Source: a virus. Taken from it: a stretch of DNA of 64,000 nucleotides. The notes below the pieces were generated by a model that was not told the DNA's origin, searched no databases, and saw only the letters and a program-made list of their open reading frames with translations. The translations under genes were made by a program, and so were the position numbers. Below are positions 1-64,000 of this stretch, one piece after another; the stretch's first letter is position 1; each line of letters opens with the position of its first letter. The DNA lies in IMG/VR virus record IMGVR_UViG_3300020445_000983, positions 1-64,000 of that record; one strand, 5' to 3'.

Positions 1-2163
1 ACCATTATCATAATCTACAGTAAACTTATCTACTCCAGCACCAGTCTGTATATTAAATGACTTATTATCTGCTTTTAATAGGAAGTTATTATTAATCTCG
101 GACTGTCCTGCAGTAGTAACAGTTCCACCAATATGAACATTCTCAGAGAAACCTGCACCACCTGTTACGACAAGAGTACCTGAAGTGGTGGACGTGGATC
201 CTGTGTTAGTGGTAAGCCTGAGGTTACCAGCGATAAGAGGAGAGTCTGTGCCAGCGAATACTTCAGAGGTGTTAGTGGCAGAGTCGATAAACCTATATCC
301 ACCAGTGCCAGACCATAAATTAGCGTCTGCATAGTCCTCATCCCATCCAAAGAAACCTATCTTAGCAGATCCATCATAGTATCTGAACTCAATACCACGG
401 TCTTTATTATCATCTGAACCTGGAGCAGTATCACCACCCAGTGTAAAGATAGGATCATCAATTGTTACAACAGTTGAATTGACTGTAGTTGTTGTACCAT
501 CTACCTGTAGATCTCCACGGACTTGGACTAGACCTGAGACAGCATCGTCATCATTAGGGTCTAATACTAGAGTAGCATTAGTACTACTTAAAGTATTATC
601 TTGGAATTGGAATCCTTCTACATTAACTCTATTACTTACATTAGTAGCAGAGATTGTAATGTCATTATCTGCAGTAATGTTTAAAGCTGCAGTACCACCA
701 CCAGCATTTGTGATAGCAATATCAAATGTACGTGCAGATCCAGAGTTCTGAGTTGACTGGAATGTTAAGTTACCATCTCCAGTCTTGTCTAGAGTTTGGT
801 TAACCCCTCCGTCGAGGGTAATGTCCGCATCACTGAAATAAAGTCTCGCGTTAATATCAACCTCTCCAGCACCACCATCACCCGTATTATTTGCCCCAAA
901 CAGTAGATTACCACTGGTGTCATTAACTTTAACATAATTAAGATAGTTGAAACCTCTGTAACCAGTACTAGCATCTAGTTCCTGGTCTAATTCAAAGTCT
1001 TCCTTGGTGTTACCATCTGCAAAGGAAACTCTATTGTTTTGAAGTTGAGTGTTATCAACACCCATTAATGCAATACCTACGTGTCCGTTAGCATCAACAT
1101 CAAAATCTTCTTGTGCAAAGGATGCTAATCCTTTCTGTTCTACAGCAACGTTATTGCAGAATCTCCAACTGCCTACGGTACCACTGGTATGAGATGGTTC
1201 TCCACCACCAGCAGCGATGTCAGCAATTGCTTGATATACTTTACCGTTTGCTTCTAATATATCATATCTATTATATGTCGTACCAGCACCATAAGTATCG
1301 TACTTAGAACCTTCTGTTGCTGTGGCAATAGGTACGTTAGTTGCTGTAGTAATTCTTCCGTATCTGTCTACACTAAACTTAGTAGCGTTAACAGTTTCTG
1401 TACCATATGGTTCACCGTTTGAACCACCTGCAGCTACAGATGTTAATGATTCTGTATTATAGTTACCAACAACAACTGCTGTGTCAGCAAGATCAATAAA
1501 TGGGTTTGATGTAGCACCGTCAGCATCAGTAAATATAACTCTACCAGCACCACCAGTTAGATTTCTAGTTACAATTTGACCTGCAGCTTGTCTAGCAAGA
1601 AGACCAAATGTGGTCATTCCAGCAAGAGAAGTTAGATCAGTATCTAATGGCTGTGCGTCAATAATACCATATTCAGATAATGTAGCAGCAAGAGATGCAC
1701 CAACTACCCTACCTCTTGAGTCAACCGTAACCATCGAATAGTTAGCAGTTGCATCAGGATCATTAGGATTATAATGAGGTAATGATGGTACCAGTTCTAA
1801 GTTAGTAGCAAGGTTTAAGTTAGCAGAACCATCAAACGATCCTGAACCTGTAATAGAACCAGTTAATTGAATTTGGCGAGCGTTGGCAAGACGTGTCGCA
1901 GTAGAGGCATTACCAATTAATGTAGCAGATATTGCACCAGCTTCGAAGTTACCGTCAGCGTCTCTCTTTACAAGTGTATTAGCAGCGTTTGATTCTGTCT
2001 CCAAAGGTCGCTCATATTTTAATGAGTTCCAAGGGGTTACTCCATCACCAATTTTGATACGTGACGTATCTATCTCAATTCCAAGTTCTCCTTGGGCTAG
2101 TATAGGGTTAATGTTTGCCCACTGCTGAGCACCATCACGCCTTAATTGAATTCTATTTGCCAT
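1..2163 (-). CDS. Long tail fibre / structural protein, 3' end outside the window
   Basis: Absent from the ORF track (no stop in window). Hand translation from ATG 2163 gives MANRIQLRRDGAQQWANINPILAQGELGIEIDTSRIKIGDGVTPWNSLKY, an Mtd_N/hyaluronidase-N-like fibre start. The frame stays open to base 1 and includes GDLQVDGTTTTVNST and DRGIEFRY fibre motifs. Late promoter upstream. Confidence 0.85.
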   Translation of the reverse strand, partial: MANRIQLRRDGAQQWANINPILAQGELGIEIDTSRIKIGDGVTPWNSLKYERPLETESNAANTLVKRDADGNFEAGAISATLIGNASTATRLANARQIQLTGSITGSGSFDGSANLNLATNLELVPSLPHYNPNDPDATANYSMVTVDSRGRVVGASLAATLSEYGIIDAQPLDTDLTSLAGMTTFGLLARQAAGQIVTRNLTGGAGRVIFTDADGATSNPFIDLADTAVVVGNYNTESLTSVAAGGSNGEPYGTETVNATKFSVDRYGRITTATNVPIATATEGSKYDTYGAGTTYNRYDILEANGKVYQAIADIAAGGGEPSHTSGTVGSWRFCNNVAVEQKGLASFAQEDFDVDANGHVGIALMGVDNTQLQNNRVSFADGNTKEDFELDQELDASTGYRGFNYLNYVKVNDTSGNLLFGANNTGDGGAGEVDINARLYFSDADITLDGGVNQTLDKTGDGNLTFQSTQNSGSARTFDIAITNAGGGTAALNITADNDITISATNVSNRVNVEGFQFQDNTLSSTNATLVLDPNDDDAVSGLVQVRGDLQVDGTTTTVNSTVVTIDDPIFTLGGDTAPGSDDNKDRGIEFRYYDGSAKIGFFGWDEDYADANLWSGTGGYRFIDSATNTSEVFAGTDSPLIAGNLRLTTNTGSTSTTSGTLVVTGGAGFSENVHIGGTVTTAGQSEINNNFLLKADNKSFNIQTGAGVDKFTVDYDNG

Positions 2164-2206
2164 TGTTTATACTTTGAACCGTACGGATGGGTAGTAGCCT
2201 CTGAGA

Positions 2207-2214
2207 TATTTATA
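2207..2214 (-). promoter_or_regulatory. T4-type late promoter TATAAATA
   Basis: Exact gp55 late consensus ~45 nt upstream of the fibre ATG. Confidence 0.8.
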
Positions 2215-2219
2215 ACCGT

Positions 2220-2247
2220 AAAAAAGGGACTTCGTAGAGTCCCCTTT
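2220..2247 (-). terminator. Rho-independent terminator
   Basis: GGGACT-loop-AGTCCC stem followed by T-run on the minus strand, just after the 72-aa ORF stop. Confidence 0.8.
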
Positions 2248-2249
2248 GA

Positions 2250-2468
2250 TTATTCTGTTGTTTCTTCTTGAGTTACAGGTTCAGGAGACTCTTTTTGCTT
2301 AAGATAATTTAAGGTCTCCATTGCACCTTGCAACTTTAACATCTGTTGTTCGTTTTCTCGAACCTTATTTGCAAGTTGACCATTCTCTTCTCGGAAGGCA
2401 TTAAACCTATCGGTGAAATCCTTCAATAAATCCTCTTGGGACATAAATTCACTATCGGTTGCTGGCAT
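2250..2468 (-). CDS. Small coiled-coil hypothetical protein
   Basis: 72-aa ORF with heptad-like character, overlapping the upstream stop. Confidence 0.75.
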   Translation of the reverse strand: MPATDSEFMSQEDLLKDFTDRFNAFREENGQLANKVRENEQQMLKLQGAMETLNYLKQKESPEPVTQEETTE

Positions 2469-2691
2469 AATTAGACTCCATCATTTGTTTTAGTAAAGAC
2501 TTGATCTCAGTCATTTCAGATTTTAGCACATCTAGATCACTTTTCATAGTGTCGATACGCATTTCCTTTTTAGCTCTCGCTTTTTTCAAGAGACCAGTTG
2601 GGCTGTCTTTAGTATTTAGTACCGCTTGAGAATGGGTATCCCGAACCCATTCGGGGTGCCCTTCAACAAACTGAAATTTAGGTTTCGTCAT
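2452..2691 (-). CDS. Conserved small phage protein (VEGHP..VRD..S.AVLN type)
   Basis: Start moved to ATG MTKPKF. Motif and C-terminal coiled coil resemble the small gene usually found after the VrlC-like gene. Confidence 0.75.
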   Translation of the reverse strand: MTKPKFQFVEGHPEWVRDTHSQAVLNTKDSPTGLLKKARAKKEMRIDTMKSDLDVLKSEMTEIKSLLKQMMESNYASNR

Positions 2692-2851
2692 ATTCAGGAG
2701 CAAGAAAGGATTTATAATCGAGCTGCTCAGTGAGGAAGGCTATTTCCTCCTTCAGCTCTTTCTTTTCTTTTTCTAAGGTGGAGATTTCTTCTTGGTAGAT
2801 GATAATCATATCTTGAAGTTTAGAATTTTCCAGCTCTAAGTCCCAGTCCAT
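2678..2851 (-). CDS. Small coiled-coil hypothetical protein (57 aa)
   Basis: Hand-translated MDWDLELENSKLQDMIIIYQEEISTLEKEKKELKEEIAFLTEQLDYKSFLAPEYDET; fills the gap and follows a late promoter. Confidence 0.7.
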   Translation of the reverse strand: MDWDLELENSKLQDMIIIYQEEISTLEKEKKELKEEIAFLTEQLDYKSFLAPEYDET

Positions 2852-2893
2852 AACGAGACGGAACCCCTTGCACTAAAAGGGTTAAGTCTCAAT

Positions 2894-2901
2894 TATTTAT
2901 A
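2894..2901 (-). promoter_or_regulatory. T4-type late promoter TATAAATA overlapping the upstream stop codon
   Basis: Exact consensus. Confidence 0.7.
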
Positions 2902-5900
2902 GATCGGAGAGTGCAATCACTCTCAAGTTCTTAACTATAGGAACGAAAGATTGGTTGGAAGAACTAAGTAAGATCTTAACCTGAGCTATTGTAAACTCTG
3001 GTGTATCTAAAGAATATTCGAAGTCTCTATATAAAAGATCTTCGGTCTTCTGTATACTCTTATCTTCTAAACCATTACCATTGAAGTATGTAAAACCTAT
3101 TTCATCTACAGAGAGTGTAGTTCCGATAGGTACTATCTTATACATTACACGAATCTCAGTAGCAGGATGCCTCCAAGCTTCGAAACGTACCTTCAATGAG
3201 TTTGCTGGATTGAGCAAGTTAATAAGTTTGGTAATGTAGACTGCATCAGTCTTATCACCAGTATTCTTCTCAGCATCATTCTCACCAATTCCAAGGTTAT
3301 TAACCCTGTTCATAGTGGTGATTAGAGAACAACGGTCTGTATCAATAACAGGAGAAATACTCTTGTTAGTGGTTGTTAAAAGCATCTGAACGTTCAGAGA
3401 CTTAGAACCAGACAGTCTAGCGTCCTCGTTTACTTGAGAGCATACCAATTTAGGAGAATCAAAATAATTATCCTCATTGGCAATCATATCATAATATACA
3501 CCATCATTAATAAATGATGCCTCGTCAAGATTAGATCCATTTCTAATTGAGGTACCACTAACAATATTAATTCTAGGATCAATAGTTGTTTCAGGATACA
3601 CTGTCATTTGAAGTTGTGGATACACCTGATCGATCTGTACGTTCTGTGTAGCAGTTACATTACTACCACCAGTTGTAATACCAGATGTAGATACAGATGT
3701 TACAGCTAATTTATAGGAGTCTATAGTTGGAGCTCCAATTGCAGTGTGCAATTTGTTAATCTCCGTTAATGGAATACCATCTAAGTTATAACATTCAATA
3801 ATACTAGATGAACTATGTGCCAAAGCAGCAGTTCCACCTAATCCTCTTGAACCTGAAGGTAGAGTTATGATCTTACCGTCAGCAGAGATAGCACTATACT
3901 CACAGATCTCCCAATGCTGTGTTGGAATCTCAGGATCCCTAATAATAATAAAACCTTTGTTTGATGATCCAATTACTTCACCATTAATAATGGTATGGAA
4001 AGCAGCTGCATCAGCAACGTGAAGGGAGAATGTACTAGACACACCATCCGTGGCAGTAATACCATTGGTATGATATGCAGAGTCAATTACTGTTGGTGAG
4101 ACTTCAGAAACAACTCCTTCTAACTTAACTGAGTTAGAAACATCGTGCATACAATGGTTTGCGTGACGTACTGTAATTTCTGTTGCCTTATTGTAGTAAG
4201 AAATTGGAGCAGAAGGATACCTATTAATATCATCGCCACCAGCAACAACACCACTGGAAGCGATGGTACCCGATGCAACGGTTACTGAATCTACAACTTG
4301 TGTGATTGGATCTGCGTCAGCGAATGTACCAGTTACAGACTTGATAGTTACCTTAGAGGTACCAGCATCCCAAGCAGTAACGGTACCAGATGCACCAGAT
4401 CCATTAGTAATTTGTTCAGCTAACTGGAATGTACCAGATACACCAGTTAACGTAATCTCAGCAGTTGATCTAGAAGATACCAAACGATAAATGTATGTTG
4501 AACCTGATGAAACACCTTGACGGAATGCTCCGACTAGATCATCAAGAATCAAATATGCATTAGATGAACCAGATACACCCTGTACAACCTCTCTGACAAT
4601 AGCAGATGGTGCAGGTGAAGTATCAGTCTGTGTAAGTTCAGCACCGATAGTGAAGTTAGCTAAGTGATTATCAAGGATAACCTTAACTTCTGGTTTAGTA
4701 GTCTCAACTGGATTGAGTCTTAATGGAGCAATACCACCATTACCAATTGCTAGTTCAGCATTATTGAACCACGCTGTACCAGTCTGGTTTGGTGTAAACT
4801 CCGCTTTATATAATATAAACTTAAGGTCTTCATACTGGTCAGCAGTCCAAGTAGATGCGTTCTGTGACTTGAATAGTACACCAGCATAAGGCTGTTCAGA
4901 TATGGTTCTATCACTGGTTACATCGTCTTCACCCATTCGAGAGATCCAAAGCTTATACTCGTTGGAGTCAGATAGAACAACAACGCAATAATCACGATTC
5001 TCTGTAGTATAAACTGGAGAAGGGAAGGTAAACTTCGTAGGAATTGTACCATTTTCTGATAGATTTATTTGGCTAGGAAGTAGAGTAACGTCAGAGAAAG
5101 CAAGAACTTTAGTGGTAGGATAACCATTAGCCATTTCCCTAACCTGTACCGAGACAGGAATTCTTTCATCTCTTGTTCTGAAGTAAAGGTCTACTGATGT
5201 TATGAATGCACCACCCTTAGATTCAACCAAGAATGATTGTGCAAGAGGGTCATACCAACCTGTGTCTCTAACACTGGTTGTTGTAGCATTAACAACTCTA
5301 TCCTGAGTTACTGTATCTCTTACAATATCTGCATTTCTAACTGCAAGGATGGTCTGTTGCTTGGTCTCGATAACTCCAGATGCAACATAATTGTGTTGTG
5401 CAGCAGAATCAACTTCACCAGGTACTCTAGAGTCAGTAGCAGAAGTGGTAATACGTACAACACGAGTACCAGTTGCAAATCTTGGGTTAGTAGATACAGC
5501 AGGATTAGGAATCCAGATAATACCATCAAGGTTACCATTAGTATCTGATATCAAACGCTTAGGTTTAACAACAGAACGAGCACCAGAGGTAGAACCAACT
5601 AGGATCTCACCCTCTAATGGGTTACCATAATATGCACCAGCAACTGTCTCAGACATTGTTTGTATATCAATGTTGAGTAATGGTGTAGTAGATGCATAAG
5701 ATGTTGGTAGATCTGAAGTATCGTATGGTGATTTACCATCATCAAATCCTGTCTCAGGACTGATCAACTTCAATCTACATCCAGATGTCTGTCCAACAAC
5801 TGTCTCTCCAACAACATAAGGAGTATCATTTGTTCTAATATCCTCGACAGTATTCTTAATAACCTCAATCAACTTAGGAGTTGTATAGAAGTTAATATTA

Positions 5901-8900
5901 ACGTTATCAATAAATGCGTAGAACCTAGTATTAGGCTTCAAACGCTGAATCTTATATGCAATATTTCTTGAACGTACAAATGGTACTACTGTTCTTTCAA
6001 TAGTTCTATCACCTAATGACTGTCTGTCAATACGTGGTGTAACACGAGTCCTTAAACCAGAACGTACTTGTGAACTTGTAGTTCTTGTAGTTGTAGTATG
6101 AATCCATCTGATTCCTGGTCCTCTAAAGAACTGAGAGTTAGTTGAAGATGTAGAAGCAGACCACTGTGTCCTCCAAGAGTTCCACTGTGTAGGAACAAGA
6201 CCTGTGTTAACATCTCCACCAAGACGTTGAATCTGTGCGTTGAAGTCACCTTCTATATTAACAACACGATCTCCTGCACGTCTTGTATCAATCCAGTCAT
6301 CTGATGATGGATATAAATCAAGTCTACCAATATAAGCAAACACGTTGAATGGGTTTACATTCTCAACACGTGATGCATATGGTTGTTTAATAAAGACAGT
6401 TTCAGTATATGGAAGTAATATTGTACCTGTTTCAGTTAAGGTTACACCAGAAGAACCAGCAGCATTATATTTTAAAGATACGTTAGTAGTATAATGAGAA
6501 GGACGTAGTGTACCTTCCTTAAAGTCTAATGCAGCAGAGAAATCTTCGTGTGTCTTTGCTGTAGAGTCGAAAGAAGTAAAGTTGTCAACTAAGAAACCAT
6601 TCTTAAATTTATCGAAACCATCAGCATCCTTAATAGGTAATGATGATGTTTCTAACTCAAGCATTGACAGTGAGGTATAGAACTCTAATTGGTCAACACG
6701 TTTTTCAATAGCACCGATATCACGCATAGTGAATCGTCTATTATTCTCTCTAGAAATAGCAACATCTTCAGGACCATATCCATATGGTTTGTGAACCATC
6801 GTTGCTAGTAACATAGCATTATCAATATTTGCTGGAAGTTCACCAGCTTCACCAGATATACCCTTAACGATCTTAAATGTTTGCTGATCAGTTAGGAATA
6901 GTTTATCTGTACGTCCAAGATAGAAATCATAGTCACAACGGAAGTCAGACTCTGGCTTAGGAATGTCAATAATAGTAGCGTTATTTGCAACACCACCTGA
7001 CGCAAATCCCCTATCTTTAAAGTCTAAGGATGCACAGTTAACAAAGTAAGGTGCTGTTACAGTACCTGAACCAGATAGTACAGGTGTTACAGCAGGTCTA
7101 AAGTCAAGAACATCTCTTAATTGCTTAGTCTCACCATCCTGTGTGAATGATGGGATCTTATCATAATCAATACCAATGTAAGATTCAGAAGCAAAGTAGT
7201 CACCAGTTGTTTCGTGAACGAATCTATCAAATACAATCATCAATTTCCTTAGAGGTTTGGTTGATGATGCATATCTAATTAGTTTACCAATATCATAATA
7301 GTGACCTTGCTGGTTAGAATCAAGGAAGAATGATGGAGTAATATTCTTACTACCATTAACAATAGATCCTTCAGCATCATTAACAATACCAGTTAATGTT
7401 GCATCGTTAGCATCAAAACCACGTACACTCTCACCTAAGAGGAAGAACTGATCGTTCTCATATACGTAATGACAGACATACGAAACAGGGTTAAAGTTGA
7501 TAACACGAGCTTTTGCTTTGGATGTAAGTCCCTCAATGATAGTTCCTTTTTTAAAGATTGTTGCGTCCTGGAATGTTGCATTAGGAATCTGTGCAGCATT
7601 ATCATCGAGTGACTCGTAGACGGCGTGTACTTTGTAGACATCAGTAGCTCCCAATGAAATTTCTTCGTCTTCAATACGGGTACCATAAAGTGAACCGTAT
7701 GACAGACCATATTTCTGAGCATCAGAAGAAATAGCGGTTCTCTCAACCTTCATTACTTCCATCTCAGTAGCATTCTTTAACTTCTTCTCTGCCTGGTTCT
7801 TGGAAACAGATGTATGTAAACGACAAGAAGTGATACCTGTCAAACCTGTAACCGTTAGAGAGGTTCTAGGTGTACCAGTAGTGTTAAATGTTAAGTTAGG
7901 TTCTATATCAATAGTTGTACCAGTAGCAACAGATCCTCCAAGAACTGTCAAACTATAATGATCCTTATCATATGAAAGGAACTGTTCATCTGCTGGTAGT
8001 GAGATCGTAAAGTCACTAGCACCAGTAACAGTTATATCATCAAAGGTACGTGCAATGATTGCTGATTCGTCAGCAATAGATTTAATAGACTCTTTAGGCA
8101 TCTCAATCAGCATATCTGCTGTTGCCTTATCATATATCTGTGCTCTCGTTCTAATAAGTGCAGGGAAATCTCCATTACCTACACCAGTGGCAGTACCAGA
8201 TGCTGTTAAAGCACTAGATACTTCACCCTGGATACTACCACCAGTAGTATCAATAGGGTTTATAGTGTATGTATTTGTACCATCAGGAGTTAAGATATCA
8301 CCAGGACGTAGGTCGATGGTGAAGTTTGACTTGGTACCAGTAAGTGTACCAGTATTAATATTGAATGATGTACCTGAAATAACTCTTACATCATCAAGTA
8401 CTAAGTCTCCAGAGAAGATGATTGCGTTAGTATCAGGATCTCTACCTGTTACACCTTTAGCATCAGTAAGCTGGAACTGGAAATGGTTGGTTAATGAACC
8501 TACTTCAACACCATCTCTCTCAATTATTTCACTATCACGGAATGTACCATAGACCTGGTACACCATAAAGATATCATTGTTAACAACATCATTAACAACA
8601 AATGCTTTTGCTTTTGATGTTCTTCCACGAATGACAGCACCCTGACTCATTGTGGCATTCTGATTCAAATGGAATGCTGTTAATGGTTGAATATCAAATA
8701 GATAAGTCTTATAGACACAATCTGCTGCAGTTACATTAGTACCACTATGATATTCAAATGCAGCAGTACGAGCATATCCAACGATCTGTCCTGAAGCATT
8801 CAAACCATTAGGTCTTACATCACGAAATTCAAGTACCTGATAGTTAGCAGTAATACTATCACCATTAAGAATAGGATTACCTTTAATATTATTCATCAAC

Positions 8901-10090
8901 ATATAGTTACCGAGTTCGAACGGTACTATAGAGTTCTGAAGTGCTTTAGTTTCTCTTGGTTTTTCTAAGTCTAGGTAGCTAGGAGTTAAAGTTTCAACTT
9001 CATATCCTCTTACATATGCTTTACCTGGACTTGCTTCTAGTGCATAGTAGGCAGAACTAGATGTGGTACCCTCTTTAGATACTTCACCTGGAAGATATAC
9101 ACCACCATTCAAACCATCATTCTGATGCTCTCTTACACGTACATCAAAATCTCTTACTGTATAATCACCAGACTCATCAAAAGTACGACGTGCTAATTCT
9201 TTAGCAAATTCATTATATGCAGTTCTGTCTACGAAACTTTCTATAGTTGCATTATTAATACGCAACAATTCTAAGAAGTTCTTATCAGTATCGTCATCGA
9301 TTACCTTCTTAGTTAAGGTAGCACGTACCCTAAAACGGTGTCCACCTGGAGCAGAGTAGTTAGATGTACCAGTCGCATTATCATTCAGACTAGGATCATC
9401 TTCAGGAGTTACAATAGATTCAAATACTTCTAAACCAATTCTATAAGATGGGTTGTTTGTATACTGATCAAGTATGATTGTTTGTTCTGCAATATCAACG
9501 AAATAACCACGAATGAAATAAACACCATTAGCTACTGTAGCAGTAGAACCAACTGCTGTTGCTTCTGTAGGAAGTAACTGTGCAAATGGAGTTCCGATCT
9601 CAATTAGTGTACTACCAAACGTTAATTCTGCATCGCAAACTAACTGTTCATTGTTTACGAACGTATTGGTATCACTATCGTCACCACCAGAAGTAATGTA
9701 CTTAAGATATAGTGTGATATAACCACGATCAGATGTAGTAGCTGATATAGAAGATATAATTTTTGCTTTAATTCCTGTAGTTAGACCAGTTATAATACGT
9801 CCATCTAACTGTTCACGATATAATTCAACACTTGTACCTAAGAAATTACCTTGTAGTAGAACTGCTTTAGCATCTAAGTCATAACCAACCTGACCAGGAA
9901 TGACCATTGCGCCATCCTTGAACATATGAGATCCCATCGACTCCAGCTGATTCTGCAGAAGGGATTGCATCGTAGTAAGTTCCCTAGCTTGGATAGGATA
10001 TCCAGGTCTATAGAGAACTTTATAGAAGTTACTTTCCTTATTGAAATCATCAAAATAAGGAGATATATTCAGATTGGTATTCTGTGGCAT
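2897..10090 (-). CDS. Large virion structural protein, DUF4815 / VrlC-like
   Basis: 2397 aa; N-terminus NLNISPYFDDF..NFYKVLYRPGYPIQARELTTMQS, ELARRTFDESGDY, NGFLVDNF and DPLAQSF motifs; located next to gp8. Confidence 0.88.
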   Translation of the reverse strand: MPQNTNLNISPYFDDFNKESNFYKVLYRPGYPIQARELTTMQSLLQNQLESMGSHMFKDGAMVIPGQVGYDLDAKAVLLQGNFLGTSVELYREQLDGRIITGLTTGIKAKIISSISATTSDRGYITLYLKYITSGGDDSDTNTFVNNEQLVCDAELTFGSTLIEIGTPFAQLLPTEATAVGSTATVANGVYFIRGYFVDIAEQTIILDQYTNNPSYRIGLEVFESIVTPEDDPSLNDNATGTSNYSAPGGHRFRVRATLTKKVIDDDTDKNFLELLRINNATIESFVDRTAYNEFAKELARRTFDESGDYTVRDFDVRVREHQNDGLNGGVYLPGEVSKEGTTSSSAYYALEASPGKAYVRGYEVETLTPSYLDLEKPRETKALQNSIVPFELGNYMLMNNIKGNPILNGDSITANYQVLEFRDVRPNGLNASGQIVGYARTAAFEYHSGTNVTAADCVYKTYLFDIQPLTAFHLNQNATMSQGAVIRGRTSKAKAFVVNDVVNNDIFMVYQVYGTFRDSEIIERDGVEVGSLTNHFQFQLTDAKGVTGRDPDTNAIIFSGDLVLDDVRVISGTSFNINTGTLTGTKSNFTIDLRPGDILTPDGTNTYTINPIDTTGGSIQGEVSSALTASGTATGVGNGDFPALIRTRAQIYDKATADMLIEMPKESIKSIADESAIIARTFDDITVTGASDFTISLPADEQFLSYDKDHYSLTVLGGSVATGTTIDIEPNLTFNTTGTPRTSLTVTGLTGITSCRLHTSVSKNQAEKKLKNATEMEVMKVERTAISSDAQKYGLSYGSLYGTRIEDEEISLGATDVYKVHAVYESLDDNAAQIPNATFQDATIFKKGTIIEGLTSKAKARVINFNPVSYVCHYVYENDQFFLLGESVRGFDANDATLTGIVNDAEGSIVNGSKNITPSFFLDSNQQGHYYDIGKLIRYASSTKPLRKLMIVFDRFVHETTGDYFASESYIGIDYDKIPSFTQDGETKQLRDVLDFRPAVTPVLSGSGTVTAPYFVNCASLDFKDRGFASGGVANNATIIDIPKPESDFRCDYDFYLGRTDKLFLTDQQTFKIVKGISGEAGELPANIDNAMLLATMVHKPYGYGPEDVAISRENNRRFTMRDIGAIEKRVDQLEFYTSLSMLELETSSLPIKDADGFDKFKNGFLVDNFTSFDSTAKTHEDFSAALDFKEGTLRPSHYTTNVSLKYNAAGSSGVTLTETGTILLPYTETVFIKQPYASRVENVNPFNVFAYIGRLDLYPSSDDWIDTRRAGDRVVNIEGDFNAQIQRLGGDVNTGLVPTQWNSWRTQWSASTSSTNSQFFRGPGIRWIHTTTTRTTSSQVRSGLRTRVTPRIDRQSLGDRTIERTVVPFVRSRNIAYKIQRLKPNTRFYAFIDNVNINFYTTPKLIEVIKNTVEDIRTNDTPYVVGETVVGQTSGCRLKLISPETGFDDGKSPYDTSDLPTSYASTTPLLNIDIQTMSETVAGAYYGNPLEGEILVGSTSGARSVVKPKRLISDTNGNLDGIIWIPNPAVSTNPRFATGTRVVRITTSATDSRVPGEVDSAAQHNYVASGVIETKQQTILAVRNADIVRDTVTQDRVVNATTTSVRDTGWYDPLAQSFLVESKGGAFITSVDLYFRTRDERIPVSVQVREMANGYPTTKVLAFSDVTLLPSQINLSENGTIPTKFTFPSPVYTTENRDYCVVVLSDSNEYKLWISRMGEDDVTSDRTISEQPYAGVLFKSQNASTWTADQYEDLKFILYKAEFTPNQTGTAWFNNAELAIGNGGIAPLRLNPVETTKPEVKVILDNHLANFTIGAELTQTDTSPAPSAIVREVVQGVSGSSNAYLILDDLVGAFRQGVSSGSTYIYRLVSSRSTAEITLTGVSGTFQLAEQITNGSGASGTVTAWDAGTSKVTIKSVTGTFADADPITQVVDSVTVASGTIASSGVVAGGDDINRYPSAPISYYNKATEITVRHANHCMHDVSNSVKLEGVVSEVSPTVIDSAYHTNGITATDGVSSTFSLHVADAAAFHTIINGEVIGSSNKGFIIIRDPEIPTQHWEICEYSAISADGKIITLPSGSRGLGGTAALAHSSSSIIECYNLDGIPLTEINKLHTAIGAPTIDSYKLAVTSVSTSGITTGGSNVTATQNVQIDQVYPQLQMTVYPETTIDPRINIVSGTSIRNGSNLDEASFINDGVYYDMIANEDNYFDSPKLVCSQVNEDARLSGSKSLNVQMLLTTTNKSISPVIDTDRCSLITTMNRVNNLGIGENDAEKNTGDKTDAVYITKLINLLNPANSLKVRFEAWRHPATEIRVMYKIVPIGTTLSVDEIGFTYFNGNGLEDKSIQKTEDLLYRDFEYSLDTPEFTIAQVKILLSSSNQSFVPIVKNLRVIALSDL

Positions 10091-10094
10091 TGTT

Positions 10095-11630
10095 TTAGAA
10101 CTCTACTACGATCTTGATGTCTTCAATTTGGTCGCCAGCACGGGAGATTGCTCTCCTATTGTCTATGTAGATGACTTTTCCAGAGTCCTTTTTCACTTCA
10201 GGTTTGGCGTAACCAGAGGTGAATGACATACCGAGATCGTACTCAGTGTTATTAATAACACGAGTTGCTTCACCAGGTACCACAGGGAAGTTAATGTCTG
10301 GATCAACGGATGTACCAGATCCAGAACCTACAATGGTGTTACCACCAGAGAATTCCACTTTGTTACCTGTAATTTCAGGGAAGATACCATCAACCCTGTT
10401 TTGGAAATACTTTAGAACTTTAGTAACACTGTTCCAGGAAACAACTCGACCACGAGCAGTAACCTGTTGTCCACCAACAGTTCTTGTTTGTGTGATAATT
10501 TCATCAGTGTTAAATGTACCTGTAAAATCTGGGGAGAATATTACAGCATTTGTAACTGACAATGTAATAGCATCTGCTAATTCCTCAGTACCGTACTTGA
10601 ATGGATTAAGTGTTAATCCAATACGACGATAATCGTTATCAGTTGGGAAGTCACCTGAACCTTCAGAGTAGGTAAACTTCGTGTTAATCATTACACGAAA
10701 ACCACCCAGTTCGATTGAAGGGGATGATCCGTGTCCTCCCTTCGGAGCGATGATGACATCGATAGCACCGCCGCTACCAGTACCAGCACCAATACCATTG
10801 ACTTCATCAATAATTACCTTACCAAAGGAATAATTAGAACCACCAGAGGTTACAGTAGCACTAACAATGCGACCGCCGTCCACAACGATACTAATCCGAC
10901 CGCCCGTGCCATCTCCCTTGATCGTAATATTTTCGTATGTACCATTGTTGTAACCAGAACCAGATGATTGTATAACCACTGTATCTATCTCACCACCAAC
11001 GGCATCAGATTGTACAGCAGTGTCAACTAATACAGGCATATAATCGCCTGAGAAGAATTTCAGTACCTGACCAACAGGGATCGTAAACATATACTTCCAA
11101 CGGTAACCGTCAGCAGTTGTGATAATCGAAGTGGAGGTGCCAGTAGGCTCAACAGTACTAGGTTTACCATTAGGATCAGAAGGACTTGTCCCGTTGTAGA
11201 TACACTTGTAAACCTGATAAGACGAGTTAACAACATAGAAATCAGCATCATATAGTTTAGTAGCACCAGAAGAAGCAGTCTTACTGGAACTATAATCGTG
11301 ACGGTACATATCGTACACGTAACCCAAACCACCAGTGGTTTGTTCTGGGGGTATCCAGTCTATACGACGTATGACTTGAATAGAGTCATTAGCTAAGACT
11401 CTCTTCATAGAGATCATATCATCATATGAGTCTGAAAATTCTTGGAAAGAATCAATAGGAGTAGGAGGATTGTTCTCATTGTCCCACTCTTGCGGTCTAC
11501 CAATGAAAACATACAGACGATCACGATTTGCACCAGCAGCTATGTCGCTCTGAGTTTTATCGGGACCTTCCAGCGATTTGATGAATTTTTCTGCGGTGAA
11601 AATTCTAAATTGATCGGTAAGTAATGCCAT
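10095..11630 (-). CDS. gp8: Baseplate wedge subunit gp8
   Basis: 511 aa; LYVFIGRPQEW, YDMYRHDY, VYKCIYNG, DGYRWKYMF and C-terminal YIDNR...EDIKIVVEF motifs. Confidence 0.9.
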   Translation of the reverse strand: MALLTDQFRIFTAEKFIKSLEGPDKTQSDIAAGANRDRLYVFIGRPQEWDNENNPPTPIDSFQEFSDSYDDMISMKRVLANDSIQVIRRIDWIPPEQTTGGLGYVYDMYRHDYSSSKTASSGATKLYDADFYVVNSSYQVYKCIYNGTSPSDPNGKPSTVEPTGTSTSIITTADGYRWKYMFTIPVGQVLKFFSGDYMPVLVDTAVQSDAVGGEIDTVVIQSSGSGYNNGTYENITIKGDGTGGRISIVVDGGRIVSATVTSGGSNYSFGKVIIDEVNGIGAGTGSGGAIDVIIAPKGGHGSSPSIELGGFRVMINTKFTYSEGSGDFPTDNDYRRIGLTLNPFKYGTEELADAITLSVTNAVIFSPDFTGTFNTDEIITQTRTVGGQQVTARGRVVSWNSVTKVLKYFQNRVDGIFPEITGNKVEFSGGNTIVGSGSGTSVDPDINFPVVPGEATRVINNTEYDLGMSFTSGYAKPEVKKDSGKVIYIDNRRAISRAGDQIEDIKIVVEF

Positions 11631-11651
11631 TGCTAGCTTGTGCCTTCTTTT

Positions 11652-11659
11652 TATTTATA
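11652..11659 (-). promoter_or_regulatory. T4-type late promoter TATAAATA
   Basis: Exact consensus ~20 nt upstream of the gp8 ATG. Confidence 0.8.
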
Positions 11660-11665
11660 CTGGGT

Positions 11666-13540
11666 TTAATCAGGCTCGTTTCGAACGGATGATGGATACT
11701 GAATTCCACTTAGAGTGCCTGACGCTCCAGAGGCTTGTCCATTGATAGATTCATTCTTATTCCAGAGGTAATTACCACCGTTAGCAACAGGGTCTTTACA
11801 CACTAGTACCTTATTTGATGAGTCCCAAGAGACTACAGTTGCCTGTACACCACTAAGACTACCAAGGACAGTTTCACCAATGCCAAAGTTATATGCATTT
11901 GCCATTGTCATAAATGTAAACTCAATAGTTGATAAATGCAATTCACCATCACCTAGAGCACCAGCAACAGAAACTGTTGGGGATCTAGAAGGTAAACTAG
12001 CATCACTCATCTGATCACCATTAGCAAACAGAGAAGTATTCTGTCCACCAAGGGTCTCTTCTAATCCATATAAAGATGTTGCAATACCACCATCTAGGTT
12101 AATTGCACCTTCAAAATCTGTACCCGTATTAATTAAGTCAGGTATACCATCACCAGCACCAGATAATTCATCATCATCTTCAAATGCCTTATCTTGTATG
12201 ATCTGTATAGGATCTGTTAACTGGTATATCTTTGAACCAATTTCATCAACTAGAACGTGTGGTTCGATACCAGTAGCACTAGATGCTGCAATACCAGCAG
12301 TAAAGTCAATAACCTGTGATGTTACCATTGATGACCCACCATCAATGAACGCTAGTTTATCAACCTCAAATACCAGGTACAATGCTTTCTCAGCAGGTAC
12401 CCAGTCATATACACGTGCAATCTTATTACTAGAACTCTCAGATGTTCTAATGACACGATCTCCTACATTAAATACGTAAGTTGAAATGCCAGTATTAGGA
12501 TCATCTGCTAATGCATCAAGAGTTATCTTTTGATCATACCTAAAGTTAACTGCTCTATCACATCCAGTAAATGATGTAGGTGTCTTACCTGTATATCTTA
12601 TTACTTCTCTTCCAATAAGGATTTTTCCAGATCCAGGAAACGGATCTGTAGTTTCAACATATATTGACTGGTCTGTAATTCCAACATCTGTAAGTAACCC
12701 TGTAAGGTTATAGATAGTCGAGTTAAACGCTTGTCTGTTGCGACTCTTTTTGATGAGATCAGTTTTTCTTGTAAATATAACTTGTGGTGCAACAGCATAA
12801 CCGCCCCCAGGGTCAAGTATGTCGATGCCCGTGATAGCACCCAAATTAACCGTCGCTTGAGCTCTGGCACCACCTCCACCACCTCCATTTAGCAAGATAA
12901 CAGGTGGAGTTTCAAAGAATTCACCAGCATTAGTTACATTAACCTGTTTGATAATACCAAACTGATCAACATCAGCAACACCAGTAGCACCTTGTCCACC
13001 ACCTCCAGAAACAATTAAATTTATATCTCCATTTTCATAGTTAGCACCAGCCTGTTCTAATGACAAACCAGTTACCAAACCTGTTACAGGACGTAGTTCA
13101 GCACCAGATCCACCACCACCCTTTATCTCAGCAGTAGTTTCACCTGTAAAAAAGTTGTCTCCATTAGACAACATTTGAATATAATTAATCGATCCAGCAG
13201 GTGCTAGTACATTTCCCTGTGTATCTATTTGATCTTCTGCCCAAAGGAATGCCTTTGCATTTGCACCATATCCTCCTCCATCATTATTAATATTAATTCT
13301 GAATGGATCATATCCTTCTCCAGGATGCAGTACCTTAACAGCAGCAATCTGACCATTAGTAATTATCGGCTCTAAAATAGCCTCAACAAGAGGCGTACCG
13401 CAATTTCCTATAGTTAATTTTGGTGGATCTGTGGCAACATATCCTGAACCACCATCTTCTACAAATACGTCCTTTACACCATACGTACTGTTAAAGACTG
13501 GTTCGATTACTGCACCTGACCCTGGGACTGTTCTTGTCAT
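11666..13540 (-). CDS. Virion structural protein with Gly-rich (G.GY...P.V...GGGG.GA.A.A) repeats
   Basis: 624 aa; same repeat type as in gp8 and the giant protein; baseplate cluster. Confidence 0.8.
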   Translation of the reverse strand: MTRTVPGSGAVIEPVFNSTYGVKDVFVEDGGSGYVATDPPKLTIGNCGTPLVEAILEPIITNGQIAAVKVLHPGEGYDPFRININNDGGGYGANAKAFLWAEDQIDTQGNVLAPAGSINYIQMLSNGDNFFTGETTAEIKGGGGSGAELRPVTGLVTGLSLEQAGANYENGDINLIVSGGGGQGATGVADVDQFGIIKQVNVTNAGEFFETPPVILLNGGGGGGARAQATVNLGAITGIDILDPGGGYAVAPQVIFTRKTDLIKKSRNRQAFNSTIYNLTGLLTDVGITDQSIYVETTDPFPGSGKILIGREVIRYTGKTPTSFTGCDRAVNFRYDQKITLDALADDPNTGISTYVFNVGDRVIRTSESSSNKIARVYDWVPAEKALYLVFEVDKLAFIDGGSSMVTSQVIDFTAGIAASSATGIEPHVLVDEIGSKIYQLTDPIQIIQDKAFEDDDELSGAGDGIPDLINTGTDFEGAINLDGGIATSLYGLEETLGGQNTSLFANGDQMSDASLPSRSPTVSVAGALGDGELHLSTIEFTFMTMANAYNFGIGETVLGSLSGVQATVVSWDSSNKVLVCKDPVANGGNYLWNKNESINGQASGASGTLSGIQYPSSVRNEPD

Positions 13541-13544
13541 CTAG

Positions 13545-15215
13545 TTATCTAACATCAATTGAACCAGTCATATTAGTGTGCGCTGTGCACTGATAATATA
13601 AAGTAGTTGGTGCATCTAGAGGTACCGTGAATGTCTGTAGTGCTTCCTTATCACCACCAACACCTGTAGTGTATTCAGTACCAGATGTACCAGTTGTAGA
13701 CTGAATTCTTAATGGGTGTGCAGAACCTGCTTGATTGTCAAGGTCATATGTAAATCCTCTGTACATAATCAGAGTAACGTTATTAGTACCACCTGCAGGA
13801 AGTCCAGGTCCCTTAACGTTATAGTTATTCATATCAGGAGCAGTAAACCTATACAACGTTGTTGGAGAAGGTTTAAAGATGGTTGAGTTGTTATGTCCTT
13901 TAATAATGGATGCACCAGCAGGAGCATTACCAACCTGAGTCTGGAATCCACCACCAACTTCAGAGAAGTTAGTACCATCATTTGCAACATCAAGTGTACC
14001 GTTAGTACCAATCTTTAGTCTCTTAGTACCAATCTTGATCTCACCATCAGCAGCAAGTTCAAGGTTTCCACTAGCATCAACTTTAATTGTTCTACCAGCA
14101 GCACCGAAACGCAATTCAGCATCAGGTAACGTTAGGTTACCACTTGCATCCATACTAAGTTTATTGGCAGCAGTAGAACCAAACTGTATCTCAGTACCTT
14201 GAGCAAGTACTACATTGTCGTTACCATCAAAATCGATAGTCTTATTAGATCCAGTAGCACCAAATCTAATACCACCTGCAGATGGAAGTTCTAATATACC
14301 GTCACCATCAATTTCTAAAGACTTACCACCACCGAAATCAAGTTTCTGTCCAATATCAACCTTACCAGTTTCATCCTCACTTACAATTCTACTCTTAGAT
14401 GTAATGTGAATATCAGCTGCTGTTGAAATTGCTTGTGATTGGTTAGCACCAGCAGCAGTAACAGTAATGAAACCACGTGCACCACCATTCTCAGCAGTAA
14501 ATGCAGCAAACTCAACTTCTGCTTTAGCACCAAGAGAGTCTTCAACATCTAGCTTAGTACCAGCCTTCATATCAACGAAACGAAGACGGAACTTCTCTTC
14601 TTGTGTTGAGTTCTCAGATGCTAGTTTTGAACTTATAGTACGAGTAGCACCAGTGTCTATACTTTGTACAGTATGTACCTGCTTCTTCTTTCTTTGGAAT
14701 TCTTGTGTGGTCTCATCACTTGAGATAGCAGTATCACCAAGCCATAGAGAAGCATTGACTAAGTATGCATCCCTGAAACGTAGTGTACTAGAACCTAAGT
14801 CATAAGTATTGTCACTATTAGGAAGGAAGTTTGTAGAAATAACAACCTCATCACTACCATTGTTGGTAAGATTATTGATAGAAGAACCACCGCCGCCACC
14901 GCCTTGTAAGTCATCCCCTGGCTGAAAGCGTGAGTTAGCAGTATTCCACTTAAGTACTTGTCCGTTAGTTATACCTGAAATATCAACGTCTGTTAAATTC
15001 GCAGCAGCAAGTTGTCCCTCAGTAAATACTGAACCATTCCATTTAAGGACTTGATTGGTTGAAGGAGATCCTACTGAGATCTGGAGGTTCGTCTGGTCTC
15101 CAAGGTAATCATACAACTCATTAATAACATTATTGAGTTTGATAGCACCGTCTCGTAAGGTATCACCAGTTCCATCATTGGCACTTACACCAATGTTTAC
15201 ATTTTGCTTAGCCAT
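13545..15215 (-). CDS. gp9: gp9/gp10-like baseplate-fibre connector with C-terminal cupredoxin-like domain
   Basis: 556 aa; N-terminal KQNVNIGVSANDGTGDTLRDGAIKLN is the gp9/gp10 signature; short beta repeats in the middle; AHP...YYQCTAHTNM at the end. Confidence 0.7.
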   Translation of the reverse strand: MAKQNVNIGVSANDGTGDTLRDGAIKLNNVINELYDYLGDQTNLQISVGSPSTNQVLKWNGSVFTEGQLAAANLTDVDISGITNGQVLKWNTANSRFQPGDDLQGGGGGGSSINNLTNNGSDEVVISTNFLPNSDNTYDLGSSTLRFRDAYLVNASLWLGDTAISSDETTQEFQRKKKQVHTVQSIDTGATRTISSKLASENSTQEEKFRLRFVDMKAGTKLDVEDSLGAKAEVEFAAFTAENGGARGFITVTAAGANQSQAISTAADIHITSKSRIVSEDETGKVDIGQKLDFGGGKSLEIDGDGILELPSAGGIRFGATGSNKTIDFDGNDNVVLAQGTEIQFGSTAANKLSMDASGNLTLPDAELRFGAAGRTIKVDASGNLELAADGEIKIGTKRLKIGTNGTLDVANDGTNFSEVGGGFQTQVGNAPAGASIIKGHNNSTIFKPSPTTLYRFTAPDMNNYNVKGPGLPAGGTNNVTLIMYRGFTYDLDNQAGSAHPLRIQSTTGTSGTEYTTGVGGDKEALQTFTVPLDAPTTLYYQCTAHTNMTGSIDVR

Positions 15216-15239
15216 AATTGGGGACTATTTCTACAGGAG

Positions 15240-15247
15240 TATTTATG
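15240..15247 (-). promoter_or_regulatory. Late promoter variant CATAAATA
   Basis: ATAAATA core overlapping the upstream stop, 25 nt before the gp9-like ATG. Confidence 0.6.
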
Positions 15248-16616
15248 TCATATCAAAGTTTTCTGAGGTATTGTCAAATCTTACGTTATTTCTTGTAAAA
15301 TCAGGGTTGTTATTATCCCTTGATACATCAACTGGAGTCATATCAAATGTACCAACGTTACTATCCCATTTTTGGATAGAAGCATAATCAATTCCAGAAC
15401 CAGAACCTGTAACAGTAAGAATTGCCAAATTAGATGCAAGTGGTGAGTTGTCTGCAGGAGTTGCAGCACCAACTGGACCCGTCAATATGCATCTATAACG
15501 ATAACCTGTCATATAGGCTACCGCTAAAATAGTTAGTGTACTATTAGTATCACCACTAAGGTTTGACCACGCAAATCCACCATCAGTTGATACTTGCCAT
15601 TGATATGCAATAGTACCAGCTTCGGGTTGAATTTCTGCGACTACATTAAAGTTTTGTGTATTACCAGCAGCAACTGTTGCATTAACAGGCTGGTAAGTAA
15701 TAACAAGAGTTGGAGTTTGAGTACCTCCTCCTCCATCGTCACCACCACCTTGTTCAGGAGGGGCTGCATAGCCATCATTATCAGGTTTATCTAATGCTTG
15801 CTTCGAAGTAAACCCAACCATAAATGGAAAAATAGGATTACCACTTCCGTCCTCAGTGACGAAATATGCAAACGTACCACTTGGAAACTCAGGTGTCTTA
15901 CACCATCTACCATTATGTGTATCTAATGCACCAGCATTAGCACCTGTGTACTCCCAATCTTCTACAAAACAACCTGCAGGGTATGTTAGATCATACGCAG
16001 GTCTGCTAGGAGCTTCCTCTACTCTTATACTGTATCCACTTACCATCCTCTGTACAGCAGATGTATTGATATTAGGGTCTTGATAACCCCAAGGACCGTA
16101 AACTGGATATCCATCAAAACAAAAACCTATAATTTTTGAATGTCCATCAGGATGACGCATATTATCGCCATTGTATTGTGATGTACCATAATAATCATTG
16201 TAACCAGATATGATCTGATTATTTTTAAAGCATTCTATAAATCTACTATCATCATAAAAATACTGGTTATTGGTATTAGGTGTACCACCACAGGAGTCTT
16301 CTCCTAAGTTTATAGGAGCATTATTACCTGCTGCCACATAGTGAAATCCAGCAGGAGGAGAACCAGCATCACCCCCAGAAGGGTTGAAAATGACTACACC
16401 ATTAGAAGCAACACCAATGGCACCTATTTGTACCGTAGTTGCTCCTGAAGTATTCTCACCACCACGATATACAAAATCGTGGTTAAACGTATATGCTGCA
16501 ATAGTATTTGCGTTATTTCCATTAGGAAATGTACCAGCAGATACTGGGGTGGGCATACCATCCCCTGTAACTGTCAGCACTTTTGTCCCTGGATTGTAAG
16601 AACCTGTGGCTGCCAT
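15243..16616 (-). CDS. YHYH-like domain plus Ig-like domain structural protein
   Basis: 457 aa; IGVASNGVVIFNP, GHSKIIGFCFDGYPVYGPWGY, LDTHNGRWCKTPEFP; Ig-like QP...YQWQ...YRYRC. Confidence 0.78.
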   Translation of the reverse strand: MAATGSYNPGTKVLTVTGDGMPTPVSAGTFPNGNNANTIAAYTFNHDFVYRGGENTSGATTVQIGAIGVASNGVVIFNPSGGDAGSPPAGFHYVAAGNNAPINLGEDSCGGTPNTNNQYFYDDSRFIECFKNNQIISGYNDYYGTSQYNGDNMRHPDGHSKIIGFCFDGYPVYGPWGYQDPNINTSAVQRMVSGYSIRVEEAPSRPAYDLTYPAGCFVEDWEYTGANAGALDTHNGRWCKTPEFPSGTFAYFVTEDGSGNPIFPFMVGFTSKQALDKPDNDGYAAPPEQGGGDDGGGGTQTPTLVITYQPVNATVAAGNTQNFNVVAEIQPEAGTIAYQWQVSTDGGFAWSNLSGDTNSTLTILAVAYMTGYRYRCILTGPVGAATPADNSPLASNLAILTVTGSGSGIDYASIQKWDSNVGTFDMTPVDVSRDNNNPDFTRNNVRFDNTSENFDMT

Positions 16617-16621
16617 ATGTT

Positions 16622-16628
16622 TATTTAG
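16622..16628 (-). promoter_or_regulatory. Late promoter variant CTAAATA
   Basis: TAAATA core overlapping the stop of the giant gene, just upstream of the next ATG. Confidence 0.55.
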
Positions 16629-19600
16629 TTGTCATCAAAGATTTGATCAGGTGTGAAGTTATCAACGGTTGATGCACCGACGTTAACTGTGAGGACTGCG
16701 GCAGTAGATAGAACTGGAATTGCGCCAGGTGATGTAATACCAACACGATATTCATCTCCACCATCACCCTGTTGAGTAGATGTAATACTGATTGAATCAG
16801 TTGTTGCTCCAGCAACGTTGAGCCAGCTATCGGTACCGTATTCCTTCTTCTGCCACTGGTAGGAGAGGGTAGAACCGTTAGAGGAAGTAGCAATTATTAC
16901 GAATGCAGCACTCTGACCTTGGTTAACTGTTACACTAACAGGTGGGGTACTAATGGTAATAAATTGCTCGTCAGGAGTTGAACCGCCCTCAGGATCTTGC
17001 CAGCCTGGATCGTAGATGTCTATACCACCGTTTAGAGCAGCACCTGTAGGTCCGAGGAAACTATCTTCAACAGTTGTTTCTACTTGAACGATTGGTTGTA
17101 CATAACCTTGACCTGCGTTCTTAACATCAATACGTGCGAGACCAACTAATGCTTTAATCTTAGCTCCGAATCCAGAGGAAGAAATAACATCAACGTTTGG
17201 ACGTGTACTATAACCATCACCAGATCCAGTAAGAACTGCCTTGGTAACACGACCCTTCTCTATAGTTGCGAGAGCGTCTGCGTTACGTCCCTTAACTGCA
17301 CCAGAGTATTCGAAGGTAATTAGTGAGTTAGAAGACTCAATTAGAGCAACAGTTCTGTTCTCTTCCTCACCCTCAATTATTAGATCGTCACCAGCTTCAA
17401 TTGGAGGTACGACTGTAGCAGCGATAACGTCAACGTCAGAACCAATGTAGGAGAATGCAACGAATGTTGAACCTGCACGAGGTACTTCAGAGAAGATTAT
17501 ACGTGAACCAACGATCTCAAAACCGATACCTGGTTCCTGTATAACACCGTTCAACTGACAAATAATGTTGTTCTCAGGTCTAATCGTGTTGGACTGTACA
17601 CCTTCAGTCAATGTTAGTGAGTAGAATACTCCACCTAACTTCAAGTTGAAGGAGTTACGTAATGAATCAAAGTCGAATCCAATATCATCTAACTGTCTTA
17701 ACTTACCAACGTATACACCGTGGAAACTAGATCCAGCAGCAGGTGCTTCAGTGAACTGAACGTTATCAGAGAATGCAGTGAAGGAGTAATCAGCGCCAGG
17801 TGGCTGCAAGATTCCGTTCACGAAGATCATCATATGACCTGCGGGATCTGGGAAGTATGGGGTACCGTTATTCTCAGTTAACTTGAAGTTCATCTGAGTT
17901 CCATCAAATCCTCTGAAGTATCTTCTAACACGACCACGTAAAGTTCTAGCAGCAGAACAAGCACCTTGGAATCCATTGTCACCAATGATTTGTGCGTTCT
18001 TCTGGAAGCTTCCCTCACTATCACCTAGGTGTAAGGTTGCCTTAGTACCTAACTGAGTAATCTTCTCGATTCTACCGTATGCTGTGGTAGAAGTAACCTG
18101 AGCAGCAGCAATAAGAGTCCAAACACTTGGGAAGTTAGAACCTTCAGGTAACTTACCTAAAGTGTACTGTGAGTTACTTGCGATATCAGAAACAGTAACA
18201 CCCTCAGGAGCGTTGGTACTATTACATACGAAGAGGTAATTATTGTCCTCATTCTTCTCAGTTATAGTAACTGTCCAGTTAGGAGATAGAACAGCACCAC
18301 CAGAGAAGACCTGACATACATCACCAACCTCAATACTATCTGTTACACCAGTATCAGTAATGAATGCAGAGTAAGTTAACCTTGTAATATCTCTTGCGTG
18401 TACATACTCACCGAAGTTTGGTAGAGAAGCGAACGCTTCAATCTCAATAATCTGATCAGTAACTGAACCGTAGATAACATCGTTAGGAGCAAACTCACCA
18501 GTAATTGTATCGATATCGAATGTAACACGACCTCTTTGGTTATCAAGTAGTGCACCATTGTTATTTCTAACGATCAATGCATTTGCCTTAGAACCAGAAT
18601 CAGCAGAGTAAATCTTATCATTAGCTAAGAACTCACCCTGACGGAAGTTAACTAGGATTCTACTATGTGTAGAAACTACAGTTGCGGTACCACCAGATGT
18701 TACACCTTCTAGTACGTCTGCTGCATTAAATGTACCTACAGGGTTAACAACCTTGATGTAAGTAGCATTATCTGTAGCAAGAACAGATGCAGTATTACCT
18801 GTTGCACCTTGTACAACAACTGCTTCACCATTCTCCAACTTAGGAGATGATGAGAAGGTGTTACACTCAATGTAAGTAACAACGTAGTAAATGTCTGCGT
18901 GATTATCTGCAATTCTTACAATCTCACCAGTTGCACCAGTGGTTGTACCGTAACATACGTCAGCGAGGTTAATACCACCGTTAATAGGAGTAGGAACATC
19001 ACGTGAACCGTAAGTTGTTGGTATTCTATCAATTCCATCAACCCTTGTTAACGCAAGACTATGAGTCTCACCAGTTTGACCAGGATTAATATAAACTGCT
19101 TCACCATCAATATACTCGCATAAGAATACTCTATCTGCAGTAGTATGTGGGTGTACATAATAGTTTTCTCTATCAAGTTCTGCTATCATTGCACCCAATG
19201 CAATATACTTGACTTGATCGTAAGCTTCAAACCTATGTCCAACAATATCAATACCACCGTTAGATACACTGTTACCAGGATCAAAAGTATGTGATACGTA
19301 AGTTGTTGGGTAAGTTGATCTGTTTAAAGCAACATCTATTAAGTGACATAACGAATGGAGTTTATCTACAGCAGTCTTTGAAACACGAAGTTCTTTGTCA
19401 GTATATGCAGGGGTATTCTCAAAAGCACCAGGATCTATAGCATCTTGCTCTAGAACATTGATCATATATCTCTTGATAGCTTCGAAGTGGAAGATAACAC
19501 GAGTTCTGAATAGTTCAGGGAATGCAATGAAGGTACCTTCAGAGTCAAACCAGCTACTTACTAATCCAAGTGTCTTAGCATTACCAGCAGTAATAAAGTC

Positions 19601-22600
19601 GTAAATGAATGCCTTAAGAATATCATCGGAGAATGTATTGACTCCAGCGTACCCAGGATAGGTACCTAAAGTCTCTGACATAGACTCATCTCTGATATAA
19701 ACATTGTTATACATCAACAGACGTGCTGCCTGTTTACCCATTTCAGTACCACCACCAAGTGTATCAAGGATGATATTGAATAATGTGTGTGATGCAGAGG
19801 TAACGTTATAGCAGGTACCACCAATATAATTTGTGTTGGTAGTAGTAGGAGCAGTTCTAGTTACAGTACTAAGATGACTTGAGTTACCTTGTGCTGCCTG
19901 ATCCACAGTGTTGATAACTATATCCCACAGGGTATTAACTGCAGATTGCTCTGTCTGGCAGAATGAAGTACCATCATAGGTTATTGATATGTCTCTACGT
20001 ACAGCACGATCACCAGTAGTAGGCCACTCACCTGGGATGGTCTTCGTAATACCAGCCATATAAGAGTTAGGATTAGAAGCACCAGAACCAAATAGATTGA
20101 TAGGAATACCCATCAATGTTGTAATACCAGAAGCTTCATTACTACATCTAGTACCACCAGCATTAGCATAAGTTGTAATAGAGTTGTTATTAGAACTAAT
20201 GAATGTGTGTGAATAATTACCACCAGTAATTACAGATGCCTTAGTTACACAATGTGCTTCAGCAGATATGAATGTATGTGCGTCTGTGTTTGTGGAAGGA
20301 GCAGATGCAAGAACCTGTACACTAATATTATCCTGATCAACAACAGTGATAGGCATAAATGAGTTGCTAGCTGGGTCAGTAGAACGAGGATATGACTTGT
20401 TAACCTGTCCTCCTCCACCAAATCCACAACTGAATACTAGTGAATTGTCAGCAATCTTAATATAATCACCAGCAACCATTCCGTGACCATTAATGGTCAA
20501 TGTCATTACACCTGTTGTTGGGTTATATGCAGCATCTCTAGGTGTCTTGGTTACATTTGCTTCAAACTCGTGTGAGTAAGCACCACCAGAACGTACTGGG
20601 AATTTCTCAGCTCTTATAAACTTATGAGTATAAGATCCACCAGCAATGATTGCATTAGCTGTTGCACTCTGCCAAGTATGTGGAGATACGTTAGAAGATG
20701 TACCAACGTTAATTTGTATAGTACCATCAGGTCTTGTAATACCACCAGAGGTAGCAGATACAAATGTATGAGGTGTCTTATCTAAGTTTGCACGACCAAC
20801 AAATACATCAAACTGATGAGTAGACACATTAGAAAGTGGTAACCACTCATTATGTGAAGGATCTGTTGCTCTTGGATATGCGTGATCTGTAGCATAATCA
20901 TCTTTACCACAACTGAATGTGATAGATCCGTCTGCCATCTTGATCTTATCATTTGCCTTCTCAATACCATCTGTTGTAGCAGATACGAATGTATGAGTTG
21001 TGGTATTAGAGATTGGACCTTGACCGAAGAAGTAACCTACATTGACATCAAATTCATCGGTACCATTCTGATTCATTACAGTCAACCACTTATTACTTGC
21101 AGGGTCGGTTGTACGTGGATAAGAATGATTACCACCTGCCTGTGTGCAAGTAAAGGTTAATCCATTATCAGCAATCTTAATCTTGTCACCATTAACGAAT
21201 CCGTGGTTATTGGTTGTCTTAATAGTAAGAATACCAGTAGTAGGATTGTAAGAGGTACCTGTAGTTGCAGTCTTCTTAGTAGTAGCACTGAATCCGTGAC
21301 TTGGGATGGTGAGAGTCATCACACCAGTCTCAGGTCTGTAGATAGCGTTAGTTAATGTGTGTGAACTAGTTCCAACATTAGTAATTCTTTGTCCTTTCTC
21401 GAAGGATGGGTCTCTCTTCTGCTTAACACAGTTAGTAGCAGCACCAACATAAGTGTGATTGTAAATACCACCACCCTTAATAGCTCCTCTACTAATACTA
21501 TGAGCAACACCAGATTTGAATGTGTGTACTGTCTGGTTGGTAGAAGGAATAACATCTAGGACGTTAATATCAAATCCACTGGATGTTACGTTCTGAACCT
21601 TAATCCAGTTACCACTAACAGGGTCGTGTGCTCTAGGATATGTGTGATCAGTCTGATGACCATCCTGTGCACAAGTAAATGTAAGTGCATCGTTATCAAT
21701 TCTAATATGATCTCCATTCTTAACCCAGTGGTTACCAACAGTCAGTGTCATAAATCCTGTTGTTGGATTGTACACTGCATTGGTTGGAGTCATCTTCTCA
21801 TATCCAGGTTGGAATGTATGAGTATAACCAGCACCACCAGCTACAACTGCACCAGATACAGCACTCTGGAATACGTGAGTTGTTACGTTTGAAGAAGGTG
21901 CTTCCTTCAGTACATTAATAACAATCTGATTATTAGTAGGAACATCAACAATAGGAATTGATGTATCGTACATTGAGTCACGCTTTTGCTTAATAGCGTT
22001 AGTTGCACCAGATATAAAGATGTGTGGAGTTGTATTAGACTGAGGTACAATCTTATTAACTACAACCTTAAAGGTGTCAGATGTTACATCAAATACCTGT
22101 ATCCACTTACCTGCAAATGGGTCAGAAGGACGTGGATAAGTATGGTTTGTTTGATGATTATCTTGAGCACAAGTAAATGTTAATGCATTGTTATCAAACT
22201 TAACCCAGTCTCCATTACCCATTGCGTGAGCAGCAGATGTCTTAATCTGTAGTACACCTGTCTGTGGGTTATGGTAAGTACCACCAGTGATTACTGCACC
22301 AGCATCAGCACTTGACCAAGTGTGAGTATAGTTACCACCAGTAATTACTGCACCAGCAGTTGCTGAAATAAAGTTGTGAGTTGTAAGGTCAGTAATAGGA
22401 CCTTGACCACCGTTAACATTAATAGTAATTGTAGTATCAGTTGCTGCAATAATTGGTAGAGCAGTTCTGTATGCGTAGTCTTCACCATCTCCAGTAGCAG
22501 CACCAGAAGCACGTGGATAAGTCTTCTGAGTCTGATAGTTATTCAACTGATAGTCACAAGTGAATGTCAATGAATCATCAGCAAGTCTAATACTATCTCT

Positions 22601-25600
22601 GTTAGCAGTTAAAGTATGAGCACCAATAGTAAGTACTAAATTACCACCTTGAGGATCGTAAACTGCATTAGAAACGTTGTAACTTACAATAGGTGAAGTA
22701 CCAACGAATACTGTTACTGTATTACCAGCCTTAGCAATAATTTCATACTCGTGACCGTAAGTTGGATCAGTAGAACGTGGATAAGACTTAATAGTACTAT
22801 TACCATCCATCTCACAAGTAAACTTGATAGCCTCTTCATTAATTCTGATCCTATCTCCAATTGCTAAGGAGTTAGATCCAATATCAAGTACCAAGTTACC
22901 AGTTGTGGCATCATAAGAACCATCAGTAGGAGTGAAGGAAGTACCAACAACTGCAGTATGTGAATCCTCTAAGTTTCTAGGATATGAGTGATCTGAATTC
23001 TGTCCATCCTCATCACAACGGAATGTCAATGCATTAGGAAGTAACTTAATGCTATCAACTTCCTTCATAATACCGTTAGTGAGACCACTTACGAATGTAT
23101 GGGCAGTAGTGTTAGTAGAAGGTATAGCAGGTAGAACTTGAACTTCAAAACTATTTGATAATACATTATGAACCTGCATCCACTCACCGTGTACCCTATC
23201 TGTAGGTCTTGGGTAAGCGTGATTGGTTTGATGACTGTCCTTAGCACAAGTAAATGTTACTGCATAATCATCCATTTTAATTCTGTCACCTGCAACCAAA
23301 CCGTGTGTAACTGCAGTTTGAATCTTCATTACACCTGTAGTTGGGTCGTAAGTAGTGCCAGAAGATGCTGTAATTCTTGTACCACCAACTAAACCGTGTA
23401 CACCACCAAGAGTAAGAGTCATATCACCCGTTGTAGGATCATATGCTGCATTAGTTACATCGTGTGAAACTGTAGGAGTTGACCCAACGTTCACAGTGAT
23501 CGTACTATCAGTCTTAGCAATGATAGGTACTCTTGTGTTATGAACAGGATCAGTAGGACGTGGATATGAGTGTACACTATAGTGATCATCCATTGAGCAA
23601 GTAAATGCTAAGGAATGATCTCCAATCCATACACTATCACCAACTTCCCAATCGTGAGCACCAATGGTCATTTCTAAGTAACCATTAGAGGGATTAAACG
23701 TAGCCGCTGACGGATCGAAAATTCTAGTAGGTGTTTTACCAACGAAGATATCGAATCCATTTGTACTTACATTCTGAATCTGAATCCATCTGTCTGCGAT
23801 AGGATCATCAGCACGAGGATAAGGATGGTTAGTAGCGTGACCGTCCATATCACAAGTAAATGTGATACATTCTTGGTTTAACTTAACCCAGTCACCTGTA
23901 CCCATTCCGTGATTGGTAATGTTAAGACTTAATATACCTGTCTCACCATCATAAGAAGCACCAGTTGGTGTATGAGTTAATAAAGCAGCACGAGGATAAG
24001 CGTGATCCGTTTGGTAGTTATCCATACCACAACGGAATACTAATGAATCAGGAGCAACTCTAATGTTGTCACCTTCATTTAACCAATGGTTACCAAGGGT
24101 TAACTGCATTACACCTGTGAGGGGAGTAAAGACTCCAGTGCTCGGAGTGTAATTTACTGTAGGAGTTGAACCAACGTTAACAGTTACAGTACCTGTCTGT
24201 CTCTTAAGTCCATTAGCTGCGAATGCCTGATATGTATGTGTTCCTGTGTAAGAAGATATACCAACATCAACAGTGAATGTATTTGTATCAGCAGCTGCAA
24301 CTTCTAACCATTCTCCAGAAGCAGGGTCAGTAGGACGAGGATATGTATGGTCACTACCGTAACTATCCTTAGCACATCTGAATGTTATAGCATTATCTTC
24401 GAATCTTACATAATCACCAGCAACAGTAATACCATTAGTGGTAGCACCATAGAATCTATGACTTGTAGTATTAGAAGATGTACCAACATTAACTTCAAAC
24501 TTATCTTGAGAAGCGTTAGTAACAACTAACCAGTTACCACTAGCAGGGTCTGATGCTCTTGGATATTGGTGATCGGTAGAGTACTGGTCTTGTGAACATC
24601 TGAATGTGATACCAGCATCTTGAATCTTAATACTTTGACCGTTCTGAAGACCGTGATTCTTAATGAAGATCTCCATTACACCACTAGTAGTGGTGAATCT
24701 TGCACCCTCAGGTGTCATATGAGACTTAGTTTTAAAGTCGTGTCCATTTAAGGTACAAACTAAGTGACCATTTGAAGGATTATATGTTGCATCAGTTATA
24801 CTATGCTGTGACTCAGATACATCTTTAATTACTAATGCTTCACCTGCAGATGGATCAGTAGCTCTAGGATAAGTATGCTCACTATTGTGATCATCCATAT
24901 CACAGGTATAGATCAATGAATCATTTGCAATCTTGAGGGTGGTACCTTCCTTAAGATGGTGAGTACCAACAGTTAATGTTAAATCACCTGTAGCAGCATC
25001 ATAAGTAGAATTTTGTACATTATAATGATTCTCTGGAGTAGTACCAACGTTGACAGTAACAGATCCGTTCTGTAGTTCTACACCGTGATCAGCAGCACTA
25101 ACAAATATATGATCATAATTACCACCAGTAATAACAGCACCTGGAGTTGCAGATACAAATGTATGCTGTGTCTCATTGGTAGATGGTATACGTCCTTCAG
25201 CAAGAACCTTAATACTAATAGTAGATAGTGTGGTACCGATTATTTCAAGAGGATAATCATATGCGATATCCTTCTTCCAAGTGATACCATTGGTAGATGA
25301 TGAAACATATGTATGATCGTAGTTACCACCAGCCTTAATAGCACCAGAGGTAGCAGAAACAAATATATGTGGTGTGATATTAGAAGCAATACCAACGTTA
25401 AGAGTTATTGTATTATCTTTTCTTATAATTCCGTTAGCTGTTCCAGAAACGAATGTATGAGCAGTTACGTTTGTGGAAGGAATGTTGTCTAGAACCTGAA
25501 CTTGGAATGTTGTGTTAGTTACATTAGATACCTGTATCCACTCACCGTTAATTGGGTCAGAAAGACGAGGATAAGAATGATTACCACCACCTTGAGTACA

Positions 25601-28600
25601 AGTAAAGGTTACTGAATCAGTTCTGAACTTGACGTAATCACCATCAACCATACCGTGATAACCACTGGTTGTAATGGACATAATACCTGTATTAGGATCA
25701 TATGTTGTACCAGATACAGCAGTTAATGGAGTACCTTCATAAACAACATCAACTGATTGATCGAATGCTCTATCTTGCTTAGAACTTAATGAACCAGCAA
25801 CAGCAGATACAAATGCGTGAGTATAGTCACCACCAGTCTGTACAGCGTTAGCAGTAGCAGAAACGAATGTATGAGCAGTAGTATTAGTAGAAGGAATCGA
25901 GTTAAGAACCTGTACACTGATTGTCGTTGCAGTTACAGCAGTGATTGGACAAGCAGTATCATAGAATGGGTCAGTAGCACGAGGATATGTATGGTTAGTC
26001 TGATGATCGTCCTCTGCACAAGTGAATGTTAATCCGTTTGCAGCAAACTTAATGCTATCACCAATAATATGGTTATGAGCACCAATGGTCATCTCCATAA
26101 TACCTGTAGTAGGATTATAGTTAATACCAGTTGGTTGATAGTTTACTATAGGTGAAGTACCTACATTTACATCAAATGTTGTAGAACCTACGTTAGAAAT
26201 CTCAAGATACTTACCACTAACAGGGTCAGTAGATCTTGGATATGTCTTATTAGCTGTACCACCATCCATCGTACAAGTCATTGTGATGGCACCATCAGCA
26301 AACTTGACGTAATCTCCTGCTAATAAGCTGTGAGCAGCAGTAGTTGTAACAGATAAGACACCAGTTGTTGCTGTATAGGAAGCAGTCTGAATATCGTGTG
26401 TATTAATCTGATTTCTAGGATATGGGTGTAGAGTCTGATGACTATCCTGATTACAAGTAAATGTTAATCCACCTTCCTCAATCTTAACGTTATCACCCTC
26501 TGTCAAATGGTGTGGTCCAATTGTAAGCTTCAATTCACCTGTTGTAGGCTCATAAGCAGCATCAGTTGGAGTAAATGGTACTATAGGTGAAGTACCAACA
26601 TTAACTTTAAACTGATCTGTACCCACCCAAGTAATTGGTAACCAAGCACCAGATGCAGGGTCAGATGATCTTGGATATGCGTGATCAGTTGCGTGACCAT
26701 CCATAGCACAAGAGAAGGTCATTGAGTTATCAGCGAACTTAACGTGATCGCCTTTAACGAATGTGTGACCAGGTACCCATACGGTCATTAGACCAGTAGC
26801 AGCATCATAGTCACCACCAGTAGCAGTATGTTGTGTTGTAGTAGTTCTAGGATAGGAGTGATTAGTTTGGTTATCGTCCTCTTCACAAGTAAATGTGACA
26901 GCGTTGGGTAGTAAACGAATCTTCGCTCCAGAATTTAAACTATGAGATCCTATAGTAAGAATCATAGTACCCGTAGTTGGGTTGTATGATGCATTACTTA
27001 CTGCATAGTTAGAGATAGGAGTTGATCCTACGTCAATAGTAAATGAATTATGAGTTACATTAGTAGCAGTTAACCAAGTACCAGATGCATCATCAGTTGA
27101 TCTTGGATAAGAATGTAAGGTATAGTTACTATCCATACCACAACTGAATACAAGAGAATTATCAATAAGTCTTACTTTGTCACCATTAGCGAATCCGTGA
27201 TCAGGAACAGTAACAGTCAAACGACCATTAACAGGATTATAATCAGCGTGAGTAGCTGTATGGGACGTAGCACCAATACTTACAATATCTAATGCTTGTT
27301 GTGAAGCAGGGTCAGTTGCTCTTGGATAAGAGTGAATAGTACGATAGTTATCTTGTGAACATCTGTATAGTAATGAATGATCTGAGATGTTTAGAGTTGT
27401 ACCTGTTTTCAACTTATGGGATCCAACATCTAATGTTAGAAGACCTGTAGCAGGATCATAGGTAGAATTAGAAACACTGAATGGTACTGTTTCAGTAGGT
27501 CCAACGTTAACCTTGAAGTTATTAGCATCAATTACCTGTGTAACTGGTAGTATTGCTGTAGATGCAGGGTCACTAGCACGAGGATATGCGTGAGTAGTTT
27601 GATGTTGGTCTTGACTACAAGTAAAGATTAATGAATTGGTAGCAATTCTAATAGTATCGTTAGTAGACAAGTTATGCTGAGGTACATTGATTATCAAATC
27701 ACCTGTAGCAGGATCATAGGTAGCACCACTAGGAGTATACTGTACACTAGCAGTTTGTTGATCGATAGTAATTGTCTGATCGTAATCAGCATCACCTTCT
27801 GTATAACCGTTCTTAGTAATAAGTAACTGTCTAACTACCTCAATAGCAATGTCTCTTGCTTGCTCAAAGATGTACTTAACCTCTGCAGATTGACCAGATA
27901 CGTGCTGTACAGCATTAGCATCGGTAACATAAAGTTCAGTTGCATATAAAGTCTTATTATTACCACCGTGCTTAAGGTTGAATGCCATTGCTTCAAGCAT
28001 ATCAACAACGTCATCAACACAAGACTGATAACCATATCCAGCAAATGCTAGTGAAGGATACTGTGAAACACCACGTCCAACAGCAGTGGTAGCAATGAAT
28101 CTTAGGTTATTAAGGATTTCATTACCAGCATCATAGAACTTGTTACCAGAAGCATTATCATAGTAATCAGGTCTGAATGTTTGCTGTCCTTGACCAGTTT
28201 GTCCCTCATCTTCGTAGGGTAGGAAACCAAATTTGTTCTTGACGGCGAGTTGTGACATATCTCTTGCTACCTTGAAGGCATAGAGAGTCTCAGCAGATTG
28301 GTCAGTAACGTGCTTCAAACCAGCAGTAGTATTAAGGTACAATGCAGAAGCATCCCACATTGAACTGTTACCACCAAAACGAAGGTCGTGAGCAATAGAT
28401 TCGAGCAAATCTACTATGTCATCTTCACAATTATGCTTACCACCTTTAACTCTAAAGTTATAATGCTGGAATGCACTAAGTTTTGTGGTTAGATCAACTG
28501 CTTCACCAGCAATTGCACGAGCATTTGTAACAAGAAGATCAGCAGCATCTAGTGCTTTATCAGTACCAGTGTATGCTTTAGGATCTTTAACGATCTGATC

Positions 28601-31600
28601 ATCACGATGAACTGCCTCATCAGACCACTGCATCTGATAATAATCAGAGAAATCAGCAGCAACATCAGCAGGGTTCTCGTTTCTAGAGATTAAGAGGTTA
28701 CTAATTGCCTTTTCAGCCAACATTCTGGCAAACTCGATAGCATCGAGCATAGGAAGTAACTCATCTTCAACGTGATTGATATTATCTTGATTATCAATAT
28801 AGTAATCAATCTGAGCATTTGTCTGATTGTTACCACCAGTTAGCAAGTCACCAGAAATAGCAGGTAAAATATGATCCCTAAGGTCTCTTACACACTTATT
28901 TCTATCAGGGATTTGTAGCTTCTGATCCTGACTGAATCCAACAGTAATGTTATATTTGTTTTCGATATGGTAAACTGCTTCATCAGCAATTACCTTTCTG
29001 TTAAAGTATATTAAATCAGCACCATCTCTGAATCTTTGTCCTGTAGGACCGAGAAGATCTAATAGATCAGAAATCAGATTATTAATAAAATCTTGTACAG
29101 GTTGTGATGCAGGAGTTGCGAAGTAGTTAGGAACACGTACTCTAGTCGAATATGTACCACTTAGAGTAGTCTCATCCTGTGTAATAACATCAATACAGAG
29201 TTTTGCAACCTCACCCCAAGTGTAAATTGATTGTAGAACTTCACCATTAATATGCTGTAGAGCACCAGATCCTGTTAGATATGCTCTTGCCTGTACAACA
29301 GTGTTATAGTTACCACCATCAATAAGGTCTTGAATAATAGCAGGAATAATATACTCTCTAGTATCACGTAAACATACGTTAGTACCATAATTAGATTGTC
29401 CACCATCACCAGGGATGATAAAGTCTGGATATCTAACCTTCAGACGACCAACTGCTTCTTCAGCAATCCAGTCACGGTTCTTATAGATGATATCGGCACA
29501 ATCTCTATATTCTGCTCTACCTAAGTCAACACCCTCACATTGTAATTCTTGTTCGAATAGTTCAACGTAATCAACGTCTGCACTAGAAATAGTAGTAGCA
29601 ACCCAGTTAGCATAGATAGCACCAACTTCTAAAGGCATTGGTGCGTCACCAAGAAGTGCCCAAGAGATAGTATTATCATTAGTAGGATAAACTACGGGGG
29701 CATTAAAGGTTCCAGAGTACTGGGCGATTCCTTTGCGGATAATGATACTATCAATGTTACCTGCGAAAGTATCACCAGCATTCCAAGAAGAACCTATTCT
29801 AATAGTACTATCAGTGTAATTATTAGTATCAGTGTAGTTAGCACCAACCTGAACACCACCAACGAACAGTTTAGTTACGCTGGAGGAACGAGATAGTGCA
29901 AAATGATACCAAGTATCAGCAGCACCTATTTGAGCAGAACTGATTTGATCGGTTCCTGCAATAGCAAGCTTGATACTAGTACCAGAAAGTAAAACTTGTA
30001 CCTTGGTATCAGAAGTAGATCCACGAAGATCTATTAAAGTCTGAGTACCAGCAATTGTTGAAGGTCTAAACCAACCTTCAATTGTATAATCACCTGTACC
30101 AAAAGCGACCTTATCACTTGATGGATATAGTAAATTGGTAGCAGTTCCACTAAATGCTAGTGATCCAGTACCAGTTCTAAAGATTAATGAGTCTGCTACA
30201 ACGTTAGAGTTGGTAATCTTAGAGTTAGTGATGTATTCATCAGCTTGGAAGACACCAGTAACATCCTTAGAGTAGATCCACTTGTTACCAGCATTAGATC
30301 CAATAACATCGAATGATGCACCAGATGTTACACCCTTAACGTTATCTTCAAATACGAAGAATCCACCAGATGACTTACCCTTATAAGCGTGCTTAGTACA
30401 ACGAATTGTCTCTTCTTGGAACGCATAAGGAGGTTCAACACGAGATACATTACCAATAGACCACTGATAAGTAGCAGGATCAGCGAATGTAGGATCTTGT
30501 AGAGTATCTGTAATTATGTTAATGAAACCTGTAATTGCAGATGACTGGTTCATACATCCATTTACATATCCAGTCTTAGCAGTAGATGGAACAGTATTTG
30601 TATAAGCAGCTTCAAATGTTGCAACGGTTCCAGGAGATGCAGTAGTACCAAGTCCAGCGATAATAATATCGCACAAAGTACCAATAGTTGATGCTACACC
30701 GTTACAAACAGGTGATCCAGTATCAACAGTGATTCCACTATCAGTTACCTGAACCCAACCGTGTGAAGCATCTGCTTTAGCAACAGCAACGTTCTTCATA
30801 ATATCGAGTGCCATAGCCTTCGCTTTAGTGTAAGCGTCAACCATAGTATCAATATCACCAGTTACAGTACCGTACTGTACAATCCTATGACCAGCTTCAT
30901 AGATGAAGTTATTACCACCGTGAGCAGTGTTATATGCTAATGCTTCAATAACATCTACTATGTCACTTAAACAATGAACATCACCACCAGTTACTGTATA
31001 ACCTGGGTTCTGCTGCTTGGCATAGTATAAAGATTCGTGAGCAATATACCACTTGTTAGCAAGAAGTAAAGATCTAGCATCAGCGTGACTATTATCTACA
31101 GGATCATACTCATTAGTAACAGTAGGATCTCTATATTGCTGTATTCCAGTGTATAGTGCAGTATGTACTTCATTACGGATACACTTAATCATTAGATCAC
31201 GTGCAGCATTCATTGTATAGACAACTTGAGGTACTTCACCATCAATATGGTAAATTACTCCACTTTGAACATACTTGTATGCAGTATCCCAAACTTCAGA
31301 GTTACCATCGTACTCTAACTGCCAAGCAATAACATTACAGATATCAACGATGTCATCGTGGCAATCTTTGTCGTGGTTTAGACCAGGAACGGTAAATGAA
31401 GGATAGTAATTCTTCATAATACCTACTGCTTCCTCAGCAATGAATAAAGCATTCTTACGTAGAAGAACAGCAGCATCATAGGAACGGTTATCGTGTACCG
31501 TTCTCATTGAAGAGTTAGCAAAGTAAAGCTTCTTATTTCTAATTGAGTCGCCAATAACGAACTGGGAACCCTGTAAGTTCTTATATCTGATTTCTTGGTT

Positions 31601-34600
31601 CCTTACTTCCTCAAAGTCAAGGAAATCTTGGTTATTTGCTGTATCACTGTATAGTTCAGTTGGATTAACAACAGTTTCAGAGATATTATCAAGAATCTTA
31701 TTAGGGAAGGTAATTGAAGGTACTCTCTGGAATACTAGACCAAAGAAGAATGATGGAGGTGATAAGTCAACAGTATCAATGATTTGCTGTGTATTATCAT
31801 CTTGATAAGGTGCAATAGTAGTAATTCTTGCACATATCTTAGAACGTGCAGAATATACAATGTCATTGAACTTAAGATCAAACTCACCAGTTTCAAACTC
31901 AGAAGTACCAGATGTACGAGAAACAACTAAGTCAGTAGTTACAGTACCATCTATTAGGTTAGTTTCTTCAATAACTGCGAAATCAGGGACAGTATCAAGG
32001 TTTGTGATTGTTTCACCCTGTTCAAAGATAGTATTGCTAGTAAGTGGAGTTACAGAAGCTAAAACACCATCAAAACCAGTTGCAGAAGATAAAACATTGT
32101 CATTTGTCAAGAATGAACCTGATATATCAACAACATCAATAGAATCTACAAGTGAGTCAATTACAATAGCTGTACCTTCATTCTGAAGACTACGTACAAT
32201 CTTACCTGCAGGAGGGAAGATACCACTAGTAGAACTAAAGGTAAAACGAGTAATATTAATCTGACTGAATCCTATTTCACGGAATTTGATCCTAGAAGGT
32301 GCTTTAGGTGGTTCATCAAATACAATACTAGGTCCAGAAGTAGTAAATGATACTCCAGGAGACTGTGCAATACCATTAATCAGAATCATCATCTGATCAT
32401 CAGTTGCTGTGATTGATTCACCCTCAACAGTTAGAGGGAACTGGGTTTTAATTCCATCAAAGTCATCAGAGATATTATCAAGTTTCTTAACGATAGAAGT
32501 TAAGATTTCCTCTGAGTTAGTCAGTCTCTTCTGTCTGAACAGTACCTCAGTATTGTTGAACTGAGTGTATATTGGTTGTGCGTTAGCAAAAGAGGTAATC
32601 TTATTAATATTAGTTGCACTAAAGATATTAACTTCCTTAACTAGGTCAGAAACGACCTTTCTTCCTGAAATATCCTTACCACCAGTAAGTGCTAGTTCAC
32701 CAAACATATTGAAACCAACTGGGTGGTTAGTTTCAAGGATTGACTTCCTCCAACTATTAATAGGTGTCTGAGACTTAATAACGTAAGAGAAGTTCTGATA
32801 GAAGTAAGAGTCTTGGATCTTCTGTACAATTTCAGATGGTTTACCAACGTCATCGATAAATTGACCAGTAGTTGTTGTTAAAGCATCAATATTCAGTGTA
32901 CCCTTAGCGATTGATAGATTATCAATCAAACCAGATGCACGAGATACCTCACCAGTTACCCTCTCACCAATAGTCCAATTACCTGTATAGTTCTCAAGTT
33001 TAAGAATTCTAGGTCCAATCTGCCATCCTTGGTTCTCAGAAACATATCCTACAGCAGATGCAGTTTCAATAAAACTTCCTTGATAAACCTTTTCACCTTG
33101 TAAGAAACGAGAAGTTTCTACAACAGCTGTTGCTTTACCACCGAATACCTCGGTTAGTAGTACCTGTCTACCATCACCCTGTGTTAAGAAGGTAATGAAG
33201 CTACCAGATTCAGCATCAACAGGGGTTAGTGCGATCCTTAACTGGTCTGGTTCAAGTGAATTTGCCTCACCAGCGATAGCATAATAAGTAGTGTTCTCAC
33301 TTAAACTGATCAAACCTGCAGAAGCTGGTTTTGGTAGGATACCAATTGTAGATCCAAGGTCTTCTGCACGTAAATTAACAGCAGCACCGTTTGTGATACC
33401 GTGTGGGAAGTTAAACTGTAAATATCCTAAGTCAATGTTAACAACGTAGTTAAATTCTGATTTAAGGGTAACTATTGGTTCAGAACTGTATCCTGAGCCT
33501 GGTTCCTTAACTTGAATCTCAGAAAGACGATTATTCTTAACAATCGCTAATGCTTCAGCACCTATACCTCCACCACCTTCAATTACAACACGAGGAACGC
33601 TAGTATATCCAGAACCTGGGTCAGTTATTTTAATTTCTGTTAGAATAGCGGTATTAAATAACTGAAGGTTCACAGGGAAAGTTATTTCAGGTCTCAACGT
33701 ATAGTCGTGAGAGTACCCGAAACCAAATTCGTTGTTCTTCAGTTTCTTAATCTTACCAATGCTTAGACCTTGTAAGAATACAGATGCACCTGATCCTTCA
33801 GCAGGAATGATAACATCTAATACTCCACCAGAACCTTGTAGTAAACTACCTAATATTCCAGGAATACCATCAATATCTACAGATGCAAAGGTATATCCCT
33901 TACCAGCAGATATAAGTTCTACTCCAGTAATAACACCTTCTAGGTCACCATCATCAGCAACTGTGATGTTACATAGAGCACCTTCACCGTCTCCATCGAT
34001 AGGAACGTTGAAATAGGTACCATTTACATACTCAGTACCACCAGAAGTTATCTTAATCTTCTCAATTTCTCTGTTTGAAGCAATATCAGTAACAATTGGT
34101 AGTTTCTGATAGAATCCACCTGGGTTTACCAGTTTAATAGATGAAATAGGACCAACTGCCTTAACAGAAGTGGTAGAGTATGATGATCTTGGAATACCAA
34201 CCTCAGTGTTACCTAATGGTGCAGTTGTATTCTCTGGCTCACGAAGTAATGGGAATTTAAACTCCTTATCGTCTGGTATACTAGAAATTGTAAATATACC
34301 CTTATATGGAGTCTGAACAACGTCAATAAAGGAATCTATACCAACTGGATTATCATTAGCACTTGTTCTTGAAGGGTCAAAGTAGTAAGAAATATTAGTT
34401 ACAGCGTCTGTAACCAAGAATTTAACCAATGGAGTAGGTGAACTCTCATCAGTCATACCTGGTGTACCTTCTCTAATGATGTTTGTGAATGGATATTCTA
34501 GTTTATACTGATTATCCTTAGAGAAACTCAAGAAATATCCTGCGTTTGAAGTGTCATCAAGGTCAAATACGTACTGATGACCTCTTACAAAGAGTAATTT

Positions 34601-37600
34601 AGGATGTTTTGCGTAAATATTGACACTAGCAATCACACCTTGACTGAATACAGGGTCTTGAATCGCTGTAGATCTCAATCTATAGGTAAATTGCCTTGAA
34701 TTGAACAGTTCTTCAACAAAGAATGAACCATTATACTCATTTGTGGAGAATCCTTCGACAAATATGATCTCATTTGTTTCAAAATTGTTCTTAGTAGTAG
34801 CATTAGCAAATACTAAGTCGGTATATGTTAGTGCACCTGTAGGAATAATGTCCTTATCAAGGTTAGCAGTCAGTTTAAACTCTTTAACACCAACTAAATT
34901 ACCAAATGTTGCTATATTTCCTGTCGCATCAACACTAAATGTTAGACCAACAGCATCAGCATCGATGATATCACCCTTGATATAGGAAGAATCTTCATAA
35001 ATCTCCTCAATCTTGATGATATAGTCAGATCCAGAGAAGGTTTTCCACCTAGCAAACTGATCTAATGTACCACCACTATAGGAAGTATTGACTAAATCAA
35101 CATCAAATGATCCAGCAACTCTGGTATATACCCAGTTTACGGTACCATCAGAGACAGTTCCTACATTATGTACAGGAGCAGTAGCACCAGAAGTACCAGC
35201 ACTAGATGCTGTATAGATCTTTCCAGCGTTATATACTTCATCACTGACAGCATATACAGTATTTGTAGTCCACTGAGGAATAGTGGTTGTTACTGTAAAG
35301 TCATATGCAATGACATTGATGTCATTTCCAGTAGATTTAATTAGTTTTGCAGTATCAAATGTACCAACAATATTACCAATCTTACAATTATTAGTTCCAG
35401 CTTCAACAATGGTACCGTATGCACTAATAACATCAGCTCCACCAATTACAGAATATTGTTGTAATCTATCACCTTTAGTGAAGGTAGCATTCTGATTGAA
35501 TGTAATAGTCTTAACAGCGTCAATAGTAGTATACTTGGCATCTCTTAGGTAGAACTTAGGAATAACTGTTGTTGACATCAACAGTTTCTTACCATTTGGA
35601 GTAGGAATGGTTGCTGTTCTAGTAGCATAAGGTTCATCAGTAGAAGTGAACGTATATGAACCTTCAACGTTGTTTGAGATAACATCAGCATAATCAAGGA
35701 TCTGAATACCAGCAGGACCCAATACCCAATCATTTGATGTGGTAGCAAGGGTATTAAAGGTGAAATCGTTGATGGCAGCGGCGTTTGTTACCTGAATACC
35801 TGTCTCTACGTCATTGAGAGTAAAGGTTCCAAGTTTTGTCTGATCCTTATCAATCTTGTAAGTAAATGCGTGAGTAATCTTTGTGCTACCAACTGCCTGA
35901 GCAGGAGTGAAGTTAGCATCATATTTGGTGACAGTAGATATTGAAAGGTTATCTAACCATCCACCAACAGATGTTGTTGTAGCAGGAGTCTCTAAACCAA
36001 GAACAATTGCTTTCTTAATAGCAGTGTTAACTGTTGTACTGGTATGAGAAATCTCTTCGTTACCGTTAATATACACTTTATAAGTGTAATTACCAACACC
36101 AATGTTCTGCTTAACGTATGCTACGTGTACAAATGCTTCTGCAGCAAATCTAGTCCAGTTAGTAGTTGTAGTGGAGAAATATGTACCTGATCCAACATCT
36201 ATACTTAACTTTCCAAAGTTAGGACTTGTAGAATCACCATCTACAGACAATACAGTTGCATCACCAGTATTAGGTGTAATTTTGAATAGAGTTGGTTTGG
36301 AAGACTGTGCATTGTACTGTGACTGTCCAATAGCAATATATCCTTCAATTGTCCAATCTGTACCTTGATCAGCAGCCCAATCAATCTCTAAAGCGTTGGC
36401 AGCAGCAGTTGTTGTAACTGAACTGTTACCAAACTTGGGTTTTGCATTATCAATTGCTTCACCTGTACCTTTCCAAGCAATAGTTGAAATATCGTTATAT
36501 GTGTCATCACCACTAACATCTGTATCAAAGTTTAGGATTGCAATCTCATTTGCTTCTACTTTGTTACCAACAACTATAGTATCAGCAGAACTATCATTAG
36601 TAATAGCAATAGGATGGAATCCAATACCAGAAGTCTCCTTAACAGAAGCTGCTGTTATAACATTATCGGTATTCCAAGAAACCTTCCAAGAAATAATACG
36701 GTTATCATTGAATGCATATCTAACATAAGCACCAACATCAATGTTACCAAAGATGTCAAATTTAACTCCAGTAGATTGAATTTCTTCAAATGCTGTATTT
36801 GGAGCAAATAATTTCTGTGCAGCAGGTGTTTGTAAGTTAGATGAAAGGAATTTCCAATATGCAACACCAGCAGTCTTACCAGTAGCTACAGTAGTAGCAG
36901 TAGCTGTAATGTATACAGTACCATAATCATCTACAGTTAATTTTGGATTAGAGTACCTATAGGCAGTATTGGAGAATTTACGAGTCCAATTAACCTCAAT
37001 AGTGGCACTATCATAGTATGTTTCACCAAATATGATATTACCAGAACCAGTAGGATCCTCAATACCAACAAACAATACCTTATTATTACCAATAAATTTA
37101 ATATCATTTAACTGCTCATCACCAGCAGCAGAAGCAATCTTACGTTTTTCTTCTAAAGCACCATCAGTATTCAACAAACCAATCCACATATCACTTGGAT
37201 TTGGAGAGTTTGTATCAGTAGTACCAGCAATATATAAGTATCCGTTAGAATCTAAATCAACTGAAGAAATATAGTCTCTACGAGTAGATCCAGATATACC
37301 AGCAAGTTCTCTCTGCCACTTAATTACAGCAGTTGGATTGTTGTTTGCATCAAATCCTGACTCAAACTTAGCAACAACAAGATCTGGGTTGTAAGCAAGG
37401 TTTGCTGTATGAGGAATAGTTTCACCAACAACGTATATTGTATGAGGATTAGTATTAGCAACGTGAATACTATTAAATACACACCTCTTATCACCTGCAG
37501 CAGGTTGAATAGGTAACATTGTACGTGTCCACAGCAATCTACCATCACTGTTAAACTTAGCAATCATACCTGCTGAATCACCAGTAGAATCATCTGCTTC

Positions 37601-40600
37601 ACCTACAACGTAGAAAGTACGATCATCAGCAATGGCGACATCTTTAATTTTTGTTACAGTGGTATTCTCTTTCAAGAATGACAGTGCATATGCAGCTTTC
37701 TTATACCTTTGTGGGTGACTGACGCGAATCTCTGGTGGAGAATCCTTATCATATGCAGAACCTGAGTTTATAATGTTAACCTTATTAACCGCACCAGACT
37801 CTTCTCTTACAATATTAAGTTTGAAATCTTGACCTTGACCACTAATAATCTCGTATGTAGGTGGAATATCCTCTGAATATCCTAATCCTTGCTGTAAAAC
37901 ATCAATTCTTTCAACACCAGCAACAACCTTTACCTTAAATGTCTTATTAGTTGAATCGATTTGAGGTATACTTTCAACAATAACCTCATCACCAGCTCTA
38001 AGATCGTGTTCTTCAGTAGTTGTTATTGTACCGAAAGATACGTCATTTTCTAATGTGGAACTGTAAGATAGGACATCTTGTCCCTTAACTGACTCAACTT
38101 TAGCAGAAGCACCATATCCACCAGTGTCTGTATTGTCAAAATATAGTTTATCAGTAACTTTATAAGAGGTACCTGGGTTCTCAACAACAAATCCACTAAC
38201 TTTAGCGTCTTCAAACTTGGTAGTAGTCTCAACTTCAATATCAACCTGTGATCTAGTAGAAACTTTAGGGTAGTAATCAAATAATTGCAGTACAGGTTCT
38301 TCCGAGATGTATGTTAAAGCAACCGCCTCTTCTGCATCTAAGATACCATCTTTGTTTAAATCTTCAAGTTCAAATACAAATTCTTCACCGAACTCAGTTA
38401 CAAGAGTATCAGTTGCCTTATTTGGTTGACGCTCAATATCAATGTCAACATCCTCATAAGGATCACGGAATCTAACAACACCTGAAGGAATATTAGTCTG
38501 TATAGCATCTTGACTATAGTTCCACTTATCAGGTACTGAGTATAGTTGAGGACCACAAACATAAGGGAATACAGGTAAACCTGCTTCAGATGCATCAATA
38601 GAAACGAAATAAGCATACACACCTTCTGGGTATTCAGGTGTCTTACAATATCTACCGTTATATTGGTCTAAATCACCATTTTGGAAGACATATTCATAGT
38701 CTTCAATGAATGTACCAGCAGCATACTCACTTAACAAAGGACCATCAGCACGAATTGGAGTTGGGTTCGTTGCTTCGTCATATATCAATGCTAATTTAAT
38801 TCTATAAGAAGATACAATCCTTTTAATACCAGAAGACTGATCATCTGCTTTAATGTACCCATAAGGACCGTAAATTGGGTTTCCATCAAATGACCAACCT
38901 ATAATTGGTGAGTGTGATAATCCAGCATCCAATTCTCTAAGATTGCCTGTAGCAGGATCTCTATAGACATTATCACCAAGAACAAATCTTAATTGTTTAG
39001 GATCGGATACGTGTGCGTATTCACCACCATACTGAGTGTTATATCCAGCAAATACGTATCCTCTAGCAGGGTCTAAGTTACCATATTGCTCTGTTTCTAA
39101 GTTCTTAGTCCACTCAAATACATTTGCAGTAAATGTGGCAAGTTCACCAACTGCTTCTAATCTAATAGTTGTTGTACCAGTATTATATCCAACACCACGG
39201 TTTTCAACGGAAACAGTAAGTACCTTACCTTTATCTTCTCCACTAGTACCAATAGTTGCTTTACCAACAGCACCATATCCTTCACCATTAATAATAACTT
39301 TTGGAGGTGAAGTATATCCATCACCAGAAGCAATAACAGCGATTGAAACAATACGACCGTTAATAACGATTGGTTGTGCAACAGCACCTTCACCAGAGTT
39401 CAGTTTGATTGTTGGTGAAGAAGTATATGATTGTCCTGCATTAGTGACTGCAATGCTCTTAATAGGACCACGTACAGCAGCACTTGCAGTTGCACCTGCT
39501 CCATCACCACCAGATATAGAAACTAGTGGTTCTGAAGTATACTCTTGACCAGGATCTCCGACAAGAATCTTAGTTACTACACCATTAGTAATAACAGCAG
39601 TAGCAGTAGCACCAAATCCACCACCACCTACAATACTAACAAGAGGACTAGAAGTGTACCCAGTACCACCTGAGGTGACATCAATTTCATATAGTGAACC
39701 ATTTACTACAACAGAAGCAGCAGCACCAGCTCCACCACCACCTGTAATTTCGATAGCAGGAGTCGCTGCAGCGTCATATCCTTTACCAACATTGGTAATA
39801 TCGATACCTGTAACACCACCATACTTAATCTTGCTCTCAGACTTATAAGACCAAGCAGCAACACCATTAACCCAGGTACCTATAGGTCCAAATTCAGTTA
39901 AGGGACGTTCTGATACAGTTTCTACTATTCTTGGAATTCTACTTAATTTTCTTTGGTTACCTGGAATTAGGGCAGATCCTATGAAAGGTCCAACCTTATA
40001 GTTTGGTATACCAGTCGTTGCAACATAAGAATAGTTGTCATTGAAGAAAACATTCTGTATATTGGTAGTAAAGTCTTTTATAGTACCACTAATACTCTCA
40101 ACATCAGACTTACCTCTGTTCAAGTCAACTGACATCAAGATATTACCCTGTGGAGGGTTCGGTGAAGGAGCCTCTATCTGATAGGAGAACGTAGTAGCAT
40201 TAATACGTGATGTTACTTCAAACGTACCATTGAAGATCGTTGGGTTAGCACCATAGATGGTTACAGCATCTCCAACTAACAAACCGTGATTATTAACGCT
40301 ATAAACGGTTGCAGTCTGATTATTCAGACCACCTGGCTCAATATTAGTAACTGAGATCAGTTTCTTGACGTTATAAAGCCAAGATGTTATCTTTTTATCA
40401 GTAGTAGAAGAACCAAGCGATGCAACGTTTAGTTTATCACCAGCCAAGTAATAAGAACCAGTGTCAGACAGAACGGTTCCAGTTGCTTCAGCAATACCCA
40501 AAATACGAAGTTTTACTTCAGTATCAAGCCCTCGATCAACATAACAGAAAATATCTGAGTAAATCGTCGTACCACTATCCCAATCCTCAACAATACCGTT

Positions 40601-43213
40601 CTTAGAACGTGTACACTCAATAAACTGGTTTAATGATTTCTCTTTGTACTGTACATACTCACTATCACCCATTATGATAAGACCATTTCTCTCTGGCCAA
40701 CCAATAGTAGAGTCAACAGTAATGATTGAATCTATTGTATCAATTGGTTCTACAAGAGTAGTTTTGTAGGGTATGGTGAATTTACCAAGTAAAGTTTCTT
40801 CAGATATGGATAATTCGTATATTGTACCTACACCAGTATTGATTGCAATTACGTTTTCAACCAAACAACTAGCATCTTTTACGCTAGTGTCTACAGCATC
40901 AGCAAATTGGAATAACTGAGAATCCTGGATATTTCTTGAATCACCACTAATAAGTTCAACACGAATAATTGTGTCTACACTCCAAGTAGCAGCAGATGGA
41001 GTAATTAACTCATTTTTAGGATAAGATACATCAACTGTCTCAGAAAATAGTATTTTAAAGAGATACTCTGTAGCAGTTTTGGTACCTTTTGAGATATAAA
41101 AGTCCTTGATCGTTTTAATGATCTGAGGAGCATTTACCTTAGTATAATCAATTGGAGCATTAGGTAAAAACTGATTTACAAAACGCTGATACAATTCCTT
41201 AGAGAATAAAGAATCTAAGTTAGTAATTGCAGTATCTTTAGTATGAGAAGACTGAGTACTATCAACTTCTTTAGTGAATATCTGATTTCCTCTCTGATCA
41301 AACTCAGTTACACCAGAAACCCCTCTCTTACAGTCTCTAAACTGAGATGGTTCGTATTCTTCACCTGGGTTATGAATAGTAAATCCTGTTACTTCACCAA
41401 ATCCAACATCACAAGATGCTGCAGCAGATTTTGGTTCAGCAATAACAACTGTTGGAGGCTCAGTAGATGAATATCCACTTCCAAAACTGGTTATATTAAT
41501 ATCAGTAATCTCACCATTAAAGATGGTAGCAACAGCAGTTGCACCTATACCACCTACAGGATTTCCAGAAAGATCCTTTCTATTATCAACAATATAAACA
41601 GAAGGAGGATCAGTGTACCCTCTACCACCAAATAATAATTCGATATCAACTAATTTACCACCACTTACTGATACATCAAGAATTTGAGCACCAACAGGGT
41701 CGATTATACGGCATCTAGGAGGAGTTGTATAACCTTTACCTGGAGCAACGATAGTTACACCATTTACCCTACCAACAGCGTCTAGAGTCGATATAGCAGA
41801 TGCCTGGATAGAGTTAACAGCAGTAGGAGCTTCAATCCAAACTGTAGGAGCAGTCTTATAATTTAAACCACCTTCATTTACAGTAATAGACCCAGGATTT
41901 ACTGATCCTTCAGCATCAATAGTTGCATCAGATATCTTTGCACCTGATGGGTTTGTAAATGAGATAGATGGAATAGTATCATATCCAGAACCTGAAGAAG
42001 TTACATTTATTGTAGATACTTGTCCAGTTTCAGAATCAACAACTACAGTTGCTTTTGCTAAAACTCCTGAACTGTCTGCAGGAGGGTCAAATATTACTAT
42101 AGGAGGGTTATCTGGTGTATAACCTTGTCCACCATCAATTAAACTAATATCCTTAATACCATTAACAAGTGCTTCAGCAGTTCCTAAAGTACCTTTTGTA
42201 CCAGCAGGAGATAGAATAGTCGTCTTTGGAGTGAAGTTTAACCTATATCCACTACCACCTTTCTTTACAATTATATCGTTTATCTTACCATCTTCAACTT
42301 TAGTGATTGCAGCAGCACCTTTACCGAATTCTGGAGCAATTAGTTCTACAGCACGTACTGTAATCTTATCTTCTAGATCTAATCCTGTATTGAAGATTAT
42401 TTGATCTTCATAAACAGTAAAATCAATAAATGGATTTTTTGGAACTCCATTTATAGCAACTAAACAAGAAACAGTAGAAAGTGGAGTATATTTTGATGTA
42501 TTCTCCTTTAAATGGAATATCTTCTGATATGCTGTATCTACTGTAATGGTATCCAGTACTATTACAGGTACACTGGTATAACCAATCAAGTATTCTATAG
42601 TAGTTGGAGCACTAGACCCTTGAGGGATGCTTGGAGCGGTGTCTCCTATGAACCGTATAGTAGCACCTTCTACCACATACTGTGTGGTAGGCTCATACTG
42701 AATACCATTAATAATTACACGAAGATATTCAGGAGCAGATGGCGATATTGGAGTACCAAGAAGATTCAGATTGAATTGTGTCTTTACACCATCAACTTGA
42801 GTTGCAATACTCTCAAGTAATTGAATCTTTCTATTAAATTCTAAGTTATTAACACCAGGAGTGAAAACTACCTCTGGTGACTTTGTTGTGGTCTCATAAT
42901 ATATGATCTCATCGTCAATCTTTATAGTACCATCTCTGTCTAAGAAATAGTCAACAGTTTCTACGGTTATATTGTTATCAGTCGGTGTTATATCCGATAA
43001 TACTACCGATGATGAAGATATGAAATTAGGATCATATTCATCGGAACTGATATCAGTATAACTGAGAATATTGTTCAGAACATCATAAGGTCTACCAGAC
43101 TTTTCTTGCGATTTGTAGTATTGAACCATCAAATCGACAAAAGCCTGATCCTCCTCCTTTATAAATGCAGGAATCTGATCCTGGAGTCTTTGGGAAACCT
43201 TAACTGCCTTCAT
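16625..43213 (-). CDS. gp7: Giant baseplate wedge initiator (gp7-like), 8862 aa
   Basis: Uninterrupted 26.6-kb ORF directly after gp6. Contains QIPAFIKEE..FV....YYKSQE, IKDFYISKGT..LFKILF, IQDSYFYQNFSYVIKS..HPVGF motifs, plus YHYH-like, beta-propeller, two LamG-like, helical repeats, Cys/His repeats and a C-terminal Ig-like domain. Confidence 0.85.
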   Translation of the reverse strand: MKAVKVSQRLQDQIPAFIKEEDQAFVDLMVQYYKSQEKSGRPYDVLNNILSYTDISSDEYDPNFISSSSVVLSDITPTDNNITVETVDYFLDRDGTIKIDDEIIYYETTTKSPEVVFTPGVNNLEFNRKIQLLESIATQVDGVKTQFNLNLLGTPISPSAPEYLRVIINGIQYEPTTQYVVEGATIRFIGDTAPSIPQGSSAPTTIEYLIGYTSVPVIVLDTITVDTAYQKIFHLKENTSKYTPLSTVSCLVAINGVPKNPFIDFTVYEDQIIFNTGLDLEDKITVRAVELIAPEFGKGAAAITKVEDGKINDIIVKKGGSGYRLNFTPKTTILSPAGTKGTLGTAEALVNGIKDISLIDGGQGYTPDNPPIVIFDPPADSSGVLAKATVVVDSETGQVSTINVTSSGSGYDTIPSISFTNPSGAKISDATIDAEGSVNPGSITVNEGGLNYKTAPTVWIEAPTAVNSIQASAISTLDAVGRVNGVTIVAPGKGYTTPPRCRIIDPVGAQILDVSVSGGKLVDIELLFGGRGYTDPPSVYIVDNRKDLSGNPVGGIGATAVATIFNGEITDINITSFGSGYSSTEPPTVVIAEPKSAAASCDVGFGEVTGFTIHNPGEEYEPSQFRDCKRGVSGVTEFDQRGNQIFTKEVDSTQSSHTKDTAITNLDSLFSKELYQRFVNQFLPNAPIDYTKVNAPQIIKTIKDFYISKGTKTATEYLFKILFSETVDVSYPKNELITPSAATWSVDTIIRVELISGDSRNIQDSQLFQFADAVDTSVKDASCLVENVIAINTGVGTIYELSISEETLLGKFTIPYKTTLVEPIDTIDSIITVDSTIGWPERNGLIIMGDSEYVQYKEKSLNQFIECTRSKNGIVEDWDSGTTIYSDIFCYVDRGLDTEVKLRILGIAEATGTVLSDTGSYYLAGDKLNVASLGSSTTDKKITSWLYNVKKLISVTNIEPGGLNNQTATVYSVNNHGLLVGDAVTIYGANPTIFNGTFEVTSRINATTFSYQIEAPSPNPPQGNILMSVDLNRGKSDVESISGTIKDFTTNIQNVFFNDNYSYVATTGIPNYKVGPFIGSALIPGNQRKLSRIPRIVETVSERPLTEFGPIGTWVNGVAAWSYKSESKIKYGGVTGIDITNVGKGYDAAATPAIEITGGGGAGAAASVVVNGSLYEIDVTSGGTGYTSSPLVSIVGGGGFGATATAVITNGVVTKILVGDPGQEYTSEPLVSISGGDGAGATASAAVRGPIKSIAVTNAGQSYTSSPTIKLNSGEGAVAQPIVINGRIVSIAVIASGDGYTSPPKVIINGEGYGAVGKATIGTSGEDKGKVLTVSVENRGVGYNTGTTTIRLEAVGELATFTANVFEWTKNLETEQYGNLDPARGYVFAGYNTQYGGEYAHVSDPKQLRFVLGDNVYRDPATGNLRELDAGLSHSPIIGWSFDGNPIYGPYGYIKADDQSSGIKRIVSSYRIKLALIYDEATNPTPIRADGPLLSEYAAGTFIEDYEYVFQNGDLDQYNGRYCKTPEYPEGVYAYFVSIDASEAGLPVFPYVCGPQLYSVPDKWNYSQDAIQTNIPSGVVRFRDPYEDVDIDIERQPNKATDTLVTEFGEEFVFELEDLNKDGILDAEEAVALTYISEEPVLQLFDYYPKVSTRSQVDIEVETTTKFEDAKVSGFVVENPGTSYKVTDKLYFDNTDTGGYGASAKVESVKGQDVLSYSSTLENDVSFGTITTTEEHDLRAGDEVIVESIPQIDSTNKTFKVKVVAGVERIDVLQQGLGYSEDIPPTYEIISGQGQDFKLNIVREESGAVNKVNIINSGSAYDKDSPPEIRVSHPQRYKKAAYALSFLKENTTVTKIKDVAIADDRTFYVVGEADDSTGDSAGMIAKFNSDGRLLWTRTMLPIQPAAGDKRCVFNSIHVANTNPHTIYVVGETIPHTANLAYNPDLVVAKFESGFDANNNPTAVIKWQRELAGISGSTRRDYISSVDLDSNGYLYIAGTTDTNSPNPSDMWIGLLNTDGALEEKRKIASAAGDEQLNDIKFIGNNKVLFVGIEDPTGSGNIIFGETYYDSATIEVNWTRKFSNTAYRYSNPKLTVDDYGTVYITATATTVATGKTAGVAYWKFLSSNLQTPAAQKLFAPNTAFEEIQSTGVKFDIFGNIDVGAYVRYAFNDNRIISWKVSWNTDNVITAASVKETSGIGFHPIAITNDSSADTIVVGNKVEANEIAILNFDTDVSGDDTYNDISTIAWKGTGEAIDNAKPKFGNSSVTTTAAANALEIDWAADQGTDWTIEGYIAIGQSQYNAQSSKPTLFKITPNTGDATVLSVDGDSTSPNFGKLSIDVGSGTYFSTTTTNWTRFAAEAFVHVAYVKQNIGVGNYTYKVYINGNEEISHTSTTVNTAIKKAIVLGLETPATTTSVGGWLDNLSISTVTKYDANFTPAQAVGSTKITHAFTYKIDKDQTKLGTFTLNDVETGIQVTNAAAINDFTFNTLATTSNDWVLGPAGIQILDYADVISNNVEGSYTFTSTDEPYATRTATIPTPNGKKLLMSTTVIPKFYLRDAKYTTIDAVKTITFNQNATFTKGDRLQQYSVIGGADVISAYGTIVEAGTNNCKIGNIVGTFDTAKLIKSTGNDINVIAYDFTVTTTIPQWTTNTVYAVSDEVYNAGKIYTASSAGTSGATAPVHNVGTVSDGTVNWVYTRVAGSFDVDLVNTSYSGGTLDQFARWKTFSGSDYIIKIEEIYEDSSYIKGDIIDADAVGLTFSVDATGNIATFGNLVGVKEFKLTANLDKDIIPTGALTYTDLVFANATTKNNFETNEIIFVEGFSTNEYNGSFFVEELFNSRQFTYRLRSTAIQDPVFSQGVIASVNIYAKHPKLLFVRGHQYVFDLDDTSNAGYFLSFSKDNQYKLEYPFTNIIREGTPGMTDESSPTPLVKFLVTDAVTNISYYFDPSRTSANDNPVGIDSFIDVVQTPYKGIFTISSIPDDKEFKFPLLREPENTTAPLGNTEVGIPRSSYSTTSVKAVGPISSIKLVNPGGFYQKLPIVTDIASNREIEKIKITSGGTEYVNGTYFNVPIDGDGEGALCNITVADDGDLEGVITGVELISAGKGYTFASVDIDGIPGILGSLLQGSGGVLDVIIPAEGSGASVFLQGLSIGKIKKLKNNEFGFGYSHDYTLRPEITFPVNLQLFNTAILTEIKITDPGSGYTSVPRVVIEGGGGIGAEALAIVKNNRLSEIQVKEPGSGYSSEPIVTLKSEFNYVVNIDLGYLQFNFPHGITNGAAVNLRAEDLGSTIGILPKPASAGLISLSENTTYYAIAGEANSLEPDQLRIALTPVDAESGSFITFLTQGDGRQVLLTEVFGGKATAVVETSRFLQGEKVYQGSFIETASAVGYVSENQGWQIGPRILKLENYTGNWTIGERVTGEVSRASGLIDNLSIAKGTLNIDALTTTTGQFIDDVGKPSEIVQKIQDSYFYQNFSYVIKSQTPINSWRKSILETNHPVGFNMFGELALTGGKDISGRKVVSDLVKEVNIFSATNINKITSFANAQPIYTQFNNTEVLFRQKRLTNSEEILTSIVKKLDNISDDFDGIKTQFPLTVEGESITATDDQMMILINGIAQSPGVSFTTSGPSIVFDEPPKAPSRIKFREIGFSQINITRFTFSSTSGIFPPAGKIVRSLQNEGTAIVIDSLVDSIDVVDISGSFLTNDNVLSSATGFDGVLASVTPLTSNTIFEQGETITNLDTVPDFAVIEETNLIDGTVTTDLVVSRTSGTSEFETGEFDLKFNDIVYSARSKICARITTIAPYQDDNTQQIIDTVDLSPPSFFFGLVFQRVPSITFPNKILDNISETVVNPTELYSDTANNQDFLDFEEVRNQEIRYKNLQGSQFVIGDSIRNKKLYFANSSMRTVHDNRSYDAAVLLRKNALFIAEEAVGIMKNYYPSFTVPGLNHDKDCHDDIVDICNVIAWQLEYDGNSEVWDTAYKYVQSGVIYHIDGEVPQVVYTMNAARDLMIKCIRNEVHTALYTGIQQYRDPTVTNEYDPVDNSHADARSLLLANKWYIAHESLYYAKQQNPGYTVTGGDVHCLSDIVDVIEALAYNTAHGGNNFIYEAGHRIVQYGTVTGDIDTMVDAYTKAKAMALDIMKNVAVAKADASHGWVQVTDSGITVDTGSPVCNGVASTIGTLCDIIIAGLGTTASPGTVATFEAAYTNTVPSTAKTGYVNGCMNQSSAITGFINIITDTLQDPTFADPATYQWSIGNVSRVEPPYAFQEETIRCTKHAYKGKSSGGFFVFEDNVKGVTSGASFDVIGSNAGNKWIYSKDVTGVFQADEYITNSKITNSNVVADSLIFRTGTGSLAFSGTATNLLYPSSDKVAFGTGDYTIEGWFRPSTIAGTQTLIDLRGSTSDTKVQVLLSGTSIKLAIAGTDQISSAQIGAADTWYHFALSRSSSVTKLFVGGVQVGANYTDTNNYTDSTIRIGSSWNAGDTFAGNIDSIIIRKGIAQYSGTFNAPVVYPTNDNTISWALLGDAPMPLEVGAIYANWVATTISSADVDYVELFEQELQCEGVDLGRAEYRDCADIIYKNRDWIAEEAVGRLKVRYPDFIIPGDGGQSNYGTNVCLRDTREYIIPAIIQDLIDGGNYNTVVQARAYLTGSGALQHINGEVLQSIYTWGEVAKLCIDVITQDETTLSGTYSTRVRVPNYFATPASQPVQDFINNLISDLLDLLGPTGQRFRDGADLIYFNRKVIADEAVYHIENKYNITVGFSQDQKLQIPDRNKCVRDLRDHILPAISGDLLTGGNNQTNAQIDYYIDNQDNINHVEDELLPMLDAIEFARMLAEKAISNLLISRNENPADVAADFSDYYQMQWSDEAVHRDDQIVKDPKAYTGTDKALDAADLLVTNARAIAGEAVDLTTKLSAFQHYNFRVKGGKHNCEDDIVDLLESIAHDLRFGGNSSMWDASALYLNTTAGLKHVTDQSAETLYAFKVARDMSQLAVKNKFGFLPYEDEGQTGQGQQTFRPDYYDNASGNKFYDAGNEILNNLRFIATTAVGRGVSQYPSLAFAGYGYQSCVDDVVDMLEAMAFNLKHGGNNKTLYATELYVTDANAVQHVSGQSAEVKYIFEQARDIAIEVVRQLLITKNGYTEGDADYDQTITIDQQTASVQYTPSGATYDPATGDLIINVPQHNLSTNDTIRIATNSLIFTCSQDQHQTTHAYPRASDPASTAILPVTQVIDANNFKVNVGPTETVPFSVSNSTYDPATGLLTLDVGSHKLKTGTTLNISDHSLLYRCSQDNYRTIHSYPRATDPASQQALDIVSIGATSHTATHADYNPVNGRLTVTVPDHGFANGDKVRLIDNSLVFSCGMDSNYTLHSYPRSTDDASGTWLTATNVTHNSFTIDVGSTPISNYAVSNASYNPTTGTMILTIGSHSLNSGAKIRLLPNAVTFTCEEDDNQTNHSYPRTTTTQHTATGGDYDAATGLMTVWVPGHTFVKGDHVKFADNSMTFSCAMDGHATDHAYPRSSDPASGAWLPITWVGTDQFKVNVGTSPIVPFTPTDAAYEPTTGELKLTIGPHHLTEGDNVKIEEGGLTFTCNQDSHQTLHPYPRNQINTHDIQTASYTATTGVLSVTTTAAHSLLAGDYVKFADGAITMTCTMDGGTANKTYPRSTDPVSGKYLEISNVGSTTFDVNVGTSPIVNYQPTGINYNPTTGIMEMTIGAHNHIIGDSIKFAANGLTFTCAEDDHQTNHTYPRATDPFYDTACPITAVTATTISVQVLNSIPSTNTTAHTFVSATANAVQTGGDYTHAFVSAVAGSLSSKQDRAFDQSVDVVYEGTPLTAVSGTTYDPNTGIMSITTSGYHGMVDGDYVKFRTDSVTFTCTQGGGNHSYPRLSDPINGEWIQVSNVTNTTFQVQVLDNIPSTNVTAHTFVSGTANGIIRKDNTITLNVGIASNITPHIFVSATSGAIKAGGNYDHTYVSSSTNGITWKKDIAYDYPLEIIGTTLSTISIKVLAEGRIPSTNETQHTFVSATPGAVITGGNYDHIFVSAADHGVELQNGSVTVNVGTTPENHYNVQNSTYDAATGDLTLTVGTHHLKEGTTLKIANDSLIYTCDMDDHNSEHTYPRATDPSAGEALVIKDVSESQHSITDATYNPSNGHLVCTLNGHDFKTKSHMTPEGARFTTTSGVMEIFIKNHGLQNGQSIKIQDAGITFRCSQDQYSTDHQYPRASDPASGNWLVVTNASQDKFEVNVGTSSNTTSHRFYGATTNGITVAGDYVRFEDNAITFRCAKDSYGSDHTYPRPTDPASGEWLEVAAADTNTFTVDVGISSYTGTHTYQAFAANGLKRQTGTVTVNVGSTPTVNYTPSTGVFTPLTGVMQLTLGNHWLNEGDNIRVAPDSLVFRCGMDNYQTDHAYPRAALLTHTPTGASYDGETGILSLNITNHGMGTGDWVKLNQECITFTCDMDGHATNHPYPRADDPIADRWIQIQNVSTNGFDIFVGKTPTRIFDPSAATFNPSNGYLEMTIGAHDWEVGDSVWIGDHSLAFTCSMDDHYSVHSYPRPTDPVHNTRVPIIAKTDSTITVNVGSTPTVSHDVTNAAYDPTTGDMTLTLGGVHGLVGGTRITASSGTTYDPTTGVMKIQTAVTHGLVAGDRIKMDDYAVTFTCAKDSHQTNHAYPRPTDRVHGEWMQVHNVLSNSFEVQVLPAIPSTNTTAHTFVSGLTNGIMKEVDSIKLLPNALTFRCDEDGQNSDHSYPRNLEDSHTAVVGTSFTPTDGSYDATTGNLVLDIGSNSLAIGDRIRINEEAIKFTCEMDGNSTIKSYPRSTDPTYGHEYEIIAKAGNTVTVFVGTSPIVSYNVSNAVYDPQGGNLVLTIGAHTLTANRDSIRLADDSLTFTCDYQLNNYQTQKTYPRASGAATGDGEDYAYRTALPIIAATDTTITINVNGGQGPITDLTTHNFISATAGAVITGGNYTHTWSSADAGAVITGGTYHNPQTGVLQIKTSAAHAMGNGDWVKFDNNALTFTCAQDNHQTNHTYPRPSDPFAGKWIQVFDVTSDTFKVVVNKIVPQSNTTPHIFISGATNAIKQKRDSMYDTSIPIVDVPTNNQIVINVLKEAPSSNVTTHVFQSAVSGAVVAGGAGYTHTFQPGYEKMTPTNAVYNPTTGFMTLTVGNHWVKNGDHIRIDNDALTFTCAQDGHQTDHTYPRAHDPVSGNWIKVQNVTSSGFDINVLDVIPSTNQTVHTFKSGVAHSISRGAIKGGGIYNHTYVGAATNCVKQKRDPSFEKGQRITNVGTSSHTLTNAIYRPETGVMTLTIPSHGFSATTKKTATTGTSYNPTTGILTIKTTNNHGFVNGDKIKIADNGLTFTCTQAGGNHSYPRTTDPASNKWLTVMNQNGTDEFDVNVGYFFGQGPISNTTTHTFVSATTDGIEKANDKIKMADGSITFSCGKDDYATDHAYPRATDPSHNEWLPLSNVSTHQFDVFVGRANLDKTPHTFVSATSGGITRPDGTIQINVGTSSNVSPHTWQSATANAIIAGGSYTHKFIRAEKFPVRSGGAYSHEFEANVTKTPRDAAYNPTTGVMTLTINGHGMVAGDYIKIADNSLVFSCGFGGGGQVNKSYPRSTDPASNSFMPITVVDQDNISVQVLASAPSTNTDAHTFISAEAHCVTKASVITGGNYSHTFISSNNNSITTYANAGGTRCSNEASGITTLMGIPINLFGSGASNPNSYMAGITKTIPGEWPTTGDRAVRRDISITYDGTSFCQTEQSAVNTLWDIVINTVDQAAQGNSSHLSTVTRTAPTTTNTNYIGGTCYNVTSASHTLFNIILDTLGGGTEMGKQAARLLMYNNVYIRDESMSETLGTYPGYAGVNTFSDDILKAFIYDFITAGNAKTLGLVSSWFDSEGTFIAFPELFRTRVIFHFEAIKRYMINVLEQDAIDPGAFENTPAYTDKELRVSKTAVDKLHSLCHLIDVALNRSTYPTTYVSHTFDPGNSVSNGGIDIVGHRFEAYDQVKYIALGAMIAELDRENYYVHPHTTADRVFLCEYIDGEAVYINPGQTGETHSLALTRVDGIDRIPTTYGSRDVPTPINGGINLADVCYGTTTGATGEIVRIADNHADIYYVVTYIECNTFSSSPKLENGEAVVVQGATGNTASVLATDNATYIKVVNPVGTFNAADVLEGVTSGGTATVVSTHSRILVNFRQGEFLANDKIYSADSGSKANALIVRNNNGALLDNQRGRVTFDIDTITGEFAPNDVIYGSVTDQIIEIEAFASLPNFGEYVHARDITRLTYSAFITDTGVTDSIEVGDVCQVFSGGAVLSPNWTVTITEKNEDNNYLFVCNSTNAPEGVTVSDIASNSQYTLGKLPEGSNFPSVWTLIAAAQVTSTTAYGRIEKITQLGTKATLHLGDSEGSFQKNAQIIGDNGFQGACSAARTLRGRVRRYFRGFDGTQMNFKLTENNGTPYFPDPAGHMMIFVNGILQPPGADYSFTAFSDNVQFTEAPAAGSSFHGVYVGKLRQLDDIGFDFDSLRNSFNLKLGGVFYSLTLTEGVQSNTIRPENNIICQLNGVIQEPGIGFEIVGSRIIFSEVPRAGSTFVAFSYIGSDVDVIAATVVPPIEAGDDLIIEGEEENRTVALIESSNSLITFEYSGAVKGRNADALATIEKGRVTKAVLTGSGDGYSTRPNVDVISSSGFGAKIKALVGLARIDVKNAGQGYVQPIVQVETTVEDSFLGPTGAALNGGIDIYDPGWQDPEGGSTPDEQFITISTPPVSVTVNQGQSAAFVIIATSSNGSTLSYQWQKKEYGTDSWLNVAGATTDSISITSTQQGDGGDEYRVGITSPGAIPVLSTAAVLTVNVGASTVDNFTPDQIFDDN
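19325..31480 (-). repeat. 7 copies of a helical domain (DA..L...N..FIA.EAV...C..D....I..I..DL..GGN)
   Basis: Seen directly in the translation, flanking and enclosing the beta-domain array. Confidence 0.8.
20171..27755 (-). repeat. 24 nested copies of a ~105-aa beta domain inside the giant protein
   Basis: Consensus Y(D/N)P.TG.L.LT...H.L..GD.I.I....LTFTC..D.H...H.YPR..DP.....L.I..V....F.VNVG...HTFVSA; 24 YPR motifs counted. Confidence 0.9.
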
Positions 43214-43227
43214 TTGTTGTTATCGTC

Positions 43228-45321
43228 TTAGAAGCAGGTATCGAAGTCTGGATATTCGAATACCGTGGTTGGATAATCAATGATATTTATCGAGGTTCCA
43301 TCGAAGTTAATTGCGGTAAAGTCGAATGGATCGAATGTTGGAATATTACTTCCATCAATTGTGTAATCAATAGTAATTACTTGTGGGTTAAAGATAGTAG
43401 GATCGACACCTGTACCGATGTTGACATTACCAGCAGAAAGAATTACTGTAATGGGAATACGATCTGTACCATCTGGAGTTTGCTGTACACTTATAGGACC
43501 CAAACAAACTTGTCCAGTCTTATAGTTAACTGTTCCAACCCCTTGCTTCAAAACAACTTCTGCCTCATCCAGTTTAGTAACCATAATCAAAGAACCTTTA
43601 CCGTCATCGCGAACGTTGACAGGTAAAAGTGCTGAAGTATCATTCTCAATGAATGTACTTGTACTTAAAACAGAATTGGTAGTAAGTTGTTGACTCTGTA
43701 CGGCAAGATTAAGTAAATTCTCCGTATATCCTGTAGAATAGAAAATACCTGATTTAACAGCCGAGAATTTGGGTTCACAGGTAGATCCTGTACCACCTGC
43801 ACCAGTAGTACCACCTGAAACATCACTAGGATTCAAAATTTCATTACCAAAGTCAACGCACTGAGTAAATGTTGACCCAAATGGGAACCCAGTAACGTTC
43901 ATACCCAATGTCATCGTAGTAGTATTACCACTGATAGCATTATCAGAAGAATCAACCATAGTCTGAAATGCAGAACCATCGATTCTTCCATTAAATCTAT
44001 TCGCTGACCCTTGAGAATTGTATTGATCTATAGCACCCAGTACCTTCGTAGCAACTTCGTTATTGGATTGTGCTGTCTTAGTTCCGTCAAAGAAGACATA
44101 AGACTTAGGACGAATGTACAATGTTGTAGGATCAATGATGACTGGCTCAATAGCAGCCATTGAATACTTCAAAAGATCTGTTTTTATGCGCTTCTTGGTA
44201 GTTTCGTTTAAATTTGCACCGCTCTTAGTTCTTATGGCAATGTAAACCTTCCCATATACGGGTGGATATACACGCTCACCACCATATGCCGTTACAGACT
44301 TTGCTGATGGATAAACGTTTTTAGTGATATATTCGTAGTCAGACTCTGTGACTGCCCTATTCTGGGATGAATATGCCCTTGGAGCGTTATACTTGATGCT
44401 TATAATATCTTCTCCTTCTTCACCAGACTGTGACGCATCTACAGTTGCCAATGATATGTTACCAGCTGGTACTAAGCGTCCTGTATTGTCAACTACGCGC
44501 CCAATAAAGTTAAATTTCTTACATCCGTTTGCTGCTGAACCATCTGTGCGTACATAGCGCATCTTAATGACTTCACCTGCAATCAGTTCGCGGCAAATAA
44601 TACCATCTCCGAAAATAACCTGATATCTAAGGTCATCAGTTTCCTCAAGGAAGTAACCACGAGTAGTTCCATCGACATTAACAATGTTGGTAACACGATT
44701 ATAAGTGTCGATCTCCTCTGACTGTGCGTTAGGTGAGATAGAAACATACAGTAACTCTGTATCAACATTATCAACAGGAATCTCATACTTACGTTGTTTT
44801 ACATCAGTTACGGTATACTTGTATTCTAATAGGTTACCTTGATATATTACTGTCTTCTTGAAATTAGCAATACCACTAGATTGATCTACAGCAGCACTAA
44901 TATCATTAGGTACAGTAAAGATGTATGATTGACCATCTACCGCAGACATAAAGACATCTCCTTTAGGGAGTGTACACTGTGCGGGATATATGGCACTATC
45001 ACCAACAAATGTTGTTTGTACAGAGAAATTGATACACGCTTTAGATGCTTTAATAGATCTTGGTGTGTAATTTAACTGCTTTGCTATCTTAACTACGTTA
45101 TCACGAATAGTGGCAGACTCAAGGAATGCCTCGTTCATACTCATATTCGCGTTAAACGAAGAGTAGTATGTGTTATATGCTAAAACATCTAATAGGTATG
45201 AAGCGGCTGAACCATCAAAGTCGTAATCGGTAAACTCTGTTCTAGTTCGAAGGTACGACCTAATAGACTCTTTAATTTCACTAAAGTCTAGGGATGTTAA
45301 ATTGGATGGTATCGCAGCCAT
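43228..45321 (-). CDS. gp6: Baseplate wedge subunit gp6
   Basis: 697 aa; LTSLDFSEIKESIRSYLR..FTDYDFDGS..LLDVLAYNTYY, NEAFLESATIRDNVV and QNRAVTESDYE motifs. Confidence 0.93.
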   Translation of the reverse strand: MAAIPSNLTSLDFSEIKESIRSYLRTRTEFTDYDFDGSAASYLLDVLAYNTYYSSFNANMSMNEAFLESATIRDNVVKIAKQLNYTPRSIKASKACINFSVQTTFVGDSAIYPAQCTLPKGDVFMSAVDGQSYIFTVPNDISAAVDQSSGIANFKKTVIYQGNLLEYKYTVTDVKQRKYEIPVDNVDTELLYVSISPNAQSEEIDTYNRVTNIVNVDGTTRGYFLEETDDLRYQVIFGDGIICRELIAGEVIKMRYVRTDGSAANGCKKFNFIGRVVDNTGRLVPAGNISLATVDASQSGEEGEDIISIKYNAPRAYSSQNRAVTESDYEYITKNVYPSAKSVTAYGGERVYPPVYGKVYIAIRTKSGANLNETTKKRIKTDLLKYSMAAIEPVIIDPTTLYIRPKSYVFFDGTKTAQSNNEVATKVLGAIDQYNSQGSANRFNGRIDGSAFQTMVDSSDNAISGNTTTMTLGMNVTGFPFGSTFTQCVDFGNEILNPSDVSGGTTGAGGTGSTCEPKFSAVKSGIFYSTGYTENLLNLAVQSQQLTTNSVLSTSTFIENDTSALLPVNVRDDGKGSLIMVTKLDEAEVVLKQGVGTVNYKTGQVCLGPISVQQTPDGTDRIPITVILSAGNVNIGTGVDPTIFNPQVITIDYTIDGSNIPTFDPFDFTAINFDGTSINIIDYPTTVFEYPDFDTCF

Positions 45322-45324
45322 TGA

Positions 45325-45738
45325 TTATGCACGTTCTAGTAGGAATTCAACAGATTGTACGAGAGTTTCACCTATAATTGTATAATCAATCTCTATATGT
45401 AGTGTGTTTTCGTCTGACTTGTCTGGAAATAGTCTGACCTGATTTAAACCTACTCTTGGTTCGAATCTAGTGACAACGTTCTTGATTTCCTCTTTAATTT
45501 CTTCAGCTACGAAGACATCAAAGGGTTCAAACAACATTTCTCTTAGACGAGAACCTTTCTTAGGTTGAAAAGGTCTTTCTGTATATCCTGTACTGACAAG
45601 ATTACGAATAGACTGTTTTATGGCATTCTCGTTTTTCACCATAGAGAAGTCTTCGGTATTAGGGTTTGGTTTGAAACCAATGCTAAAATCCCGAAATGCT
45701 CTGCTGAGAGATCTATCTGCCCTAAAGCGATATGCCAT
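45325..45738 (-). CDS. gp25: Baseplate wedge subunit gp25
   Basis: 137 aa; KNENAIKQSIRNLVST...ERPFQP..GS....LFE...FEPRV; adjacent to gp6. Confidence 0.92.
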   Translation of the reverse strand: MAYRFRADRSLSRAFRDFSIGFKPNPNTEDFSMVKNENAIKQSIRNLVSTGYTERPFQPKKGSRLREMLFEPFDVFVAEEIKEEIKNVVTRFEPRVGLNQVRLFPDKSDENTLHIEIDYTIIGETLVQSVEFLLERA

Positions 45739-45903
45739 TTAGTCTTTGTTATGTTTTTGCAGATATTTATCTGATCTTGGATCAGTTATTAGATACTTGC
45801 AATGTTCCCACCCATTCTCCTTGAATTCCTCACTCATATCGACAGGTCGCCTTACGGGACCTTTTGTCCATTCTGGAGGTACTTCTGGTTTAGAATTCGT
45901 CAT
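45739..45903 (-). CDS. Small conserved hypothetical protein upstream of gp25
   Basis: 54 aa from ATG MTNSKP, with YLITDPRSDKYL motif; late-type CTAAATA at 45922-45928. Confidence 0.65.
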   Translation of the reverse strand: MTNSKPEVPPEWTKGPVRRPVDMSEEFKENGWEHCKYLITDPRSDKYLQKHNKD

Positions 45904-45921
45904 AATTACCACACTCCACAC

Positions 45922-45928
45922 TATTTAG
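45922..45928 (-). promoter_or_regulatory. Late promoter variant CTAAATA
   Basis: TAAATA core ~19 nt upstream of an ATG. Similar cores occur at 43284-43290, 45764-45770 and 46703-46709. Confidence 0.55.
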
Positions 45929-45967
45929 CGAGTTCTGTGCTATAGTACCTATAGTTAGTTAGAGAAA

Positions 45968-46120
45968 ATGCCAGTTAAGTCAAAAGCAGGATCTTGGGGT
46001 TCAAACATTTACATTGATCCACCAGCCAAAAAGACCAGACAAGGAAATAGCAAAAATACAAAATATGCTGCTACTAGCCGAAATAGTGCTAGAAAAGCAT
46101 ATAAAGGGCAGGGACATTAA
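45968..46120 (+). CDS. Small basic protein (KKTRQG...YKGQG type), 50 aa
   Basis: Hand-translated MPVKSKAGSWGSNIYIDPPAKKTRQGNSKNTKYAATSRNSARKAYKGQGH; fills the gap between minus-strand genes; extended -10 TGCTATAGT at 45938-45946. Confidence 0.75.
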   Translation: MPVKSKAGSWGSNIYIDPPAKKTRQGNSKNTKYAATSRNSARKAYKGQGH

Positions 46121-46650
46121 CCTGCCAGTACTGTAGCAGAGCCAAAAGCAACTACAGAACTACAAGGCCAACTCAATTTAGGTTTACCTGCTCCCAGAGG
46201 GTCGATTATTCGTATCACACGCCTCTTTAAGGCGAATACGGTAAAAGTAGTCGATTCAGCTACTCGGACGTGTCCTACGCCTCCCATATCCTCCATTGTG
46301 AGCAATCCACATAGTATAGGTGTTGGAATGATACAAGTTAACTTACCACAAGGACACAGATAGTTAATAATATTAGTTGTAACCGAAATGTGAGGTGTAA
46401 ACGTATCCATTTCGAGCATAATCGGTAGTCTATGGACTAAAACCGTTGCTCGGAGTGGATTCATTGCTTCTAGAGGTATTAGTGGTTGTGGTGGCCACCA
46501 ACAAGTCTTATCTTTTATCGTAATACTATATGGAATCGGTGGAGATCCACAAGGTTGTGTACTATGAATAGTCGCAGGAATAGGTATCCCGTGTCCCGAA
46601 CACGGAAGTCCATTATGAAATGAAACTGGTCGTAAAACTCCTAATGCCAT
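46117..46650 (-). CDS. PAAR-like baseplate spike-tip protein (gp5.4-like), Cys-rich
   Basis: 177 aa; CSGHG start, TVLV...I....D...H and RIIDPL...C.SVVAFGSATVLAG end; position upstream of gp25. Confidence 0.65.
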   Translation of the reverse strand: MALGVLRPVSFHNGLPCSGHGIPIPATIHSTQPCGSPPIPYSITIKDKTCWWPPQPLIPLEAMNPLRATVLVHRLPIMLEMDTFTPHISVTTNIINYLCPCGKLTCIIPTPILCGLLTMEDMGGVGHVRVAESTTFTVFALKRRVIRIIDPLGAGKPKLSWPCSSVVAFGSATVLAG

Positions 46651-49600
46651 TACTTAACGTCAAATGTTAAATCGCACTCATCAAAATATGGGTTACCAAA
46701 AGTATTTAGTGAATCGTCTAATAATGTTGCACCTGCGCCGCCCCAGTTCCTATAGTTGAGAGACCCCTCATAAGGTCCCATTTCCATATGGTTCTCTGCA
46801 TTAACCAATTTAGGGGGAACAGCAATTGCAGCGTGTGTAACCTCTTCTAGTGCCTTTCCACAAGGTGATGCTACAACAGGTGGTGAAGAACAAGGATTAT
46901 CTGCTGCTATTGCATTACCATCGCTATCATAACCTGCATTTACATCCAAAACACCATCTACAACAAAATTGTGCCAGCACGGATTAGGGAATTTACCACC
47001 AGAACAACTTGATAAGGTTACACTATTGTAGGTTACAGTGTTAGTTTGTCCTGTAGGTTGACCGTTACCATCAACTTGTTGCTGTACTATAGTCTGTGTA
47101 GCCCATCCAGTGTAATTTCCAGCACCAGCCCACGTTTCAAACTGCTCAAGTTCGGTCATATTTGAAAGTCCGTAATCATATGTCTGCTCATCCCCTCCAA
47201 TTGGAGCAAAAGTGTACTGTCCTGGAGAAGATTCGTAACATCTTCCCTTTGCTTGACCATTACTACAAGGGTGTGAGTTCTTAATATCACCTGAAATCTC
47301 GGTAACACGTGGTCTTAATGTGGCAGGATCACCCATACTCTTCAAGAAATTGAGAAATTCCGTGTTTGCAGTTGCTCCAGCACCAGAGACATCACCTTCA
47401 AATTGTATACTAACTCGAATTCTTGCCATTTCTCGCTTAGAACCGCAATATTTAAAGGGCATATACCCAAATACCTTCTCAACTCCGTTTTCATCTAATG
47501 AAGTATACGGACAAGGTATGTCAAAAAAGCGTCTAACCTGATACATTTTAGGTTGTCCCACCTCTACACATCCGCTAGGGTAGATTCCTGCCATCCCAGA
47601 AGACATTTTTTTCTCTACGGTACCTGAAACTGGTGCAGATTGCTTCCAAGTATTGCTAATCCACTCATTATTGGTGTTCCAATCTGGCGCAAGTGTCCTT
47701 AGTTGTCCAAAAACTGCCTCTTCATCCCAATTTCTAGCCCAATCTGTCCAACCTACACCTGAATCTGGCTGAAAACAGTTATTTGGAATAACTTCACCAC
47801 AGAATTTCGTCTTTTCTTCTGTATCAACATCCGTCATTGTCAAATATCCACGCTTTACACTCGTTTCTTTGTTCTTATTGTACTCTTCGAACATACCTTG
47901 CATATCTTTTCTGTTCGATTCTAGTTTTTGGTTGGCTTCAGGAGCATCTCCACCAAATTTTTCAGTAGATTTAGCAAATTCGTTCTCATATGGTAGGTTT
48001 CCTTCACCCACAAAGGTATCAACACGAGTATCTGACTCTCTATCAACCACAACAATACGAGGTACAAAGTTGGGAGGGTACCCATCACCAGCATCCGTAA
48101 TTATAACTTGATCAATACAACCTAATTCATCCACTGTTGCTCTAACTTTAGCTTGTTTTAGCACTCCAGTGAAGTCTGACTCAGTAGTGTACTGTTGATT
48201 ACTAATATCTGCAGCAGTTTGACGGAAATTATCTTCAGAACGTCCGTAATCAAGTGTATTAGTCATCTCTAACTGCACTTCTGTCGAAGTATCGCTAGTA
48301 AAAGACTCATTTACGTTTTTTGCGGGATCTATGAACCCCTGATCACGTAAAACTTCGGGAATTTCAATAGAAATCTCTGGAGACTTGTATCCAGACCCCG
48401 CATTAATGATTTGTATACTCGCTAACTTACCCTGAGCATTTGTAATTCCGTGCATTTCTGCTACATCAATAGATCTTTGAGGAATTAGTGCATCTGGGTC
48501 AACATTGACTCTAGTATATGCTACTTTCTTCGGAAATTCATATACACCAAATACTGCACCTTTATCTTGTATACCAAAACCAGCTAGCGCAATAATAGTA
48601 CCACTATTTTGTGAGGTATACGTATTATTGTACACAAATGCGCCACCATTGCCTTCTGCTTGTAATTGTGTCAATTCCATATACCCACAATTCATCTCAT
48701 CACCAAAATATCGCACTGCAGTAATCATCCATCCGTTAATACGCTCTCCTATAGCAAAGAATCCCGTAGATGAAGTATATCTGAAGAATAAACGATGATC
48801 ATCAGTACCAGCAGTCCAAAATGACTCTGCTCCACCTGGAGTTTGGTCGGGAACGTCCACAAATAGCCTTGTTTTCTTCGTTACCCACGCAGATTCCTTA
48901 ATTTGGTAATTATATGAGTGAAAATCACGTGTTACTGTACAAGGATCGTTTTGATAGTCTTGTTGGCAACAATTTGCATCAGAAGTAACCATATTAATGC
49001 CATATATGGGTCCATTCCACGGATATGACGCATCATAGAGGTAATATACGAATTGACCCTCAAAAGCGTCGTGAAAACCGAGGAATTTGGGCACAGCTGC
49101 CTTAACTGCCCCATTTTTGCCATAAAACCACTCAAAATGGGCAGAATCGGTCAATATTTCGGCATTATCGGGGTCTCCCCACCCTTTTACGCAAGGAACG
49201 TCCCCTTTTTCGAGCAAATAGTCGTCTGTAGTGAAGGTTCCGTTCTGTTGGTAGTCCCAATCGTACCATCCACTCCTATCAACTTCACCAGTGTCGTGTG
49301 GTTTTCCAACTTCTATGATTCTTGCACTCTTTCTTGGTCCAGTTGAAGTCATCACATAACCCACTATCCCAACATATTGGTACTCTTCATTCATAGGGTC
49401 TTTGGGGTCAGGGAGACCAGGAACACCTGTCTGAAGGTTAACCTCGAATTGTGGTCTTAGAGTATAGAGGTGATCTGGTCCTTTGTAGTTGGCAGGAGCA
49501 AGGTACTCTAGTAATGGTAGGACTTGTTCTCCTGGTACCAGTGTCCCAGATGCTACTGCTGCTGCTTCAGATGTGAAAATATATCCTAGTAGTTCTTGTC

Positions 49601-50426
49601 CTGATCCTGTGGTCATATATGTGTCATTGCCTGTACTATTCCAATTATTGTATAACGGTGTAGTACCGCCTATTGGTTCATCCTCTACAGTAAAATAGAA
49701 TTTACTCTTTTGTCTGGGTTCTCTATTGTATGATCTCCACTCGTGTTTGACCTCTCTTACCTCCTTCTCCTTATAGTATGCGTGATCTCTTAGCAATCCA
49801 CTGTAGTAACGGTATATTACTGTACGCTCTGTACCACACGTGTTACCAACACCTACGATCATTACTCGCGCATTACAATCAGTGCCGTGGTTATCTTTGA
49901 AGCATAATTTCTTATTACTGTCCTGCACCAGAAGACCACCATAGCCTGTACCACCAGTTATAGTAGCATTGTATGTTGTACCACCTACTACGTTCATAGT
50001 AGCCGAAGCAGAACCAGAGTAGTTACTGCCTTGGGTAAATGTTATATCTCCGACTTGATACGTACCTAAAGCGGTACCTGCTGTATTTGGGTTATCACTC
50101 CACGCGAAATCCAGTTGTATTGTACTATTACCAGTACCACCACATACAAGATTACCACTAGCATCAAATGTAGCGGTAACGTTAGTAGCATTATTACCAG
50201 GTAAGGGTAAGCATATCTCTTCCTTCTCTCCAATATAAAACACTTCATCTTTACCTAGGCGATATCCTCCCTCACCTTCTCCATCAAAGGTAATCTTATA
50301 ATTTGCGGGTACGTTCTTTAATCCGTCATTAGGACCACCGCCACCATCATTATAGGTGACTTTATAGTCCTGTGAATCAATCGGGTTCTTGAAGCTCCTG
50401 CCCGTCTCTAGGATGTACGCTGGCAA
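46650..50426 (-). CDS. Large Cys-containing virion structural protein
   Basis: 1258 aa with TTG start 25 nt downstream of CTAAATA; YRYY...DH.Y-type repeats and AGSGY..P repeats. Confidence 0.75.
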   Translation of the reverse strand: MPAYILETGRSFKNPIDSQDYKVTYNDGGGGPNDGLKNVPANYKITFDGEGEGGYRLGKDEVFYIGEKEEICLPLPGNNATNVTATFDASGNLVCGGTGNSTIQLDFAWSDNPNTAGTALGTYQVGDITFTQGSNYSGSASATMNVVGGTTYNATITGGTGYGGLLVQDSNKKLCFKDNHGTDCNARVMIVGVGNTCGTERTVIYRYYSGLLRDHAYYKEKEVREVKHEWRSYNREPRQKSKFYFTVEDEPIGGTTPLYNNWNSTGNDTYMTTGSGQELLGYIFTSEAAAVASGTLVPGEQVLPLLEYLAPANYKGPDHLYTLRPQFEVNLQTGVPGLPDPKDPMNEEYQYVGIVGYVMTSTGPRKSARIIEVGKPHDTGEVDRSGWYDWDYQQNGTFTTDDYLLEKGDVPCVKGWGDPDNAEILTDSAHFEWFYGKNGAVKAAVPKFLGFHDAFEGQFVYYLYDASYPWNGPIYGINMVTSDANCCQQDYQNDPCTVTRDFHSYNYQIKESAWVTKKTRLFVDVPDQTPGGAESFWTAGTDDHRLFFRYTSSTGFFAIGERINGWMITAVRYFGDEMNCGYMELTQLQAEGNGGAFVYNNTYTSQNSGTIIALAGFGIQDKGAVFGVYEFPKKVAYTRVNVDPDALIPQRSIDVAEMHGITNAQGKLASIQIINAGSGYKSPEISIEIPEVLRDQGFIDPAKNVNESFTSDTSTEVQLEMTNTLDYGRSEDNFRQTAADISNQQYTTESDFTGVLKQAKVRATVDELGCIDQVIITDAGDGYPPNFVPRIVVVDRESDTRVDTFVGEGNLPYENEFAKSTEKFGGDAPEANQKLESNRKDMQGMFEEYNKNKETSVKRGYLTMTDVDTEEKTKFCGEVIPNNCFQPDSGVGWTDWARNWDEEAVFGQLRTLAPDWNTNNEWISNTWKQSAPVSGTVEKKMSSGMAGIYPSGCVEVGQPKMYQVRRFFDIPCPYTSLDENGVEKVFGYMPFKYCGSKREMARIRVSIQFEGDVSGAGATANTEFLNFLKSMGDPATLRPRVTEISGDIKNSHPCSNGQAKGRCYESSPGQYTFAPIGGDEQTYDYGLSNMTELEQFETWAGAGNYTGWATQTIVQQQVDGNGQPTGQTNTVTYNSVTLSSCSGGKFPNPCWHNFVVDGVLDVNAGYDSDGNAIAADNPCSSPPVVASPCGKALEEVTHAAIAVPPKLVNAENHMEMGPYEGSLNYRNWGGAGATLLDDSLNTFGNPYFDECDLTFDVK

Positions 50427-50721
50427 GTTGGTCTATACGCTGTTCAAGAGTATTTAGTCTGTCGAATAGAGTATCAAATAACTGAGTTAGGTTACTATGT
50501 TTATCATCTCCAGGTATCTTATACTGTATCATATCTGCACCACGTCCTAACATCTGCTCCATACCTGCTATACGTTCAGCTAGGTTAGTTGCAGTCTTTG
50601 CTATCATCTCAAATCTCCATTCGTTCTCTTCCTCTATATTAGCGAACTCAGGGATCTGTACCTGTGGTTTACCAGGTTGTTGGTAGTTTGGTTGTTGATC
50701 ACTAGGATACTTTATGTCCAT
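50377..50721 (-). CDS. Hypothetical coiled-coil protein
   Basis: 114 aa; start overlaps the upstream stop. Confidence 0.75.
   Translation of the reverse strand: MDIKYPSDQQPNYQQPGKPQVQIPEFANIEEENEWRFEMIAKTATNLAERIAGMEQMLGRGADMIQYKIPGDDKHSNLTQLFDTLFDRLNTLEQRIDQLASVHPRDGQELQEPD
50451..50457 (-). promoter_or_regulatory. Late promoter variant CTAAATA
   Basis: Inside the upstream ORF, supports the TTG start at 50426. Confidence 0.55.
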
Positions 50722-51293
50722 TAGAAATAATTAATGTTGAGTACAACACGGAATTTCTCATCCGTGCAAGATGTTCCAGCGTGCGGAGTACCTACGGGGA
50801 ACTTAATCACCCTATTAGCAACCGACTCTACCTTGGGACCATCCTGGAAGAATGTATATCCGTTATTATCATTTAGGTAGAAGACTGCTGTTGTGGCACC
50901 ATTAAACTGGTCCTCACCATACTCTCCACAGTCAGTATGATAATCATATTCTATCAGATTATCGGTATGGTGGTTTAGGTTTGCTTTTATTCTTATCAGT
51001 GCTCTGGGCTTCAATGCTTTAATTATAGGTAACAGGTATTCGTAGAACTCGTTCTGGGGTTGTCCTCCTGCATACAGATAGTTTACCATCTGCCAATTAT
51101 AGATCTCCTTCGCTTGTAACTCAGGGTCTACCATACGTGCTACGTGCATCACCTTCGCTTGGTTCACAAACCACGGAAAGTCCTGCCCACAGAAGCACGC
51201 TTGCATCTTAAGAAAGTCTTCCGTCTTAAGGAAGTTATCTTTCTTCAGGATAATATTATCCTTTACTATATCAACAGTTTCGAAAATTTCCAT
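50721..51293 (-). CDS. 2OG-Fe(II) oxygenase family protein
   Basis: YHTD (HxD), TAVFYLNDNNGYT, distal H in TPHAG and R in FRVVLNINYF; start moved to ATG MEIFET. Confidence 0.85.
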   Translation of the reverse strand: MEIFETVDIVKDNIILKKDNFLKTEDFLKMQACFCGQDFPWFVNQAKVMHVARMVDPELQAKEIYNWQMVNYLYAGGQPQNEFYEYLLPIIKALKPRALIRIKANLNHHTDNLIEYDYHTDCGEYGEDQFNGATTAVFYLNDNNGYTFFQDGPKVESVANRVIKFPVGTPHAGTSCTDEKFRVVLNINYF

Positions 51294-51336
51294 AATAGTT
51301 ACGACGCTCGCGGGGTACACTTCAAAGGGTATTAGT

Positions 51337-51522
51337 TTATTCTAAGAAATCATCGCCAGCCTCCAATTTCTCTCGTATACTTCTCCACGTTGCTTGTACC
51401 TTTCTAAGGGGGTTTCCACCACAAACTTCAGCCTTATACAATAGACACCACTTGCCTGAATTGCAAATAAGCTGACGTTCTTCCTTTGTAAAAGTGGCTG
51501 TCCACTCAGTCTGGTCGGGCAT
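51337..51522 (-). CDS. Hypothetical protein
   Basis: 61 aa with AAAGG before the ATG and a promoter upstream. Confidence 0.6.
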   Translation of the reverse strand: MPDQTEWTATFTKEERQLICNSGKWCLLYKAEVCGGNPLRKVQATWRSIREKLEAGDDFLE

Positions 51523-51543
51523 CCTTTAAACAATCACAGAATC

Positions 51544-51572
51544 ATTATAACACATAATTGAGTGTTAGTCAG
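51544..51572 (-). promoter_or_regulatory. Sigma70-type promoter
   Basis: CTGACT-N17-TATAAT with extended -10 TG. Confidence 0.6.
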
Positions 51573-51729
51573 TATCTTTGACAAATTTGGCAGTACTGTC
51601 ATCAATCTCATATGTGAGGACATCAGATGGTAACCATCCCAAATCTTCGGTTAAGTCATCTGGTAGAATGATGTACAATTCGCCTGTGTGATCGTTTTCT
51701 TGGATTGTAGTAGTAAATCTTCTAGACAT
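51565..51729 (-). CDS. AbrB/SpoVT-like small protein (54 aa)
   Basis: Hand-translated MSRRFTTTIQENDHTGELYIILPDDLTEDLGWLPSDVLTYEIDD..., matching the G.L.I.LP..L...LGW..GD.L pattern; overlaps the upstream stop. Confidence 0.65.
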   Translation of the reverse strand: MSRRFTTTIQENDHTGELYIILPDDLTEDLGWLPSDVLTYEIDDSTAKFVKDTD

Positions 51730-52141
51730 TCTTTTTTCGTATTACATACCTGATCAAAGGTATATAGGTATCTATCTTTTCAACTTTACTGATATCATAT
51801 GCTTTATGGTGTATCATATACCTGTCTCCGATATACGCTGCACCGTGTGAAACTCTTTTTCCTGTGAAGTCCATTAGCAACAAATCTAAGACGTTGAGAG
51901 AAGATACGTCTAGGGTATCCTTCGAACTGTCATAGGTACACTCCCAGTCTTCGCCTTCCCACAACTCCTTCATAAAACTTCTAGCGGTGAAAGAGTAGTC
52001 TTCTTTACATTCGTGGTATCCGAGGTCTACACCCATATCGTACAATAGCGTGAAGCATCCCCCACCCTTCTGTTTCTTCCAAGGGCGACCAAGGTACTTC
52101 GAGTACTGCTCCTCATATTTTTTGATTAACTTATCTGACAT
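51722..52141 (-). CDS. NlpC/P60 family cysteine peptidase
   Basis: YLGRPW...GCFTL (Cys), SHGAAYIG (His), MIHH (third triad residue). Confidence 0.78.
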   Translation of the reverse strand: MSDKLIKKYEEQYSKYLGRPWKKQKGGGCFTLLYDMGVDLGYHECKEDYSFTARSFMKELWEGEDWECTYDSSKDTLDVSSLNVLDLLLMDFTGKRVSHGAAYIGDRYMIHHKAYDISKVEKIDTYIPLIRYVIRKKNV

Positions 52142-52257
52142 TTTTTACCCTGGGAAATTTTTTTGTATATAGGGGGACCCTAATCGCGATTTCGATAATA
52201 TACTCGTCCCTATACTTTTGTAGGTTACACTAATGCAACTTTTTTAATATGTCAAAA

Positions 52258-52323
52258 TGTTACTTAGTGCCTACACGAGTTTGTGTTACTTAGTGGGTGC
52301 AATCCTACTCCATTTGTGTTACT
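52258..52323. repeat. Degenerate tandem repeat TGTTACTTAGTG / TTTGTGTTACT
   Basis: TGTTACTTAGTG at 52258 and 52284; TTTGTGTTACT at 52280 and 52313. Confidence 0.6.
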
Positions 52324-52522
52324 CTGCCTCATCATATTGCACATCATAACATAACCCTTCCGCTATGAAATAATCACACAGTTGTTGATACTGAAGGAGT
52401 TCATTATGTAGGTCACAATCTATTAAGAACTGTGCACACTCTATTTGTTCATCAGGTGGCAAATTACCCTCATCAAGTAACTCTAACCACACTGCAATCT
52501 TACTGGGAATGTGTGTAGTCAA
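52319..52522 (-). CDS. Hypothetical protein
   Basis: 67-aa acidic ORF in an operon-like chain. Confidence 0.7.
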   Translation of the reverse strand: MTTHIPSKIAVWLELLDEGNLPPDEQIECAQFLIDCDLHNELLQYQQLCDYFIAEGLCYDVQYDEAE

Positions 52523-52646
52523 GGTCTAAATCTCCATAGGATTGATCTTCATATTCTATCATAGATTGTCCATCTTCGCTATCATCTTCATCTAACATAT
52601 TGTCGATCCAATCTTTACTATTAATAAGGCGTAATTTGTCATCCAT
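52500..52646 (-). CDS. Small acidic hypothetical protein
   Basis: 48 aa from ATG MDDKLR with GAGGG upstream. Confidence 0.6.
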   Translation of the reverse strand: MDDKLRLINSKDWIDNMLDEDDSEDGQSMIEYEDQSYGDLDLDYTHSQ

Positions 52647-52824
52647 TTGTGTTACCCTCAGTGTTGTAATTAGTGTTTGATTGTTGATACTCACTGCTCT
52701 CATAATGCGTGGAGTTTGTGTTAGTAACTCGACCCTTATTACGGTTCGAATTGTTTCTCTTTTCCCTCAAAGATTTAGGTCTATTTGACTTATACGTGTC
52801 GTTACGTTTGTAAGTCCTTCCCAT
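52639..52824 (-). CDS. Small basic hypothetical protein (MGRTYKRND)
   Basis: 61 aa, downstream of a sigma70 promoter. Confidence 0.6.
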   Translation of the reverse strand: MGRTYKRNDTYKSNRPKSLREKRNNSNRNKGRVTNTNSTHYESSEYQQSNTNYNTEGNTNG

Positions 52825-52866
52825 TGGAAATTGTGCCACTATGTGACATTGTAGTGTACAACGCTA

Positions 52867-52895
52867 ATTATACAGAATTAAAGGCATATTGTAAA
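52867..52895 (-). promoter_or_regulatory. Sigma70-type promoter
   Basis: TTTACA-N17-TATAAT. Confidence 0.75.
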
Positions 52896-52930
52896 CCCTT
52901 TTGTGTCATTTTGTGTACATCCCCTATGTG

Positions 52931-52959
52931 TTGACAACTCGTGCGTTACTAGATAGACT
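52931..52959 (+). promoter_or_regulatory. Divergent sigma70-type promoter facing non-coding DNA
   Basis: TTGACA-N17-TAGACT. Confidence 0.6.
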
Positions 52960-53042
52960 CCTTAGGTTGCTAATCCTCCGCTAGTTTATAACATTTAGTA
53001 TGACCTTATTGTAGTGCTTATTATATACTTAATAGTACATAG

Positions 53043-53086
53043 TTTTCCACATTAAAGTAATACTTTTCCACACATATTGTGGAAGA
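53043..53086. promoter_or_regulatory. Cluster of cyanobacterial-type DnaA boxes
   Basis: TTTTCCACA at 53043-53051 and 53064-53072, inverted TGTGGAAGA at 53078-53086, followed by an AT-rich tract. Confidence 0.55.
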
Positions 53087-53162
53087 GATAAAATAACATA
53101 GTATATTTAATTTACCATTTATTTATTATAGCGGGGATACTAATCTATGGGTCTATTTGATA

Positions 53163-53495
53163 CTAACTCCACTTGAGATTGTTATAATTATCATTCAATT
53201 TATCACCGTCTATATGTAAAACATTCCTGCAATCGTTCGTAGTTGGTATAAATGCGGAAGCACATAATCGGGCAATTCTTCTTACTACGGTCTTACCATT
53301 TTGCCTTAATGTAACACGTCTATATCCATTTTCATTTAAATGTGTCTTTAATTGCCTCCATTTTCCATACTTAGCAGAATAAACTGTACCATCGCTATCT
53401 ATAAAATAGTCCTCGTAATCTGGTATCTGTTTGTATACATTACCATCAGCATCTTTGTAGGTGTTGTTATCAACTTTAGTGAATAAGTAAGTCAT
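53163..53495 (-). CDS. NUMOD4/HNH-like protein, apparently truncated or degenerate
   Basis: KQIPDYEDY.I..DG.VYS, GYRRVTL and HIDGDKLND..NNLKW, then stop. Confidence 0.75.
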   Translation of the reverse strand: MTYLFTKVDNNTYKDADGNVYKQIPDYEDYFIDSDGTVYSAKYGKWRQLKTHLNENGYRRVTLRQNGKTVVRRIARLCASAFIPTTNDCRNVLHIDGDKLNDNYNNLKWS

Positions 53496-53512
53496 TTAAT
53501 TAATACCTCATT

Positions 53513-54151
53513 TCAAAAAGGGGCGACGTTAAATGTTAACGAAATACGATTAGGATGCCCATTTCCTTCATATCCGTGTTGCATATTTGGGGGGTGAATG
53601 ATAACATCTCCCTCGTTATATGGTACAGTACAATCTAATTGATTGAACGCATTTTGTGCTGTGTTGTTAACAACAACTACAGGGTAATGTGTGCTGCTAC
53701 AATGTCTACGAAATTTCATCATTGCGTGCTTAGATGGATCGAAGTTCACGAAATATGTGCCACTATATAACACATTGCTGTGCTCGTGTGGTGCATACAT
53801 AGACCCCTCATTACCCAATTCTAAGTATGAATCAGTGAGTTTAATTGTATCGCCTAAATCATATGCTAGTGCGTCCTTATTAGTCTTACTAATTGCCTCT
53901 AATATCATTTCCTTGATATCACTTAGTTCAGGCAATTCTAGGACATTGTTAACACCTAACTGCGATACTTTATGACTGATAGCATATCTTTTATTATCGC
54001 TAATTTCAGTTAATGATGATATGTAATCCAGGATGATTTGCTTATGTTCAGTATGATTTTGATTGGTAAATCGTCCCACTGGTTGCATAAACAATCCATA
54101 GACAGTTGGGTTCGCTATTTGTTCTAAACTGTCACTTAATTCTTCGCTCAT
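53513..54151 (-). CDS. 2OG-Fe(II) oxygenase, TIGR02466-like
   Basis: PHEHSN..YSGTYFV, EGDVIIHP..MQHG and NRISLTFN motifs. Confidence 0.82.
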   Translation of the reverse strand: MSEELSDSLEQIANPTVYGLFMQPVGRFTNQNHTEHKQIILDYISSLTEISDNKRYAISHKVSQLGVNNVLELPELSDIKEMILEAISKTNKDALAYDLGDTIKLTDSYLELGNEGSMYAPHEHSNVLYSGTYFVNFDPSKHAMMKFRRHCSSTHYPVVVVNNTAQNAFNQLDCTVPYNEGDVIIHPPNMQHGYEGNGHPNRISLTFNVAPF

Positions 54152-54175
54152 TGTTGTTAATTATAAAAGGACAAT

Positions 54176-54204
54176 AAAAAAGAGGGAAATATTTAATTCC
54201 CTCT
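54176..54204 (-). terminator. Rho-independent terminator
   Basis: AGAGGGAA-loop-TTCCCTCT followed by T-run. Confidence 0.75.
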
Positions 54205-54234
54205 ATTATATAGTACTGATTGATACCTTGTCAA
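54205..54234 (-). promoter_or_regulatory. Sigma70-type promoter
   Basis: TTGACA-N18-TATAAT. Confidence 0.7.
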
Positions 54235-54241
54235 CTGTAAT

Positions 54242-54385
54242 TTAATCAACAATAATGTTAGTTACCAATTCAAATACTTCAGGTTGAATATTTGCTTGCC
54301 TAGAAAGTGCATCTAGGAAAATGTTAGTAACTGTATCTAATTCGTCACCAGTTAGTGATTCATAGATGTCGAAAGTTTGTGCCAT
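54242..54385 (-). CDS. Small hypothetical protein (47 aa)
   Basis: Hand-translated MAQTFDIYESLTGDELDTVTNIFLDALSRQANIQPEVFELVTNIIVD; fills the gap. Confidence 0.6.
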   Translation of the reverse strand: MAQTFDIYESLTGDELDTVTNIFLDALSRQANIQPEVFELVTNIIVD

Positions 54386-54410
54386 TTGATTAATAACGAA
54401 GGTTTGCAAT

Positions 54411-54734
54411 TTAGTCTAGTAACATACCACTAACAAATGGGATTGATGTCTTATCTGATAGTCTGAAGTACCAAGTCCAGTCTTTCTGATATACACCTTC
54501 ACCCCATTTTCCGACCGCTTCGATAATAGCGTTAAGGCGGGATTTAGTGGTGTTTGATTGCCAACCTCCGTCAAATAGGCGGAAATCGATTCTACTTACC
54601 TCAGCAATTTTGTTGCCGTGTAAGTATACACTAGCGTTGTTAGTCTCAGGATCAATTTGTACACTTGTGTTGGAAGATTGCCAGTTAGTTCTGTTAAGAA
54701 TTGCTTGGTTCATTTGGGATTCAATCTTTCTCAT
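54411..54734 (-). CDS. Conserved phage early protein (MRKIE..MN.AI type)
   Basis: Start moved to ATG 54734; VYLHGNKIA, FDGGWQSNTTKSRLNA and VYQKDWTW motifs. Confidence 0.75.
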   Translation of the reverse strand: MRKIESQMNQAILNRTNWQSSNTSVQIDPETNNASVYLHGNKIAEVSRIDFRLFDGGWQSNTTKSRLNAIIEAVGKWGEGVYQKDWTWYFRLSDKTSIPFVSGMLLD

Positions 54735-54761
54735 AAGTGTTTTAATTGCGTTGTTATTATT

Positions 54762-54819
54762 ATAATAGGCGATCAGAGGGGTAAATGGGGGAAATGTGTG
54801 TAGGTTATCTAATTGGCAC
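54762..54819 (-). promoter_or_regulatory. 58-bp early promoter-like element, copy 1
   Basis: GTGCC-N8-AACCTACACACA...CCATTTACC-N12-TATTAT. Confidence 0.75.
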
Positions 54820-54829
54820 ACTTCCCAGG

Positions 54830-55153
54830 TCAAATGGTGTCATCCTCTGCTAATTTCTTAAATGCCTGATCCATATGAAATGTTGGGTTCATTGAATCAA
54901 CCAAATGATCCACACATTCTCTATAATCAGTGCCATTTGTTATGCACTTCTGTACATCATTAGCAGTGTAATTACCCTCGTAATTATCACAAACTGATTC
55001 TAATGCTGAGAAGATGTTATCAACATCAAGAGAGAAATTGCCTCCTTGATTGTAATCATCATTGCCATCAATGTATCCTTCTAAACAGTAAAGAATTGTA
55101 GAGATTTCGTTACCTGTTAGTGTAACATTGTGGACTGAATCTTCAAAACTCAT
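54830..55153 (-). CDS. Hypothetical protein
   Basis: 107-aa ORF coupled to the upstream stop. Confidence 0.7.
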   Translation of the reverse strand: MSFEDSVHNVTLTGNEISTILYCLEGYIDGNDDYNQGGNFSLDVDNIFSALESVCDNYEGNYTANDVQKCITNGTDYRECVDHLVDSMNPTFHMDQAFKKLAEDDTI

Positions 55154-55371
55154 TAATACTCCTCCTGTGCAATAAATGGGGTAATGTTATCATTAGTGAC
55201 CTTATATCCTGTCACCTCAGCATTAACGTAATCCTGGGAATCATCATCCCTAATTGAATGATTGGAGTTCAAATAGCATTGAATTTCTTCTGCTAAGTGT
55301 ACAGGATTGAGGGCATCTTCACTATCATATACTATACGAAATGTGAAGTCTTTAACTAATACTTTAGTCAT
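55153..55371 (-). CDS. Hypothetical protein
   Basis: 72 aa with GAGG upstream. Confidence 0.7.
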   Translation of the reverse strand: MTKVLVKDFTFRIVYDSEDALNPVHLAEEIQCYLNSNHSIRDDDSQDYVNAEVTGYKVTNDNITPFIAQEEY

Positions 55372-55582
55372 CTAATTCCTCCTCTAATTGTGTTAAGTCG
55401 TTGAGGAATAACCACTCGTACTTATCACTTGGATCTTTGCCATCTACAACATATTCTGAATAGATAGCGTCCGCATCTTCGTACATATCGAAGTCAACAA
55501 AGGTGCGTAATTTGCACAAGTAATTATCTTCTAAGAGACGAATACTTGCTTCTCTGTGTGTTACCACGTCCATTGAATTCAT
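55364..55582 (-). CDS. Hypothetical protein
   Basis: 72 aa from ATG MNSMDV with AAGGAG upstream. Confidence 0.65.
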   Translation of the reverse strand: MNSMDVVTHREASIRLLEDNYLCKLRTFVDFDMYEDADAIYSEYVVDGKDPSDKYEWLFLNDLTQLEEELDD

Positions 55583-55586
55583 CTCC

Positions 55587-55859
55587 TTAATAGTTAGAAA
55601 GTGTACGATAGGGTTTGTGTACATATTGTACACAATTAGGGAATAGAGATAACATCATATCTCTTACTCTTTCACGGTCTACACTATCACCACCTCCCCA
55701 AGTATAGCGAGGATGGTTAATCTTAGCAGCACTGATTAGAGTCTTACGATATTGCCCATAAGCAGCAAATAAGCGTTCTTTAGTACATCCAGCGATAGGA
55801 TATAACCCATCATCAGTGTTATAAAAAGAATAGCAATAATCAATGAATTCTTGGATCAT
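55587..55859 (-). CDS. Conserved phage hypothetical protein (GGDSVDRERVRD motif)
   Basis: 90 aa; EFIDYC.SFY...GLYP motif; follows promoter element copy 2. Confidence 0.75.
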   Translation of the reverse strand: MIQEFIDYCYSFYNTDDGLYPIAGCTKERLFAAYGQYRKTLISAAKINHPRYTWGGGDSVDRERVRDMMLSLFPNCVQYVHKPYRTLSNY

Positions 55860-55885
55860 AAGGTTTGAATTTCGTTGTTATGTAT

Positions 55886-55943
55886 ACAATAGAGCATTTG
55901 ATAGGCAAATGGGGAAAATGTGTGTAGGTTAGTGTACTGTCAC
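55886..55943 (-). promoter_or_regulatory. 58-bp early promoter-like element, copy 2
   Basis: GTGAC-N8-AACCTACACACA...CCATTTGCC-N12-TATTGT. Confidence 0.75.
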
Positions 55944-56096
55944 ACCCCACTCGTATTTGTCTATACTTTTGTGGCAGACTTGACAGGTTAATGCACACCA
56001 AGCAAAATGAAATACCCTTGCATTGTTATTACAATGTGGGCATACTATTTGTTTGCCGTTAACACCTGCACGAGTGAATCTGTTAACTAAGTTCAT
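55929..56096 (-). CDS. Small zinc-ribbon protein (55 aa)
   Basis: Hand-translated MNLVNRFTRAGVNGKQIVCPHCNNNARVFHFAWCALTCQVCHKSIDKYEWGVTVH; two CxxC; ATGA coupling. Confidence 0.72.
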   Translation of the reverse strand: MNLVNRFTRAGVNGKQIVCPHCNNNARVFHFAWCALTCQVCHKSIDKYEWGVTVH

Positions 56097-56230
56097 AGAA
56101 TTAATGCAAGTTTACGTTTGATAGTGTTCCAAAATTCATTCTCATTATCATCAATGAGATCAATTTGTTCGAGATTGATTAATACATTGAGTGCATCAAT
56201 CTCTTCAGTTGTTAGTATATTATCAGGCAT
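56093..56230 (-). CDS. Small hypothetical protein
   Basis: 45 aa from ATG MPDNIL; TAATG coupling. Confidence 0.6.
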   Translation of the reverse strand: MPDNILTTEEIDALNVLINLEQIDLIDDNENEFWNTIKRKLALIL

Positions 56231-56460
56231 TATAGACCATCCTTGATTGTTAATGAGTTTGCGTGATTCCAGAGGTTGTTTAAACAAAATGAATGAATTG
56301 CGAAGAGATCATTCATATTAACCCCACTCAAATCGTCCCACTCTGAAACATAATCTTGATTGTCAAAATCACCTGTTCCATTATCATATTGTGGGCAAGA
56401 TCTGAAATCTTGGTTATCATCAACCCAGAATAGTCTTCCGAAAGATTTACTGTGAAACAT
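56230..56460 (-). CDS. Hypothetical protein
   Basis: 76 aa with AAGGAG RBS. Confidence 0.7.
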   Translation of the reverse strand: MFHSKSFGRLFWVDDNQDFRSCPQYDNGTGDFDNQDYVSEWDDLSGVNMNDLFAIHSFCLNNLWNHANSLTIKDGL

Positions 56461-56482
56461 TGCTAATTCTCCTTAATAGTGT

Positions 56483-56644
56483 TTACTGATCTGCAATTAT
56501 ATCCCATACTGAGATATAATTTAATAACCAAGTTCTTTGGTCATTTGTGACATTTTGAGTGTACAATATGTCATCCGCAGATTGTAACTCAAGAGAGTTC
56601 AATTTGCAGTAGTCATATAATACATCTGAGAGGAAATTTAGCAT
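56483..56644 (-). CDS. Small hypothetical protein
   Basis: 53 aa from ATG MLNFLS. Confidence 0.6.
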   Translation of the reverse strand: MLNFLSDVLYDYCKLNSLELQSADDILYTQNVTNDQRTWLLNYISVWDIIADQ

Positions 56645-56658
56645 AATAAAAGTTATAT

Positions 56659-56683
56659 AAAATGGGGTGCAAAAGCACCCCAT
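56659..56683 (-). terminator. Rho-independent terminator / hairpin
   Basis: ATGGGGTGC-TTTT-GCACCCCAT perfect stem followed by TTT. Confidence 0.7.
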
Positions 56684-56691
56684 AAGTGTAA

Positions 56692-56796
56692 TTAAACCTC
56701 GGTTTGTAGATACTCAAGATAACGATCAATTACTTGGAGTAATTCGTTACCATTTGAGGCATCTTCGAGTTGTGCAAAAAGTGATGGATTTGCCAT
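56692..56796 (-). CDS. Small protein (34 aa)
   Basis: Hand-translated MANPSLFAQLEDASNGNELLQVIDRYLEYLQTEV, followed by a terminator. Confidence 0.55.
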   Translation of the reverse strand: MANPSLFAQLEDASNGNELLQVIDRYLEYLQTEV

Positions 56797-56825
56797 TTTA
56801 AATGAGCGAGGTTAACAGTTGAAAG

Positions 56826-56944
56826 AAGGACTTACACTCAATGATTGATGTTAGCACTCACACTAACCCATTGGATGCCTTTATTGTTGGGACTTACACG
56901 AATTGGCGTTTAGCAACTAAATGCTTGCGAGATCAATGCCCAAC
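56826..56944 (-). ncRNA. Candidate tandem structured RNA (two GGCA...UGUAAGUCC stem-loops)
   Basis: Non-coding gap with two hairpins sharing GTGTAAGTCC and differing but still paired stems. Confidence 0.45.
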
Positions 56945-57007
56945 GAGATCAGAGAGGATAGTGTTTGATGTACTCTAGGATCTCATCATAGTCAAATTCA
57001 AGTTGCA

Positions 57008-57160
57008 TCATCTGGAATAGTATAGGGTGAACTCGGTGAGGATCTTGGGTGAAGGTCGGAAGATGACTGGTTGGAGTCGTTGAGCGATCCGATCAAAGAA
57101 GATATAGGAACGATCTTCCCATTTCTTGTAAGATCCCCATTTCTTGTCTTTGAAGGTCAT
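57008..57160 (-). CDS. Small basic hypothetical protein (50 aa)
   Basis: Hand-translated MTFKDKKWGSYKKWEDRSYIFFDRIAQRLQPVIFRPSPKILTEFTLYYSR; first ORF after promoter element copy 3; followed by a coupled 20-aa ORF (56949-57011). Confidence 0.45.
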   Translation of the reverse strand: MTFKDKKWGSYKKWEDRSYIFFDRIAQRLQPVIFRPSPKILTEFTLYYSR

Positions 57161-57187
57161 TTGGGTTGTTCCCTTGTTGACTTCTTA

Positions 57188-57245
57188 ATAATAGGCGATC
57201 AGGTGGGTAAATGGTGAAACTGTGTGTAGGTTGTTCAACCGTCAC
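57188..57245 (-). promoter_or_regulatory. 58-bp early promoter-like element, copy 3
   Basis: GTGAC-N8-AACCTACACACA...CCATTTACC-N12-TATTAT. Confidence 0.75.
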
Positions 57246-57498
57246 AGTCTGGACAATCTCCAGAATCTTCTACAGTACCATCATTACATCCTATGCAACG
57301 ATTTTTATGTAGAATCCTCTGCTGCTCTAGTATCACTGACTCGTGATAATCGAACAGTCTTTCGATCTTATCCTGTATGCTCCTGAATAGGTCAGTATCC
57401 TCTTTATTGTCTGATACTGCTATGGCATCACTCAACAGTTGATCTATGGTCACATAGTCCTCGTCCGAGAACTCCACGAAATCTCTATAGGTCTTCAT
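57235..57498 (-). CDS. Hypothetical protein with C-terminal CxxC..CxxC zinc finger
   Basis: 87 aa ending CIGCNDG...CPDCDG; ATGA coupling to the nuclease-like gene. Confidence 0.7.
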   Translation of the reverse strand: MKTYRDFVEFSDEDYVTIDQLLSDAIAVSDNKEDTDLFRSIQDKIERLFDYHESVILEQQRILHKNRCIGCNDGTVEDSGDCPDCDG

Positions 57499-58016
57499 AG
57501 CACTTGAACTCCGTACTGTCTGATTAGTTTGTTAGGGATAGTGTACCCTAGGCGAGGATCTTTTCTGTTGCTGGTGCTCTCAAATTGTCTCTTGAGATTT
57601 GGCACAAGGATATCAAGCACTTGTTGTGCGGTCATCCTGTACACTTCAACAACCTTGCCGAGGTGATAGCGTGCGAAGAAATGGTGATGATATTTACCAA
57701 TTTTCTCCTCACGTAGGTATTTAACCTGCTTTTCCCAGGTCTCCTGTACACTGATACCATTATAGGTCGCTGTAAGTTTCTTGCCTATGGTTGACTTGTA
57801 CTCTACAGGTCTATCATTCTCATCATAGGCATCTGCACCAGAATAGTCATCTGCTACGCTATGACCTAGCAGACCAGCAAGGTGTATTTCTCTACTGCGT
57901 GCATAACTGAAGGGATCACCCCAGTTCTGAGCATCACAGAGTTCATACATCTGCTCAAAGAGTTCTTGGTATTGTTGCTCTGGTGTGGTCACTGGAATTG
58001 TGAAAGAAGGGGACAT
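57495..58016 (-). CDS. PD-(D/E)xK-like nuclease (restriction-endonuclease-like)
   Basis: Start moved to ATG MSPSFT (173 aa); RE...GADA......EYKS pattern. Confidence 0.6.
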   Translation of the reverse strand: MSPSFTIPVTTPEQQYQELFEQMYELCDAQNWGDPFSYARSREIHLAGLLGHSVADDYSGADAYDENDRPVEYKSTIGKKLTATYNGISVQETWEKQVKYLREEKIGKYHHHFFARYHLGKVVEVYRMTAQQVLDILVPNLKRQFESTSNRKDPRLGYTIPNKLIRQYGVQVL

Positions 58017-58029
58017 AATAAAATGTAGT

Positions 58030-58060
58030 AAAAAAGACCTGTGCCTACTGGCAGAGATCT
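58030..58060 (-). terminator. Rho-independent terminator
   Basis: AGATCT-C-TGCC-AGTA-GGCA-C-AGGTCT followed by T-run. Confidence 0.65.
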
Positions 58061-58227
58061 TCAAATCGTTGTTGTGCTTCTTGGATGATGCACTCAAGTG
58101 TACCTGATTTGTTTCTCCAGCAAAGTTCGTTGAGTTGATCTTCGGTGAGTTCATTAGCGATTCTGAACTCTTCCCAGACTTCATCGTGAAGTTGCTCAAG
58201 AATCATTTCATTCTGAAGGACTGACAT
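58045..58227 (-). CDS. Small conserved phage protein (MS.LQNE.ILE.L..E)
   Basis: 60 aa with GGAGG RBS. Confidence 0.72.
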   Translation of the reverse strand: MSVLQNEMILEQLHDEVWEEFRIANELTEDQLNELCWRNKSGTLECIIQEAQQRFEDLCQ

Positions 58228-58386
58228 TTAAGCAACCTCCTTAGCGTCAAGAACTGCGTCCCATAGTTTGTCGAACTGGTCGCAGTGCTCGCTGGTCTCC
58301 TGAAGGTCAAGGTCAGCGATAGTTGAAAAGAGATCAGTGAGTAGTTCGTGCTGATCTTGAGAGAGTTGTAGTGTAACGTTGTTCAT
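58228..58386 (-). CDS. Small hypothetical protein
   Basis: 52 aa from ATG MNNVTL, directly after the -10 of promoter element copy 4 (possibly leaderless). Confidence 0.6.
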   Translation of the reverse strand: MNNVTLQLSQDQHELLTDLFSTIADLDLQETSEHCDQFDKLWDAVLDAKEVA

Positions 58387-58392
58387 ATTGTT

Positions 58393-58450
58393 AATATAGT
58401 CGATTTTAGGGTCAAATGGTAAAAGTGTGTGTAGGTTAGTCAACTGGCAC
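58393..58450 (-). promoter_or_regulatory. 58-bp early promoter-like element, copy 4
   Basis: GTGCC-N8-AACCTACACACA...CCATTTGAC-N12-TATATT. Confidence 0.75.
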
Positions 58451-58612
58451 CTACTGACCATTGGTGTATGATCCCATCAAGCAAGCACCATATCTTACCT
58501 CAGCATATCCATACTCTTCGGATAGGTCTAGGCAAAGACCCCAACAATCGTCAAGGTCAACAAATGAGGAATTCTCATAAGGTGCGGATGGGCAGTGAAC
58601 TGAATATCTCAT
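58451..58612 (-). CDS. Small hypothetical protein (53 aa)
   Basis: Hand-translated MRYSVHCPSAPYENSSFVDLDDCWGLCLDLSEEYGYAEVRYGACLMGSYTNGQ. Confidence 0.65.
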   Translation of the reverse strand: MRYSVHCPSAPYENSSFVDLDDCWGLCLDLSEEYGYAEVRYGACLMGSYTNGQ

Positions 58613-58648
58613 AGTTTTAATTTCGTTTGTATAATACCATTATTGCAT

Positions 58649-58672
58649 AAAAAAATGCCCTTGTGGGCATTT
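58649..58672 (-). terminator. Rho-independent terminator embedded in a promoter-element variant
   Basis: AATGCCC-ACAA-GGGCATT followed by T-run. Confidence 0.75.
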
Positions 58673-58698
58673 AGTGGTCGATTTCTTTTTTGGCACAG

Positions 58699-59109
58699 TT
58701 ACCAGTGGGTTCCTAGGTGAGTCATTGTATTTTTGAATGAGTCCTTAGTGCTGGTATTGGTTAGGTCAATAGTTGGTGTTACACTGGTGTCTTTTGCTAT
58801 CTTGCCATCCTTGTCAATGTATCCCCAAGTTTTGCTATACCCTCCACGATCACTAGGTGCTACTGCTGTTATGAGTAGACCGTCATTAACGTCAGTTGTA
58901 TTAAATGCCCAGACTGTACTAGCGTTATCTCCAGAGATTTTCGCTTTCTTCGCTTCCAGTAGGTAGTTCGCACCATTGGTGCCACCTGCTGTCGTCTTTG
59001 CTGCTGCAATGCGTGCATTGATAGCGTTCAAGCGGTAAGTCTTCGCCTTTGCCACTAACGCATCACATATCTCTGTGCCTAGAGATGTAACTGTGCTACT
59101 AACTGCCAT
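58699..59109 (-). CDS. Hypothetical protein, probably late-expressed
   Basis: 136 aa, Ala/Thr-rich, AAAGGA RBS, late promoter upstream and terminator downstream. Confidence 0.75.
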   Translation of the reverse strand: MAVSSTVTSLGTEICDALVAKAKTYRLNAINARIAAAKTTAGGTNGANYLLEAKKAKISGDNASTVWAFNTTDVNDGLLITAVAPSDRGGYSKTWGYIDKDGKIAKDTSVTPTIDLTNTSTKDSFKNTMTHLGTHW

Positions 59110-59135
59110 TATCCTTAAAGTAACTTGTCCATATC

Positions 59136-59143
59136 TATTTATA
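59136..59143 (-). promoter_or_regulatory. T4-type late promoter TATAAATA
   Basis: Exact consensus ~27 nt upstream of ATG 59109. Confidence 0.75.
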
Positions 59144-60385
59144 CTATCTACGAACTACTCTAGGTGGGATACCATCAACAAAGATATTGTCAATTACTTT
59201 CTGCAACCTATTAATAGTTCTTGTACCATATTCTTTATGAATTGGTACAGTAACATAACCAGTAGGTTTGGCATAGAATTTCATCTCACCTGCTTTTATC
59301 CTTCCCTCATTGATACTTTGCCTATCTCTTTTATCCATACGAATAACACGACCTACAGTCTGTGCCATTTCAACTAGATTTAAGGTGCGTAATAATATGC
59401 AGTGAGTAAGACCTGGGACAGAGATACCCTCACTAAGTATACTATAATGAAAGACAATAAACTTGCGGTTAATGTCACTACCATAGTCTCTAAGTGTGTT
59501 GAAAAATATATCTCTCTTAACTTTCTTATCATTGACATAAGCACCGAACTTACTGGTAATATGTAGTACATCATACCCTCTACTTCTTAACTCATTGAGT
59601 ATAGTAGTATGACCGAGGATATTACTTAGCACCTTAGAAGATGGTACACTAACTAACACCTTACCAGACTTATCTTTAGGTAGGTTGTTAAGTATATCTT
59701 GAATAGTAATGCTATGATGTATATGCTGTCTTTCTTTTACAAAATGTAAATCAGTCTCAAAAGGTACAATAGTAGGTGATACTATGCTACCGTTGTTAAT
59801 TAACTCTTTTGCCTGTACATTCTCTAATACATTACCATAAACTAAACTGTTATTCATCCCCCTATTATTACCAGAAGAAAGAACAGGAGTAGCAGTAAAG
59901 TAATAGGATTGAACAGCAACATCAGACATAGAAGCAACACTAGGAAAGAAATTGCGTTTCGTAGAGTTATGTGCCTCGTCAAAATAGCAGCAATCAATAT
60001 TAATATTAGCAGATAGAATACGTCCAAGTGAGTGATATGTAGCGAAGATCAATTTAGGTCTCTTCCAGTTATTAACAGCAAAGTCATATATCTCAGTTGA
60101 GTTAGTAGTTTGCTGGTGTTTTGTATCTCCTGAGTGTACGTGAAGCACACCAGAATATGTCTTAATAACTGATAAGAATTCCTCACATAGTTGTTGTGCT
60201 AATAATATTCTAGGTGCAACAACTACAATAGTTCTAGTATTATCGTGCTCTAGTAATTGCTTGGCGTGCTGTATCATAATCATAGTCTTTCCACCACCAG
60301 TGGGAACTATGACCTGACCCTTGTCAGCGTCAAACATACTATTTAAAGCACGTTGTTGATGTGGACGTAAGACGATCAATTTCAA
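59144..60385 (-). CDS. SF2 DEAH-box helicase (ResIII-like)
   Basis: LRPHQ Q-motif, PTGGGKT Walker A, FDEAH, TAT, SEGISVP and QTVGRVIR; TTG start. Confidence 0.9.
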   Translation of the reverse strand: MKLIVLRPHQQRALNSMFDADKGQVIVPTGGGKTMIMIQHAKQLLEHDNTRTIVVVAPRILLAQQLCEEFLSVIKTYSGVLHVHSGDTKHQQTTNSTEIYDFAVNNWKRPKLIFATYHSLGRILSANINIDCCYFDEAHNSTKRNFFPSVASMSDVAVQSYYFTATPVLSSGNNRGMNNSLVYGNVLENVQAKELINNGSIVSPTIVPFETDLHFVKERQHIHHSITIQDILNNLPKDKSGKVLVSVPSSKVLSNILGHTTILNELRSRGYDVLHITSKFGAYVNDKKVKRDIFFNTLRDYGSDINRKFIVFHYSILSEGISVPGLTHCILLRTLNLVEMAQTVGRVIRMDKRDRQSINEGRIKAGEMKFYAKPTGYVTVPIHKEYGTRTINRLQKVIDNIFVDGIPPRVVRR

Positions 60386-60402
60386 ATCTCATTAATATAA
60401 GT

Positions 60403-60460
60403 ACAATAGTCTATTTTAAGACTATTTCACGATTTGATGTGACAGTTAGTCGATTGTCTT
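60403..60460 (-). promoter_or_regulatory. Variant of the 58-bp element upstream of the helicase
   Basis: AAGAC-N8-AACTGTCACA...TATTGT in the same register. Confidence 0.55.
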
Positions 60461-60507
60461 CCTTCTCAGGTGGTACCGCATCAACAACTCATATATTTTA
60501 TCAAGGA

Positions 60508-60648
60508 TCATAGTTTTGCTGTTACTCCAACAACTTGAGCATTTGGGTTGCGTGCTAGTGCTACCTCTCTTGCCTCTTGATAGTTGCGTGCTATGACATT
60601 CTCACAGAATACCTTACCAGCAACATAGAGTTTTACTTCAATGTTCAA
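60508..60648 (-). CDS. Small conserved phage protein (EVKLYVAGKVF...ALARNPNA)
   Basis: Hand-translated 46 aa from TTG with GGAGG RBS. Confidence 0.7.
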   Translation of the reverse strand: MNIEVKLYVAGKVFCENVIARNYQEAREVALARNPNAQVVGVTAKL

Positions 60649-60651
60649 TGG

Positions 60652-60852
60652 TCATCCTCCATATAGGTTGGGTTCATTATAGTCTACTATAATCTTCTCA
60701 ATGTCCTTCTGTGATAAATTGTTAAACATTGCCCACCTAGGGTCGTCATCATCCCAACTCATTGCAAAAGATCCATCCTCATTCTGCTTAATGGTTAGAC
60801 CATCATCAGGATCAGATTCAGGATCAACTGGTTTAATAGTGCGTTCATTCAT
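60652..60852 (-). CDS. Hypothetical protein
   Basis: 66 aa from ATG MNERTI, ATGA coupling; DGSF..SWD..DP.W motif. Confidence 0.7.
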   Translation of the reverse strand: MNERTIKPVDPESDPDDGLTIKQNEDGSFAMSWDDDDPRWAMFNNLSQKDIEKIIVDYNEPNLYGG

Positions 60853-61055
60853 AGTTCTAGTATTCTCCAATGCTGGTCATCTGGTGGATCAACCCAAAAC
60901 CAAAAATCGGGTTGTGATTGAGAAGATAGGAAAACTCTTCCATCCTCTCTCTTATTCTCTATTCTAGCATACGGGTTGTTATTCATATACCAAGCGAGTT
61001 TTTGCTTTGCTGCCTCACTCTGCGGTACTACCTTAACAAAATCTTTCAATGACAT
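60849..61055 (-). CDS. Hypothetical protein
   Basis: 68 aa; V.P.S..AK...FWFWV motif. Confidence 0.7.
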   Translation of the reverse strand: MSLKDFVKVVPQSEAAKQKLAWYMNNNPYARIENKREDGRVFLSSQSQPDFWFWVDPPDDQHWRILEL

Positions 61056-61081
61056 AAAAAAAGAGGGTCGTGTGACCCTCT
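61056..61081 (-). terminator. Rho-independent terminator
   Basis: AGAGGGTC-ACAC-GACCCTCT followed by T-run abutting the next ATG. Confidence 0.8.
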
Positions 61082-61087
61082 ATTTAT

Positions 61088-61411
61088 TTAATTAGCAGCA
61101 AATGCTCGATTGTAAGATTCTTTGACGTATTCGTAAGCAACCGTTGAGTGCTTGACTACGAACTGATAAGCGACCTTGAGATCTTTACCTAGTTCTTGTA
61201 TCTCGTACTCGTGGATGCTCCAGCGAATTTTTGCGTCTTCACGATAGTCTTTAAGACTGAGGTGAGTAGATTCTGGTCGAGTCTTTGCCTTAATTTCTTC
61301 AGTCATAGTCATTGCAACAGGTTTTGTGTATTTAGCAGTGGTGACCTTAGAAGTTGTCTTGCGTGCTCTCCTCTTGCGTGGTGCCTTTGGAGTAGTAGCA
61401 GCAGTTGGCAT
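61088..61411 (-). CDS. Hypothetical protein with basic histone-tail-like N-terminus
   Basis: 107 aa; PKAPRKRRARKTTSK. Confidence 0.72.
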   Translation of the reverse strand: MPTAATTPKAPRKRRARKTTSKVTTAKYTKPVAMTMTEEIKAKTRPESTHLSLKDYREDAKIRWSIHEYEIQELGKDLKVAYQFVVKHSTVAYEYVKESYNRAFAAN

Positions 61412-61502
61412 AATGTCGTGAATCTTTTGGACTCCTCCATAATAATGGTGAGGTACTCAATTCCCAGGTGAAATGTAACAAATGTTAACTAAAAAGGACA
61501 GT

Positions 61503-62441
61503 TTATCCACTGGCATAACTGAGCACTCCAAGTCTCTTTTGAATCAGGTTACCATAATTCTCGTGCAACTCACAACCCAGATAATGCCTATTCAACTCCT
61601 TAGCAACCAGTGCAGTGGTGCCTGATCCTATAAATGGATCTAGTACCACGTCATCTTCACGTGATCCTGCCAGTATGCAAGGTTTAACCAAATCAGGTGG
61701 GAACGTAGCAAAGTGTGCACCCTTGTAAGGTCTATTTGTTATCTTCCATACACTACGTTTGTTCCTCTTATCATACACCATTTTACGTGGTCTAGTTAAC
61801 CCTGAGAAGGTGTTATTAGTGTCTTTAGTGTTATCCATATTGATGGGGTTATTGCCTCCCCAACGCTCTCCTACTGCCTTCTCCTTGATACTCTCGTGGT
61901 CATAATAATAGTTCTTATTCTTACTTAAGAGGAACAAATACTCGTGAGATTTAGTGCACCTATCTTTGACACTTTCAGGCATAGGGTTAGGTTTGTGCCA
62001 TATTATATCCTGACGTAAATACCAACCATCTGCACGTAGTGCAAATGCTAACATCCAAGGGATGCCAATTAGATCCTTTTCTTTATATCCTTCTAACTTA
62101 TTACCTCTCTTATTTGTATACTCTGGTAAGTCTTGGTTATTACTAGCAATAGTTTGTTGAGGATATGTTCTACTGCCTTTCCCAGGTCTATAATTATAGT
62201 AACTATCACCAATATTCAACCATAATGTGCCATCATCAGTAAGACAATCTCTCACTAATCTAAATGTTTTTACCATCTCTTGAATATACTCTTCTGGAGT
62301 AGATTCCTGTCCTATTTGTGATGCTTCGCCACCATAATCTCTTAGACCATAATAAGGTGGAGAAGTCACACACATTTGACATTTAGTGGTGATATTCTTC
62401 AATGATTCTCTACAATCACCATAGAGAATTGTGTCTTTCAT
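61503..62441 (-). CDS. DNA amino-methyltransferase (N4-C/N6-A, beta class)
   Basis: Motif IV TSPPY near the N-terminus, HFATFP, and motif I LDPFIGSGTT near the C-terminus. Confidence 0.92.
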   Translation of the reverse strand: MKDTILYGDCRESLKNITTKCQMCVTSPPYYGLRDYGGEASQIGQESTPEEYIQEMVKTFRLVRDCLTDDGTLWLNIGDSYYNYRPGKGSRTYPQQTIASNNQDLPEYTNKRGNKLEGYKEKDLIGIPWMLAFALRADGWYLRQDIIWHKPNPMPESVKDRCTKSHEYLFLLSKNKNYYYDHESIKEKAVGERWGGNNPINMDNTKDTNNTFSGLTRPRKMVYDKRNKRSVWKITNRPYKGAHFATFPPDLVKPCILAGSREDDVVLDPFIGSGTTALVAKELNRHYLGCELHENYGNLIQKRLGVLSYASG

Positions 62442-62446
62442 AATAA

Positions 62447-62776
62447 TTAGCGTTCATCAATAGGTGGTAACATATCATTACCAGGATGTTCAACTATCTT
62501 GCCGTGATAGTTTCTGACGTTGCGAGGATAAAGAGATTCATCTATCTCAATATCTAACCAGTCACTTGCATATATTAGCACATTACAGAACGTTTTGCCG
62601 TGTAATGCTTCAGGTGCATCAGTTTCGTGGGTGCAAATAGTAATATAATCATCACCAACAAATGATATGTATCCAGTGTGATCTTGGAATTTAATGTATG
62701 TACCAAGTTCGAGAGATTTAAGGATGTTTCTCATTTCTATTTGGATAGCGTTGGCAAGGAAAAGATTAATCGTCAC
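62447..62776 (-). CDS. Hypothetical protein
   Basis: 109 aa; G.ISFVGDDYITIC; start uncertain (GTG 62776 or ATG 62734). Confidence 0.7.
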   Translation of the reverse strand: MTINLFLANAIQIEMRNILKSLELGTYIKFQDHTGYISFVGDDYITICTHETDAPEALHGKTFCNVLIYASDWLDIEIDESLYPRNVRNYHGKIVEHPGNDMLPPIDER

Positions 62777-63345
62777 AACACATAGAATTGTAGCATATAA
62801 CCATCCTGCTCACAATTATTATTACTTAATGAACAATTAATTGTTGATGGATAGATCATAAATGACCCTTCTTCTGGTTGATAACTAAACTTATTAGAAT
62901 TAAGAGGATTATCAGATAAAAACTTCCATTTAGGTGACACTGAGTGCCAACTATTCCAAGGTGTTTCAAATGTTATTGTACAATCAGGTTTGTGCATAAA
63001 ATATAAACCAGTCAACAGAGTATGAGATATATTCTGTTGAAAATCAATAGTTTGATTAGGTTTAACTTTACGACAATAATTATGTCCTAATTTATACTCA
63101 AACGCATCAATATCACAAGCAAGAAAATTAGATAAAAAATATTCTAGTTGTTGATGTATTAATACGTGCCAAGCACGATATATTTCAGCAACATCACGTT
63201 GAATAGTCTTACCAGTTTCACTATCATAAACTAATGTCCTACAGTGTTGTTTAAAACCATTTGAAACTTCGCTGTTAGTTATATACAACGGAGTGGCAAA
63301 TGCTGGTACTATATCAATAGCATTAAATTGGATTCGGTTTGTCAT
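62773..63345 (-). CDS. TIGR02466-like 2OG-Fe(II) oxygenase fold protein lacking metal ligands
   Basis: FATPLY, LTGLYF and PEEG...IYPS scaffold, but HxH and distal His are absent. Confidence 0.6.
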   Translation of the reverse strand: MTNRIQFNAIDIVPAFATPLYITNSEVSNGFKQHCRTLVYDSETGKTIQRDVAEIYRAWHVLIHQQLEYFLSNFLACDIDAFEYKLGHNYCRKVKPNQTIDFQQNISHTLLTGLYFMHKPDCTITFETPWNSWHSVSPKWKFLSDNPLNSNKFSYQPEEGSFMIYPSTINCSLSNNNCEQDGYMLQFYVL

Positions 63346-63571
63346 AATGATGTTGTCTTAGGTGAAGTTCATCTACTATCTCATCAATAATGTGTAGTTT
63401 CTCGTGTAATTCATTATCATCTATTCTGTTATCGCTATTTTGTTGATACAAACTACCGATATACATTGTAACTGCTTTACGCAAGATTGCGATCTGTTCG
63501 TTGTTAAGAATACGAGACCTAATACCGTGCATTTGGGGTGCTACTGCGGGATGAATTGATAAGGGAGACAT
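63323..63571 (-). CDS. Hypothetical protein
   Basis: 82 aa; late-type CTAAATA at 63596-63602. Confidence 0.65.
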   Translation of the reverse strand: MSPLSIHPAVAPQMHGIRSRILNNEQIAILRKAVTMYIGSLYQQNSDNRIDDNELHEKLHIIDEIVDELHLRQHHYDKPNPI

Positions 63572-63617
63572 TGCAAATTACCTGACCTGATAATGTATTT
63601 AGTACTCAAATTATACC

Positions 63618-64000
63618 CTAAAGTAGAGGAATAAGCGAGAATTGGTCATCTGGGAGTGTAGGTTCTGTTAGAATATCAAAACCCAATGTTATCCTAGGTG
63701 AATCATCATAGTCTTCATTAACAACAACTCTGTGCATCCTTTCCCATCCTGGTCCAAAATATATGTTACCAACTACGTTCTCTATGTTATATTTAAGAGA
63801 CCCTTGTTTGAATTCTGTTGTACTATTTTTAGGATCAATACTTACATATCCGTGATAAGGAAAATGATGATCGTGCCATTTCAATACTTCATTTTGCTTA
63901 TGAAAGTTCATCCAACATTGCATCCACAATGGTTGATTGTTGCCTAAAGTATCACGAACTACTTGTTTTATATTCTTAAATAAGAACCAATATAATGGTG
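63618..64000 (-). CDS. 2OG-Fe(II) oxygenase-like protein, 5' end outside the window
   Basis: Frame open to the window edge; W.N.H....LKWHDH, MHRV and RITLGFD motifs. Confidence 0.7.
   Translation of the reverse strand, partial: PLYWFLFKNIKQVVRDTLGNNQPLWMQCWMNFHKQNEVLKWHDHHFPYHGYVSIDPKNSTTEFKQGSLKYNIENVVGNIYFGPGWERMHRVVVNEDYDDSPRITLGFDILTEPTLPDDQFSLIPLL

What the first reader, a model, noticed from the sequence alone, without database searches (positions are those of the whole stretch)
20171..27755. Recursively nested (matryoshka) domain tree: 24 domains inserted inside one another in a giant virion protein
Seen: the ~105-aa domain has ordered parts A (YDP.TG.L.LT...H), B (GD.I...LTFTC..D.H...H.YPR), C (DP....L.I..V), D (F.VNVG) and E (HTFVSA..G.I). 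The copies are not a plain tandem array: a copy stops partway, a new copy begins, and the missing parts return later in last-in-first-out order. Units 1-7 open in succession; unit 8 is complete; GGDYTHAFVSA closes 7; KQDRAFDQSVDVV resumes 6 exactly after its YPR; then DNTITLNVG..HIFVSA, GGNYDHTYVSS, KKDIAYD..HTFVSA and GGNYDHIFVSA close 6, 5, 4 and 3. My manual parse balances fully: 1[2[3[4[5[6[7[8],9]]]],10[11[12],13[14[15[16[17,18[19[20]]],21]],22[23]]],24]], maximum depth 10. At least six insertion points are used (start of A, after A, after YPR, between C and D, after VNVG, inside E). Inference: the chain folds as a branched, dendrimer-like appendage in which the backbone runs out and back. 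Single domain insertions are well known, but I do not know a description of self-insertion at this depth; novelty is unverified.
Basis: partly seen in the sequence, partly recalled or inferred. Interest (0 to 1): 0.93.

Follow-up and report, generated by a model that had tools for sequence, protein, structure and literature searches.

The report
Self-nested beta-barrel tree in cyanophage gp7
A giant baseplate protein of a marine cyanobacterial virus carries 24 copies of one small beta-barrel domain inserted into each other's loops up to nine deep, a branched "protein tree" described so far mainly for cyanobacterial RNA polymerase, where the published record is six levels.

Summary
Residues 5159-7681 of an 8,862-aa ORF (window 16625-43213, minus strand, in the T4 gp7 position) contain 24 copies of a ~104-aa domain. 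Nine are contiguous and 15 are split into 2-3 pieces. A strict stack parse of 44 profile-derived pieces balances with no violation: 1[2[3[4[5[6[7[8]9]]]]10[11[12]13[14[15[16[17,18[19]20]]21]22[23]]]]24]. None of 200,000 shuffles parses.

I correct three details. Depth is 9, not 10. Four insertion sites are used, not six. Units 20, 21 and 24 sit elsewhere in the tree.

- All 15 spliced units give one full-length profile hit.
- Residue couplings learned from 490 intact domains tie each piece to its bracket partner, not its sequence neighbour.
- AlphaFold2 models are confident: 22[23] has pLDDT 91.2 and pTM 0.82; 5[6[7[8]9]] has 87.4 and 0.66.
- In the second model, split units 7 and 6 superpose on solved single barrels across their inserts.
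- Mis-assembly is excluded.
- Relatives carry different trees built from the same sites.

The closest known case is recursive hybrid-motif insertion in cyanobacterial RNA polymerase Si3, at six levels. I found no paper describing this in a virion protein. This scan has already reported the same architecture in gp7 of other cyanophage genomes.

The parts
16625..43213 (-). Giant ORF, 8,862 aa, in the T4 gp7 (baseplate wedge) position
   Evidence: PHROG 701/2885 on its N-terminus; neighbours are gp6-like, PAAR, and gp8/9/10/11-like. Relative P0121 is named baseplate wedge initiator of P-SSM2.
20171..27739 (-). Nested array, aa 5159-7681: 24 barrel units in 44 pieces
27497..27739 (-). Unit 1 (depth 1), parts A-D
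   Evidence: profile 2-81, 89.7 bits
20171..20224 (-). Unit 1, closing E strand, 2,424 aa after its part D
   Evidence: spliced unit 109.4 bits, profile 2-102
27266..27478 (-). Unit 2 (depth 2), parts A-C
   Evidence: profile 3-73
25025..25066 (-). Unit 2, part D
   Evidence: weak hit, profile 73-81, score -0.5
20549..20587 (-). Unit 2, closing E
   Evidence: found only by the resumed-E profile, 8.2 bits; spliced unit 85.0 bits
27008..27262 (-). Unit 3 (depth 3), parts A-D
   Evidence: profile 2-87
25076..25126 (-). Unit 3, closing E
26837..27007 (-). Unit 4 (depth 4), parts A-B
   Evidence: profile 2-58
25127..25273 (-). Unit 4, parts C-E
   Evidence: profile 57-103
26591..26830 (-). Unit 5 (depth 5), parts A-D
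   Evidence: profile 2-81; residues 1-80 of the AF2 model
25280..25330 (-). Unit 5, closing E
   Evidence: strand 506-511 in the model, block pLDDT 79-89
26408..26575 (-). Unit 6 (depth 6), parts A-B
   Evidence: profile 2-57
25733..25780 (-). Unit 6, part C
   Evidence: found only by the resumed-C profile, 13.6 bits
25331..25417 (-). Unit 6, parts D-E
   Evidence: profile 72-103; single barrels align over model residues 82-501
26150..26398 (-). Unit 7 (depth 7), parts A-D
   Evidence: profile 2-84
25784..25834 (-). Unit 7, closing E
   Evidence: E1 FCCH barrel aligns over model residues 141-351, Z 8.7
25835..26140 (-). Unit 8 (depth 8), intact
   Evidence: profile 2-103, 126.4 bits
25421..25720 (-). 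Unit 9 (depth 7), intact
24800..25024 (-). Unit 10 (depth 3), parts A-C
   Evidence: profile 2-76
24164..24196 (-). Unit 10, part D
   Evidence: profile 72-83
20597..20641 (-). Unit 10, closing E
   Evidence: resumed-E profile, 19.9 bits
24725..24796 (-). Unit 11 (depth 4), part A
   Evidence: profile 5-28
24200..24421 (-). Unit 11, parts B-E
   Evidence: profile 27-103
24425..24718 (-). Unit 12 (depth 5), intact
23987..24151 (-). Unit 13 (depth 4), parts A-B
   Evidence: profile 2-56
21368..21424 (-). Unit 13, part C
20645..20722 (-). Unit 13, parts D-E
   Evidence: profile 74-102
23735..23974 (-). Unit 14 (depth 5), parts A-D
21425..21475 (-). Unit 14, closing E
23474..23716 (-). Unit 15 (depth 6), parts A-D
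21797..21835 (-). Unit 15, closing E
23372..23464 (-). Unit 16 (depth 7), part A
   Evidence: profile 2-32
22961..23065 (-). Unit 16, part B
   Evidence: profile 26-60
21842..21982 (-). Unit 16, parts C-E
   Evidence: profile 57-102
23063..23371 (-). Unit 17 (depth 8), intact
22697..22936 (-). Unit 18 (depth 8), parts A-D
22286..22339 (-). Unit 18, closing E
22340..22681 (-). Unit 19 (depth 9), intact; the deepest unit
   Evidence: profile 2-103; depth
21986..22282 (-). Unit 20 (depth 8), intact
21488..21793 (-). Unit 21 (depth 6), intact
21281..21361 (-). Unit 22 (depth 5), part A
   Evidence: profile 2-28; residues 1-27 of the AF2 model, block pLDDT 94-96
20732..20956 (-). Unit 22, parts B-E
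   Evidence: profile 27-103
20957..21268 (-). Unit 23 (depth 6), intact
   Evidence: barrel fold, Z 8.0 to E1 FCCH
20240..20548 (-). Unit 24 (depth 2), intact

Best explanation
The C-terminal third of this cyanomyovirus gp7-like baseplate protein is a tree of 24 homologous ~100-residue closed beta-barrels. The fold class is that of the E1 FCCH domain and the endosialidase beta-barrel.

The barrel's first and last strands lie next to each other, so a whole copy can sit in a surface loop of another copy. Four loops accept inserts: after part A, after the YPR loop, between C and D, and after D. Inserted copies host further copies.

The chain therefore runs outward through half-finished barrels, turns at an intact barrel, and on the way back supplies the missing strands in last-in-first-out order. 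Every barrel ends up complete. Each has one invariant Cys and one invariant His on the last strand. For unit 1 that last strand comes about 2,400 residues after the rest of the domain.

The result is a branched appendage whose own N- and C-ends meet, so the whole tree acts as one insertion in gp7. Whole domains and whole sub-trees can be gained or lost at the four sites without breaking the rest. This is why relatives carry different trees.

Shown here: the balanced nesting in sequence, its conservation and purifying selection, partner-specific couplings, and the predicted fold of two sub-trees.

Inferred: the shape of the full tree; inside-out folding; location at the baseplate periphery; and a role as a multivalent host-surface binding or spacing appendage. 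I give that function about 40%.
For: Sequence:
- 44 pieces parse with 0 violations; 0 of 200,000 shuffles parse under each of two nulls.
- 15 of 15 spliced units give one full-length profile hit, 85-118 bits.
- G14, C42, Y53, P54, R55, D58, V79 and H91 are each present in 24 of 24 reconstituted units; H23 in 23 of 24.

Couplings (trained on 490 intact domains outside the test set, Neff 251). Mean scores are given as bracket partners / parent-N with child-C / child-N with parent-C / intact child:
- A-type: 3.19 / 0.09 / -2.63 / 3.16.
- YPR-type: 7.18 / -4.22 / -5.17 / 8.29.
- D-type: 4.29 / 0.01 / -0.36 / 5.32.
- True partners beat parent-N with child-C in 45 of 65, 27 of 32 and 44 of 52 modules (Wilcoxon p 4e-5 to 6e-8).

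Fold:
- AF2 of 22[23]: pLDDT 91.2, pTM 0.82.
- AF2 of 5[6[7[8]9]]: pLDDT 87.4, pTM 0.66, no residue below 50.
- VIA-align on that model: 9mc4_A (E1 FCCH), Z 8.7, rmsd 2.6, 79 residues aligned over model 141..351. This is split unit 7 plus its closer, skipping child unit 8.
- 21 of 50 rows span unit 7, 3 of 50 span thrice-split unit 6 (82-84..500-501), 13 sit on intact unit 8, 10 on intact unit 9, and 3 are other.
- BFVD model M4SQ89_5 superposes on the whole 22[23] module, TM 0.86, rmsd 2.1.

Selection:
- pN/pS is 0.30 (15 synonymous / 15 non-synonymous) against L002.
- pN/pS is 0.13 (72/30) against L001 and 0.09 (26/8) against L003.

Family:
- 812 of 1,420 continuing pieces in 121 giant relatives fit last-in-first-out order, against 463 +/- 16.5 in shuffles (max 506 of 100); 11 of 121 proteins parse perfectly by machine.
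- 10 IMG/VR loci carry the same 3[..] sub-tree with exactly one extra intact domain at the innermost level.
- Closing pieces are invariant in alignment A4.

Assembly:
- L002, from another metagenome, is 99.34% identical over 20,702 nt with no gap.
- Contigs of four studies tile the region. Single pieces of 5,409 and 5,796 nt carry 6 and 11 differing letters, and there are no indels.
Against: - No experimental structure exists. Both models are AlphaFold2 predictions, and the tools gave no coordinates or contact maps. Contacts are read indirectly, from structural alignment ranges, pTM and pLDDT.
- Unit 5's split barrel got no row of its own.
- Only two sub-trees were folded (210 and 517 aa of 2,523). 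Depth 9 as a folded object is an extrapolation.
- The second model rests on a 10-row alignment.
- Mutual-information couplings can reflect shared descent of the two halves rather than physical contact.
- In the D-type test, shuffled partners from other modules also scored positive (2.38 against 4.29).
- Spliced units score lower than intact ones (mean 103 against 126 bits).
- Two closing pieces needed family-derived profiles to be detected, and part D of unit 2 scored only -0.5 bits.
- Machine parsing of relatives is perfect in only 11 of 121. I attribute this to missed short pieces but did not prove it.
- Virion location and function are inferred from synteny and family names only.
Confidence: 0.85

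Rival explanations
1. Relic nesting. Insertions did happen, but the interrupted parent domains no longer fold. Only the nine intact copies are real domains, and the fragments act as linkers.
For: Spliced units score lower than intact ones (mean 103 against 126 bits). Some pieces are weakly detected.
Against: Fragments keep every invariant residue in 24 of 24 units. The array is under purifying selection, with pN/pS 0.09-0.30. Bracket partners keep coupling scores equal to those of intact domains. Closers are invariant across relatives that are 43-60% identical. AF2 gives closers block pLDDT 75-93, and split units 6 and 7 superpose on solved barrels.
Confidence: 0.05
2. Strand exchange. The returning strands complete a neighbouring barrel rather than their bracket partner. 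This would give a zipped, domain-swapped rod rather than true nesting. Some elements are reported as swapped in RNA polymerase Si3.
For: [quoted passage not shown] No contact map was available here. Unit 5 had no row of its own.
Against: In the D-type coupling test the closer goes with the parent's A-D (4.29), not the child's (-0.36). The child's own E goes with the child (5.32), not the parent (0.01). Structural alignments to single barrels run from the opener of units 7 and 6 to their own closers.
Confidence: 0.07
3. A plain tandem array of variably truncated domains, interspersed with unrelated short His-containing strands. The apparent balance would be coincidence or reader bias.
For: Short E-like pieces are low-information motifs.
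Against: 0 of 200,000 shuffles parse under each of two nulls. Profile coordinates of the pieces are complementary: 5-28 with 27-103, and 2-58 with 57-103. Part counts are 24 each, and 2,423 of 2,523 residues are accounted for. The same holds across relatives.
Confidence: 0.02
4. Assembly artefact: repeats were mis-joined in a metagenome assembly.
For: The read-laying output lists many 'joints'.
Against: Those joints have sides of only 20-30 letters, which the tool itself flags as typical of other organisms or repeats. DNA copies are mostly 60-88% alike over at most 117 nt, with one 26-nt copy at 96%. An independent contig is collinear at 99.34% with no gap over 20.7 kb. 20 runs from 16 studies hold at least 75% of the region's words. 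Pieces up to 5,796 nt lie collinear with no indel.
Confidence: 0.01

Closest known systems
Si3 insertion of cyanobacterial RNA polymerase beta' (RpoC2): recursively inserted hybrid-motif (HABAS/SBHM) domains
   Same: One small beta-rich domain is inserted into copies of itself repeatedly. Inserted copies act as hosts, and single hosts take several inserts. PMC13114784 describes eight domains in a six-level recursive architecture in Prochlorococcus rpoC2. PMC11515920 describes nine HABAS domains inserted into other HABAS domains (passages read).
   Different: The fold class differs: here it is an E1-FCCH / endosialidase-barrel-like closed barrel. The protein differs: a virion baseplate protein rather than a polymerase. 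Here there are 24 domains and nine levels, four regular insertion sites, and a tree that differs between close relatives. Homology to HABAS was not tested directly.
E1 ubiquitin-activating enzyme FCCH domain (PF16190; 4p22, 9mc4, 2v31)
   Same: Best structural match of single barrels: Z 8.0-8.7, rmsd 2.5-2.9, 78-81 residues aligned. There is a weak Pfam hit at E 4.4e-7, 30.3 bits against a cut-off of 29.5. From recall, FCCH is itself an inserted domain in E1.
   Different: Sequence identity is 8-18%. No single stretch passed the Pfam threshold on its own. No catalytic context. Z near 8 is within the range the tool calls common.
Beta-barrel domain of phage endosialidases (PF12195; phi92 endosialidase 4hiz)
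   Same: A phage tail-appendage barrel of similar size: Z 7.2-7.5, rmsd 2.3-2.4, 77-84 residues aligned, 17-19% identity. From recall, it is an insertion within another domain and binds sugar.
   Different: In endosialidase it is a single insertion, not self-nested. The Pfam model hits only a different N-terminal part of this protein, and below its cut-off (21.3 against 35 bits).
T4 gp7 baseplate wedge protein and cyanophage 'gp7: baseplate wedge initiator' annotations (S-SSM7, P-HM2, P-SSM2)
   Same: Same gene position between gp6-like and gp8/9/10/11-like genes. Relatives are so named in public records.
   Different: From recall, T4 gp7 is about 1,000 aa and has no such array. The Pfam Baseplate_wedge hit is below its cut-off (16.5 against 27 bits).
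'Evolved' Dit/Tal baseplate proteins of siphophages with inserted carbohydrate-binding modules (PMC7533335; search listing and abstract only)
   Same: Extra binding modules are inserted into baseplate proteins. This is a functional analogy for an adhesion role.
   Different: Those are single-level insertions of unrelated modules, with no self-nesting.

Membership tests
Recursive (nested) domain-insertion architecture, A1-B1-C-B2-A2 type | A host domain's sequence is interrupted by a complete domain, and the missing host parts resume afterwards | tested here: met
   15 of 24 units are split. Profile coordinates of the pieces are complementary. 15 of 15 spliced units give one full-length hit.
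Recursive (nested) domain-insertion architecture, A1-B1-C-B2-A2 type | Inserted domains are themselves hosts (recursion) | tested here: met
   The stack parse reaches depth 9 with 0 violations.
Recursive (nested) domain-insertion architecture, A1-B1-C-B2-A2 type | Interrupted hosts still fold as the domain | tested here: met
   Met in prediction only. AF2 models have pLDDT 91.2 and 87.4. Solved single barrels align across the inserts of units 7 and 6. Couplings are partner-specific. There is no experimental structure.
HABAS / SBHM hybrid-motif family (the Si3 domains) | Sequence or fold homology to the hybrid motif | tested here: inconclusive
   No hybrid-motif entry appears among the 50 rows listed or. 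No Pfam hit. No direct comparison was made.
E1_FCCH (PF16190) | Pfam score above the gathering cut-off with a matched stretch | tested here: inconclusive
   Whole-protein score is 30.3 bits against a cut-off of 29.5, but 0 stretches pass alone. Fold Z is 8.0-8.7 at 8-18% identity.
End_beta_barrel (PF12195) | Pfam match on the repeated domain | tested here: not met
   No PF12195 hit in the array segment. The only hit is at aa 964-1014, 21.3 bits against a cut-off of 35. Fold similarity only: 4hiz_A, Z 7.2-7.5.
T4-type gp7 baseplate wedge protein | Gene position within the baseplate wedge cluster | tested here: met
   Upstream is PHROG 219 baseplate wedge subunit, with a PAAR protein nearby. Downstream are PHROGs 677, 708 and 438 (wedge and connector proteins).
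T4-type gp7 baseplate wedge protein | Sequence match to the wedge-subunit family above threshold | tested here: inconclusive
   PF23786 scores 16.5 bits against a cut-off of 27. PHROG 2885 'baseplate wedge subunit' scores E 1e-126, and PHROG 701 'virion structural protein' scores E 0, on aa 1-1166.
T4-type gp7 baseplate wedge protein | Presence in the virion baseplate | not testable with these tools
   Needs proteomics or cryo-EM of this phage.

The most novel reading that the evidence does not exclude
Cyanomyovirus gp7 proteins grow a genetically programmable 'protein tree'. One metal-stapled barrel is inserted into itself at four fixed loops, to at least nine levels here. Whole branches are swapped in and out between relatives. 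This gives a rigid, branched, multivalent appendage on the baseplate. Its barrels must fold from the inside out, because the outermost one is completed only after about 2,400 further residues have been made. This would be the deepest natural domain nesting yet described, and a new way for a virus to diversify a host-contact organ.
Probability: 0.6. Interest if true: 0.85.

Novelty: new variant of a known kind. Interest (0 to 1): 0.75.

Why it matters
Domain insertion is usually one level deep. A 2026 survey of 2.7 million classified domains gives six levels, in cyanobacterial RNA polymerase, as its most complex case (PMC13114784, passages read).

A nine-level, 24-domain self-nest in an unrelated fold and in a virus particle shows that recursion is a more general way to build large proteins.

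It raises a sharp folding question: the outer barrels cannot close until thousands of residues later.

It also offers a natural set of differently branched trees, in 121 giant relatives and 81 IMG/VR loci, for studying how such architectures evolve.

For phage biology, it points to an unexplored, highly variable baseplate appendage in some of the most abundant viruses in the ocean. This very sequence is present in runs from 16 marine studies.

Tried and rejected
- **Ungapped scoring matrices** built from 9 copies found B in 24 of 24 units but only 18 C and 15 D parts. I dropped them for profile HMMs.

- **First stack parsers** failed because short pieces were missed or merged, and one missed piece cascades. 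I fixed this with a gap-restricted second pass and profiles of resumed pieces. The fully automatic run still leaves 1 violation in P0001, because its closer of unit 2 ends at profile position 92, below the threshold of 94. The clean parse uses a piece table that I compiled.

- **PDB search by sequence** with the 9-copy profile found only LptA at E 0.052, which is not significant.

- **Collinear relatives by piece signature.** This search found none for sub-trees of six or more units. It found three (P0007, P0008, P0032) for the five-unit sub-tree. The tblastn 'full-length' hits were mostly not collinear.

- **VIA-align on the 22[23] model.** All 50 listed rows landed on the intact child (25-138), so it said nothing about the parent.

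- **Joints in read laying** have sides of 20-30 letters. I treat them as cross-matches of related domains, not rearrangements.

- **Literature.** Searches for a description of this architecture in cyanophage or phage virion proteins found none. The library lacks most subscription journals, and supplements were not consulted.

Full report
**What is there.** The finding lies inside one ORF, window 16625..43213 on the minus strand, 8,862 aa. Its neighbours are T4-type baseplate genes. Upstream are a PHROG 219 baseplate wedge subunit and a PAAR protein. Downstream are PHROGs 677, 708 and 438, which are wedge and connector proteins. Its N-terminus matches PHROG 701 and PHROG 2885. Relatives are named 'gp7: baseplate wedge initiator' in S-SSM7, P-HM2 and P-SSM2. 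So this is a greatly enlarged gp7-position protein of a marine T4-like cyanophage. The repeat is found in 309 phage records, all cyanophage or marine. It occurs in only 701 of 1.84 billion representative proteins at E <= 0.001.

**Checking the observation.** All 24 'YPR' motifs of the ORF lie between aa 5210 and 7608. Nine copies are uninterrupted and align over about 105 columns. A profile built from them hits the array as fragments whose profile coordinates are complementary: 4-26 then 26-104; 3-31, 25-58, then 57-103. A stronger profile from 474 intact copies of 121 relatives, a second pass restricted to the gaps, and profiles of 'resumed' E and C pieces from relatives placed every remaining stretch. 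With the resulting 44 pieces, a strict last-in-first-out parser gives 1[2[3[4[5[6[7[8]9]]]]10[11[12]13[14[15[16[17,18[19]20]]21]22[23]]]]24]. That is 24 units, depth 9, no violation and nothing left open. 0 of 200,000 shuffles of the continuing pieces parse, and 0 of 200,000 shuffles of all pieces parse. 2,423 of 2,523 residues are covered.

Depth is 9, not 10. Units 20, 21 and 24 hang from 16, 14 and 1. There are four break zones, used 3, 4, 4 and 9 times, not six. Two pieces (C of unit 6 and E of unit 2) needed the family-derived profiles. Part D of unit 2 is a weak hit.

**Are split units still domains?** When spliced by coordinates inside a script, 15 of 15 split units give a single profile hit spanning positions 2-5 to 95-103. 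Scores are 85-118 bits and lengths 94-113 aa. The nine intact units score 99-142 bits. Across the 24 reconstituted units, G14, C42, Y53, P54, R55, D58, V79 and H91 are present in 24 of 24, and H23 in 23 of 24. In 15 units the His91 sits on a distant closing piece.

**Selection.** The array is under purifying selection. pN/pS is 0.30 against a 99.3% relative (15 synonymous, 15 non-synonymous). It is 0.13 (72/30) and 0.09 (26/8) against two 95.6% relatives.

**Partner test.** I learned residue-pair log-odds from 490 intact domains that are not part of any test module (Neff 251). I then scored the 30 most coupled column pairs that cross each break, in simple parent[child] modules from relatives and loci. 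In the table, "true > mismatch" counts modules where bracket partners beat parent-N with child-C.

| Type | Modules after 90% dedupe | Bracket partners | Parent-N + child-C | Child-N + parent-C | Intact child | Shuffled partners | True > mismatch |
|---|---|---|---|---|---|---|---|
| A | 65 | 3.19 | 0.09 | -2.63 | 3.16 | -1.05 | 45 of 65 (p 4e-5) |
| YPR | 32 | 7.18 | -4.22 | -5.17 | 8.29 | -2.75 | 27 of 32 |
| D | 52 | 4.29 | 0.01 | -0.36 | 5.32 | 2.38 | 44 of 52 |

So each piece belongs with its bracket partner and not with its sequence neighbour. The top coupled pairs include columns 4 with 100 and 101, and 25 with 103, which fits adjacent chain ends in the fold. Caveat: such couplings can also come from common descent of the two halves.

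**Predicted structure, first model.** Module 22[23] (aa 7285-7494) was folded with a collinear 26-row alignment of homologous A-type modules. It gave pLDDT 91.2 and pTM 0.82, with the 27-residue parent hairpin at block pLDDT 94-96. Its intact child matches the following:
- E1 FCCH (4p22_B): Z 8.0, rmsd 2.9, 79 aligned.
- phi92 endosialidase barrel (4hiz_A): Z 7.5, rmsd 2.4, 84 aligned, 19% identity.
- FAD-binding and EF-Tu-domain-2-like barrels.

A BFVD model of another cyanophage protein superposes on the whole two-domain module, with TM 0.86 and rmsd 2.1.

**Predicted structure, second model.** Sub-tree 5[6[7[8]9]] (aa 5462-5978) was folded with a 10-row alignment. It gave pLDDT 87.4 and pTM 0.66, with no residue under 50. 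Every closing piece is a strand with block pLDDT 75-93. Searching that model against 48,161 solved chains gave 50 listed rows:
- 21 align a single barrel to model residues 138-143..351-358. This is unit 7's A-D plus its closer, jumping over child 8. The best is 9mc4_A: Z 8.7, rmsd 2.6, 79 aligned.
- 3 align to 82-84..500-501, which is unit 6 in its three pieces (Z 5.4-5.7).
- 13 align to intact unit 8, 10 to intact unit 9, and 3 span other ranges.

Unit 5 got no row of its own. No coordinates were available, so contacts are inferred from these ranges.

**Not an artefact.** An IMG/VR contig from another metagenome is 99.34% identical over 20,702 nt with no gap, covering the whole array. DNA copies are mostly 60-88% alike over at most 117 nt, with one 26-nt copy at 96%. 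20 runs from 16 studies hold at least 75% of the region's words. Contigs of four studies tile all 30 bins. Single pieces of 5,409 and 5,796 nt carry 6 and 11 differing letters, and there are no indels. The listed joints have sides of only 20-30 letters.

**Relatives.** In 121 giant relatives (4,875-7,974 aa), 530 of 1,917 profile hits are intact. Fragment ends cluster at the same break zones plus one in mid-B. By machine, 812 of 1,420 continuing pieces obey last-in-first-out order, against 463 +/- 16.5 in 100 shuffles (max 506). 11 of 121 proteins parse perfectly. In 81 IMG/VR loci many clean deep sub-trees occur. Ten loci carry the counterpart of 3[4[5[6[7[8]9]]]] with exactly one extra intact domain inside unit 7. 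Others replace unit 9 by a whole sub-tree. P0007, P0008 and P0032 have the five-unit sub-tree fully collinear at about 46% identity. Trees therefore change by gain or loss of whole domains or branches at fixed sites, while the closers stay in register.

**Mechanism.** A barrel whose ends meet can be placed in a loop of another copy. Repetition gives a tree, and the chain goes out and back. Each child is held by two chain crossings, which fits the high pTM. The whole array begins and ends in unit 1, so it is itself one insert in gp7.

I infer three further points, none of them shown:
- Folding proceeds inside-out.
- The invariant Cys, the two His and the frequent His51 may form a metal site that ties parts A, B and E together.
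- The tree is a peripheral baseplate appendage for multivalent contact with the host surface.

**Comparison and novelty.** Recursive self-insertion is published for the Si3 region of cyanobacterial RNA polymerase beta'. PMC11515920 describes nine HABAS domains inserted into each other, some exchanging strands. PMC13114784 describes eight domains in six levels and calls this its most complex case among 2.7 million domains. I read passages of both. The present case uses another fold class, sits in a virion protein, is deeper (nine levels, 24 domains), and varies between relatives. Six searches found no paper describing it in phage proteins. The library lacks most subscription journals. Earlier agents of this scan reported the same architecture in gp7 of other cyanophage genomes, at 18-27 copies and 7-12 levels. 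That agrees with what I tested here, but it is not independent evidence.

**Verdict.** This is a real, family-wide, recursively nested domain tree. It is a new variant of a known kind. Confidence is 0.85 for the nested fold and about 0.4 for the proposed function.

Noticed in passing
window 27764-27808 (aa 5136-5150): Just before unit 1 there is a stretch resembling a 'resumed part C' (4.5 bits with the resumed-C profile). The same kind of orphan piece precedes the first unit in many relatives, shown as '?' in the parses.
   Followed up: no
window about 19325-31480 (aa about 3900-5150 and 7700-7960): Helical repeats with a shared Cys/Asp and 'GGN' signature flank the array on both sides. Pfam gives a Phycobilisome-like hit at aa 4571-4622.
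   Followed up: no
each of the 24 units, e.g. window 25835-26140: Cys42 and His91 are present in 24 of 24 units, His23 in 23 of 24, and His51 in 20 of 24 (Lys in the other 4). This may be a metal site joining parts A, B and E. Its geometry could not be checked without coordinates.
   Followed up: partly
loci L022, L038, L028, L030, L055, L057, L052, L031, L033, L049: The counterpart of sub-tree 3[..] has exactly one extra intact domain inside unit 7. L044/L066/L051 and L043/L045 carry a whole sub-tree where this phage has unit 9.
   Followed up: partly
relatives P0045, P0091 and six modules in IMG/VR loci: A fifth insertion site in the middle of part B (profile positions 43-50) is used in relatives but not in this protein.
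   Followed up: no
window 2897-10090 and 46650-50426: Two more large structural genes (2,397 and 1,258 aa) flank the baseplate cluster. The 1,258-aa one matches PHROG 22792 and major-head-like and wedge-like families.
   Followed up: no
window about 39000-42300 (aa about 320-600 and 1130-1330): The N-terminal third of the giant protein has its own short repeats with a 'GG.GY...P.V.I' signature, seen by eye in the translation. It also has a YHYH domain at aa 1393-1540.
   Followed up: no
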